From Macrostomum lignano (taxonomy: Eukaryota), in NCBI GenBank assembly GCA_002269645.1, contig NIVC01000084.1, positions 558,001 to 622,000 of the forward strand: 64,000 nucleotides of DNA. The letters run 5' to 3'. The notes beneath the pieces were generated by a model. That model did not search any database. It worked only from the letters and a program-made list of their open reading frames with translations, and was not told the DNA's origin. This document shows positions 1 to 64,000 of the stretch, piece after piece. Position 1 is the first letter of the stretch; each line of letters opens with the position of its first letter. The translations under genes were made by a program, and so were the position numbers.

Positions 1-4
1 TAAG

Positions 5-559
5 ATGGAGGTCAGTCCGGCCATCGCCGCCCCCGTCAGCGCACCGGAGAACGAGGAACCGTTGCGCAAAGCTTTCCAGGGCTTCTCCGGCGGCGCGGGT
101 CGAATTCACGCATTTCAGCTGCAGCAGATCCTGAACAGATCCTTCGGCAAAGAGGTGAAGGAGTTTTCCGGATTTAGCGCCGAAGCCTGTCGCAGCATGC
201 TTGCTCTGATGGACCTGAACATGTCCGGCTACATGGAATTCGACGAGTTCAAAGTGCTTTGGAACCAGATCCGCCTGCTGAAGACAATTTTCAAAGAGAA
301 AGACGCCGATGGAAATGGCTCATTTGACTCGTTCGAGCTGCGCGACGCTTTGAAAGCTGCCGGCTACAATCTGAGCAACAAGGTGTTCGAGACGGTTGCC
401 ATGCGGTATACGGACCCAACTAAGGGCGTCGTGAGCTTCGAAGATTTCATCCTGCTATCAGTGCGGATGAGGACCGCTTTTACTACCTACGAGGCGACTG
501 TGAAGACAAAGGAGGCTTTGGAGCAGGACAACTTCATCAAGATGATGATGTATATTTGA
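5..559 (+). CDS. Calpain-type penta-EF-hand domain (domain IV/VI): 3' end of a calpain or a stand-alone small-subunit/sorcin-like protein
   Basis: 184-aa ORF with F..EACRSMLALMDLNMSGYMEFDEFKVLW, DADGNGSFDSFELRDALKAAGY and VSFEDFILLSVR, typical calpain PEF motifs. An AG directly before the ATG and an open frame at the window edge mean it may be a terminal exon. Confidence 0.85.
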   Translation: MEVSPAIAAPVSAPENEEPLRKAFQGFSGGAGRIHAFQLQQILNRSFGKEVKEFSGFSAEACRSMLALMDLNMSGYMEFDEFKVLWNQIRLLKTIFKEKDADGNGSFDSFELRDALKAAGYNLSNKVFETVAMRYTDPTKGVVSFEDFILLSVRMRTAFTTYEATVKTKEALEQDNFIKMMMYI

Positions 560-1520
560 CAGGTTTTGAAAGATCAGAGTCTCAACCACATTTTTCTCTA
601 ACAAACATGGTTTTTTCTGCCGTTAATGTTGTAATCATAATTCATCCCAGCTATATTTATCAAGCCTGCAGTATTCCTACGTTAGCTAATACAAATCCAA
701 CTGCATATTCATTGGATAACAAATTGTAAGACAAACTTTGCCCTTAACTCGACTTAAAACAAACGTAATACGTAAACTCATGTTAGGTTTATTCTGCAGA
801 AAGTTTTCATTTCTTAACCTATTTCATTTTTATAACATTTTCAACTATTATTAAAATCGACAGTTGTTTCTCTACTATAAATTGCATGTGTTTTACCATT
901 TTCCATTTTAAACACCAAATAGATATCAATTATAAGTTTCTCTTATTAGCCATCGATCTGTTGAGAACTGAGGTCTGAGCCGCAACAACCTTTAATTTCT
1001 AATCCTGAAATGCTTACTCAGTTTTATGAATTGTCAATAATCATTTTCAAGCAAAAATAAAATATGCGACACCATAACTGCATGTGCTGATCGGCTATCA
1101 TCGTTTGAACTCGGGATTTAATTTGTCCTACATTATCACCCTCTTTTCTAACATAAGCTAGACCTTAGCCAGCCTGACAATGTCGACAACGTAAACAGAA
1201 GATTCTGATCTTAAATTCAAATATATTCATGCAGTCATGCACTGCTTGCTCCTGGTTATTACCTACCGGTGTTTCGCGATGCACTTTGCACCCCAAGTTA
1301 AAACGCTCGAAGTAGTAATAAAAAATCCTCTCTGTGTTTGAATAATTAAACATTTTAATAAATAAAGTAGCAGCGCTAGAGCCAAGTTTATATAGATATA
1401 GACTCGTATAATTTCGATTTTCTATGGCTGAAAAGTATATAGCTGTTTAGTAGAAAGTAAGCACGATCTAGTAACTACGATCTGGTTCAACAGTAACAAA
1501 TAACAATAGCTTCTCCGGCT

Positions 1521-4500
1521 CTAGTTGGTCGCGTACATCTGCACAAACTCTCCGTAGTCGGTGAACCCATCGTTGTTAACGTCAACTTCGTTAATCATCT
1601 CTTTGACTTCGTCCATGGTCAGCTTCTCGCCGAGTTTCGTCATCACCTCCATCAGCTCGTTGCTGCTGATTTTCCTGGAGTTTTTTGTTGCATGGATTTT
1701 ATTGTAGGGGAACAGCAAGCACTCTACATGACTATTCCTTCATGCACATTATTCTGAGAATTGGTGTTGTTCGCTCATTCTACATGACTATTCCTACATG
1801 CACATTATTCTGAGAATTGGTGTTGTTCGCTCATTCTACATGACTATTCCTTCATGCACATTATTCTGAGAATTGGTGTTGTTCGCTCATTCTACATGAC
1901 TATTCCTACATGCACATTATTCTGAGAATTGGTGTTGTTCGCTCATTCTACATGACTATTCCTACATGCACATTATTCTGAGAATTGGTGTTGTTCGCTC
2001 ATTCTACATGACTATTCCTACATGCACATTATTCTGAGAATTGGTGTTGTTCGCTCATTCTACATGACTATTCCTTCATGCACATTATTCTGAGAATTGG
2101 TGTTGTTCGCTCATTCTACATGACTATTCCTACATGTACATTATTCTGAGAATTGGTGTTGTTCGCTCATTCTACATGACTATTCCTACATGCACATTAT
2201 TCTGAGAATTGGTGTTGTTCGCTCATTCTACATGACTATTCCTACATGCACATTATTCTGAGAATTGGTGTTGTTCGCTCATTCTACATGACTATTCCTA
2301 CATGCACATTATTCTGAGAATTGGTGTTGTTCGCTAATTCTACATGACTATTCCTTCATGCACATTATTCTGAGAATTGGTGTTGTTCGCTCATTCTACA
2401 TGACTATTCCTTCATGCACATTATTCTGAGAATTGGTGTTGTTCGCTCATTCTACATGACTATTCCTACATGCACATTATTCTGAGAATTGGTGTTGTTC
2501 GCTCATTCTACATGACTATTCCTACATGCACATTATTCTGAGAATTGGTGTTGTTCGCTCATTCTACATGACTATTCCTACATGCACATTATTCTGAGAA
2601 TTGGTGTTGTTCGCTCATTCTACATGACTATTCCTACATGCACATTATTCTGAGAATTGGTGTTGTTCGCTCATTCTACATGACTATTCCTACATGCACA
2701 TTATTCTGAGAATTGGTGTTGTTCGCTCATTCTACATGACTATTCCTTCATGCACATTATTCTGAGAATTGGTGTTGTTCGCTCATTCTACATGACTATT
2801 CCTTCATGCACATTATTCTGAGAATTGGTGTTGTTCGCTCATTCTACATGACTATTCCTTCATGCACATTATTCTGAGAATTGGTGTTGTTCGCTCATTC
2901 TACATGACTATTCCTACATGCACATTATTCTGAGAATTGGTGTTGTTCGCTCATTCTACATGACTATTCCTTCATGCACATTATTCTGAGAATTGGTGTT
3001 GTTCGCTCATTCTACATGACTATTCCTACATGTACATTCTGAGAATTGGTGTTGTTCGCTCATTCTACATGACTATTCCTACATGTACATTATTCTGAGA
3101 ATTGGTGTTGTTCGCTCATTCTACATGACTATTCCTTCATGCACATTATTCTGAGAATTGGTGTTGTTCGCTCATTCTACATGACTATTCCTACATGCAC
3201 ATTATTCTGAGAATTGGTGTTGTTCGCTCATTCTACATGACTATTCCTACATGCACATTATTCTGAGAATTGGTGTTGTTCGCTCATTCTACATGACTAT
3301 TCCTACATGCACATTATTCTGAGAATTGGTGTTGTTCGCTCATTCTACATGACTATTCCTTCATGCACATTATTCTGAGAATTGGTGTTGTTCGCTCATT
3401 CTACATGACTATTCCTACATGTACATTATTCTGAGAATTGGTGTTGTTCGCTCATTCTACATGACTATTCCTACATGCACATTATTCTGAGAATTGGTGT
3501 TGTTCGCTCATTCTACATGACTATTCCTACATGCACATTATTCTGAGAATTGGTGTTGTTCGCTCATTCTACATGACTATTCCTACATGCACATTATTCT
3601 GAGAATTGGTGTTGTTCGCTAATTCTACATGACTATTCCTTCATGCACATTATTCTGAGAATTGGTGTTGTTCGCTCATTCTACATGACTATTCCTTCAT
3701 GCACATTATTCTGAGAATTGGTGTTGTTCGCTCATTCTACATGACTATTCCTACATGCACATTATTCTGAGAATTGGTGTTGTTCGCTCATTCTACATGA
3801 CTATTCCTACATGCACATTATTCTGAGAATTGGTGTTGTTCGCTCATTCTACATGACTATTCCTACATGCACATTATTCTGAGAATTGGTGTTGTTCGCT
3901 CATTCTACATGACTATTCCTACATGCACATTATTCTGAGAATTGGTGTTGTTCGCTCATTCTACATGACTATTCCTACATGCACATTATTCTGAGAATTG
4001 GTGTTGTTCGCTCATTCTACATGACTATTCCTTCATGCACATTATTCTGAGAATTGGTGTTGTTCGCTCATTCTACATGACTATTCCTTCATGCACATTA
4101 TTCTGAGAATTGGTGTTGTTCGCTCATTCTACATGACTATTCCTTCATGCACATTATTCTGAGAATTGGTGTTGTTCGCTCATTCTACATGACTATTCCT
4201 ACATGCACATTATTCTGAGAATTGGTGTTGTTCGCTCATTCTACATGACTATTCCTTCATGCACATTATTCTGAGAATTGGTGTTGTTCGCTCATTCTAC
4301 ATGACTATTCCTACATGTACATTCTGAGAATTGGTGTTGTTCGCTCATTCTACATGACTATTCCTACATGTACATTATTCTGAGAATTGGTGTTGTTCGC
4401 TCATTCTACATGACTATTCCTACATGCACATTATTCTGAGAATTGGTGTTGTTCGCTCATTCTACATGACTATTCCTACATGCACATTATTCTGAGAATT

Positions 4501-7500
4501 GGTGTTGTTCGCTCATTCTACATGACTATTCCTTCATGCACATTATTCTGAGAATTGGTGTTGTTCGCTCATTCTACATGACTATTCCTTCATGCACATT
4601 ATTCTGAGAATTGGTGTTGTTCGCTCATTCTACATGACTATTCCTACATGCACATTATTCTGAGAATTGGTGTTGTTCGCTCATTCTACATGACTATTCC
4701 TACATGCACATTATTCTGAGAATTGGTGTTGTTCGCTCATTCTACATGACTATTCCTACATGTACATTCTGAGAATTGGTGTTGTTCGCTCATTCTACAT
4801 GACTATTCCTACATGTACATTATTCTGAGAATTGGTGTTGTTCGCTCATTCTACATGACTATTCCTTCATGCACATTATTCTGAGAATTGGTGTTGTTCG
4901 CTCATTCTACATGACTATTCCTACATGCACATTATTCTGAGAATTGGTGTTGTTCGCTCATTCTACATGACTATTCCTTCATGCACATTATTCTGAGAAT
5001 TGGTGTTGTTCGCTCATTCTACATGACTATTCCTACATGCACATTATTCTGAGAATTGGTGTTGTTCGCTCATTCTACATGACTATTCCTACATGCACAT
5101 TATTCTGAGAATTGGTGTTGTTCGCTCATTCTACATGACTATTCCTTCATGCACATTATTCTGAGAATTGGTGTTGTTCGCTCATTCTACATGACTATTC
5201 CTACATGTACATTCTGAGAATTGGTGTTGTTCGCTCATTCTACATGACTATTCCTTCATGCACATTATTCTGAGAATTGGTGTTGTTCGCTCATTCTACA
5301 TGACTATTCCTTCATGCACATTATTCTGAGAATTGGTGTTGTTCGCTCATTCTACATGACTATTCCTACATGCACATTATTCTGAGAATTGGTGTTGTTC
5401 GCTCATTCTACATGACTATTCCTACATGCACATTATTCTGAGAATTGGTGTTGTTCGCTCATTCTACATGACTATTCCTACATGTACATTATTCTGAGAA
5501 TTGGTGTTGTTCGCTCATTCTACATGACTATTCCTTCATGCACATTATTCTGAGAATTGGTGTTGTTCGCTCATTCTACATGACTATTCCTACATGCACA
5601 TTATTCTGAGAATTGGTGTTGTTCGCTCATTCTACATGACTATTCCTACATGCACATTATTCTGAGAATTGGTGTTGTTCGCTCATTCTACATGACTATT
5701 CCTACATGCACATTATTCTGAGAATTGGTGTTGTTCGCTCATTCTACATGACTATTCCTTCATGCACATTATTCTGAGAATTGGTGTTGTTCGCTCATTC
5801 TACATGACTATTCCTACATGCACATTATTCTGAGAATTGGTGTTGTTCGCTCATTCTACATGACTATTCCTACATGCACATTATTCTGAGAATTGGTGTT
5901 GTTCGCTCATTCTACATGACTATTCCTACATGCACATTATTCTGAGAATTGGTGTTGTTCGCTCATTCTACATGACTATTCCTACATGCACATTATTCTG
6001 AGAATTGGTGTTGTTCGCTCATTCTACATGACTATTCCTTCATGCACATTATTCTGAGAATTGGTGTTGTTCGCTCATTCTACATGACTATTCCTACATG
6101 CACATTATTCTGAGAATTGGTGTTGTTCGCTCATTCTACATGACTATTCCTACATGCACATTATTCTGAGAATTGGTGTTGTTCGCTCATTCTACATGAC
6201 TATTCCTTCATGCACATTATTCTGAGAATTGGTGTTGTTCGCTCATTCTACATGACTATTCCTACATGCACATTATTCTGAGAATTGGTGTTGTTCGCTC
6301 ATTCTACATGACTATTCCTTCATGCACATTATTCTGAGAATTGGTGTTGTTCGCTCATTCTACATGACTATTCCTTCATGCACATTATTCTGAGAATTGG
6401 TGTTGTTCGCTCATTCTACATGACTATTCCTTCATGCACATTATTCTGAGAATTGGTGTTGTTCGCTCATTCTACATGACTATTCCTACATGCACATTAT
6501 TCTGAGAATTGGTGTTGTTCGCTCATTCTACATGACTATTCCTTCATGCACATTATTCTGAGAATTGGTGTTGTTCGCTCATTCTACATGACTATTCCTT
6601 CATGCACATTATTCTGAGAATTGGTGTTGTTCGCTCATTCTACATGACTATTCCTTCATGCACATTATTCTGAGAATTGGTGTTGTTCGCTCATTCTACA
6701 TGACTATTCCTTCATGCACATTATTCTGAGAATTGGTGTTGTTCGCTCATTCTACATGACTATTCCTACATGCACATTATTCTGAGAATTGGTGTTGTTC
6801 GCTCATTCTACATGACTATTCCTACATTCCTACATTTTGGCGCCGCAGGCCGGCACTCATTTTGTCGCCACAGACAGGCACTCATTTTGGCGCCGCAGGC
6901 CGGCACTCATTTTGGCGCCGCAGACAGGCACTCATTTTGGTGCCGCAGGCAGGCACTCATTTTGGCGCCGCAGGCAGGCACTCATTTTGGCGCCGCAGGC
7001 AGGCACTCATTTTGGCGCCGCAGACAGGCACTCATTTTGGCGCCGCAGGCAGGCACTCATTTTGGCGCCGCAGGCAGGCACTCATTTTGGTGCCGCAGGC
7101 AGGCACTCATTTTGGCGCCGCAGGCAGGCACTCATTTTGGCGCCGCAGACAGGCACTCATTTTGGCGCCGCAGACAGGCACTCATTTTGGCGCCGCAGGC
7201 CGGCACTCATTTTGGCGCCGCAGACAGGCGCTCATTTTGGCGCCGCAGACAGGCACTCACTTTGGCGCCGCAGGCAGGCACTCATTTTGGCGCCGCAGGC
7301 AGGCACTCATTTTGGCGCCGCAGGCAGGCACTCATTTTGGCGCCGCAGGCAGGCACTCATTTTGGCGCCCTGAAGAAAAACTTTTGATTTCCTCACAACG
7401 GGTCACCATTAGGTGGAGGTGACAAAGCATTGCACAGTCTACCAAAAGCTTTTACTGTGAGAGGGACATGACTCATCGGGTCCCCTCCCCCCGATGGCGA

Positions 7501-8408
7501 CCTGTACTTAACAATCCATCTGAAATCGGTGAGTACACCTGATCGAGCCCTCACCCATCGCCATTTTTGTCGAACATCTGAAACGCCACCTTCATTTCGT
7601 TCTGCTTGGACTCGACCGTTTTGATTCGATTCTTCATCATCTGGAATTGAGGTTTATTTGTTGAAAAAAAGTAATAAAGTATTAATAATCAGATTATTCA
7701 TTAATAATAAACATATCTGAGTGAGACAATAAATCACTCACCTGGCAGAATTCCTCAAAATTGATTGTACCATCCTTGTTTAAGTCGTACTCTTGAATCA
7801 TCAGCTGCAGAAAAGCATTAAAATTTAATGTTGCAAACACGGCTGTAATAATCTCACTTTTGAAATGCATTTATTGCCATTACTTATCTTACTCTTACTA
7901 TTTACTACACCCACTAGTCTTTGCCACAATTTACCAATTACCACTCTTATTCTTTACCACAGTTTACTACACTACTTAGTCTCACAACACTTAACCACAC
8001 CCCCTACTCTTTACCACTCCCCCTACTCTTTACCGCTCTTTACCATTCCGCCTAGTCTTGACCGGTCTTTACACCACCTCCCTGCTCTTTACCGCACTCC
8101 CATACTATTTACCTCACGCCCAGTTTTCTTACTCTAGTACCATACCATTTACCACATTCTTCCATTCTTTGTCTCACTGCCTTTAATCTTTACGAAAATC
8201 TTTTCTATCCTTAGTAGTCATTCTTCCCATCCTTCGACCCTAAATCATGTTCCATCTTCCTTACCTGTACGTCTTTCTCGGTGGGATTCTGTCCCAAGCA
8301 CTGGATAACGGTTCTCAGTTCGTTCACTTCGATTTCTCCGTTTCCGTTCTTGTCGAACATGTTGAATGTCTCTCGCATGTCCTCCCGCCATTCACCTGTT
8401 TCCGCCAT
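1521..8408 (-). CDS. Calmodulin-like protein, 4 EF-hands, 148 aa, 4 exons
   Basis: Exons 8408-8265, 7804-7742, 7640-7555, 1674-1521, all GT-AG with phases 0,0,2. EF loops [48 protein letters not shown]. Confidence 0.93.
1720..6826. repeat. 56-bp tandem satellite, about 91 copies, in intron 3 of the calmodulin-like gene
   Basis: Unit catgcacattattctgagaattggtgttgttcgctcattctacatgactattcc(t/a), near-identical copies, four 53-bp deletion variants. Confidence 0.98.
6833..7369. repeat. 25-bp GC-rich minisatellite, about 21 copies, abutting the 56-bp satellite
   Basis: Unit cattttggcgccgcaggcaggcact. Confidence 0.96.
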
Positions 8409-10249
8409 TATATTGCGCTTTTATGATAGCTGGCTTAATTGCTTCCGGAAGAGATCGATCGGCCGGTATTTCCTGGACCAGCTGTTTTTGGGTGAACTTT
8501 TCTGTAATGCAAGACTACTGTACTCAGCTCGTATTACTCCTACGGGGATAATTGTGTCACAAGTTCGCGGACAAGACGAGCGCAAGAACTGCTCAGTCTA
8601 AAGCACAGGGTCACGTACAGCTGTCGTACGTATTGCGAGAGTCGCTCGCCCATGTGAATCCCCACCCATCTTCGAAACGATGCATCATCCTCATTGAAAC
8701 CGCGGTCTTCATAATAGCGGGTTGGTGGGTACAGCTTGCAAAAGGTGGTTCTTAAAAGTTTTGAGTAGCTAATTGTTGGACACTGGATATTTCGGTACAG
8801 TTCGTCTCAACCTGCGTCTGTAAAATCATCAATAATTGCGTGTTTTATTGGCACCCCCTGTGGCTTGGAGCTGGCGAACTTATGACACAATTGCCTCGCA
8901 GCAGCAGCCCATTAATTTGAGCTGAAATATTAAATGCATGCAGTCAAACATGCTATATAGCAGCGGTCAAACATGCAGCTTACAGTTTTCAGGCCGCAGA
9001 AGATTCTCTGGATCTGCTCTTAATTTAGTCGCGTGTCAGACTCTGGAAATTTAAGGCAATAAGATCAGCAAGTGGAGCTTTAGTCTTATGTATTCGGAGC
9101 TATTGTACGAGAGCTACCATTAGCTTATATCTGCGCATATAATTGCTGCTACACCTCACGTTGCATTTGCAGTGAGTACAGCTCCGAGCTTCGTTTGAGT
9201 ATAGCTATTAGTTATATCTACTGTACGTACATGTATGCTCTATCCCTCCCTGCCCCTGTGGGCAACACCACGAAGTCTCTGCCTGCTGCCAGAAGCTTGG
9301 CAATAAATTAAAGCCTCTTTTAAAAGTAGTCTATAGCTTTAGCTGAACGAACGACCCTGTGTCATTCTCTCTTCTCCATTTTGGTGTATACTCTATATGC
9401 TCACCCAGCGAACTCAGTACGTTGCTTAATATTTCTACCAATGTGCAAATTCCTATGCGAAACTCTCACGCAGTCCCTGTCTCTCTTTTCATGCCCGCGC
9501 AAACCACAATAATTTTTTTTCTGTTGCCATAGGCACACCGCATATTCTTGGAAAGAGAGAAATTACCAGAATTTATGCGCTACTTTCATACTACTTAGCT
9601 GTCTCAGTGAGTAGTAAGCTAAGAAATTATTGATTTTTCAAATTATTGCCTGAAATTTAATTACCTAAAGCGATCGGACCTTTGCTTTTTAATTGATAGC
9701 CGTTTTTACGAGCCTATAAACCATATATCTGTACTCAGTGACCCAATGTATTATAATTTATCAAGGCCTTAAAATAGGTTACGAACAAAAAATCACTCGC
9801 AGGCATTTCTATCGATCGATTAGTAGCCGTCCCTAAACTCACCACTTTTAGTCTGCAATAGTGTAAAGCTTACAGAACTTTTAAATAAATCCGACCGAAA
9901 AAAAGCATTACTTCACGATACTCCGCGATTCCCCTTTTTCAGTCGGACTTTCTTGGCTAGCTTCTTCCAAGCTTTGTAAAATTAGAGCGAGGTCTCGATC
10001 GAGTGCACCGCGAAAGCTAACACCTAACACCAAAAACTTGTCCGGTCGCATGTTAAATAGAATTTGAAATCCAAGTAGGTCAATCAAGATAAAATGCAAG
10101 GAAGATAGGAGCAAACTAAATATCGAACACTTTTAAATGTAAATTCCTCTATTTAAATTGAAATTAAATTACATACACATGTAGACACCCTATATCCGAA
10201 AGTGCATGTAAACACGTATCCTGAAGTGACCAGCCGAGTCTTGAATTGG

Positions 10250-10450
10250 TTACGCGTGTCCTGAAGTAGGCAACTATATTCTGAAGTGGCAACCTATGTC
10301 CTAAAGTGGTCACCGATGACCTGAAGTGGCCACCTATGTCCTGAAGTTACCACCTATGTCCTGAAGTGGCAACCTATGTCCTGAAGTGGCCACCTATGTC
10401 CTGAAGTGGCCACCTATGTCCTGAAGTGGCCACCTATGTCCTGAAGTGGC
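10250..10450. repeat. 20-bp minisatellite, about 9-10 copies
   Basis: Unit ctgaagtggccacctatgtc, degenerate towards the 5' side. Confidence 0.9.
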
Positions 10451-10604
10451 CATGGCCATAGTTTTCTCAGGACACGACGGGAGTATACTAAAATGCTAAC
10501 CGGCGTCTTGACTTTTTTCGATGACTGATTTGACGGTCGGGTGAACGAGTGTTATGTTACTGAAAATTCATGTTGAAATATATGGTGTACTTTGTTGCGA
10601 TTAA

Positions 10605-11267
10605 AGCAATCTGAACCTCGACCTGAATAGCCGAAAAGATAGCCCTGAAAGATTGGCCGCTTATCTGATCAATGGCAGATTGCATCTCGAACAAGCCAAA
10701 GTCAAGCCATGCAAGGCTCCGCTAGAAGAGCACATATTGTTCCGGCAGAACCCAAGCTATGCAGGAAATTCAATCAGGAGGCTCCTTTGCCAGGCCAAGC
10801 AATCTGAGTTCCCCAACAGAATATAGTTTGATGAAGAATTTGATATGCACGGCAAATTGAGCACAGCTGACGAAGGCGGAACCGGCTGCCAAATTAACTT
10901 TGACAGCAGTTTTCTATGCAGGATTTTACAAGGGAATCAGCACAGACACTGCATTTACTCTAGAACCATATACAACTCAAACAATGCATTTTTGTTTAAA
11001 CGGAAATTCAACTATTGACACAACGAAAACTGCGTTAAAACTGACTGTTTTAACTTGGCAGGCGGCTTCACTGTCGTTAAAGCTGATAAATTTGGGCGAA
11101 CATTTCTGATTGGTCGAAGCACTGACAAGACCTTTAACTGGATGCGGAGCGGAGGCGCATGGACGCCTCCATGTAAGTCTGCGAAATACCTTCGCTTTTC
11201 TTTCGCTGAGTCAAGGAATCAAGAGACTTTCAATCAGCTGAATAAAATCCAACAAGTCAGAATTTAA
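10605..11267 (+). pseudogene. Possible decayed coding sequence of unknown family (221-codon frame, two internal stops)
   Basis: One frame runs SNLNLDL...QQVRI* with stops only at 10824-10826 (TAG) and 11016-11018 (TGA). No family recognised. Confidence 0.3.
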
Positions 11268-11315
11268 GGAAAATAATAGAACTAAACGAACAGTGTTCTT
11301 GCAACGCCGGCAAAG

Positions 11316-12770
11316 ATGCGACCAACTGCTTGGCTTGTTGCCGCTTGTGGTAGGTGCATCATGGCACATCGCTCGTATTTGCTTTATTTCAAGGTTTAAT
11401 GAAGTTTCACGTTGCTTGATTCGCATCATTACCATTTTCAGTTCTTGCATTCTCAACTGCTTCTGTCGACGGGGCATCAAGTGACATCGTAAGTGCGAAA
11501 TTCGATTTAGACAGTTATAGAAATTTATGGTTATTCTGGATTGAAGTGCTATTTGAATTTCTACTTCATTTCTGGTTGATTTTTACAGACTAAGGATGGA
11601 GTAACCGGAGTCCATGAGGTGACAGACTATCGACAAGAAACCAAGAAGTGGCTCTCCGACGGCTTCAGGAACAAGAAGTGGCTCTCCGATGGCTTTAGGA
11701 ACAAGAAGTGGCTCTCCGATGGCTTCAGGAACAAGAAGTGGCTCTCCGATGGCTTTAGGAACAAGAAGTGGCTCTCCGATGGCTTCAAGAACAAGAAGTG
11801 GCTCTCCGATGGCTTCAGGAACAAGAAGTGGCTCTCCGATGGCTTCAGGAACAAGAAGTGGCTCTCCGATGGCTTTAGGAACAAGAAGTGGCTCTCCGAT
11901 GGCTTCAAGAACAAGAAGTGGCTCTCCGACGGCTTCAGGAACAAGAAGTGGCTCTCCGATGGCTTTAGGAAGACGAAGTGGCACTCCGATGGCTTTAGGA
12001 ACAAGAAGTGGCTCTCCGACGGCTTCAGGAACAAGAAGTGGCTCTCCGACGGCTTCAGGAACAATAAGTGGCTCTCCGATGGCTTCAGGAACAAGAAGTG
12101 GCTCTCCGATGGCTTCAGGAACAAGAAGTGGCTCTCCGACGGCTTTAGGAACAAAAAGTGGCTCTCCGATGGCTTTAGGAACAAAAAGTGGCTCTCCGAT
12201 GGCTTCAGGAACAAGAAGTGGCTCTCCGATGGCTTCAGGAACAAGAAGTGGCTCTCCGACGGCTTCAGGAACAAGAAGTGGCTCTCCGACGGCTTCAGGA
12301 ACAAGAAGTGGCTCTCCGACGGCTTTAGGAACAAGAAGTGGCTCTCCGACGGCTTTAGGAACAAGAAGTGGCTCTCCGACGGCTTCAGGAACAAGAAGTG
12401 GCTCTCCGATGGCTTCAGGAACAAGAAGTGGCTCTCCGACGGCTTCAGGAACAAGAAGTGGCTCTCCGACGGCTTTAGGAACAAGAAGTGGCTCTCCGAC
12501 GGCTTTAGGAACAAGAAGTGGCTCTCCGACGGCTTCAGGAACAAGAAGTGGCTCTCCGATGGCTTCAGGAACAAGAAGTGGCTCTCCGATGGCTTTAGGA
12601 ACAAGAAGTGGATCTCCGACGGCTTTAGGAACAAGAAGTGGCTCTCCGACGGCTTTAGGAACAAGAAGTGGCTCTCCGATGGCTTTAGGAACAAGAAGTG
12701 GCTCTCCGATGGCTTTAGGAACAAGAAGTGGCTCTCCGACGGCTTCAGAAACAAGAAGTGGCTCCTCTGA
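11316..12770 (+). CDS. Secreted repetitive prohormone-like precursor, 420 aa: signal peptide, short spacer, 37 x (KK-WLSDGFRN)
   Basis: Exons 11316-11349, 11442-11488, 11589-12770. Introns 11350-11441 (GTAGGT..TTTTCAG, phase 1) and 11489-11588 (GTAAGT..TTTTACAG, phase 0). Spliced N-terminus MRPTAWLVAACVLAFSTASVDGASSDITKDGVTGVHEVTDYRQET is a typical signal peptide. Common repeat variants are synonymous in this frame. Confidence 0.85.
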
Positions 12771-12790
12771 TGGTTTCAGAAACAAGTGGC
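11641..12790 (+). repeat. 30-bp coding tandem repeat: 37 intact units plus one frameshifted unit
   Basis: Unit aac aag aag tgg ctc tcc ga(c/t) ggc tt(c/t) agg. Confidence 0.98.
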
Positions 12791-13552
12791 TTGTACCTGT
12801 CTATCTGTACTAAGCAAAACACCAAATGAAATGGACGAGTCGACGAAAGCAGCCATCGACCTGTAGTCAAGACAAATACATCTAAACTTTGGAATGCATT
12901 ACCACACTGTATACTTGCGTAGAACTACCCCAAAATTTACCGATCTCTTTTGAGACGGTATGTTGGAAATAAATCCGCAAGGTGAAGCACTATCCAGCAC
13001 AGAGAGCGCAGCAATTCATGTTTCACTTGTTGCTTTTCAGTTTGCTTAAATTTGCCAGTTGTGAAAGCACCAAGAAAATAATTGTTTCCGACGAAAAAAT
13101 AAATAGCAAATATTTGCAGGACGGCAGGACCACCGCTGACGCCAATTCTGCCCATTCCACTAACTTCTGAGCACACACAAGCGCGCCAATACCTGTAAGC
13201 AGTCACGCACTCATAAACACGCTCACACAGGGTGCACAGCGGCCCTTTGACTTTCTAATCGTTATTCATGTACATCTCTGTGCCTTGGAGATCGGCCCCT
13301 CAAACAACTAGACATTTTAAACAATGAAGCAACAACGTTATGCATTTCAATATATTGATTTTCAACTTGCCAAATTAATCAATTAAATTAACCAGATTTC
13401 AAGTACAGAATTTGAATTTAATCTGCAGCATAAAATAATATTAAAACGCATGTAAACAATGCGCAAAACAAAACAGTAGCAATTAGATATGATTTTATTG
13501 ATTATCTTAGAATATAATTAAAGTCGGACAGTGCATATTTGGATAGCAAAAC

Positions 13553-16500
13553 TTATTCGCCAAACTTGGACCTGGCAGCCGCGGCAATGAACGGCTCCAC
13601 CGCAGGCGACACAATGTACGAGTCGCAGTGGTAGCACCACACGGACAGATCGCTAAATGACAGAGCGATGACGTGGCCAGTAGACTCGCTGTGGCTCAGC
13701 ATGTGCTTAGACACGTACCTGCCGCAGTGCGTCTCCAGGCAGGCCAGGCAGAGCCAGTTCTCGCTGCCATCCGAGCAAGTCTGACAGACTGCTCGAGCGT
13801 CAACTCCGCGACCGTCGGCTATGCGAGTCACGTGACTCGGCTGGATCACGTGAGGACAATCCGATCGAGGATGAACGGCAAAAAATTGCTGATCCTCTAG
13901 AAGAAGAAATTCAAAACCGCCGACAGCTCCGCCAGAAGCAGCAGCAGCAGCAGTTGAAGAAGCTTCGATGAAGTCTGTCACCGACGTTGCGGCGGCGGAA
14001 ACGTCCAAATTGTCGAGTTCTCGGGCCAGCTGGTCCACCGAAATGTTGACGCTGTCAGCTGATCTTCACGGGGTTACGAGAGGGAATTAATGAAACATAT
14101 TAGTCTGCACAGTATTAATTCTATACATCAATGCTTTTAAACTGAACAATAATGAACGTAAAAGCGGATCTGTGGTACTATACCCAATAAACGCATTGTA
14201 AATCTGTTCGGGTGTGACTTTAGCGCCAATAAACACATTGTACTTATGTCTGCGTGGCTAGACTATAAAAAAAAAGTAACCTCTCACCTATTAGCATCTT
14301 CTGGCAGGCTGGTCACCCAGTTCGGGATGTCATCTGGAGTTAAAATTTAGCCAGTCAAAAAATATGCCTTTATTCACAATATTTTTAAGCAACAACTCAT
14401 ACCTGAAAACTTGAGATGCTTCCAATAAGCTTTGTGAATATCGATCACTTCCCTGATTGCTCTGACACCACTGAAAAGTTTTAACATTGAGTTTAACAGA
14501 TATTAATCAAATATATTTCTGGTCGAATGCAGATTGAACACGGGAGTGAATCTGGATAGAATCCGATTAGAATCTGGATAGAATCCGATTAGAATCTGGA
14601 TAGAATCCAATTAGAATCTGGATAGAATCCGATTAGAATCTGGATAGAATCCGATTAGAATCTGGATAGAATCCAATTAGAATCTGGATAGAATCTAATT
14701 AGAATCTGGATAGAATCTAATTAGAATCTGGATAGAATCCGATTAGAATCTGGATAGAATCTAATTAGAATCTGGATAAAATCCGATTAGAATCTGGATA
14801 GAATCCGATTAGAATCTGGATAGAATCCGATTAGAATCTGGATAGAATCCGATTAGAATCTGGATAGAATCCGATTAGAATCTGGATAGAATCCGATTAG
14901 AATCTGGATAGAATCTAATTAGAATCTGGATAGAATCTAATTAGAATCTGGATAGAATCTAATTAGAATCTGGATAGAATCCGATTAGAATCTGGATAGA
15001 ATCCGATTAGAATCTGGATAGAATCTAATTAGAATCTGGATAGAATCTAATTAGAATCTGGATAGAATCTGATTAGAATCTGGATAGAATCCAATTAGAA
15101 TCTGGATAGAATCCGATTAGAATCTGGATAGAATCCGATTAGAATCTGGATAGAATCCGATTAGAATCTGGATAGAATCCAATTAGAATCTGGATAGAAT
15201 CCAATTAGAATCTGGATAGAATCCGATTAGAATCTGGATAGAATCCGATTAGAATCTGGATAGAATCTAATTAGAATCTGGATAGAATCTAATTAGAATC
15301 TGGATAGAATGCGATTAGAATCTGGATAGAATCCGATTAGAATCTGGATAGAATCCGATTAGAATCTGGATAGAACCCGATTAGAATCTGGATAGAATCC
15401 GATTAGAATCTGGATAGAATCCGATTAGAATCTGGATAGAATCTAATTAGAATCTGGATAGAATCCGATTAGAATCTGGATAGAATCCGATTAGAATCTG
15501 GATAGAATCCGATTAGAATCTGGATAGAATCCGATTAGAATCTGGATAGAATCCGATTAGAATCTGGATAGAATCCGATTAGAATCTGGATAGAATCAAA
15601 TTAGAATCTGGATAGAATCTAATTAGAATCTGGATAGAATCCGATTAGAATCTGGATAGAATCCGATTAGAATCTGGATAGAATCCGATTAGAATCTGGA
15701 TAGAATCCGATTAGAATCTGGATAGAATCCAATTAGAATCTTGATAGAATCCGATTAGAATCTGAATAGAATCAGATTAGAATCAGGATAGAATCCGATT
15801 AGAATCTGGATAGAATCTAATTAGAATCTGGATAGAATCCGATTAGAATCTGGATAGAATCTAATTAGAATCTGGATAGAATCCGATTAGAATCTGGATA
15901 GAATCTAATTAGAATCTGGATAGAACCCGATTAGAATCTGGATAGAACCCGATTAGAATCTGGATAGAATCTGGATAGAATGCGAATAGAACCCATCAGC
16001 TCACTGAACATTGGGCACCAGCTGCTTGGGCAGCTGCAGGGGCGGCAGGCCCAGCAGAGAAGCCACACAATGGCACGAGGCCTCGCCAATAGACGCCAGA
16101 TTGTAGCCGCCCTCCAGCGCCAGCACGACCCGCCCACCAGCCAGGCCGCACAGCAGGTGAGTCAGGTGACCGTAGCAGGCAGGGGTGACCTTTAATCCGC
16201 CCAGCGGGTCGCCAACTGCTGCGTCGAAGCCAGCGGAGACCAGGACCAGGTCGGGATTGAACGACTGAGCAATTGGCAGCACAATGTGGTGGAAAGCGGC
16301 CAAGTACTCGGCGTCCCCGACTCTGCCCTGTGCATTTGAGAGTGCAGGTGGGTGGGGGCAAAGTTGAGGTTGAGAATTCAACTTGGGGACGGGTGACTTT
16401 ATGATTGATCATTGGAATCCTGAGGTTTTCATTGACTGACCCACAATCTTAATCCCCACTGGCCCAGAATCTGGACTTACTGACCCAGAATCTGTATCTA

Positions 16501-19500
16501 TTGACCCAGAATCTAAATCCCACTGACCCAGAATCTAAATCCTACTGACCCAGAAGTTGTTTCCCTTGACCCAGAATATAGACTCACTGACACAGAATCT
16601 AAATCCTACTGACCCAGAAGTTGTGTCCCTTGACCTAGAATATAGACTCACTGACCCAGAATCTAAATCCCACTGACCCAGAATCTGGACTAACCGACCC
16701 AGAACGTTCATCCCACTGACCCAGAATCTGGACTAACCGACCCAGAACGTTCATCCCACTGACCCAGAATCTGGACTAACCGACCCAGAATCTGGACCCA
16801 TTGACCCACACTCTTAACCCATTGACCTAGAATTTAGACTCACTGACCCAGAATTTGGATTCATTTACCCAGGATCTTTATCCCACTGACCCAGCTGCAC
16901 CCCTTGACCCAGAATCTGGACCCATTGAGTCAGAATCTAGACCCATTGAGTCAGAATCTGGCCCCCTTGATCCAGAATCTAGACTCACCGACCCAGAATC
17001 TGGACCCATTGAGTCAGAATCTGGCCCCCTTGATCCAGAATCTAGACTCACCGACCCAGAATCTGGACCCATTGAGTCAGAATCTAGACTCACCGACCCA
17101 GAATCTGGGCCCATTGAGCCAGAATCTAGACTCACTGACCCAGAATCTGGCCCTCTTGACCCAGAATCCGGACCCACTACCATAACATTAGAACTGACTC
17201 ACATTCCAGGGCACATTAACATTGTACCCCAATCCTTTGTCGCAGCCGACATTCTCCTTAGCGCCGCTACTACCAGGATAGAAGCGGCCAAAGTCGTAGC
17301 GGTGAAGGCTGATGTACAGCACAGAGTCGTCACTATAGAAAGCGTCTTGAACTCCGTTGCCGTGATGCACGTCCCAGTCTAGGATAAGTACGCGGCGTAC
17401 TCTATTAGAATGCCTAGTCTGAGCGTAACGAGCCGCCACCACTACATTGTTGATGAAGCAGAAGCCTCGAGGCTTGTCGGATTCTGCGTGATGCCCAGGC
17501 GGGCGGACTATTGCGTAACCGTTTCTACTGCGGCCGGAGCAAACTTCTTCCACCACTGAGAGCAGAGTGCCGCAGCTCAGCTGAGCGGCATCGTACGACA
17601 GCTGAAAAATCGGTTGCGGTTCTTCGACTGGATCAACTCTCATCCCAATTAGATTGGGCTAGTATTGGATCTCCGCCTTAGGAAGTGGCAGATACCTTAG
17701 AAATCTCACCCAACAGAGTGAGACAAGCTTGGAAATCTCACACTGACATAATGAGACACACTTGCAAATCTCACAGTAAAAGATTGAGAAAAACGTGGAA
17801 ATCTCACCTCTAAGGATTCGGGAAACCTCACCTCTAAGGATTCGGGAAATCTCACCTCTAAGGATTCGGGAAATTTCACCTCTAAGGATTCGGGAAACCT
17901 CACCCCTAAGGATTCGGGAAATCTCACCTCTAAGGATTCGGGAAATCTCACCTCTAAGGATTCGGGAAATCTCACCTCTAAGGATTCGGGAAATCTCACC
18001 TCTAAGGATTCGGGAAATCTCACATCTAAGGAGTCGGGAAATCTCACCTCTAAGGATTCGGGAAATCTCATCTCTAAGGAGTCAGGAAATCTCACCCCAA
18101 ATGATTCAGGAAATCTCACCTCTAAGGATTCGGGAAATCTCACCTCTAAGGATTCGGGAAATCTCACAGTAACAGACTGAGACAGACTTGGAAATCTCAC
18201 ACTGACACAATGAGACAGACTTGGAAATCTCTCCCCTAAAGATTTGAGAAATTTCACTCCTATGTAATAGACAAGAATTTTACAAGGTTTACAGACAGGT
18301 TAATTACAGTTTTAAACATCTCACCGGATGCACATAAAGTGAATCAAATCGACTTTGCAACTCGGCAAATCTGTCGCTCTCCGAGTTCAAATTTCTCCAA
18401 GCGGCCATCATGTCAAGATTGTCGCGAGTATGAAACAGCATCGCCTCTTCGTCTGTGCATCTGCGCGAGCTGGCAAATCGGCACAGTCCAGACAGGCCTT
18501 TGGCGCACAACTGATCGTAAATGTACACAATGCGCCTAGGCAGTTCCGGGTGGCTCCGGTCTAGCAGGTTCTCGTGTCTGCACATTTTACCGTCGTAAGC
18601 CAGACAGGTGCGACAATTATTAGCGTCGGAATCGGCAGGTCGAAGGTCGGCAAGGGCTGTGAGGCGGTCGACTTCTTTGGCGAAGGCGACTAGTTGCTCA
18701 GGAGTGAGCTCTGGATTGTACTCCACCCACGGATACTTCAGCTTGGTGGCGTGGCTGGAGTTCAAGGAGTTCAGTGGCGATGTGTGTCTGTGTTGTGTCT
18801 GTCACTCTGTCTGTCTGTGTGACTGTCACTCTGTCTGCCTGTCTGTCTGCCTGTCTGTCTGCCTGTCTGTCTGTCTGTCTGTCTGCCTGTCTGTCTGCCT
18901 GCCTGTCTGTCTGCCTGTCTGTCTGCCTGCCTGCCTGTCTGCCTGTCTGTCTGTCTGTCTGCCTGCCTGCCTGTCTGTCTGTCTGTCTGCCTGTCTGCCT
19001 GCCTGTCTGCCTGTCTGTCTGTCTGTCTGTCTGCCTGCCTGTCTGTCTGTCTGTCTGCGGCACAGTTCATCTTTTATTTGACTCTAGACGCATCTTTTGG
19101 ACACTTATCTCAAAAGTGCGTTGCAAATTAGCCATAATTATAATTTCGAACTCACGTTGAATTCAAGCTGAGATGCGATATATCCGGAATCAACATGTCA
19201 CCAGTGGAGCCCTGCATTCGCAGGCATTTCCAATACGGCCTCAAAGCTGTCAGGCAGTTCAGCAAAGTCTCTTTGAAGCTATCCGACGGCTCGCCCAGGG
19301 CCTCGAGCCGGGGACAAGCGTCGCCTAATAGCGTCCTGACTGTCATGGCAACGCCTTCGCTTAGGGAAGAGAGACAATAGCCTCCCTGCGGAAATTGGGA
19401 ATAGAATTTGAATGAAAGTAATCTCGATTCTCCCCTAATTACGTGTGATTTCCTCCCCCTAATAACCTGTGATTGTCTTCCCCTAATTAAGTGTGATTTT

Positions 19501-22500
19501 CTTCCCCTAATTAAGTGTGATTGTCTTCCCTTAATTACCAGTGATCCCCCCGAATTACCTGTGATTGTCTTCCCCTAATTAAGTGTGATTGTCTTCCCCT
19601 AATTACCCGTGATTCTTCCCCAATGTTTACGATCCTCCAACCCTTTTCTGTGTTACTTCCCTATACCTGCAGACGTTACTCACCTCCAAAGCTATCACAA
19701 TGCGACCATTGGCCAGCGACATCAAATAATGAGTAAAATGAGCGAAACAGGCTGGATGAATCCGCATTTCGCCCTGAAATTTAGTTCGAAATTCTCTTTG
19801 GTATGAAAGAATAAAATCTGTATACACTAACAATGCGGGCATAGCAACCACAGCTCACCAAAGGACAACCGATGGCACAGTCAAATCCAGCTGATACAAA
19901 CACCAGATCCGGTGAAAACTGAAGTGAAATAGAGTTATTCGAGTTACTCGTACTATGTGTAGTCTGTCATCACAAGCGCCAATCTCATCTCACAACTCAC
20001 AACCTCCAATCTTATCTCCCAAGCTCCAATCTCATCTTCCAAGCTCCAATCTCATCTTCTAAGCTCCAATCTCATTTTTCAAGCTCTAATCTCATCTTCC
20101 AAGCTCCATTCTCAGCTCCCAAGCTTCAGTCTCATCTCCCAAGCTTTAATCTCATCTCCAAAGCTCCAATCTCATCCCCGAGCTCCAATCTCGTCCCCGA
20201 GCTCCAATCTCATCCCCGAGCTCCAATCTCATCCCCGAGCTCCAATCTCATATCCTAAGCTTCAATGTCATCTCAAGCTTCAATGTCATCTCAAGCTCCA
20301 ATCTCATCCTCCAAAGCTCCAATCTGATCTTTAAGCTCCAATCTCATCCTCCCAAGCTCCAATCTCATCTTTAAGCTCCAATCTCATCTTTAAGCTCCAA
20401 TCTCATCTTTAAGCTCCAATCTAATTTTCTAAGCTCCAATCTCATTTTCTAAGCTCCATTCTCATCTCACAAGCTTCAATCTCATCTCACAAGCCACAAT
20501 CTCATCTCACAAGCTCCAATCTCATCTCACAAGCTTCAATCTTATCTCACAAGCCCTAATCTCATCTACCAAGCTCCAATCTCATCTAGCAAGCTCCAAT
20601 TTTAACTTTAAGCTCCAATCTCATTTTCCAAGCTCCAATCTCATCTCACAAGCGCAAGTCTCATCTCACAAGTTCCAATCTCATCTCACAAGCTCCAATC
20701 TCATGTTACAAGCTTCAATCTCATCTCACAAGCCCCAATCTCGTCTCACAAGTTCCAATCTCATCTCACAAGCTCCAATCTCATGTTAAAAGCTTCAATC
20801 TCATCTCACAAGCCCCAATCTCGTCTCACAAGCTCCAATCTCATCTCACAAGCTCCAATCTCATCTACCAAGCTCTAATCTCATTTCGAAACCTCTAATT
20901 CAACTTGATCAATCAATAAGTTAATAACAAACCTCTGTAGCAATAGGCAGTATTAAATTATGAAATATGGCCAAATATTCCGCATTAGACAAGCCAATTT
21001 CATTCAGCGGCACGTTCACATTGTAACCAAGGCCGTTGCCAATGCCAACAAAATCGTAGTCGCCTTCGCGAAGATTTGGCCAATGCTCGCCGCGCTCGTA
21101 GCGGTGGATGCTGATGTACAGCACATCGGAGCTGTTGTAGAACGCCTGCTGAATGCCCTGACCGTGGTGCACGTCCCAGTCTACGATCAGGATTCTGGTT
21201 GGGAAGCCGGTTTGGGGAGATTTGAGGAAAATTCATCTTGTAGCAGACATATGGTGCCAATGGTATGAAACCGATACGGGATTCACCAAGCAGCATTAGA
21301 CACAGGATTCCCAAAGAGCTATAAATAAACAAGGGATTCCCAAAAAGTTATTAATAGATCCGGGATTCCCAAACAGCTATAAATAGACGCATGATTCCCA
21401 AAAAGCTGTAAATAGACACGGGATTTCCAAAGAGCTATAAATAGATACGCGATTCCCAAACAGCTATAAATAGACATGGGATTTCCAAAGAGCTATAAAT
21501 AGATACGCGATTCCCAAACAGCTATAAATAGACATGGGATTTCCAAAGAGCTATAAATAGGTACGCGATTCCCAAACAGCTATAAATAGACACGGGATTT
21601 CCAAGGAGCTATAAATAGACACGGAATTACAGCCACAGAGCTATAAATAGACACGATATTTAACAAAGCTATACAAAGGATTCCCCAAAATCAAAGTATC
21701 AATAAATAGCCACCGAAGAATTCATAACTATGACAGAAATCGAACCTCTTTCCACCGGAACTAGACAGCGCTTTCAACGCCGACAAGCAAACATTATTAA
21801 GATAGCAGAATCCATTGAAATCATCGCGCATAGCGTGATGCCCGGGCGGCCTGATCAGAGCGAATCCGTTTAATAACTCGCCATCCAGAACAGCTTGGGT
21901 CAGTTTTAGCAAACCGCCGGCTGATAGACGGGCCGCATCGTGCGTGTGCTAAAGTGAAAACAAATTTTTGTTTAAAAAAATTTTATTAACTCTACTGGAA
22001 GTAGGCTAAATAGAAAGTTATCAGTAAATTGATTTGACAGCAATTATGGTTTCTACGACTAATTACCACACTAAGCGGAGCCTCGTCAAATTTCTCTCTT
22101 AGTTTGCATCGTTCCTCGTCGCTCATCTGCTGACTGTCTTTTAATAGTTGCAGCAATTCGGGCGAGTGCAACCGCAGGATGTCTTCGTCGGTGATTGGTT
22201 CAGCCTGAGATAGATTACAAAAAAATCGCGGATTCCAATGTGAAAACGATATCTTGGCCAAGAAGCGTCCCAGAGCCGTTTTAGACAACACAAGTAAAAT
22301 AGAAAAGAATTGAATTTAAAAGACTCTTAATCGATGAGATGTCACGGTAAAAGTTGCCAAACAGTCGCGTAAGTTTCCATTTAGGATGATTTATGGTCTG
22401 CAACTCTGGAACGACTCTGGGACTGTAGGGTTGCCTCTAAAGCACATCTGCGTCACTTGATGAATTAAAATCGCATTTCGCATTTAGCGACTCTCTTACG

Positions 22501-23441
22501 ATTCTGCAACTCGCGTGATGCACTCTACTGACTCAACAGCCGCCTCTCCGTCACATTGCAGTCGTTTGAATTGTTTAAAAGTCACAAAAGAGTCACCCCT
22601 TAGCGATTCACAGCAGCGATTAAGTCTAGCAATAGGAATAGAAACCAAAACGAACACCCTAGCAACAAGCATAGTAACCACAGACAAATCCTCACACTAA
22701 TACGCTCGCATCGTTGCACCAATCCCAGTTCGCACAGCCTGGCATGGGTGGTGGTGATTCGTTCCGGGGCTTCATTAAATTTCGGATTCCAATCGTGTCT
22801 GTGCAACGTCATGCGTTCGTCATACACGAAACCAGTTCTACAAAAAGAACATAAAGGGTGTGAAATTAACTTTTTAATGCACTTCACATATGTCCTTTTC
22901 CAATGCACTTAAATAGATGCACTTTTCTTCAATGCACTTTAACCAAATAAAATGCACTTTAATGAATGTACTTTTCAAGACACTTTTAACAAATGTACTT
23001 TAATAGAGTTTCCTGACTATACTGCTTAAATCGTGTACTTTAGTAACTGAATTATATGAATGTACCTAATTAACCAATGTTCTGAAAGAAAAAGCAATAA
23101 TATCCTTATGTATTGATACAAATCAACTAGTGTACTTTATTAAATGCACTTTAACAAATGTACTAATAGAGTTATAGTAATAGTACTTCAAGATCTATTT
23201 TTAGAAAAGTTAAATAACTCACTTTTTTGGAAGTTTCAGCCGTTTATCACAGTCCTAAAATAAAAAAATAAATTACCATTATTAGCACTTAGATTTGTAA
23301 TTTTGAAACAAAAGAAATTAGCGTAGTTTATCAATAAATGACAAAAGACCGTACCATATTACTAAAAGAGCTGTCGCCAGCAAAGTGAATAACATCGGCA
23401 CTGGTAGCAACACCGCTACGAGTTCGCGTCTGCTGAGCCAT
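13553..23441 (-). CDS. HDAC6: Histone deacetylase 6: two class IIb catalytic domains plus C-terminal ZnF-UBP, about 1015 aa, 15 exons
   Basis: Exons 23441-23355, 23254-23223, 22837-22696, 22204-22067, 21948-21746, 21194-20933, 19918-19859, 19773-19684, 19385-19156, 18787-18325, 17601-17203, 16327-16005, 14470-14403, 14333-14288, 14063(or 14051)-13553, phases consistent. RPPGHHA, DWDVHHG, SAGFD and LEGGY each occur twice. ZnF-UBP motif C..C...ENWLCLAC...CGRY...HM..H...TGH. Confidence 0.95.
14555..15980. repeat. 22-bp minisatellite, about 65 copies, HDAC6 intron 12
   Basis: Unit gattagaatctggatagaatcc, itself a dimer of related 11-mers. Confidence 0.97.
16432..17175. repeat. About 21-bp degenerate minisatellite, HDAC6 intron 11
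   Basis: ctgacccagaatct(a/g)gac-type units. Confidence 0.92.
17700..18250. repeat. 24-bp minisatellite, HDAC6 intron 10
   Basis: Unit ggaaatctcacctctaaggattcg with degenerate flanks. Confidence 0.93.
18785..19057. repeat. (CTGT/CTGC)n microsatellite, HDAC6 intron 9
   Basis: Tetranucleotide run up to the exon 10 acceptor. Confidence 0.95.
19430..19622. repeat. About 24-bp minisatellite, HDAC6 intron 8; same family as 25375-25610
   Basis: ttcccctaatta(a/c)(g/c)tgtgatt units. Confidence 0.85.
19975..20885. repeat. About 20-bp minisatellite, HDAC6 intron 6
   Basis: Unit aagctccaatctcatctcac. Confidence 0.94.
21300..21660. repeat. 29-bp minisatellite, HDAC6 intron 5
   Basis: Unit gggatt(c/t)ccaaa(c/g)agctataaatagacac. 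Confidence 0.92.
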
Positions 23442-24140
23442 GCAAAAATTTTACAGCATTAAAAAATTTATCTCTATACTGTAACTACAACTACAAAAGT
23501 ACAAATCCAACTACTAGGAGGGATAATTAATTTATATCTTAAACAGATACTACTTAGTAGTAGTTCGTTAACTTTTTAGAAAATAATATTCGTTCAAACT
23601 ACTTATTAGCTAAGTAGTCTAAACGATTATGCTAATTATATTATGGGTTGTACCTACGAGTAAAATACCGAATTAGTCCGGTTTTCTTTCACAGAAAAAC
23701 TAACCTACAATACTACTTAAAATTAGCATGGTGACAAAAAACCCTAAGCTAGCTGAAAAACGAAAAATAAATGTCAATAAGTAATAAAAATTCTACTTTT
23801 TAATTTCAATAAAGTTTGGTCGCATAATGTGACCCCGAAAGATTTTTCATTATATTATGATGAATGATCTACACATAATTTTTAGGTGGAACATTACGGA
23901 GCTAAAATAAACATATGGTATTTAAGGGAGTTTAGAAACGTCTAAGAAAAAAATGATTTGCATATTAGAAAACCTGCTAGCTACACACGTTACTAACAGT
24001 AGTCTATAAGAGCAAATGTACGAGTTGGAAACAATCGACGTTTTCATCGGGTTTAATTAGAAAAAGTAATTCCTTTGAGACAAGGCCGTTTTATAATAAG
24101 ATATGTGGGAAGCGATTGCGGCTCCATCTGTTTCGAGAAT

Positions 24141-27100
24141 TCACGAGAATCTCAGGTCAGATGGCAGGTCAGTTGGCACGTAGATATCCCGGCAGCGTTC
24201 GTATAGAAATTTGTAAGTGTTGCGCTGGATTATCTCCTCTTCGTATAGGTCGTTGCGGAGCTGGCGCAGCCTGCAGTGACATATTTTCGTTGGGGAGTGG
24301 GAAACGAGTTTTGGATGGTGACGTGTTGTGGGTGACGGATCTGAGAGGCTGGCCTAGCAACTGAGGATCTGAAAGGCTGGCCCAGCAACTGAGGATCTGG
24401 GAGGCTGGCCCAGCAACTGAGGATCTGGGAGGCTGGCCTAGCAACTGAGGATCTGGGAGGCTGGCCCAGCAACTGAGGATCTGGGAGGTTGGCCCAGCAA
24501 CTGAGGATCTGGGAGGCTGGCCCAGCATTTGAGGATTTGGAAATATGGCCCAGCAACTGAGGATTTGGAAATATGGCCCATCAAATAAGGATCTTGGGAA
24601 TGTAGAAGTTGCCCAGTTACATAAAATTCAGGACTTGCTAGGATTGTGTTCATTACTGAACTTGATAAGCAACAATCCCCTTGATTTAAGCCTGACCTTG
24701 ACTGCGATTTGCCAATAGCGCCAGAGGCAGTCCCAGTCGCAGCACCGCCCTTAGCTCTGTCCTGACCAGCCTCGCCCAGCATAGATCGAACCTCCTGCTC
24801 CGTGAGGCTGATGCACCGTTTAATTGCCATCTCCCGGCTGGAGTGGGCGCACCGCAGCGATTCAAACAGCTCCTGACAGACGCGCCGGGGATCAACTTTG
24901 GAACGAAAATAAGCGGAAGCTGGCAGGCGACTGTTGAGCTCATTTTGAATCCGATCGTCAACCTTCCGAGCAGACTCAAGCTGCTTCTAGGTGAATTTTG
25001 GTTGCGATTAAAAATGCATACCTCACAAAAATATATATAAAAAATAACATATAACTTTGTACTTACAAATTCAATTCTTGTCTATAGATCAGTTTTAATT
25101 TTCAACTATTTTTAAAATAATGAAAAGAATATTTTTTCCCACTTTTTGCCCTGTTAAAACTAAGAATAAAATCTATATTTGTCAGATTTGCTACTACATT
25201 TACCATAGTCTATGTTATTTCATACATGCTAGAATTTTCATGCATATGTCTAAGGAGTGATATATAAGTGTTTTTTAATCATACTGTGTAATAAAAGTAT
25301 TATAGCTATTTGCTTTTCAGTTTTATTACTTAAGTTACAAATCATAGACATTATAAGTTTATTATTAAAGATTTTCAGTGATTTTCTTCCCCTAATTACC
25401 AGTGATTGCCTTCTTATAATTATCTGTGATTTTCTTCCTCAAATTAACTGTGATTTCCCCTAATTACCTGTGAATGCCTTTATGTAGTTATCTATAAGTT
25501 TCTTTCCCTAATAACTTGTGATTCCCCCCCCCTAATTACCTGTGAATGTCTTATCCTAATTACCAGTGATTTTCTTCCTCAAAATTACCTGTGATTTCCC
25601 CTAATTCCCTACATTTATTATTTAGGATTTTCTTCAACAAATGATCTTGATGTTATATCAGTAATGAGCCAACAGTAACAAAAAATAAAAATTAATTTTT
25701 TTTAAATTAAGTGTTTACAAAAGCTATATCTTAGCAAAACAATTGTGTTGACCTACAAATTTATTGCTATTGATTGTTTACTATAAAGGATAAACAGATT
25801 TATTATTTCAATTTGTAAACACAATTGACAATTTCATTAACTCATTATGAAAATGAACATAATAGGTTTATGTTGAAATTGTTTTTGAAAATTAACTTAT
25901 CATTAATATAGGCCTCCTCATAAGTTTCAAAAGGCAAGAAAAAGTTAATTTTGATAGTGACTTTTTTAATTCTAGTCTGTGGATTGTATCTATAATATAT
26001 ATTATTAATTAATATGACAAGGTCTTAAATAGTCATATGCTGTATTTATAACCTAGCATATAGTAGGTAGCTTAGGAAGCCAAGAATTGTTTGTATGCTA
26101 TTATCTAAAATACTATTAATTATACTATGCTATGTTCCTTTTCTACTGCTTAGTGCATTGGGCTTCTATTTGTTTATTGATATATATGATTTGGACATAA
26201 CCCAACTAAACATATAGTATACAAGCTTGGGATTATCTTGTAAAACTATATAACATTGACAATAATGAGTGATATTGAAACACATTTAAAACCACTTTTA
26301 ATAACTTGTATACAAATTAATATAACATAGGGGGGCCTAATCAATATCACTAATAAGCAAAAACAATATAGTCAAATTATATAGTAATGGTATTGCCTTT
26401 TACTATAATTGATATAACTGATCTACACTCATACATGCGCAACCTCCAAAATTCGGTCGGCCATGCGACTTAGTTTTAACAAAAATGTGATGTAGTTTTT
26501 GGCCAAAAATGCGACTTACATATAAAAAAGCCAAATGCAAATTTGGGTAAAGGGCAGAAGTAACTATGACTGTCTTATTTAGTCAAAATGCCTCATCAGC
26601 TACTTAGTACTACGACTTTGGTATTTTTTCAGGTGGGCATTTTTGCGACTTCCTTGGTTGGCCGCCAAATCAGTTGGCTGAATCGGACGACTTGGCCGAC
26701 TGTTGCGCATGTATGTCTACACTTATACTTAAAGCTGTTTACTAAGAGACTGGTATTGCTCTAAAGTATTATACTTTAATTATATTTTATTATTTATTAT
26801 ATTTAAGACTAAATAAAATTTGTTCTTTCTTTAATTAAAATAAATATTAAGAATTAAATATTTGTCTAAATAGGGGGCCTAGTATAATCTTTACTAATTC
26901 ATTTAGGGGCCTAATTTACCATAACTTTAAATGATATCAAACCAAATAGCAATGAAAATAGTTATTTTATCATTTATTAGGCCTATGATAATCTATAATA
27001 ATGATAAAAGACTAAAGAATGATTGACAGCAATATGCCAATAAAAATAGCTAAAATATAAAAAATGGTTAGGATTAGGCCTATATTCATCTTACCCTTAG

Positions 27101-27643
27101 CTCCTATTATCTCAATTACACAATGTACAAACAGTATAATGTATAACATTTTTGTTTTACTCTTTGGCTTAGAGACTTAGGAGCTCTATCATATTAAAAG
27201 TTAAATATTCATTTTGATTTTAGCCTTTTTATCTACTTAATTATACTACTACTAGAGTGCTACTGCTAGGCCTAGGACACAATATAGATATTTCTTTATT
27301 CCTTAAATCCCTAATCTCTAGTATCTAGGACTTAATCATCCCTTGATATTATATTAAAAACTGATAAATATTGGCCCAATTTTAACTTTTGTAGGTCTAC
27401 TTTTATAGCTTTTATAACCTAAGCTAAAAGTAATAATTCTTAAAAATTTAATAACTTTTAGCTACAAATACAGATACTATAGATATAGTCTATATATAGG
27501 CCTAGTTATACAGTATCAATATACTAGATTCTAGAACTAGGCCTATGGCTCAGCCTTAGTCAAGCTCTTACCTTGAATTGAATAATATCATCACATGGCA
27601 GATGAAGAGTGGCAGTAGTAGAATTATTATTGTCTGGGGCCAT
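24141..27643 (-). CDS. MIX23: Mitochondrial matrix import factor MIX23 (CCDC58), 163 aa, 3 exons; not in the ORF track as a whole
   Basis: Exons 27643-27572, 24986-24697, 24270-24141 (phases 0,2). Translation ..PCDDIIQFKKQLESARKVDDRIQNELNSRLP..CQELFESLRCAHSSREMAIKRCI..EEEIIQRNTYKFLYERCR matches the CCDC58/Mix23 motif pattern as recalled. Confidence 0.9.
24338..24600. repeat. 28-bp minisatellite (dispersed family A), MIX23 intron 2
   Basis: Unit ggatctgggaggctggcccagcaactga. Confidence 0.95.
25375..25610. repeat. Degenerate about 24-bp minisatellite, MIX23 intron 1
   Basis: cccctaattacctgtga units shared with 19430-19622. Confidence 0.8.
26430..26715. mobile_element. MITE, hAT-like, 286 bp, in MIX23 intron 1
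   Basis: Perfect 14-bp TIR catacatgcgcaac..gttgcgcatgtatg; 8-bp TSD tctacact at 26422-26429 and 26716-26723. Confidence 0.92.
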
Positions 27644-28691
27644 ATTAAAGGTAATTTAACACTGTCTGCACAACTATGATTTCTAGCCTAATGTGAATTT
27701 TTTAATTAGTTACTTGACAAGCTAAGCATAGGACAGGGGGTTTGAGCTATTAGAAAAAATTAAAATGCTATGTCTAATCTAAAATATATTTGTGAAATTA
27801 CAAGAAATCTTTCATATGTTAATTAATTAAATAAACAATCAAGACATTTGTAGAAAAAAAATAGGTAAGAGCACTAATTAAGAATAATTAAAACTTCTAG
27901 GCCTATCCTTGCTGACTTGACTAGGCCTATATTACTATAAATACTATCTATACACCTGACCTACCTAGCTAGAAAATTCTATTTTCACAAGTCGAAACTA
28001 GCAAAATTCAATGGGCTTTAATTTATATAAATAAATAGCAGAATGCAAAACAAAAGATAATTTTATTTTATATTTCTTATTCCGCTAAACCTACGTTGCG
28101 TACTGTGCAAGCAAGTGCAATGCAATGCACTCAATGTCTGTTTTCTAGAAAAGAACACGATTTTTTCAAAGTTAAATAAGCATTTTTCTGAAATTTAACA
28201 CATTTTATAGTCACGCATAATTTTTTGCGATATTTTTTGTCTTTTAACTATTTCACCGTACCAGTAAACTTTGTTTTTTTACTGACTTAACTTCAGGGCA
28301 TAGTTATAACTGACAGACAGATAGCATTACCAAATTTTCAGTCCAGTAAAATATGCCACATTTTCTCGCAACTTGTACTGTATCATCATTCCCATCTGTA
28401 CTTTACTTTACTCAAAATTGTTAGCTGTATTGAGCTCAAATCGCCTAACTTCAACGATCACTCGTAAATAGTTGTATTTTTGTTTCCTTTTCTGATCGCT
28501 AGGTCAAATCTTATGTCAGTATTTTTGAGGTTTTATATTTTGAGTGTCATACTACCTACTACTAGATAGATTATAGATACCGATAAACCATTTTTAGTAT
28601 ATGGAGGATATCATGCTATTATTATCTGCATTCATTATTCGTATGTAAATGGCAAACACCTAAAACTTACGTTGATAGTGAGGGACTTAAC

Positions 28692-28878
28692 CAGGGGCGT
28701 AGCCAGGAATTTCCTACGGGGGGGGATATACCAAGGTGAATTTCCTTCGGGGGGGGATACACCAAGGTAAAAGTGCTCACATGGTAGCATGTATAGCGAA
28801 AAAGTGCAACAAAAAAGTTTTGGTCAGGCTCTTCGGGGGGGATACATCCCCCCTGATCCCCCCCTCCCTACGCCACTG
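28692..28878. mobile_element. MITE, hAT-like, 187 bp, about 470 bp upstream of the TTLL5 ATG
   Basis: 11-bp TIR caggggcgtag..ctacgccactg (one mismatch); 8-bp TSD gacttaac at 28684-28691 and 28879-28886. Confidence 0.9.
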
Positions 28879-29351
28879 GACTTAACTAACTTAAACAAGC
28901 AACGATAAAAACAAGGAGGATCTTTTTTGTTAAAGAACACACAAAAGCAGACATAAGAAACAAGAAAGCATATATTATATAACATGATATTTCTCAATTT
29001 CTGTTTTGTTTTAGCAATTTTACCAGCTACACTTTATTTGTAAATAAATACTTTTTGATCTTTGAGTTGCATAGTATGCAAAAATATACATAGTCATTCT
29101 AAACTAAAGCATTATTTCTATTTCTAGTCCCAGTGGTAATGTTAAGAAATAACTTTACTATATATATTTTGTTCTTAATAATATTTTTATAGTTTTTTAA
29201 AATATTATAGACAGGTAAATTTGTCACAATAATATGATGTATATGATGTAAATATTTTTTCAATCAATTTGTTTAACAAAATTTCTCTCTTCAGCAAGCT
29301 TTGCTAGTACTTGCTTAGTGTCATCTATAAATCCAGGACCACTTGGCTCGA

Positions 29352-32300
29352 ATGTCTGCAGCTGGTGCTGATGAGTCTTCAGAGGACCTGAGCGAGCTAG
29401 TCCAAGATGACGAAGCCGAGGAAGAGGCGGACGATGCAACAGAGACCACAGAAGAGCCTATAATCGTGAAAGATGCCGACATGCCCTGCATAGTATGGTG
29501 CGGGCCAAACAAAAAGTTCCCAATATTCATATTTTCCCCTCACGCCGTGGAACGCCGAGATCCTCAGTTTCGCAGTGTTGGCGAAAAATATCACATGGCC
29601 TTCAAAATTATCAAGACCGACTGCAAGCTGCTCAAGACAATCTTGGTGTCACATGGCTTCCACGAGACTCACCCAAACAGCTCGGATTTCAACCTGATGT
29701 GGACTGGCAGCCACCTCAAGCCCTACGTTCTGCGCAGTTTGAGCGAATTCCAGAAGGTCAACCATTTCCCCAGGTCCTACGAGCTCACTCGAAAAGATCG
29801 GCTCTACAAAAATGTGCAACGCCTTCAACAACTCAAAGGTGTCAAACATTTCGACTTTGTCCCGCCGACATTCATATTTCCCGCTGAATTTCAAGAATTT
29901 TGCACCTACTATCTGAAAGACAAGGGTCCGTTTATTGTGAAGCCAATTGCTTCTAGTAGAGGCAGGGGCATTTTCATTGCTACTCACCCAGACCAGATCC
30001 CGCTGGACGATCAGCTGGTGGTCTGCAAATACGTTGCCAATCCCCTGGTAGTTGACGGCTTCAAATTTGATCTGCGAATCTACGTAGCCGTGACCTCGTA
30101 TGACCCGCTGGTTATCTACATGTACGAGGAGGGCCTGGCCAGGTTTGCCACCGTGAAATATCAAGCGGCACTGAAGTACAGCCGCAACCAGTGCATGCAC
30201 CTCACCAACTATAGCGTTAATAAGAAGAATCAAGAGTATGTGCAAAACGACGATGCAGATGTTGAAGACTACGGCAACAAGTGGTCGCTAGGAGCGCTGC
30301 TCCGGTGAGCAATTTTGCGTCTAAATTGTCTCATTCAAAATCTGAATTGTAATTTCCTGATCACTTAATGCAAACAGAAATGTAGCTTTCTAATCACCCA
30401 GGGATTCCCCAAATCACTCCAGGATTCCCCTGACATTCCCCACAATCACCATGGGATTCCCCACAATCACCATGGGATTCCCCCCAATCACCATGGGATT
30501 CCCCCAATCACCATGGGATTCCCCCATCACCATGGGATTCCCCCAATCACCATGGGAGTCCCCACAATCACCCAAGATTCCCCCACACCCCGAGATTCCC
30601 CCACACCCCAAGATTCCCCCACACCCCAAGATTCCCCCACACCCAAGATTCCCCCACACCCCAAGATTCCCCCACACCCCAAGATTCCCCCACACCCCAA
30701 GATTCCCTCACACCCCAAGATTCCCCCACACTCCAAGATTCCCCCACACCCCAAGATTCCCCCACACTCCAAGATTCCCCCACACTCCAAGATTCCCCCA
30801 CATCCCAAGATTCCCCCACACTCCAAGATTCCCCCACATCCCAAGATTCCCCCACACTCCAAGATTCCCCCACATCCCAAGATTCCCCCACACTCCAAGA
30901 TTCCTCCACATCCCAAGATTCCCCTAAACCCCGAGATTCCCCCCACACACGCGCACTCAGGTACCTGAAGTCCGAAGGCCACGACACGTCAGCGCTGATG
31001 ATGCGCCTGGAAGACGTGATCGTGAAGGCCATCCTCAGCGTGGAGATGCCCATCGCGTCTGCCTGCAAAATGTTCCAGCCTCACAAAGGCAACTGCTTTG
31101 AACTGTATGGCTTCGACATCATCATAGACGACACGCTTCGGCCCTGGCTACTTGAGGTCAACTTGAGTCCGTCGTTGGCCTGCGATTCTCCATTGGATTT
31201 CAAGATCAAATGTCACATGCTCAGCGATTTGTTGTCTTTAGTTGGGTTTGTCTGCCACGACCCAATGCTGCGGCAGCTGCACACCACTTCTGGCAGATCC
31301 ACCGCGGCGGGGAGCGGCTCCGGCTCCAGGGACAGCCCGGTGTCCGCTGCTAGGTGGGAAACTTCTATGGAAATTTCTACTGATTTGAAACTATGTCGAT
31401 TTTTGGGGGATTTTTTTAACATGCCATCGGTACCGGTACTATGGGATTTGGGATTTATTTAGGATTCAAGCTGTTGGGATTTGAGATTTGGGATTTCACT
31501 AGATAATTCGAGTTTATTGGGATTTGGGATTTCACTAGATAATTCGAGTTTATTGGGATTTGGGCTTTCACTAAAAGATTCGAGTTTTTTGGGATTTGGG
31601 ATTTCGCTAGAAGACTCAAGCTGCTGGGATTTGGGATTTCGCTAGAAGATTCAAGCTGTTGGGATTTGGGATTTCGCTAGAAGATTCAAGCTGTTGGGAT
31701 TTGGGATTTCGCTAGAAGATTCAAGCTGTTGGGATTTGGGATTTCGCTAGAAGATTCAAGCTGTTGGGATTTGGGATTTGGGATGTCACTAGAAGACTCG
31801 AGTCGTTGGGATTTTGGATTTCTTTAGGATTCAAGCTGTTGGGATTTGGGATTTCACTAGATGATTCGAGTTGTTGGGATTTTACTAAGTATTCGAATAC
31901 TCGCCCTTTTCGGATTTCTATAAAATCAACTTGTGCTGTTAGGATCAGTGATTTATTTATCGGGATTCGGGATCTTTTGATTTACAACCTAATTCCAACT
32001 TCTCCCATTCCGTCGCCAGGAGTCGGCAAGCTCAAATGAGTCGCCCTGGCTCTGCCAGCTCCCTGCGGTCCCTGTCAGCCACTCGCCTCGGCGGCTGGCA
32101 CCAGCAGCAGGGCCCGCTGCACCAGCGGCAGCAGTCATCGGGCGCTGCAGCTGCCTCCGCCCCCGGTACCGCCCCGCCGCTCAGCGCCGAGGAGGTCCGA
32201 ATGATTCGCCGGTGTCGGGAAGAATTCCACCGGCGCGGCGGCTGGCTGCGGATTTTCCCCACGCCAGACAGCTGGGAGGCGTACAGCGGCTTCCTGCAGA

Positions 32301-32650
32301 CTCTCAGCCCCAACAACCTGCTGCTGCATCAGCGCCTGTTTCCCAATGTCTGGCGCCAGGCCAAGTCCACTCCGCAGGCTTCAGGCGCCAAGTGCAAGGT
32401 ACTGTCTGTCTGTCTGTCTGTCTGTCTGCCTGTCTGTCTGTCTGCCTGCCTGTCTGCCTGTCTGTCTGTCTGTGTGTCTGTCTGTGTGTCTGTCTGTCTG
32501 TCTGTCTGCCTGTCTGTCTGTCTGCCTGCCTGTCTGCCTGTCTGTCTGTCTGCCTGCCTGTCTGTCTGTCTGTCTGCCTGTCTGTCTGTCTGTCTGTCTG
32601 TCTGTCTGCCTGCCAGTCTGTCTGTCTGTCTGTCTGCTTGTCTGTCTGCC

Positions 32651-32699
<49 letters not shown>

Positions 32700-32942
32700 G
32701 CCTGTCTGTCTGTCTGTCTGCCTGCCTGTCTGTCTGCTTGTCTGTCTGCCTGTCTGTCTGTCTGTCTCTGTCTGTCTGTCTGCCTGCCTGCCTGTCTGTC
32801 TGTCTGCCTGCCTGTCTGTCTGTCTGTCTGTCTGTCTGTGTCTGTCTATCTGTCTGTCTATCTGTGTTTCCGTCTGTCTGTCTGTCTGTCTGTCTATCTG
32901 TCTGCCTGCCTGCCTGTCTGTCTGTCTGTCTGTCTGTCTGCC

Positions 32943-32988
<46 letters not shown>

Positions 32989-33590
32989 CCTGTCTGTCTG
33001 TCTGTCTGTGTCTGTCTGTCTATCAATCAATCAATCAATCTTTTATCTATTTATCTACCCACCCCACCCCAGGTGCCACTGCACAGTCTCTCAAGCGACA
33101 ACCTGTCCATTGTGCTGGACTCCCACTCCGAACACCACCGCAAGGTGCACCGGATGTACCGGTCCGCCTCCCAGCGCACTCTATTCTACGAAAGGAAGCT
33201 GGGCGCCTCATCGTCGTCGCACGGCAGGCAGCGCAGCCGCGGCTCCAGCCAGCTGTCGCGGTCGCAGAGCCTGCCGCCGAAGCGGCCAGCCGTGTTCGGG
33301 CCGCACGCCCAGCCCCGAGGCGAGTTCCGGGGCGGCGAGTTGATCAAACCGGACACGCCCGAACCGGAAGTTGTCGACGCGGCTAATGGGCAGGCGGCGG
33401 TCGATATTGCGGCTGGTACAAAGACTGAGGCTGCTGATAAGCCTCCGCCTGGGCCTGGTAAGCAGCAGCAGCAGGCGGCTCGAAGCGTGAAACCTCCTGC
33501 ATTTGACGCCGAGACCGTGCTCAAACAGGGGGGCAACATGACTAAAGTGCAGGTAAGCATCCAATGCCGAGTAAGTTAGTTAGTTAGTCT

Positions 33591-33622
<32 letters not shown>

Positions 33623-33697
33623 TTCAGTTAGTTGGTTAGTTAATTTGTTAGTTAGTTAGTTAGTTAGTTATTCAGTTAGTTAGTTAGTTAGTTATTC

Positions 33698-33730
<33 letters not shown>

Positions 33731-33782
33731 ATTTGTTAGTTAGTTAGTTTGTTAGTTAGTTAGTTAGTTAGTTAGTTAATTT

Positions 33783-33822
<40 letters not shown>

Positions 33823-33826
33823 ATTT

Positions 33827-33882
<56 letters not shown>

Positions 33883-34073
33883 TTCAGTTAGTTAGTTAGT
33901 TTGTTAGTCAATTAGTTAGGTAATTTGTTAGTTAGTGAGTTAGTTAGTTAGTTAATTAGTTAGTCAGTTTGTTAGTTAATTTGTTAGTTAGTTAGTTAGT
34001 TAGTTAGTTAATTAGTTCGTCAGTTTGTTAGTTAGTTAGTTATTCAGTTAGTTAGTTAGTTAGTTAGTTATTC

Positions 34074-34110
<37 letters not shown>

Positions 34111-34118
34111 ATTTGTTT

Positions 34119-34162
<44 letters not shown>

Positions 34163-34166
34163 ATTT

Positions 34167-34254
<88 letters not shown>

Positions 34255-34298
34255 TTCAGTTAGTTAGTTAGTTTTTTAGTCAATTAGTTAGGTAATTT

Positions 34299-34334
<36 letters not shown>

Positions 34335-34523
34335 ATTAGTTAGTCAGTTTGTTAGTTAATTTGTTAGTTAGTTAGTTAGTTAGTTAGTTAATTAGTTAGT
34401 CAGTTTGTTAGTTAATTTGTTAGTTAGTTAGTTAGTTAGTTAATTAGTTCGTCAGTTTGTTAGTTAGTTAGTTATTCAGTTAGTTAGTTAGTTAGTTATT
34501 CAGTTAGTCAATTAGTTAGGTAA

Positions 34524-34558
<35 letters not shown>

Positions 34559-34559
34559 A

Positions 34560-34618
<59 letters not shown>

Positions 34619-34627
34619 ATTAGTTAA

Positions 34628-34660
<33 letters not shown>

Positions 34661-34661
34661 C

Positions 34662-34692
<31 letters not shown>

Positions 34693-36846
34693 CAGTTAGT
34701 CAGTCAGTCAGTCAGTTAGTTAGTCAGTGAGTTATATTAAATATTCAAATCCGCCTACTGCCAGTAGCACAGTCAGCATATCTCTATAAAGATGATTGAC
34801 AACCCAAAAACACGCAGGCTCGCCAAGCGTTCGCAGCCTACCTGACCCGAGTGCAGCGCAGGCTGCTAGCCGATCATCAGCTGCCGCCATCGACTGGCGA
34901 CGAGGCCGATCGTCTGGCCAACGAGCAGCTGGATTTGGTGCTGCGCTTTCTGCGCAGGGCTGCTGGAGCGAAAATTGCCGGCCCAAGTCGGAGGCTGGGC
35001 CTGAGGCAGCGGCAGAGGATCTTGGCTAACATGCTGGCTGACTTTGTCAGGTCCTACTCTCGGGACACCGAGGGGATGAGGCCGCAGCAGGAGGGTGAGG
35101 AATCTGGAGTTTTTCTAGCTTTTCTTATTTAGAATGAAATTTAGAGTGAACTGGGTAGTGAGTGAGATTGAGCTGTAGAGTGAATCACAGAGTGATTGAT
35201 ATCGAGAGTGAATCACAGAGTGGACGATATCGAGAGTGAATCACAGAGTGAATGATATCGAGGGTAAATCACAGAGTGGACGATATCGAGAGTGAATCAC
35301 AGAGTGAATGATATCGAGAGTGAATCACAGAGTGAATGAATGATATCGAGAGTGAACCACAGAGTGAGTGATTGTGAACTCACTGACTTTATTGGTTGCT
35401 CAATATTCTAACTACCCTACTTACAGTAGCAAAAAGCTAAGCGAATATTTTTCTCGCGAATTCAAACGCAGACGGTGCCCCAGCCGGAGTGCCCGAGCCG
35501 CAGTTCACCAGCTTTCTCCGCTTAGCGGAAGAATCCCAGCTGGAGTCGCTGCTCACCAGCTACACTCTGGTTAACAAGGCTGCCGGGGTGTTTATTGCTT
35601 CGCCAGCGGCAACCGCGGCAGCTACAGCCGCTGCATCGGCAACCGCATCAGCGTCAACGTCAGCGTCCACTTCCGGTAATCCGGCTTCCGGTTCCGCTTC
35701 CATTGTGGGTTCCTCATCCGTGTCGAGTTATCGACGGGAGAGACGAGACAGCGGCGGCGGCGGTGGCAGCGGCACATTCGGTCCATCTGGGGCGGAGCTG
35801 TTCGGCAGCTCGTATCGAACTGCGGTGCAAGTTTATTCACAATCGCCCGGATTGAAACGGCCGTCTAGCGCTTCCGGTGAGCCGGGATTATCAGTTTAAT
35901 TTATGGTGTCACTTCCGGTCACTCTCTCTCTGTTTCACTCTCTATGATTCACTCTTTATGATTCACTCTTTATGATTCACTCTCTGGGATTAACTCTCTC
36001 TGATTCACTCTCTCTGATTCACTCTCTATGATTCACTCTATGATTCACTCTCTCTGGTTCACTCTCTCTAATTAATTCTCTATGACTCACTCACGTGATT
36101 CACTCCATGACTCACTCTCTCTGATTCACTCTCTCTGATTCACTCTCTATGATTCACTCTCTAGGATTCACGCTCTTTGATTCACACTTTCTATGATTCA
36201 CTCTCTAGGATTCACGCTCTTTGATTCACTCTCTCCATGATTCACTCTCTTCATGATTCACTCTCTCCTTGATTCACTCTCTCCATGATTCTCTCTCTCC
36301 ATGATTCACTCTCTCCATGATTCACTCTCTCCATGATTCACTCTCTATGTTTCAATCTCTGTGATACACTCTCCTTTGTTTACTCACTCTATGCCTCACT
36401 TCCTATGATTCACTCTTTCTGATTCACTCTAAATGACTCATTCCCTATGACTCACTCTGTCACTCTCAGGTCACCTCAGCCGGCCATCAGCCAGTCGTGT
36501 TGGCGTGGGCCTCAGCGGCGGCAGTGGCGGCAGCGGCGCAGCCGGCGGCGCCGGTAACTCCTCGTCCTCCTTTGCCGCCGTGAATTCCAGCGGCAATCTT
36601 CGCTCGTTGACAGCCTACGACGAAGCGGCGCTGAATGAAGCTCTGCAGAGATTGGCCCAGAAGCAGCAGAGCAGGCAGTTTGCCGCTTATAGAGTCAGCT
36701 CCGCCCTTGCTGGGTCTGCCGGCGGCGGCGTCGGAGGTCGACCAGGCAGCGCTGACAGCGGCGGCGGTCAGCGCTCGAACGGTCGTCGTCGACTAATCAG
36801 CAGCAGCGGCGAAGAACCTCCGCCGAGTTTGAAGCCGCCGCGTTGA
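29352..36846 (+). CDS. TTLL5: Tubulin polyglutamylase TTLL5, 1087 aa, 7 exons
   Basis: Exons 29352-30304, 30961-31353, 32020-32398, 33073-33552, 34818-35094, 35472-35876, 36470-36846, phases consistent. TTL motifs [55 protein letters not shown], plus the C-terminal [26 protein letters not shown] block seen in TTLL5. Confidence 0.95.
30400..30945. repeat. 18-21-bp C-rich minisatellite, TTLL5 intron 1
   Basis: Units accatgggattcccccaatc, then ccccaagattcccccaca. Confidence 0.95.
31445..31880. repeat. 35-bp minisatellite, TTLL5 intron 2
   Basis: Unit gggatttgggatttcgctagaagattcaagctgtt. Confidence 0.92.
32402..33025. repeat. (CTGT)n microsatellite, TTLL5 intron 3
   Basis: Starts immediately after the donor at 32399. 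Confidence 0.96.
33575..34730. repeat. (TTAG)n microsatellite, about 1.15 kb, TTLL5 intron 4
   Basis: Tetranucleotide run with recurrent variant blocks. Confidence 0.97.
35165..35370. repeat. 28-bp minisatellite, TTLL5 intron 5
   Basis: Unit gagagtgaatcacagagtgaatgatatc. Confidence 0.9.
35925..36460. repeat. Degenerate 14-16-bp minisatellite, TTLL5 intron 6
   Basis: tgattcactctct units. Confidence 0.9.
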
Positions 36847-37304
36847 GCTTCTTTTATAATTTACTTTTCATTTGTTGCTGCTTTTACGATATTTTAAATT
36901 TTCTGTAAGACTCTATTGGAGCCTTTATGCCACTAGCTTTCCTTGCTAATCAGCTGGCGAGGCTTTCAGACTTGTAAACAAACGGATAGTTACTCCTGTT
37001 GTTTACTTTTACTTGACTAATAAGATAACGAGGTGTAAAGGCATAGTTACTGACGCCGTTTACCTAAAAATTTTGACTTTGGCTCCAAGAGACATGCGGT
37101 ACGCGAAAACTGTAATCTTTGAGATAAAGTAAGTGAGCGTGACATTTTTTATTTCACCAGTCAAGTAGACTCTTAAACAAAAATATTTTTAGTTCAGCTG
37201 ACCGCTCTGTAGTATAGAAGACACCCCACTCTTAATGCACTGTTGGATTTTCAGTTTTTTTATAGCTCGTATATGACAGCATTTCCATCAGAGTTTTTGC
37301 TTGA

Positions 37305-38290
37305 TTGTCAGACAGTCTGACACAATCAAAACACGTGATGAGAGTCAGACAGTCTGACACAATCAAAACACGTGATGAGAGTCAGACAGTCTGACACAAT
37401 CAAAACACGTGATGAGAGTCAGACAGTCTGACACAAGTAAAACACGTGATGAGAGTCAGACAGTCTGACACAAAAAAAAACACGTGAGGAGAGTCAGACA
37501 GTCTGACACAAGTAAAACACGTGATGAGAGTCAGACAGTCTGACACAAGTAAAACACGTGAGGAGAGTCAGACAGTCTGACACAAGTAAAACACGTGATG
37601 AGAGTCAGACAGTCTGACACAATCAAAACACGTGATGAGAGTCAGACAGTCTGACACAATCAAAACACGTGATGAGAGTCAGACAGTCTGACACAAGTAA
37701 AACACGTGAGGAGAGTCAGACAGTCTGACACAAGTAAAACACGTGATGAGAGTCAGACAGTCTGACACAAGTAAAACACGTGATGAGAGTCAGACAGTCT
37801 GACACAAGTAAAACACGTGAGGAGAGTCAGACAGTCTGACACAAGTAAAACACGTGATGAGAGTCAGACAGTCTGACACAAGTAAAACACGTGAGGAGAG
37901 TCAGACAGTCTGACACAAGTAAAACACGTGATGAGAGTCAGACAGTCTGACACAAGTAAAACACGTGAGGAGAGTCAGACAGTCTGACACACTCAAAACA
38001 CGTGATGAGAGTCAGACAGTCTGACACAATTAAAACACGTGATGAGAGTCAGACAGTCTGACACAAGTAAAACACGTGAGGAGAGTCAGACAGTCTGACA
38101 CAAGTAAAACACGTGATGAGAGTCAGACAGTCTGACACAAGTAAAACACGTGATGAGAGTCAGACAGTCTGACACAAGTAAAACACGTGAGGAGAGTCAG
38201 ACAGTCTGACACAATCAAAACACGTGATGAGAGTCAGACAGTCTGACACAAGTAAAACACGTGAGGAGAGTCAGACAGTCTGACAATTAA
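37305..38290. repeat. 37-bp minisatellite, about 26 copies, downstream of TTLL5
   Basis: Unit gagagtcagacagtctgacacaagtaaaacacgtga(t/g). Confidence 0.97.
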
Positions 38291-39539
38291 ATCCCATAAG
38301 ACCCTGACAGACTGACAGTCTAATATTCTGACATGGTTAAAAGTGAGAGTCAGATATTTCTTATAGAAAATTTAGCGTTTAATTTTCGTTTTACTGAAGC
38401 ATCTATTTAGAAATTTGCAAGATTTTTTATTCACTAATTTTATGTCAAATGTTTTGCCTGCTCGAATATTCCTGTTAAGTACGGTTTGTTTAAAACCCTA
38501 TTCATGTAGTGTGAATGCTTTGCTCTGGTGCCTTCTTGCTTTATAAACTTGTGTTTTGTTTGAGTAAACTGTTGCGTTAGAAGTATATTGTAATTTTATT
38601 TAATTCGTTCAATCTGATATATTTTCTACACACACACCGCCACAAACTGGTTCTCTAATTTTTGGTTTCTATTTGTTTTGTTTTGTTTTACATTCCGCTC
38701 TCCGTCCAAAACTGACAGATATAATTATTAATTTGTTTTATTAAGCTCAATAAAAAGAGTACCTATTTAAATTTGGCGCGGCTCTGTGATACGCTCTCTG
38801 GCTTGACATCATCTAGAATCGGATGCGAGATGTGCAGGGAGCTTACTCTAATATTAGTAGTGAAGTGCGTACTTAAACAAATATTTTTGCATCTATATAT
38901 ATAATGTTTACTCTTCGAATAAGCACTACACAGAGTTGATATAATAATAATGCCTACTTACTTATCACCAAAGAGACACTTTAACTTTCATTTATATTTG
39001 AGAATTATAATAACGTTTTTTAAGTTGCTTGATTTAGATTGACTTAATTTTTTGAATATGAGATTGTTTAATAATTAGTGTGTATTTCACGGAAGCTAAA
39101 TTTACTTCACTTCTGTTGAGATAAGTTCGAACCGAATAAGTACCAACATTTCTAATAGCTAATTTCAGTTTAGTTAAAACTAAGATAGTTATGAAATGCC
39201 GTCCATTTGTTAATAATTTATAATTTATTATGTACGGATTTTGTGCGCAAAACTATTATGCACTTCTGTTTACAAAACTTGCAGTAAAAATATTTTGCTT
39301 TTCAAAAATTCAAATTGAAACGTGACGAGAAACAGGAGTTCAAACCCTGCTTTAAATCGACAATTTCATTTTTTATTTTTTATTGAAGCAGCATTTATCA
39401 GCTTGTCACTGCAAATAGCTTTTCTTGACACATTTGAATCAGGCTAAATTCTCCCAGTTCCTGGATCTCATTTCTGAAAAAGTTTTAGGAAATCGTGTTT
39501 TTATGGTTACGAAGCTTTTAGTTTCCGCATTAAGCAGTT

Positions 39540-40090
39540 TCCAGATCAATCAGATCTCAAATCAATCATATCCCAAATCAATCAGATCCCAAATCAATCA
39601 GATCCCAAATCAGTCAAATCCAAGATCAGTCAGATCCTAAATCAGTCAAATCCAAAATCAGTCAGATCCCAAATCAGTCAAATCCCAAATCAATCAGATC
39701 CCAAATCAGTCAGATCCCAAATCAATCAGATCCCTAATCAATTAGATCCCAAATCAGTCAGATCCCAAATCAGTCAGATCCCAAATCAGTCAAATCCCAA
39801 ATCAATCAGATCCCTAATCAATTAGATCCCAAATCAGTCAGATCCCAAATCAGTCAAATCCCAAATCAATCAGATCCCTAATCAATTATATCCCAAATCA
39901 ATCAGATCCCAAATCAATCAGATCCCAAATCAATCAGATCCCAAATCAATCAGATCCCAAATCAGTCGGATCCCTAATCAATCAGATCCCAATACAATCA
40001 GATCCCAAATTAATCAGATCCCAAATCAATCAGATCCCAAATCAATCAGATCCCAAGTCAATCAGATCCCAAAGCAATCAGATCCCAAAT
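39540..40090. repeat. 16-bp minisatellite, about 34 copies
   Basis: Unit gatcccaaatca(a/g)tca. Confidence 0.94.
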
Positions 40091-42801
40091 TAATCGGAGT
40101 AATTTGATAAATCCCAATTCAACCCGCGATCACTCACCAGCTCATTAAAATCGGAGATCATATCTGTCCAGTCAGCGCTCAGCTCCCTTTTGATCCCATA
40201 CACCAGCATCCCATCTTTGCCTCCGCATTTCTGGCCGCTGTCTCCGGGGCATTCAAGCGAGCATTTGCTCAGGTTCAACTTACTCAATCGCGGCTCACTG
40301 TGCAGTTCAACTCCGCAGTGACATTCGATGCCATTCGACAAGCCGAAATGAACAATCAGTTCGGTTTTATTGGCTAGCAGATTTAGGCAAAGATTTCTGC
40401 ACAGTTTATGATTCATTGATTTCGAATCGAGAAATGGTCCACGAGACAGTACAGGTTCGCGATCCGAGCTTCGGTTGTAGCAGCCGATGAGCTGTTGTTT
40501 AACTGGTGGGTTCAAAAAGTCGTTACAGACCGTCAGGTGCCTTAGGAGAAAAAGCTAAGACCATTGACTGTCTTAGGAGGGTCAGCAAGGACCCTGGATG
40601 TCTTGGGATGGTAAGGACCCTAAATATGTCTAGGAAGGGTAAGCAAGAAGCCTAGATATGTCTAAGGAGGGTAAGCAAGAAGCCTAGATATGTCTAAGGA
40701 GGGTAAGCAAGAACCCTAGATATGTCTAAGGAGGGTAAGCAAGAAGCCAAGATATGTCTAAGGATGGTAAGCAAGAAGCCAAGATATGTCTAAGGAGGGT
40801 AAGCAAGAAGCCAAGATATGTCTAAGGATGGTAAGCAAGAAGCCAAGATATGTCTAAGGAGGGTAAGCAAGAAGCCAAGATATGTCTAAGGAGGGTAAGC
40901 AAGAAGCCAAGATATGTCTAAGGAGGGTAAGCAAGAAGCCAAGATATGTCTAAGGATGGTAAGCAAGAAGCCAAGATATGTCTAAGGATGGTAAGCAAGA
41001 AGCCAAGATATGTCTAAGGAGGGTAAGCAAGAAGCCAAGATATGTCTAAGGAGGGTAAGCAAGAAGCCAAGATATGTCTAAGGAGGGTAAGCAAGAAGCC
41101 TAGATATGTCTAAGGAGGGTAAGCAAGAAGCCTAGATATGTCTAAGGAGGGTAAGCAAGAACCCTAGATATGTCTAAGGAGGGTAAGCAAGAAGCCAAGA
41201 TATTGTCTAAGGAGGGTAAGCAAGAAGCCTAGATATGTCTAAGGATGGTAAGCAAGAAGCCTGTATGTCTTAGTAGGGTAAAGAAGTAGAAGTATCGGCT
41301 CCGAATGACTGTCAAGGTTATAGATCCCCAATGATCATGTCAGTTTTCTAAGATTCCGAATGGCCATGATGATAGCCCTGTAAGGATGAACTTCTCTCAG
41401 CAACCCGGATTTTGCACTTACATTTTCTAGACGAACTGCTTGTGCCATCATTTTTGTCTATTCCAGTCATTTGTAAATCGTAGTTCTGTTGGTTGCTCTT
41501 TTGGTCAGAATCGTCCTTCTTAACGGAATAATACTGAATTACATCAACTGTCACCTGTTCCGGACCAGTTGAAGAATTTCTAGTAAAATTTTTACTGTCA
41601 GTTGACAAGATTGACAACTTCGTTTGAACATCCTGGCCGCTGGAACTCGAACTGTTAGCTAAAATTTCAAGGAATGTTAGAGTAAATTCACTTCCTATAC
41701 TTATTTAATAGAAATTTCAGGCAATTTTACTGCAGCGTGGTAACACAAAAAATGAATTAGAAATGCGAGACGAAAATTTGGCTCAGTGTGGCTTTCTGGG
41801 TAGCAAAATTTGATCAGTTTGAAACTTCACAATGGCAATCCGACCCGCTCATGTCTATTCTCTTCTCAGCTCCCTTCTCTCCTCTCCTCTCCTCTCCTCT
41901 CCTCTTCTCTCCTCTCCTCTCTTCTCCTCTCCTCTCCTCTCTTCTCCTCTCCTCTCCTCTCCTCTCCTCTCCTCTCCTCTCCTCTCCTCTCCTCTCCTCT
42001 CCTCTCCTCTCCTCTCCTCTCCTCTCTTCTCCTCTCCTCTCCTCTCTTCTCCTCTCCTCTCCTCTCCTCTCCTCTCCTCTCCTCTCCTCTCCTCTCCTCT
42101 CCTCTCTTCTCCTCTCCTCTCCTCTCCTCTCCTCTCCTCTCCTCTCCTCTCTTCTCCTCTCCTCTCCTCTCTTCTCCTCTCCTCTCCTCTCCTCTCCTCT
42201 CCTCTCCTCTCCTCTCCTCTCTTCTCCTCTCCTCTCCTCTCCTCTCCTCTCTTCTCCTCTCCTCTCCTCTCCCCTCCCCCTCCTATTTCATCCATCCTCT
42301 TCTCTTGTCTCGTCTCTTCTCCTTTCCCCTCGCCTCTCCTTTCTCCTATCTCTCATCTCTCATCTCTATTCCTTCTCCTCTCTTCCCTCTTAGGCCCGCA
42401 GTCATGCTCTCTCAGGTTCTGTATCTGGCCTTTAAGGTTTACCGACCCCTGCCGTATAGAATAAAATACATTAAATCAAATATTTTTGATTTAATATTTG
42501 AGGAGCGAATGGGGTCGCCTCGCCTTAAGACACGTACTTTTACATTACATCGATGATCGGCCGGACTGTTGATGTAATGTAAAAGTACATGTTACATACG
42601 TCTCGAACGTCGGATTGCTGTACGAGTAGGGTGTAAGCCCACTTTTTGTTTGTTATGCAGGTCTAGTAAGCATATGTACTCTTACTAGCTACCCGTACAT
42701 ACTGAGTGTCACTCACATAGTTCATCAGATGCACTGGGAGCAGCGAAAACCATAGCAGCAGCATACGACAAAGCAACTACCTGCAGCAACAAGCTTCTCA
42801 T
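40090..42801 (-). CDS. Secreted WSC-domain protein; exon joining partly unresolved
   Basis: Signal-peptide exon 42801-42717 (MRSLLLQVVALSYAAAMVFA), Ser/Thr/Asn-rich exon 41658-41422, WSC exon 40540-40138 (LIGCY..CRNLC..FGLSNGIECHCG..C...CPGDSGQKCGG...VY). Best donor at 41421 is phase 1, best acceptor at 40541 is phase 2. Confidence 0.65.
40600..41270. repeat. 32-bp minisatellite, about 20 copies, between the WSC-gene exons
   Basis: Unit gatatgtctaagga(g/t)ggtaagcaagaagcc(a/t)a. Confidence 0.95.
41860..42275. repeat. (TCTCC)n microsatellite, intron 1 of the WSC gene
   Basis: Pentanucleotide run. Confidence 0.97.
42530..42592. other. 63-nt inverted repeat: 24-bp arms, 15-nt loop
   Basis: acacgtacttttacattacatcga and ttgatgtaatgtaaaagtacatgt are 22/24 complementary. 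Confidence 0.85.
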
Positions 42802-43509
42802 GGCAATCCGTTTTCTTTTTTCTGTATGCTGACTAGACTGGAAATCTTTTTGTTTTCTTGTCTTCTCAATAGCTATATCAACTAGCACTTGACTAAATGG
42901 GAATCTAATATGGGAAAGAGAAACATAAATTTTCAACCAGTTAAACATTGTTGGAATGGAATGGAAATGAAATTAGAAAATTCCTAACGCGCCAACTCTC
43001 ACTCTGCTACCGAATTACTGAAGTCTTTTTTCTAGCTAAAGTTTTTTTGTTTTAACTATGATTAATTACTTACTGCATGATTAACATGTAGTTTTCAATC
43101 TTTTTTCGACTTTCAAGGACGCTCCCATGTGAAATCGGATTTTTCTCGTACGGAATCTTCTTCACTGAATTTGTCAATAGCAAAAGCCCATTCAGCGCTA
43201 TGCATTCTCTAGATATATAGAGCATACTAAATGCAAATGGCGATCCCACAAATGAGGGGTTCAATACGCTCATAGTCGGTTTTGAGTGCCTTAATCAATA
43301 TAGGACTGAATACTTGGTTTCTGCATGCTAAGTAAGCTAAGCAAAAATGCGCGCTATGGCATTCTAGTCTATGGCCAACCCTCGCCTCAGCCTACCATTT
43401 TAGGCACGCCAAGCAAGCAAATTGTGAGAATTTTTTCAAGCTAAGTGAGAAGCGTATATTATTGAAACAAAGGCAATTTAGTGGTTTAATTAACGAAAAT
43501 ATGTAATGA

Positions 43510-43640
43510 TGTACAGTTGAAGACATCCTTCAGAGTAACATAGGGATTTTGTTCCACTATCTGCTCAATGGCATTCCGCATTTCAGCATCCACTTTTGTT
43601 GACCCCGGCTTGCGGCCACCGCGTTGTAACTTTGGGAACA
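43510..43640 (-). mobile_element. Short remnant resembling the N-terminal HTH region of a Tc1/IS630-like transposase
   Basis: QRGGRKPGSTKVDAEMRNAIEQIVEQNPYVTLKDV fits the RGG..K....I...+E.NP..TL pattern. No DDE domain or TIRs found. Confidence 0.55.
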
Positions 43641-46563
43641 TACTGACGTAACCTGGGCTGCATGAGAATACCTGTGCGAACCCCTGGGCTCTGGCGCTAA
43701 AAAGTACAGCCGACACAGGCCTCGCCCTCTAGACTTTGTCCGCCTCTGGATGGTGCGTTAGCTGATGTTGCGGCCAAGATCGCATTATCTAGACAGCGGG
43801 GCCGGGTTGTTTGAAGGTACACGCCAGAGGCGTGGCCCCCACCAGTCACCTGTGCAGGAGTCCGGTAAAAGCTCCCACTAACGAGACGGGACTCCCGGTC
43901 TGTTACAGACGAGGGTTCTTGACCCCAACTGTACTATAGAAATGGCCGATCAAAGGACTCTATGTGAAGCATACAAGGACAGTCTAGGATCAGTGCTGGA
44001 AACGAGGACTTTTGCATAGGGGGTTCTTTTAGCTGGTTGAGCGATTCTAGACTACGATTACCTCCCAAGCCCCATGAATTCAAAGGTACATATATTCGTA
44101 GATAACGCATTCTAATTTATTTCCTCCTAGATGGGTTCGATGCAGCAAGGGATGGGGGAAGTGCAGTGTAGCATACGCAGGCAGGCAGTTCGGGACACCC
44201 AGTCTGCACTCCATGACCCCACTTAGCCTATCCGCTTCCTCTTGCTCGAGCACACCCCAACGCGCACTCAATGAACCGGAAATCTGAGCTCTGCCAGACA
44301 ATAAATATACAGGCACAGCAACCTTCTATTTCTCCACCCTTTTGAGTGGCTAACTAACACTCGCAATAATCAGCTAGAGTTGCTCTCTACATCCAGGTCC
44401 CAGAGCTCTCTCATGGTGCACATCTTACAGGGACTTCTTAGAAGTACATGTACTGTTATTGCTTTGATTTTTTGTGTGTATTTTGGCTCATACTTGGTGA
44501 TTTTGCACTCTGATCTTCTCAGCTCCTATTCAATGCCCTGCGACAGGCGCACTCTCTACTCGCAATTTACCGTGTACGCCCTTTTTACAACCTTGACCTC
44601 CGTTACCAAGCAACCAAAATGATGTCACCCGCCAGCTGTGCAGTGATTGGACGAGAAATTGTTGGGCAGGGGCGCAGAGGAGAAAATTGACGATACATGC
44701 ATAACAGCTGATGGAAAGGCTTGGGGAGATACGCTTGTTTTAGGGTGGGGGATCATTCAAAGCTGCCATACGCATGAATGCATGTTTTCTAACAATAGAA
44801 AGCAGGTGGGATTGACCAGTACGTCGTCGATAACATGGTAACAGTGTTGTTCTCGACGTCAGAATTTTTAATATTCGATTCTATACCACGGGATTTAATT
44901 ACAGTAAATGTTGGCGATCATTGATTGATATAAATATAATTATAAAGCATCCTAACAGAATTTTTAAAAATAGCTGGAGACTTTATCTAGCAGCCCCGTC
45001 GTCTATACTTAATTTCTGTGTGTACGTGTGGAGACGTCTGCATACGAGCTAGCAGTTATGCCTACGAGCATATCATTGGCTCGATCGTCTGCCTCGACAG
45101 TCCTCCCTACTTAAAATAAGTGTAGACAATTACGATGAAATCCTTTTAAAATCTTCTTTTAAAATTTCAGAATAAATTAATCCGAATTTTTCACTAACCC
45201 AGAGTGCTTTAAACCTTCCGTGTTACGGTTAGCTAAGCTAGCTACTGCATGTTAATTAGCAATTGTATGACACCTACGCTCACGTACTATTCTGCTAGAT
45301 AACTCTGCTGATTTCAAATTTATCTTTATTTATTTGATAGAATACACTTATAGTTGTTCAAAATTCACCAGCGCTTCAGCTAAGAGGGTAGTTTTTTTAA
45401 TATTTAATAAGTATTATTAAAGCATTGAAATCTTAAGCAATTTTTGAACAATGATTGCGACAAAACTGCAACCGGAACTCTATGGCGAAGTCAAGTAATC
45501 ATAACTTATTATTATTTTGACTGTTAGTGTTACTGCATACGCAACAAGACACGGAATACGGCATTGAAACCAAAAAAGGTGCTTTGATTAAATGATTGTC
45601 CATGTGCGGTCCACTTCTCACACATGCAGTTTCCGCGTTTCTATGAAACAGCTCTTGCAGCATGGCTTTTGAGTAGTGTGTGATAATTCGCGGCGGTCAA
45701 TCGACGTGCAAAACCTGAATAGTATTTATACTTTAGTAACTAATGTATTTTTATAAGAAATTGCGTTTTATCATTGCTGCTGATTTATATCTTAATTTCG
45801 ATTCATTCATCTAATTTTATCGACACTTCAAATAACCAATAAGCTGCCATCACAAATCGAGAAAGACACACAAGACAAAATAAGTAAAAAATAGATAAAA
45901 AAATAACTGCCTTAAATATTTTCTTTGCTTATCAAAAGCACCAAAACGCCCATAGACTATTTGTGTTCTGAATATATAAAATTTAAATTAATTTAGAAAT
46001 AGCAACAAAATGTCACATTTATTTACTCAGACTTACAAGCTCGAAATATTGAATTTCTTATTTTGATTTACTATTTCTATCAAAATAGTTAACTCTAAAA
46101 AACTAACAAATTTGTTTTATGAATAATAAAAAACATTCATGATTTGTTTTACTTGTCATAAATTATGCATTTCAGCTTAATAAATAAGCAGGCCAATCAA
46201 AAATATGGGCTGTAAATTTTTTAACTTAAATTTTTATTCAAGTTGTAGCCTATTACAGCCAATTTTGTCCCATATATACTATTGTTTATTTATAAACAAT
46301 GGGACAATTAAACTTTAAAATGAAAACTAATCATTATATTGTAACTAAGAAGTTTTTCTTTGTTGGGCTTGTGTCTAAAATAGTTTATTTGGTTCAAAAT
46401 TTAAACAATTATAACCCATAGCATTCAAATAATTTATTAGTAAAATAGCTACTAAACATAACAACAATAATACTAATATTAATAATAAGAGTTGCATTAA
46501 AAAGCATATTGTATGACTACTATATTAGCTTAGCACCAAAATAACTCACTAGTTACCAATTGA

Positions 46564-49500
46564 TATTTTCTGGAACAAAGCCAGCAAAGGCAGCTGGAGT
46601 ATCACTACCAGCTAGTTCTGAGCACGGTGCTGCAGAATCAGAACCCTCTCACTGGCCTAGTGCCATCAACTACAGGCAGTGACCATGCCTACATACGCGA
46701 CAATGTCTATGCGGCATTCTGCAGCTGGGCTGTGGCTCTTGCATATAAAAAGGTGGCAGATTCTGATCAGGATCGAGCCAGACTGCGGGACATTGAAGGC
46801 CGAACTGTCAAGTGTATGAGGAGCTTGCTGGCTTGCATGATGCGCCAATCAGATAAGTGAGCGTTTGGGAACTCGATGGAGGAATGCTGCTGCTTCTTGC
46901 TTGGTCTGGCAATTGCATCTTCACTGTTTTGTAACTAGAATTCGGTATTGCAATCATATGTGCGAATTTCAGTATGGTGTTTCTAAATTTCGGTGTGATA
47001 TTTGTAGATTTCGGTGTGGTATTCGTAAATTTCGGTGTGGTATTTGTAGATTTCGGTGTGGTATTTGTAAATTTCGGTGTGATATTTGTAGATTTCGGTG
47101 TGGTATTCGTAGATTTCGGTGTGATATTTGTAGATTTCGGTGTGGTATTCGTAAATTTCGGTGTGGTATTTGTAGATTTCGGTGTGGTATTCGTAGGTTT
47201 CGGTGTGATTTTTGTAGATTTCGGTGTGGTATTTGTAGATTTCGGTGTGGTATTCGTAAATTTCGGTGTGGTTTTAGTAGATTTCGGTGTGGTATTCGTA
47301 GATTTCGGTGTGATATTTGTAGATTTCGGTGTGGTATTTGTAGATTTCGGTGTGGTATTCGTAAATTTCGGTGTGGTTTTAGTAGATTTCGGTGTGGTAT
47401 TTGTAGATTTCGGTGTGGCATTTGTAGATTTCGGTGTGGTATTCGTAAATTTCGGTGTGGTTTTAGTAGATTTCGGTGTGGTATTTGTAGATTTCGGTGT
47501 GGCATTTGTAGATTTCGGTGTGGTATTTAGAGATTTCGGTGTGGTATTTGTAGATTTCGGTGTGGTATTTGTAGATTTCGGTGTGGCATTTGTAGATTTC
47601 GGTGTGGTATTTGTATATTTCGGTGTGGTATTTGTAGATTTCGGTGTGGTATTCGTAGATTTCGGTGTGGTATTCGTAGATTTCGGTGTGGTTTTAGTAG
47701 ATTTCAGTGTGGTATTTGTAGATTTCAGTGTGGTATTTGTAGATTTCGGTGTGTTGTTTGTAGATTTCGGTGTGTTATTTGTAGATTTCGGCGTGGTGTC
47801 TTTACATTTCGATGTGGTCTTTTTAGTTTCCGTGTGGCATCCTCAAGTTCCGTGTGAAGTCTTTATTATTTACCTTTTAGTTGATGTCAAACAATTCCAG
47901 ACTGGAAAAGTTCAAACAGACCCGGCAACCAAGCGACGCTCTGCACTGCAAATTCTCCGCTTCAAATCTTGGCCCAGTAGCAGGCGATAACAGCTACGGC
48001 CATCTGCAGCTGGATGCCGTCGCCCTGTTCCTACTGGCACTGGCTCAGATGACCGCATCCGGTCTTGTCCTCATCTACACAGCCGAAGAGGTGGCATTCG
48101 TTCAAAATCTTGTGTTTTACATCGATTCAGCTTACACAGTCTGCGACTACGGCATCTGGGAACGTGGCGACAAGACTAACCACGGTTTGCCCGAGCTTAA
48201 CTCAACTTCAATAGGCATGGCTAAGGCTGCGCTAGAGGCCATGTCTGAACTCGACCTGTTCGGCAGTTGCGGCGGCAACCAATCCAGCGTACACGTGTTG
48301 GCTGACGACTCGCAGAACTGCGCTGCCGTATTGGAGAATATGCTGCCCAGGGAGAGCTGCTCCAAGGAGACTGACGCTGGATTGCTGTCCGTCATCGGCT
48401 TCCCTGCCTTTGCCTTGGACAATGAGGAGGTCATTGGCAATACTAGAAACTGCATTGTTGGCATGCTGGAGGGCAGGTGGGTCTGGCAGCTGTGTGCCTG
48501 CCCGCTCTTCTCTCCCTCTCTCCTGCCCACTCTTCTCCCCCTCTCTCCTGCCCGCTCTTCTCCCCCTCTCTCCTGCCCGCTCTTCTCTCCCTCTCTCCTG
48601 CCCGCTCTTCTCCCCTCTCTCCTGCCCGCTCTTCTCCCCTCTCTCCTGCCCGCTCTTCTCCCCCTCTCTCCTGCCCGCTCTTCTCCCCTCTCTCCTGCCC
48701 GCTCTTCTCCCCCTCTCTCCTGCCCGCTCTTCTCCCCTCTCTCCTGCCCGCTCTTCTCCCCCTCTCTCCTGCCCGCTCTTCTCCCCTCTCTCCTGCCCGC
48801 TCTTCTCCCCCTCTCTCCTGCCCGCTCTTCTCCCCCTCTCTCCTACCCGCTCTTCTCCCCTCTCTCCTGCCCGCTCTTCTCCCCCTCTCTCCTGCCCGCT
48901 CTTCTCCCCTCTCTCCTGCCCGCTCTACTCCCCCTCTCTCCTGCCCGCTCTTCTCCCCCTCTCTCCTACTCGCTCTTCTCCCCTCTCTCCTGCCCCATCT
49001 TCTCTTCATCACTCTACCCGCTCTCCCCATCACTCTACCCACTCTCCTCATCACTCTACCCGCTCTCCCCATCACTCTACCCGCTGTTCCCATCACTCTA
49101 ACTGCTCTCCCCATCACTCTACCCACTCTCCCCATCACTCTACCCACTCTCCCCATCACTCTAACTGCTCTCCCCATCACTCTACCCACTCTCCCCATCA
49201 CTCTACCCACTCTCCCCATCACTCTACCCGCTCTCCCCATCACTCTACCTACCAGGTACGGCTGCTGCCGCTTCCTTCGCGACGGCTACCGCACAGCGGT
49301 AGAAGACTCCTCCCGGCTTTATTACGAGCCTTGGGAATTGAAGCAATTCGAAAACATCGAATGCGAATGGCCTCTGTTCTTTTGCTACCTGCTACTCGAG
49401 GCGCTGTTCGCTGAGGATGAAGCTAAAGCTGATAAGTATGCCCGGCTGCTGGACAGCCTGACTGTCAAGTCAGAGACCGGGTTTCCTCTGCTGCCGGAGT

Positions 49501-52500
49501 CCTTTGCTGTCCCGGGCGATAAGGTTAGAGTTAATGAATTAGTTAATGAATTGTAACTATCTAAGTCATTTCTCTATAGCTATTTAGTCACTTCAAATCC
49601 CCAGGTGAGTTCATCATCATATCCCAAATCCCCGGGTGAGTTCTTCATCATCATATATCCCAGATCCCAGGTGATTTCTCCTCATCATATACCAAATCCC
49701 CTCGAGGTGAGTTCCTCACCATATCCCAAATCCCCAGGTGATTTCTCCTCATCATGTACCAAATCCCCTCGAGGTGAGTTCCTCACCATATCCCAAATCC
49801 CCAGGTGATTTCTCCTCATCATATACCAAATCCCCTCGAGGTGAGTTCCTCACCATATCCCAAATCCCCAGGTGATTTCTCCTCATCATGTACCAAATCC
49901 CCTCGAGGTGAGTTCCTCACCATATCCCAAATCCCCAGGTGATTTCTCCTCATCATATACCAAATCCCCTAGGTGAGTTCCTCACCATATCCCAAATCCC
50001 CAGGTGATTTCTCCTCATCATATACCAAATCCCCTAGGTGAGTTCCTCACCATATCCCAAATCCCCAGGTGATTTCTCCTCATCATGTACCAAATCCCCT
50101 AGGTGAGTTCCTCACCATATCCCAAATCCCCAGGTGATTTCTCCTCATCATGTACCAAATCCCCTCGAGGTGAGTTCCTCACCATATCCCAAATCCCCAG
50201 GTGATTTCTCCTCATCATATACCAAATCCCCTCGAGGTGAGTTCCTCACCATATCCCAAATCCCCAGGTGATTTCTCCTCATCATATACCAAATCCCCTC
50301 GAGGTGAGTTCCTCACCATATCCCAAATCCCCAGGTGATTTCTCCTCATCATGTACCAAATCCCCTCGAGGTGAGTTCCTCACCATATCCCAAATCCCCA
50401 GGTGATTTCTCCTCATCATGTACCAAATCCCCTAGGTGAGTTCCTCACCATATCCCAAATCCCCAGGTAAGTTCCTCATCATGTACCAAATCCCCAGGTG
50501 ATTTCTCCTCATCATGTACCAAATCCCCATGTGAGTTCCTCCTCATCATTTATCCCAGATCCCAGGTGAGTTCCCAATCATATCCATCATAGGCACTCGA
50601 TCGCTCCTTTCATCCCTTACTATCTGCAGGTAGCAAGTGAACGCTCTCACCCAGGCAGCCAGGATCGCCAAGCAGTGGGGCCGCTGCCCCACCTGTGGAC
50701 TCAGTCAGTCTATGCCCTGTGCTGCCTACTTAGGGACGGGTTTTTGCGTCCCCAAGAGCTGGATCCCATCGGCAGGCGTCTGGCTCTGGAGCCGAAGCCC
50801 GACTTGGTGGTGCAGGTGGTTGTTATCGCCGAGGATGCCAAGATAAAGAAAACTTTGCAGTCGAGATACGGGCTGAAGCAGGTGATTGTGGGTCAATATG
50901 CCTGTCAGTGTTAGATCAGGGGGTGGTGGGTGGCCCAGCAACTGGGGATCTGGGAGGCTGGCCCAGCAACTGGGGATCTGGGAGGCTGGCCCAGCAACTG
51001 AAGAGCTGGGAGGCTGGCCCAGCAACTGAGGATCTGGGCGGTTGGCCCAGCAACTGAGGATCTGGGAGGCTGGCCAGCAACTGAGGATCTGGAAGGCTGG
51101 CCCAGCAACTGAGGATCTGGGAGGCTGGCCAGCAACTGAGGATCTGGAAGGCTGGCCCAGCAACTGAGGATCTGGGAGGCTGGCCCAGCAACTGAGGATC
51201 TGGGCGGTTGGCCCAGCAACTGAGGATCTGGGAGGCTGGCCCAGCAACTGAGGATCTGGGCGGTTGGCCCAGCAACTGAGAATCTGGGAGGCTGGCCCAG
51301 CAACTGAGGATCTGGAAGGCTGGCCCAGCAACTGAGGATCTGGGAGGCTGGCCCAGCAACTGAGGATCTGGGAAGCTGGCCCAGCAACTGAAGAACTTAG
51401 CAAGCTGCACCAGTCGGAGACTTAAATCCCCTTCGAACCCGCCTAGGTGCAAGACTTCAGCGAAGTCCACTCGGCCACCAGAATCCGAGTTTTTCCGGCC
51501 AAAGTGCTCGGCCATTTCTACCGCCATCTCGGCCGGTGTCCGACGCTGGGCCTGAGCGGCCGTCCAATCAGCGATGTCGGCATCTTGGCTACCAGCCGTT
51601 TGTACAACGTCGGCTCTCGAACGGTGGCCTTCACCCCTCAGTTCCTGGATCACCACTCATTCTATTTAAGTCTGGACGTTAATTTCCTATTGGACCTGTT
51701 CCGCACCGATGTGGCCTACCTGAAGAGCACCTGGTCAGCCGTTGGCCGCCCGCTGTTCGTCATTCCGGTTTATCACTGGTATTTCAATCCGGACACTGCT
51801 GAGGCATCGCAGACTGCTCTGCTGACCACCATCAGGAAACTGCAGAGCGGTTATATTAACGGCACCAGGTGAAAAGAAGGCCACTGAACTACTGGGCTGA
51901 GGGATGTAGATTTTTTAAAGGCATTGCGGATGTTCTATAGACTGTTATATAGATTTACATAAAGTGTGTGATATTTCTCATAGAGTATGGGATCTTATAT
52001 ATATGGCTTGGATTCTATTTTAGAGTATGGAATCTTACTTTTAGAGTATGGGATCTTACTTGTAGGGTATGAAATCTTACTTGTAGGGTATGGGATCTAA
52101 TATGTAGGGTATGGTATCTTATTTTTAGGGTATGGGATCTTACGTGGTCTGGTGTGAGTCAACGTTTCGATTTATGAGATTCAAAATACGGTTTTAGAGA
52201 TATTTCATTTTTAAAAGGCTTTGAAGTCATTTTAGGGAACCAAATATCATAGTTTAATTTATAAGCAAACTCGTGAATCTCATTTCAGAGTCACTCTAGG
52301 CAATCTGGCTGACTTTGTGGACACCAGCTGCGTTACTCAGATGTCATTTTTGAACTCCAGCCAGAGCGGTGCGTGCTGGGACTGCGGACCTCTATGAAAC
52401 ATCTGGCTGGCCTAGCAACTTGGGATCTGGAAGGCCTAGCAACTGGGGATCTGGGTGGCCTAGCAACTGGGGATCTGGGTGGCCTAGCAACTGGGGATCT

Positions 52501-55357
52501 GGGTGGCCTAGCAACTGGGGATCTGGGTGGCCTAGCAACTGGGGATCTGGGTGGCCTAGCAACTGGGGATCTGGGTGGCCTAGCAACTGGGGATCTGGGT
52601 GGCCTAGCAACTGGGGATCTGGGTGGCCTAGCAACTGGGGATCTGGCTGGCCTAGCAACTGGGGATCTGGCTGGCCCAGCAACTGAGGATCTGGGAGGCT
52701 GGCCCAGCAACTGAGGATCTGGGAGGCTGGCCCAGCAACTGAGGATCTGGGAGGCTGGCCCAGCAACTGAGGATCTGGGAGGCTGGCCCAGCAACTGAGG
52801 ATCTGGGAGGCTGGCCCAGCAACTGAGGATCTGGGAGGCTGGCCCAGCAACTGAGGATTTGGGAGGCTGGCCCAGCAACTGAGGATCTGGGAGGCTGGTC
52901 CAGCAACTGAGGATCTGGGAGGCTGGCCCAGCAACTGAGGATCTGGGAGGCTGGCCCAGCAACTGAGGATCTGGGAGGCTGGCCCAGCAACTGAGGATCT
53001 GGGAGGCTGGCCCAGCAACTGAGGATCTGGGAGGCTGGCCCAGCAACTGAGGATCTGGGAGGCTGGCCCAGCAACTGAGGATTTGGGAGGCTGGCCCAGC
53101 AACTGAGGATCTGGGAGGCTGGTCCAGCAACTGAGGATCTGGGAGGCTGGCCCAGCAACTGAGGATCCCCCTCTCTCCTGTTCAGACGGGCTGCTGGCGA
53201 AGGCCAGGGCCACAGCGGCGAACGAGTCGGCCCTGTTCAGCCGCGGCCGCTGCCGCCTCGGTTCGACAGCCTCCGTCCACTCGAGGACTTTCGGCAGCAG
53301 CGAGTCATCGCCTGAGGACCAGTGCTCGGTGCGCACTCGTTCTCGACGTCAACCGCCGAGTTCAGCAGCTGCTTCTGCTGCCGCCGCCGCCACAGCTTCT
53401 CGTCGACGCAAGTCGCTAGTTTTGAGTAACGCCGTGTCGGAAGAGCTCGGCGAAGATCTGGACGTCACGGACGCCGGCTTCGGCCTCGATTCGTTCGCCA
53501 TCCATGCCGCCGCTGCCGCTGCTGCCGCGGCAACTTCATCGTTTGACGAGGACAGACAGCACAGCGTTGGTGAGTCTGAGTCTAGACTTCTCATGGGGAA
53601 TTCCTTGGATGTGGATAGACTTCTCATGGGGAATTCCTTGGATGTGGATAGACTTCTCATGGGTAATTCCTTGGTTGGGGATAGACTTCTCATGGGGAAT
53701 TCCTTGGATGGGGATAGACTTCTCATGGGGAATTCCTTGGATGGGGATAGACTTCTCATGGGGAATTCTTCAGTTAGGGATAAAATACCAAATAGGAAAT
53801 TCTTCAGTAAGTTTCTTCCCATCATACATGCGCAACTGCTGGCCGACCTGTCCGATCTGGCCACCGTAAATTGTGGTGGACCAGAGGTAAGTCGCAAAAA
53901 TGACACCCTAAAGAATACGGATGTAGTACTAATTAGATGTTGAGGCATTTAGGCCTGATAAGACAGTCATAGTTACTCCTGCCGTTTACCCAAAATAAAT
54001 TTAGCTTTAGGGTTTTTTTCACAGGTAAGTCGCATTTTTGGTCAAAAAATAAGTCGCATGGCCAGTGTAAATCAGGGGGATTGCGCATATATACTTCCCA
54101 TAGAAAATTCTTCGTAAGCCCGAGAGATTCAAGGATGAGTTCTGTTCGTCGCAGGCCGCAGGCAGGCCCAGCTCAGAAGCTCCGGTCTCGCATCGCTGCA
54201 GATGCCAAATCTTGGCCAAATGCTTGCCGAAGTCGGGCACTCGCCAGACGGCAATGCTAGTAAATTTAAAACAAAAAGTTTTTAGCGCCGCTTTAAAATG
54301 TAGCTCGCGGTTCTATTTATTGATTTATTGATTGACTTTGATTCGATGACTTTGATAATCCAATCATATGCTTTGCGTTGCCCAATTTAAAGCCGAATAT
54401 TGAATCCCCGAATCCCATAAACCGATAAACACATCCCACAAACAAATTCACAAATCCCATAAACAGATTCCTAAATCCCATAAACAGATTCACAAATCCC
54501 ATAAACAGATTCACAAATCCCCTAAACAGATTCACAAATCCCATAAACAGATTCACAAATCCCATAAACAGATTCACAAATCCCCTAAACAGATTCACAA
54601 ATCCCATAAACAGATTCACAAATCCCATAAACAGATTCACAAATCCCATAAACAGATTCACAAATCCCATAAACAGATTCACAAATCCCATAAACAGATT
54701 TACAAATCCCTAAAAAGATTCACAAATCCCATAAACAGATTCAGAAGTCCCATAAATTCCATAATTCCATAAACAGATTCACAAATCCCATAAACAGATT
54801 CACGAATCACATAAACAGATTCACAAGTCCCATAAACAGATTCACAAATCCTATAAACAGATTCACAAATCCCATAAACAGATACACAAATCCCATAAAC
54901 AGATTCACAAATCCCATAAACAGATACACAAATCCCATAAACAGATTCACAAATCCCATAAACCGATTTGTGAATTTCTAATCCCACAATATGTATCTTG
55001 CATCTCAAAACCCATATTTCATATTGTAAATTAGAAATTCCCAAACAATGCGGCATATTGCACAGCCTAAGAATTGGTAGTGTCAGCTTCAAATTCACGA
55101 CTTTAATCACTCTCAGACCACTCGTCTCCGTTGGCGATGGCCTACCAGCGACTGAACTCCGTGTGCGAGGGCTCCGGACTCAGACGGACCGCGTCTTGGC
55201 GAGCCGTCATCGAGGACTGCGAGGAGCTGTGCGAAGGGAAACTCGACAATAGCAGTGCGGGTTCTGTTCATGCTTTATTGGGACTTGATTTCGCGCTTGG
55301 GAATCGTGTTTATACTGTATTGTCTCTGTGTGCTGCGAAAAGCCTGTCTCTGGCACA

Positions 55358-55453
<96 letters not shown>

Positions 55454-55515
55454 TGACACACACACAGACAGACAGACAGACAGACACACAGACAGACAAA
55501 AAGACAGACAGACAT

Positions 55516-55574
<59 letters not shown>

Positions 55575-58500
55575 CTATACGACACAAAGATACAGACACT
55601 AAGACAGACAGAAAGACACTAAGAAAGCTAAGCAAAAAAGCCAAATGCATTGTTCTTGCAGCCTATCCCCGACATCTTTGATGATTTCTAACTCCCCCTA
55701 GCAACCTTTCCCCAACAGTGACCCACAGGTTGCGCAAGCCAGCCACCCTGGAACACGTGGACAGCGGCGAGAACATGAAGCGGGTTCTGCGTCACGGACA
55801 GGATCGCGACCGAGGCCATCTAGGCGTAGGCAATGGTGACGAAGGTCGGACACTTTCCGGACATCGCCTGTCCGAGTTGGCGGACAAAGAGCTGCTGAGA
55901 AAGTTGGAGGCCTCTGATCAGCTTTACGAACAGTTTGATCTGCTGTACCAGCTGTACCTTAACAGGTGAGGGCTGCTGCGTTGGCGGAGTGAGACAGTGA
56001 GAGAGCGAGACAGTGGGAGAGGGAGACAGTGAGAGACGGAGACAGTGGGAGAGTGAGACAGTGAGAGACGGAGACAGTGGGAGAGTGAGACAGTGAGAGA
56101 GGGAGGCAGTGAGAGAGGGAGACAGTGAGAGAGTGAGACAGTGAGAGAGGGAGACAGTGAGAGAGGGAGACAGTGGGAGAGGGAGACAGTGAGAGACGGA
56201 GACAGTGAGAGAGGGAGACAGTGAGAGACGGAGACAGTGAGAGAAGGAGTCAGTGAGAGAGGGAGACAGTGGGAGAGGGAGACAGTGAGAGAGGGAGACA
56301 GTGAGAGACGGAGACAGTGGGAGAGTGAGACAGTGAGAGAGGGAGGCAGTGAGAGAGGGAGACAGTGAGAGAGTGAGACAGTGAGAGAGGGAGACAGTGG
56401 GAGAGGGAGACAGTGGGAGAGGGAGACAGTGAGAGAGGGAGGCAGTGAGAGAGGGAGACAGTGAGAGAGTGAGACAGTGAGAGAGGGAGACAGTGGGAGA
56501 GGGAGACAGTGGGAGAGGGAGACAGTGAGAGAGGGAGGCAGTGAGAGAGGGAGACGATGAGAGAGGGAGACAGTGAGAGAGTGAGACAGTGGGGAGGGAG
56601 ACAGTGAGAGACGGAGACAGTGGGAGAGTGAGACAGTGAGAGAGGGAGGCAGTGAGAGAGGGAGACAGTGAGAGAGGGAGACAGTGAGAGAGGGAGACAG
56701 TGGGAGAGGGAGACAGTGGGAGAGGGAGGCAGTGAGAGAGGGAGACGATGAGAGAGGGAGACAGTGAGAGAGTAAGACAGTGGGAGAGGGAGACAGTGAG
56801 AGACGGAGACAGTGGGAGAGTGAGACAGTGAGAGAGGGAGGCAGTGAGAGAGGGAGACAGTGAGAGAGTGAGACAGTGAGAGAGGGAGACAGTGGGAGAG
56901 GGAGACAGTGGGAGAGGGAGACAGTGAGAGAGGGAGACAGTGAGAGAGGGAGACAGTGAGAGAGGGAGACAGTGAGAGAGGGAGAGTAGTGCCAGGCCTG
57001 AATTCCAACCCTGAACTCCCTACAGAGGCCTGGACTATGACACTGGCTGGCAGGAGGCGGCAGGTCCCGTGACAGTCCGCGATCTGGTCAAAGAGCTGTA
57101 CGAGAAGGCTGGCTCGCTCAGGCAGTGGTGGCTGGTCAGGTTCACTGCCGGGATGCTGGATAAGCGAGTGGAAAATCTGCCAATGTTTCTCACCGATCTG
57201 CTGGTCAGACAGAAGCAGGTATTGAAGCCAGGATTTCTGACGCAGGATGTTAAGTTGTTTATTTGGTATAGTGGATTTCCGGATTCTGTTTTTGGGATTT
57301 CGGGCTTCGGTTTTGGGGATTTCGGGATTTTGAGATTTCGGGATTCGGTTTTGGGGATTTCGGGATTTCGGGATTTCGAGATTCGTTTTTGGGGATTTCG
57401 GGATTTCGGGATTTCGGGATTTCGGGATTTTGGGATTTCGGGATTTTGGGATTTCGGGATTTCGGGATTCGGTTTTGGGACTTTAAGATTCGGTTTTGCA
57501 ATTTTTTGGATTTAGTGATTCAGTTTTCTGATTTTGGGAATCGGATGCGTGATTTCGGGATTTTTGGATTAAGATTTTTAAAAATCCCATTAAACCGCAG
57601 GTAACCGTGGGCCTCCCGCCGGAGCCGCAGCACGCCGTTATCAACTCACCGCTGGCTTCGGGTGTCCTGGCCGCCAGGATTCGAGCCGCCTGCGCAGGTG
57701 ACCTGACGCTGGGCGTGCTCACTCAGGAGCTGCTGGTCTATCTGAGCATGCTGGCTCGCACTGAGCCGCAGCTATTCGCCAGCACCTGCCGGGTCAGGGT
57801 CGGACTTATCGTTCGGGTCATGGGGTCCGAAATGGGTCGAGCTCTGGGACTCAACGGTGAGGATTATTAACTATATGTACAAGTCACGGGATTTGAATTG
57901 ATCTCACTGGTCCATGATGACCATTGTCTATGACTCTTAAGGCATCCAGCGACCTTTAACTACCCAGAATCCATGACGAATATTATTTTTATGACTCAAT
58001 GAACAATAATCAATGACTCATGGCAGTTTAATGACTCAGTGATCCGCAAAGCAGTACCTATTAGTTCTTGATGACTCAATGACCCGGAATACATGACCTA
58101 TGACTATTTAGAGACTCAATTGCATGACCTATGACTATTTATTGACTCAATGACCCGGAATGCATGACCTATGACTATTTAGAGACTCAATGACCCGGAA
58201 TGCATGACCTATGACTATTTAGAGACTCAATGACCCGGAATGCATGACCTATGACTATTTAGAGACTCAATGACCCGGAATGCATGACCTATGACTATTT
58301 AGAGACTCAATGACCCAGCATGCATGATCTATGACTATTTAGACTCAATGACCCGAATGCATGACCTATGACTATTTAGAGACTCAATGACCCGGATGCA
58401 TGACCTATGACTATTTAGAGACTCAATGACCCGCATGCATGACCTATGACTATTTAGACTCAATGACCCGGAATGCATGACCTATGACTATTTAGAGACT

Positions 58501-61433
58501 CAATGACCCGGAATGCATGACCTATGACTATTTAGAGACTCAATGACCCAGCATGCATGACCTATGACTATTTATTGACTCAATGACCCAGAATGCATGA
58601 CCTATGACTATTTAGAGACTCAATGACCCAGCATGCATGACCTATGACTATTTATTGACTCAATGACCCAGAATGCATGACCTATGACTATTTAGAGACT
58701 CAATGACCCAGCATGCATGACCTATGACTATTTAATGACTCATGGACCCTGAATCCATGCCCCGTAGTCACTCATTGTTAGCATCGAATTGACAGAATTT
58801 TCTATTTTTTCAACTTCTCAGCCGAAGAAGCCACCGAACACCTTCTTGGCCTGAGTCCGTTCGAAATGAAAACATTGCTTCATCACATACTTAGCGGCAA
58901 AGAGTTTCGTGCGGAGTACAGTGAGTTTCACTTTCTGTTGCTATGGTCTTCTGTGCCAGTTTATTTGTTATTTTTGTTGCTGTTGTTGTTGTTGTTTTTT
59001 TGTTAGACAACATATCGTCTAGTCAATTTTATTTCTAACTTATATTGATTTGTTTGTCATTTTTGCAGCTCAAGACGAAAAAGTCACGCTTGAGGTAGGT
59101 GATATAGAACTTTTTACTGTCTACAAGGGCCTGTCGTGAAATTCACACCCCTTCACTGGTTGCTGGTCCACTGGCTCGCATTGATACTGACTGACACTAT
59201 AGCACAGCCTCGGCTAAAATATGCATGGACACAGACACAGACACAGCCACAGACACAGACACAGCCACAGACACAGCCACAGACACAGACGCAGACACAG
59301 ACAGCCACAGACACAGCCACAGACACAGACACAGCCACTGACACAGCCACAGCCACAGACACAGTCACAGACACAGACACAGACGCAGGCACAGACACAG
59401 CCACAGACACAGACACAGACACAGCCACAGACACAGCCACAGACACAGCCACAGACACAGCCACAGCCACAGACACAGCCACAGACACAGACACAGCCAC
59501 AGACACAGACGCAGACACAGCCACAGACACAGACACAGATACAGCCACAGACACAGCCACAGACACAGACACAGACGCAGGCACAGGTACATGTACAGAC
59601 ACAGACACAGGCACAGACACAGCCACAGACACAGACACAGACACAGACACAGACACAACCGCAAGGCACAGACACAGACACAGACACAGACACAACCGCA
59701 AGGCACAGACACAGACACAGACACAGCCACAGACACAACCGCAAGGCACAGACACAGACACAGACACAGACACAGACGCAGGCACAAGCACAGACACAGA
59801 CACAGACGCAGTCACAGACACAGACACAGACACAGACGCAGGCACAAGCACAGACACAGACACAGGCACAGGCACAGACGCAGACACAGACACAGGCACA
59901 GCCACAGACACAAGCACAGACACAGGCACAGACGCAGACACAGCCACAGACACAGACACAGACACAGCCACAGCCACAGACACAGTCACAGGCACAAGCA
60001 CAAGCACAGACACAGACACAGACGCAGGCACAGACACAGCCACAGACACAACCGCAAGGCACAGACACAGTCACAGACACAGACACAGACACAGACGCAG
60101 GCACAAGCACAGAAACAGACACAGACGCGGTCACAGAAACACAGACACAGACACAGACACAGACACAGACGCAGGCACAAGCACAGACACAGACACAAGC
60201 ACAGACACAGACACAAGCACAGACACAGGCACAGACGCAGACACAGGTACAGGTACAGACACAGACACAGGCACAGACGCAGGCACAAGCACAGACACAG
60301 ACACAGACACAGGTACAGCCACAGACACAGACACAGACACAGGCACAGACACAGACACAGACGCAGGCACAAGCACAGACACAGACACAGACACAGGTAC
60401 AGCCACAGACACAGACACAGGCACAGACACAGACACAGACGCAGGCACAAGCACAGACACAGACACAGACACAGGCACAGACACAGGCACAGACGCAAAC
60501 ACAGACACAGGCACAGACGCAGGCACAGACACAGGCACAGACGCAGACACCCCGAACCCGCCTCCAGTCGGACAGCAGGCTCATAGATTTCCGCCCCCTA
60601 TCGGCGGAGGCGGCGGAGACACGGCTGAACCAGACCATGAGCTCTGACAGGCGCGGCCAGTGGCTCCGCAGACGCAAAATCGACGGCGCCCTCAGTCGAG
60701 TTCCGGCCGGCTTTTATCGGCAGATGTGGCGCCTGCTGGAACGGGTGGACGGGCTGAACATTCGCGGCCACATCATTGGCCAGCATCTGACCCGGGAGAT
60801 GACCGCTGGGGAGCCAAAGTTTGCTCTGCAGGTTGGCTGCTGAACTGTTCGGATTCTGTGTGGGGTTTTAGTAGATTGTGCTGAAGGCAATTTGGACTTT
60901 GAATCAACTTTTCAGGTGGAGTCCATCATCACATCCGTGCCTGTGCCCGAGTACCGGCAGCTGGTTGTGGAAGCTCTCAGCCTGCTGGTCCGCCTGCCGG
61001 ATATGGATCCCGATGGCCGCCTTGCTGGGCTGCAGGTTGGTGCTGCTTGGGTCTGGGAGGCTGGCCCAGCAACTGAGGATCTGGGAGGCTGGCCCAGCAA
61101 CTGGGGATCTGGGAGGCTCCAAAAAGCATCCGAGAACCCCAAACCGCCTATCCGCAGGGCCGGGTGCTGCCTGTGGAGCAGCTGGTCCACTCGGCGAACC
61201 GAATCTTCCTGGAGGACCTTCTGTCGGCCAGTTCGGGCGGTGACGGTGGATTGGTCGCCAGCTGCGGCTGCCGCATCGGCGGCGACGGCTGCGGCGCCTG
61301 CGGTCTGTGCGGCCGTTTTTACGACACGGCGCCCAGCGGCCGGTTCGGCACCCTCGCCTACCTGGTGCGGGCCCTGCCGGACCTGCTGCCGCTGCCCGCG
61401 GACAGCGACGGACTGGAGTGCCCGGTGCAGTAG
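46564..61433 (+). CDS. PHKA: Phosphorylase b kinase regulatory subunit alpha, about 1290 aa, at least 16 exons; start codon not located
   Basis: Exons ~46580-46856, 47901-48476, 49256-49523, 50630-50881, 51447-51868, 52289-52368, 53186-53569, 55117-55254, 55719-55965, 57026-57218, 57601-57856, 58822-58920, 59069-59094, 60568-60831, 60916-61035, 61158-61433, phases consistent. Motifs [75 protein letters not shown]; CaaX-like end CPVQ*. Confidence 0.94.
46975..47790. repeat. 21-bp minisatellite, PHKA intron
   Basis: Unit gatttcggtgtggtatttgta. Confidence 0.96.
48495..49250. repeat. Two adjacent pyrimidine-rich minisatellites (24-25 bp, then 21 bp), PHKA intron
   Basis: cctgcccgctcttctcccctctct, then ccccatcactctacccactct. 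Confidence 0.95.
49595..50570. repeat. 65-67-bp dimeric minisatellite, PHKA intron
   Basis: Unit ccaaatcccctcgaggtgagttcctcaccatatcccaaatccccaggtgatttctcctcatcatgta. Confidence 0.95.
50927..51395. repeat. 28-bp minisatellite (family A), PHKA intron
   Basis: Same unit as 24338-24600. Confidence 0.96.
52020..52145. repeat. Short about 22-bp minisatellite, PHKA intron
   Basis: tag(a/g)gtatgggatcttact units. Confidence 0.8.
52405..53167. repeat. Family A minisatellite: 24-bp truncated units followed by 28-bp units, PHKA intron
   Basis: ggatctgggtggcctagcaactgg, then ggatctgggaggctggcccagcaactga. Confidence 0.96.
53583..53770. repeat. 33-bp minisatellite, about 6 copies, PHKA intron
   Basis: Unit gatagacttctcatggggaattccttggatg(g/t)g. 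Confidence 0.92.
53823..54093. mobile_element. MITE, 271 bp, same family as 26430-26715, opposite orientation
   Basis: Left TIR catacatgcgcaac, decayed right TIR attgcgcatatata; 8-bp TSD cttcccat at 53815-53822 and 54094-54101; internal taagtcgcatggcc and gacagtcatagttac match the reverse complement of the 26.4-kb copy. Confidence 0.88.
54410..54962. repeat. 21-bp minisatellite, PHKA intron
   Basis: Unit cccataaacagattcacaaat. Confidence 0.95.
55357..55620. repeat. (GACA)n microsatellite, PHKA intron
   Basis: Tetranucleotide run. Confidence 0.96.
55985..56985. repeat. 16-bp purine-rich minisatellite, PHKA intron
   Basis: Unit gagagggagacagtg(a/g). Confidence 0.96.
57270..57570. repeat. 8-bp degenerate repeat, PHKA intron
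   Basis: (gggattt[c/t])n. Confidence 0.9.
58070..58740. repeat. 40-bp minisatellite, about 16 copies, PHKA intron
   Basis: Unit gactcaatgacccggaatgcatgacctatgactatttaga. Confidence 0.95.
59226..60550. repeat. (CACAGA/CACAGG/CGCAGG)n hexamer repeat, about 1.3 kb, PHKA intron
   Basis: Lies between the micro-exon ending at 59094 and the acceptor at 60567. Confidence 0.96.
61052..61118. repeat. About 2.5 units of family A 28-bp repeat in the last (122-nt) PHKA intron
   Basis: tctgggaggctggcccagcaactgaggatctgggagg. Confidence 0.9.
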
Positions 61434-61517
61434 CGAGTGACCTGCGGAGTGACTTTTGGAGTGCCGCGAAGAGTGCCACCGTTGTGTTTGCCTTTACAAG
61501 TGGCCCGGTGCACTCTG

Positions 61518-62125
61518 CCTCCCCCGTCTCTCCCCCTGTCTCCCCCGACTCTCCCTCTGTCTCCCCCGACTCTCCCTCTGTCTCCCCCGACTCTCCCTCT
61601 GCCTCCCCCGACTCTCCCTCTGCCTCCCCCGACTCTCCCTCTGCCTCCCCCGACTCTCCCTCTGCCTCCCCGACTCTCCCTCTGCCTCCCCGACTCTCCC
61701 TCTGCCTCCCCCGACTCTCCCTCTGCCTCCCCCGACTCTCCTCTGCCTCCCCCGACTCTCCCCCTGTCTCCCCGACTCTCCCTCTGTCTCCCCCGACTCT
61801 CCCTCTGCCTCCCCCGACTCTCCCTCTGCCTCCCCCGACTCTCCCCCTGTCTCCCCCGACTCTCCCTCTGCCTCCCCCGTCTCTCCCCCTGTCTCCCCTG
61901 ACTCTCCCTCTGCCTCCCCCGTCTCTCCCCTTGTCTCCCCCGACTCTCCCCCTGCCTCCCCCGACTCTCCCTCTGCCTCCCCGACTCTCCCTCTGCCTCC
62001 CCCGACTCTCCCTCTGCCTCCCCGACTCTCCCCCTGCCTCCCCCGACTCTCCCTCTGCCTCCCTCGACTCTCCCTGTCTCCCCTGACTCTCCCTCTGCCT
62101 CCCTCGACTCTCCCTGTCTCCCCCA
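61518..62125. repeat. 20-21-bp C-rich minisatellite just downstream of the PHKA stop
   Basis: Unit ccccgactctccctctgcctc. Confidence 0.95.
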
Positions 62126-62689
62126 CGCTCCTCTATCTCCCAATCCTTTTACAGCATGTTGAACTCATCTTTTAACTAAGTGTGGCTATCAACGAGTTTC
62201 AATCAGCAATAGACTCAACAGTGCAATATACACTCATATCATGGGTTAAAGGCAGTCATTTGTTACACTTATTCGCTTACAATCCCTCTAGTTTTGTGCT
62301 GTCCGGAAATAAAGTAGTTTTCATTTGAAGTACTTGTCCGTATTCATCCGTATTTGTCAAACTGTGTGCTTTGTTTTCTTTCAAATGATTCTTATTTATA
62401 TATTTATTAATAACTTGTTAATATCAACTCTGTCTTCCCTGACTTACATTTCATTCTATTTCAAAGTGTAAATTTTCTATTTAGCCTCTATCTGATTGAG
62501 TAGCTATTGATCTGATTGCTCTATTTTATTAAACACGTGTGACTTGTGCTTATTGCTAATAAATTATGAAAGTTAAAAGTGATTGGATCCTTCTTAATGT
62601 ACTTTCAGTGGAATTTCGGGCCAAAGAGGAGCAACTTCGCTCGTAAATGTACATGATCTGAGTGGCGTGTGTAGGAATTTTAACCCCAA

Positions 62690-63080
62690 GATCGGACACA
62701 CCATCCCAGAGATCGGACACACCATCCCACAGATCGGACACACCATCCCAGAGATCGGACACATCATCCCAGAGATCGGACACACCATCCCAGAGATCAG
62801 ACACATCATCCCAGAGATTAGACACACCATCCCAGAGATCGGACACATCATCCCAGAGATCGGACACATCATCCCAGAGATCGGACACATCATCCCAGAG
62901 ATTGGACACACCATCCCAGAGATCGGACACATCATCCCAGAGATCGGACACATCATCCCAGAGATCGGACACATCATCCCAGAGATTGGACACACCATCC
63001 CAGAGATCGGACACATCATCCCAGAGATTAGACACACCATCCCAGAGATCGGACACATCATCCCAGAGATCGGACACCCA
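62690..63080. repeat. 21-bp minisatellite, about 18 copies
   Basis: Unit gatcggacaca(c/t)catcccaga. Confidence 0.95.
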
Positions 63081-64000
63081 GAGAACACCGAAATGAAAAA
63101 CTTTCGCATGAAGGTAACAGCATTTATGTCATAGTTGGATACTTGTAACATTATACTATAGAATGGGGGCAGACATGCAGCATCGCAGATCATAGCCAAT
63201 ACACCTAGTCTGCCTCGATACTTCACAGGCATGCTAAAATGCCTTCGCTAGCCCAGCCTCTAAGTCTAAGAGAAGTCAGGCAGGACGCAAAAGAGAGATA
63301 GACAAAATATTTAAAACAATAGGGGAGAACGAGAGGCCGCCCAGCAGTAGTAGACAGAAGCAGCAGAGCTCATTGGGATCGGATTAATGAGGCCCCCATC
63401 TCAGTGGCAGGAGCCGCCGGACAGCGCGGTAAACAGAGGCGCAACGCCAGCCCAAAAATGCCTGACGAACGTGGGGCTGGAGAGACGGCTTGCAACACGC
63501 AACCACTGTAGCCGCGCACCTCGCTAATAACCCCCACCTCCGCTACGTTGGTAACCCGCTATATTTTTTCTGTGGAATTATAGGGATACAAAAACTCCAA
63601 CATCGGCATGGGATGGAAAGCAAGGATGCTCAATGGAACACATCGCACAATAAAATCTGTTGCGGATTATCATGGATATCAAAGTCGTCCCACTTGAAGT
63701 TGCAACTTGCAACCCCCTGCGGGATCAGGTCCCTGAGCTCCTTAACTCAAAATTTACGACTGCAACCCACATCCATTGGGGCTTGGAAGACAGCCTTCAA
63801 TTTTATGCCGTCGAGTTTCTGAACCTGGGTTCGAGTCCCATTCAAGACCACATAAATTTGATGTCATACCCGGAACCCATCTGCAGACCAGTCACTCTAA
63901 TGAGGTTTATAATCTATCCAAAGTCATACCATAGACTGCGTACCTGCCTGAAATTGAGAAAGTCAGAGCCGCTGTTGTCTCCCTCTGTGCATGCTCAGAG

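Follow-up and report, generated by a model that had tools for sequence, protein, structure and literature searches.

Gene Structure Around a 30-bp Minisatellite of Macrostomum lignano Points to a Probable Gene for a Secreted Repeat Protein and a Candidate Multi-copy Peptide Precursor

Tandem repeats constitute ~15% of the Macrostomum lignano genome, and gene predictors routinely translate the minisatellites of this flatworm. The stretch of 64,000 nucleotides of contig NIVC01000084.1 analyzed here (the window) harbors a 30-bp array that reads, in one frame, as a long series of decapeptides of the type KKWLSDGFRN. The locus raises the question of whether this array is one more minisatellite with a fortuitous open frame or the main exon of a gene and, in the latter case, whether the encoded protein would be cleaved into many short peptides or would be secreted intact.

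Structure of the Spliced Open Reading Frame

A preliminary description of the window had proposed that two canonical introns connect an ATG to the array, and direct reading of the sequence bore this out. Starting from the ATG at 11316, two introns with consensus GT..AG boundaries and the 30-bp array were found to be joined in phase, giving three coding exons (Table 1). The spliced product reads MRPTAWLVAACVLAFSTASVDG ASSDITKDGVTGVHEVTDYRQET, followed by 37 ten-residue units. The predicted protein of 420 aa is composed of a signal-peptide-like N-terminus, an acidic spacer of 23 aa (residues 23-45, pI 4.4) and 37 decapeptides KKWLSDGFRN. The end of the gene, previously placed at 12813, had to be moved: the stop at that position belongs to the +1 frame, and the frame of the decapeptides is closed earlier by an in-frame TGA. 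A single nucleotide inserted in the 38th unit, which is degenerate, shifts the frame past unit 37, and the protein terminates in ...KKWLL. The poly(A) signal AATAAA is positioned 198 nt downstream of the stop codon. The exonic segments showed GC contents of 0.56, 0.49, 0.48, and 0.53, against 0.39 and 0.30 for the AT-richer introns.

Table 1. Features of the candidate gene, with positions counted from the first nucleotide of the window.
Feature	Position	Strand	Remarks
Possible alternative first coding exon, MRSGGAWTPP + 1 nt	11142..11172	+	Donor GTAAGT at 11173; same phase into exon 2 as exon 1
Exon 1, ATG and signal-peptide n-/h-regions MRPTAWLVAAC(V)	11316..11349	+	A at -3; GC 0.56; donor GTAGGT
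Intron 1, 92 nt, phase 1	11350..11441	+	GTAGGT...TTTCAG; GC 0.39
Exon 2, signal-peptide end and probable cleavage region (V)LAFSTASVDG/ASSDI	11442..11488	+	Also in UniProt models P0001, P0007, P0100
Intron 2, 100 nt, phase 0	11489..11588	+	GTAAGT...TTACAG; GC 0.30
Exon 3, unique start, acidic pro-segment TKDGVTGVHEVTDYRQET	11589..11642	+	HEVxxY..E..T motif shared with the paralog
Exon 3, 37 in-frame 30-bp units, KK-WLSDGFRN or one of 5 variant units	11643..12752	+	36 KK sites, 35 in [R/K]-x-K-K context
Exon 3, degenerate 38th unit with 1-nt insertion, KKWLL then TGA	12753..12770	+	Stop 12768-12770
Probable 3' UTR; degenerate array tail to ~12790; poly(A) signal AATAAA 12968-12973	12771..12973	+	

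The signal peptide was scored by a home-made heuristic rather than SignalP, and the choice of the first exon (11316 or 11142) affects the score. By this heuristic, the N-terminus encoded from exon 1 comprises an n-region MRPT with Arg, an h-region AWLVAACVLAF, and small residues at -3/-1 in V-D-G/A. The alternative first exon was found to have a weaker hydrophobic core (best 9-residue Kyte-Doolittle mean of 1.66 vs 2.97 for exon 1) and a T at position -3 of its ATG. Its use would yield a weaker signal peptide, a point that counts against a peptide precursor.

Repeat Array and Coding Strand

Analysis with TRF delimited the array at 11642-12786, with a period of 30, 38.1 copies, 95% matches, and 0 indels. 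The unit counts of the preliminary description were reproduced: 31 units read KKWLSDGFRN and one reads NKWLSDGFRN, giving 32 copies of WLSDGFRN, along with two FKN, one FRK, one TKWH, and one WI variant. Tandem arrays account for 42% of the window, 16 of the 40 arrays have a period divisible by 3, many arrays carry open frames, and four of the six frames are open across the array studied here; hence, the open frame in itself means little. The purity of the array and its absence of indels were also the same as in the neighboring arrays. Those neighbors likewise have open frames, periods that are multiples of 3, and no indels, so none of these features was taken as evidence for a gene.

The common nucleotide variants, GAC/GAT (17/20 units), TTC/TTT (21/16), AAG/AAA, and AGG/AGA, are all silent in the KKWLSDGFRN frame, as had been pointed out earlier together with two caveats that also hold, namely, that they are silent in one antisense frame as well and that the GAC/GAT variant falls on a CpG (GACGG). 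When distinct variants were considered, 4 of 10 were silent in the sense frame against 18% expected, a weak bias that is not significant alone. The antisense frame SHFLFLKPSE did at least as well as the sense frame, with 5 of the 10 variants silent, as well as 38 of the 43 variant copies. The use of silent variants as an argument for the strand was rejected, as it fits this antisense frame equally. The strand was decided instead by gene structure, since the silent-site bias does not separate sense from antisense.

Coding in another frame, either +1 as (SGSPMASGTR)n or antisense as (SHFLFLKPSE)n or (EPLLVPKAVG)n, appears very improbable. The +1 frame and two antisense frames are indeed open, SHFLFLKPSE matches the sense frame in silence, and the +1 frame contains internal ATGs, extends to 12813, and is entered by some UniProt models. 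These excursions into +1, however, coincide with indels of an older assembly, and two of the common variants are non-synonymous in that frame (M/T and S/L), for which neither a signal peptide nor an upstream exon path was found. For the open frames of the minus strand, neither a path starting from an ATG nor a consensus donor was found in the 900 nt upstream.

Comparison of the Upstream Structure With Chance

The support for a gene lies in the structure upstream of the array and not in the open frame. Application of consensus splice rules to the 400 nt upstream yielded exactly one path from an ATG to the array, and this path was signal-peptide-like. The upstream 1 kb contains only three consensus donors, each in phase with the ORF. 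Among 4000 random positions of the window, a two-intron path was found at 12, a signal-peptide-like path at 16, and a spliced signal-peptide-like path at only one. The 39 other arrays of the window, with ~70 open frames between them, yielded no spliced signal-peptide path.

These figures bear on the view that the locus is an ordinary stop-free 30-bp minisatellite lying beside a chance or decayed signal-peptide-like ORF, with no functional gene, which is considered unlikely, at about one chance in a handful. The view draws on the abundance of arrays and open frames in the window, on an array purity like that of the neighbors, and on a silent-site bias that picks no strand. A neutral non-coding minisatellite, however, would be devoid of gene structure and would have frames explained by chance, whereas the locus combines a phased path seen once in 4000 random positions, donors that are all in phase, a GC contrast between exons and introns, a poly(A) signal, and a paralog that keeps the frame.

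Related Sequences

A phmmer (HMMER) search of 1.84 billion representative proteins showed, among the matches listed, no true relatives outside M. lignano; the other matches that were inspected, 30 out of 150 listed, proved to be low-complexity repeats unrelated to the gene. A word-index search with the N-terminus and two repeat units returned only two UniProt models, and no transcript-derived protein across the exon 1/exon 2 junction was present among its results. The word-index protein search with the paralog segment gave no match, and no Rfam match was found within the window. Exact look-ups of the models P0001, P0002, and P0007 and of the window ORF in a contig collection likewise gave no match. 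Full-text searches of the literature gave no mention of the peptide or its sub-strings, and no database member of the family is described there.

The UniProt M. lignano models A0A1I8HYT9, A0A1I8FF56, A0A1I8FXQ2, and A0A1I8FTA2, which are near-identical, use exons 2 and 3 in the KKWLSDGFRN frame and take the upstream first exon 11142-11172. Since exons 2 and 3 are already used in frame, the gene, earlier called hidden, is more aptly described as mis-modelled. A0A1I8FXQ2 was named "Secreted protein" by its source. The UniProt entries of the family are over-extended chimeras of ab initio prediction, whose names (CH domain, ANK_REP_REGION) have no foundation, and some of them stray into the +1 frame as noted above. 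The downstream parts of these models (13437-19377) were rejected as part of the gene: no domain supports them, and the ORF is already provided with a stop and a poly(A) signal.

A diverged paralog, A0A1I8IJ38 (P0004), known as an ab initio protein model only, contains 11 units of KKW[I/L]GDGFRS after a HEVxxY..E..TKKW lead-in. It keeps KK, W, DGFR, and the P4 Arg, with 63% identity over 43 residues. It shares with the window gene, along with the near-identical models, the KKWxxDGFRx module, the lead-in, and the species, and it differs in its ~11 units, which read W[I/L]GDGFRS and follow a higher-order pattern of I-I-L. If there were no gene, the UniProt models and the paralog would reflect recent duplication and ab initio over-prediction, and it is true that the models containing the array are over-extended and without domain support. 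Against this, the frame of the paralog is maintained despite fixed amino acid differences, as are KK, W, DGFR, and the unique lead-in, and an indel of 3 residues is in frame. Judged by their sequences, the window gene, A0A1I8IJ38, and the near-identical UniProt models form a small gene family. On the structural and comparative evidence together, the minisatellite is likely to be the principal exon of a gene that is real and encodes a secreted repeat protein.

Candidate Processing Into Peptides

Whether the protein is secreted and then cleaved into many WLSDGFRN-type signaling peptides is a more delicate matter; the whole chain, read from sequence features, is given somewhat less than an even chance, while neuropeptide processing of the 37-unit protein appears plausible. 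We infer transcription, secretion, cleavage, and signaling as follows. The transcribed and translated product would enter the ER, where a signal peptide of ~22 residues would be removed after VDG. In the 37 modules, each of which consists of [R/K]-N-K-K followed by W-L-S-D-G-F-R-N, a PC2-type convertase in secretory granules would cut after each K-K with a basic residue at P4, and a carboxypeptidase would trim both lysines. One precursor could in this way give ~32 copies of the neutral, non-amidated octapeptide WLSDGFRN ([M+H]+ 994.474) and five variants, and the released peptides may act as a neuronal, endocrine, or exocrine secreted signal. The array would have been built and kept uniform via minisatellite-type unequal exchange.

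A PC2 homolog is known in M. lignano (PMC4490696). Multi-copy proneuropeptides have been mined by the pattern of a signal peptide and at least five [KR][KR] sites spaced 5-25 residues (PMC8557429), and the 37-unit protein conforms to this spacing, its KK sites being 8 residues apart. Planarian prohormones have been defined by a limit of <200 aa (PMC2953531), which is a practical filter and not something that biology demands; the protein, at 420 aa, exceeds it. This length, with 37 copies devoid of spacers, is atypical of prohormones and counts against cleavage. K-K is also a convertase site less used than K-R or R-R (after Veenstra 2000, cited in PMC8557429).

The precursors of FMRFamide, Antho-RFamide, and pedal peptide show the arrangement predicted here of a signal peptide, an acidic pro-segment, and many near-identical peptides bounded by basic residues. 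The Aplysia FMRFamide and Renilla Antho-RFamide precursors contain ~28-36 copies, and the 37 copies of the window gene stand at the top of the known proneuropeptide range. The window gene deviates from multi-copy proneuropeptides in its K-K sites with P4 Arg instead of K-R or R-R, in the absence of an amidation Gly and of spacers, in DNA copies that are ~95% identical and minisatellite-like, and in a peptide without detected relatives outside M. lignano.

A kinship to pedal peptide/orcokinin had been suggested in the preliminary description. The predicted peptides are comparable to that group in being non-amidated, in occurring many per precursor, and in the "..S.GF.." element. Pedal peptide/orcokinin peptides are ~12-20 residues long, with x-[F/L]-D-x-[I/L] at the N-terminus and ..GF.. 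at the C-terminus. In contrast, WLSDGFRN has 8 residues and is without the N-terminal F/L-D-x-I motif of the family consensus, and no sequence homology to the group was found by Pfam or by phmmer among the matches listed. From the proposal of a high-copy precursor, the part that is supported is a real gene for a secreted, highly repetitive, precursor-like protein, backed by the structure statistics, the GC contrast, the poly(A) signal, and the paralog; the pedal peptide/orcokinin resemblance is not supported.

Intact Cationic Protein as a Rival

A serious rival to cleavage, although itself on the unlikely side, is that the real secreted protein is left intact as a ~49-kDa cationic, Trp/Phe-rich, disordered gland material or coating. 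Candidate roles would be in mucus, in rhabdites, or in adhesive-associated, prostate/seminal, or egg-associated secretions, with cation-pi and electrostatic binding likely. The evidence from gene structure applies equally to such a protein. The predicted protein has a pI of 10.8 and a net charge of about +72 and is composed of 20% K, 9% R, 9.5% W, and 9% F; its length, the absence of spacers between units, and the use of K-K rather than K-R are in agreement with an uncleaved chain. AlphaFold2 without an alignment predicted no fold (pLDDT 48), and Pfam detected no real domain, its single low-complexity match to PMG/PF05287 being spurious. The low pLDDT and the missing Pfam domain fit a precursor as well as a disordered polypeptide. 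A pentapeptide-repeat (beta-helix) fold, considered on account of W/F at every 5 residues, was rejected as position i-2 is occupied by K and D, which are not small, and no Pfam match was obtained.

Adhesives built of cationic-aromatic decapeptide repeats are a well-established class, to which mussel foot protein 1 belongs. The M. lignano adhesive protein Mlig-ap1 shows that extremely K/R-rich repeat regions are secreted by this species (PMC6410801). The KR-regions of Mlig-ap1 and mussel foot protein 1 share with the predicted window protein a secreted, basic, short tandem repeat in which Lys/Arg is paired with aromatics. However, the window protein has 420 aa compared with >5000 in Mlig-ap1, is without the vWD, EGF, lectin, and TSP domains of flatworm adhesives, and has no Tyr/DOPA. 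It was not found to be of the Mlig-ap1/Mlig-ap2 type, which is characterized by very large size, such domains, KR-rich or long repeats, and presence in footprints. The tryptic peptide WLSDGFR and its variants gave 0 matches in the footprint/tail mass-spectrometry supplements of PMC6410801, a weak negative for an adhesive role. The strict [R/K]-x-K-K at the unit boundaries, kept in the paralog, and the acidic pro-segment resemble a processing design and argue for the precursor.

Implications for Peptide Family Evolution in M. lignano

With rather low confidence, and from sequence comparison, WLSDGFRN and W[I/L]GDGFRS may be proposed as a new family of non-amidated signaling peptides, so far seen only in M. 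lignano, whose precursor genes would literally be minisatellites with copy number (37 vs ~11) and sequence evolving by array turnover. Function would be directly testable, as RNAi, in situ hybridization, and transgenesis work well in M. lignano. If the protein is intact, the locus would represent a compact cationic-aromatic decapeptide-repeat secretion, of some interest in the study of flatworm glands and in work on bio-inspired adhesives or coacervates. If it is expressed and processed, it would add an undescribed, very high-copy peptide family in a flatworm model open to these methods, and it would mean that, where genomes are rich in repeats, genuine secretory genes are concealed or distorted by tandem-repeat masking and ab initio models. 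The locus would then also offer a concrete case in which the control of peptide dosage by unequal exchange in prohormone genes could be studied, and the new family, if true, would be a live example of the birth and amplification of high-copy neuropeptide or pheromone precursors.

Probable Gene Structure and the Repeat Array

Re-reading of the sequence confirmed the three-exon structure of the preliminary description, with its ATG, both introns and the in-phase join to a 30-bp minisatellite array coding for KKWLSDGFRN units. The N-terminal product of the spliced ORF, ahead of the repeat units, is MRPTAWLVAACVLAFSTASVDGASSDITKDGVTGVHEVTDYRQET. The re-count likewise reproduced the reported 37 units, the first at 11643: WLSDGFRN is encoded by 32 (preceded by KK in 31 and by NK in one), and the five variants are FKN (two), FRK, (T)KWH and WI. 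TRF delimited the array at 11642-12786 with period 30, 38.1 copies, 95% matches and 0 indels. The degenerate unit 38 bears a 1-nt insertion; hence the ORF ends in KKWLL-TGA at 12768-12770, giving a protein of 420 aa, and the gene end had to be moved from 12813, which is a stop of the +1 frame. In that frame, an ATG-initiated ORF of 374 aa, (MA[SL]GTRSGSP)n, overlaps the array at 11689-12813 and finishes at the TAA formerly taken as the gene end. A poly(A) signal, AATAAA, is present at 12968, 198 nt past the TGA. The GC content of the exons is 0.56/0.49/0.48/0.53 as against 0.39 and 0.30 in the two introns. For a candidate upstream exon coding for MRSGGAWTPP, use as an alternative to exon 1 and a gene-predictor artefact are both conceivable; its signal peptide would be weaker than that of exon 1.

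Coordinates of the gene, of unique islands in long database models and of example tandem arrays
Feature	Position	Strand	Remarks
Upstream candidate first exon	11142-11172	+	MRSGGAWTPP; perfect GTAAGT donor at 11173; same phase as exon 1
ATG start	11316	+	context caaagATGc
Exon 1	11316-11349	+	read from sequence
Intron 1	11350-11441	+	GTAGGT...TTTCAG
Exon 2	11442-11488	+	read from sequence
Intron 2	11489-11588	+	GTAAGT...TTACAG
Exon 3	from 11589	+	read from sequence
Unique islands	13437-14066, 16001-16346, 17242-17514, 18605-18784, 19156-19377		A0A1I8HYT9, A0A1I8FF56
Example tandem arrays	1723-6827, 24337-24599, 50931-51391, 52401-53167, 61052-61118		among the 40 arrays of the window

Distinguishing a Gene From a Chance Reading Frame

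Simple and tandem repeats reportedly make up ∼15% of the M. lignano genome, with 38.8% of its genes trans-spliced (PMC5730564). The window harbors 40 tandem arrays covering 42% of its bases. A 56-bp satellite is present in 91 copies with 98% identity, the 28-bp unit GGATCTGGGAGGCTGGCCCAGCAACTGA occurs four times at distinct sites, and another unit, of 24 bp, is shared by 19431 and 25378; the recurrence of the latter two suggests that minisatellites are carried by a dispersed element or by duplications of local origin.

A non-functional minisatellite adjoining a chance or decayed ORF would account for several features of the array: stops are absent from four of its six frames (KKWLSDGFRN, SGSPMASGTR, EPLLVPKAVG, and SHFLFLKPSE), the period is divisible by 3 in 16 of the 40 arrays, and indels are absent from most of them. 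The open frame, the period and the absence of indels are weak arguments for a gene, and so are the silent variants put forward earlier. The 37 units yield only 10 distinct variants, of which the proposed frame renders four silent (18% expected), and the silence of 36 of the 43 variant copies is accounted for by two high-frequency C/T variants. The antisense SHFLFLKPSE frame performs at least as well (5/10 variants, 38/43 copies); therefore, silent-site bias only weakly suggests coding and cannot choose the strand. Coding on the other strand or in another frame is highly improbable: over 900 nt, the antisense frames lacked both an ATG-led path and a consensus donor, and in the +1 frame both common variants are non-synonymous and the upstream exon path is absent.

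The upstream structure does discriminate a gene from chance. Paths from an ATG to the array were sought over 400 nt upstream, donors being restricted to the consensus GTRAGT or GTARGT and acceptors to YAG with pyrimidine tract, and signal-peptide likeness was judged by a simple n/h/c-region test. Exactly one path, that of the preliminary description, was obtained, and it is signal-peptide-like. Of 4000 positions drawn at random from the two strands of the window, 12 had a two-intron path of any kind, 16 a signal-peptide-like path of any kind and one a spliced signal-peptide-like path; the last kind was found in none of the ∼70 open frames that the remaining 39 arrays contain, which makes a non-functional minisatellite improbable. 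Under a bare GT-AG rule, signal-peptide-like paths arose at 30 of 300 random positions, and hence splice-site strength matters. The 1 kb upstream contains only three consensus donors (11173, 11350, and 11489), all in phase with the ORF. A secreted poly-decapeptide pre-pro-protein encoded by a real gene is the likeliest reading, and a probable one. Elsewhere, a signal-peptide-like lead-in to an array turned up only once (55358-55574, - strand); adjoining a (CTGT)n microsatellite, unspliced and of low complexity, it was judged a heuristic artefact.

Database Models and a Diverged Paralog

Both protein searches with the product as query matched M. lignano UniProt entries only: A0A1I8HYT9 (96% identity), A0A1I8FF56, A0A1I8FXQ2 (85 aa; entry name 'Secreted protein'), and A0A1I8FTA2. 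These models take exons 2 and 3 in the KKWLSDGFRN frame, and the gene, earlier called hidden, is therefore partly represented already; all of them begin at the upstream MRSGGAWTPP exon instead of exon 1. In the long models, A0A1I8HYT9 and A0A1I8FF56, the repeat exon is joined to unique islands that lie between arrays further downstream. Pfam gave no support for these islands except a sub-threshold SOUL match; the automatic names CH domain and ANK_REP_REGION therefore look unfounded, and both models are probably over-extended ab initio predictions. The gene is currently mis-modelled in databases.

A phmmer search against 1.84 billion representative proteins returned 355 matches (E-value ≤0.001); among the 30 inspected from the best 150, those beyond M. 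lignano models were unrelated low-complexity repeats, and no homolog outside M. lignano was found. A diverged M. lignano paralog, A0A1I8IJ38, contains 11 units of KKW[I/L]GDGFRS preceded by ...HEVSGYDDDERLT. Alignment of the paralog with HEVTDYRQE---TKKWLSDGFRN gave 63% identity and a gap of 3 residues. The two share KK, Trp, DGFR and an Arg placed four residues ahead of the predicted cleavage point, and differ at peptide positions 2, 3 and 8. The comparison suggests a small gene family in which the arrays would have diverged with retention of frame and motif; it is supporting rather than conclusive because the paralog is known solely as an ab initio protein model. Directly upstream of its decapeptide array, at residues ∼230-480, lies a second translated 10-residue array, (GKMRSASRDA)n, perhaps a further minisatellite translated by the gene model, perhaps an adjacent repeat gene.

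Predicted Product and Its Processing

The mature protein was computed to be ∼48.7 kDa with pI 10.8 and net charge ∼+72, and the product is rich in K (20%), R (9%), W (9.5%), and F (9%). Residues 23-45 form an acidic pro-segment (pI 4.4). AlphaFold2 without alignment predicted no fold (pLDDT 48), and the Pfam search gave a spurious low-complexity match only. Thirty-six KK sites are present, 35 in [R/K]-x-K-K context. No Gly precedes KK, so the predicted peptides would be non-amidated, as correctly deduced before; the octapeptide WLSDGFRN, if released, would be neutral with [M+H]+ 994.474.

A gland protein secreted but uncleaved is a less likely but serious alternative. Against cleavage, K-R or R-R is used more than K-K as a cleavage site, and the units have no spacers between them. 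Also against it, the precursor has 420 aa as against a planarian criterion of <200 aa (PMC2953531), and very K/R-rich repeat proteins are secreted by M. lignano (PMC6410801). Cleavage is favored by the invariant basic P1/P2/P4 pattern, which is conserved in the paralog, by the acidic spacer, by an architecture fitting the pattern used in mining multi-copy proneuropeptides (PMC8557429), and by the presence in M. lignano of a homolog (PMC4490696) of PC2, the convertase type proposed to cut after each K-K. The full processed-precursor chain, predicted cleavage included, is the leading but tentative explanation, at somewhat below even chances. The tryptic peptide WLSDGFR was absent from the footprint and tail mass-spectrometry supplements of PMC6410801, which speaks weakly against adhesive function. 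An Mlig-ap-type adhesive was ruled out, as the product has no Mlig-ap domains and is far smaller.

The predicted product resembles multi-copy prohormones in architecture. Its 37 copies match the highest numbers known for such prohormones. The suggested resemblance to pedal-peptide/orcokinin did not hold, as phmmer detected no homology and WLSDGFRN differs from the family consensus in length and N-terminal motif. A text search of the literature for the peptide and its sub-strings found no paper containing them. With no detectable relatives beyond M. lignano, the gene would represent an undescribed, minisatellite-borne peptide-repeat family.
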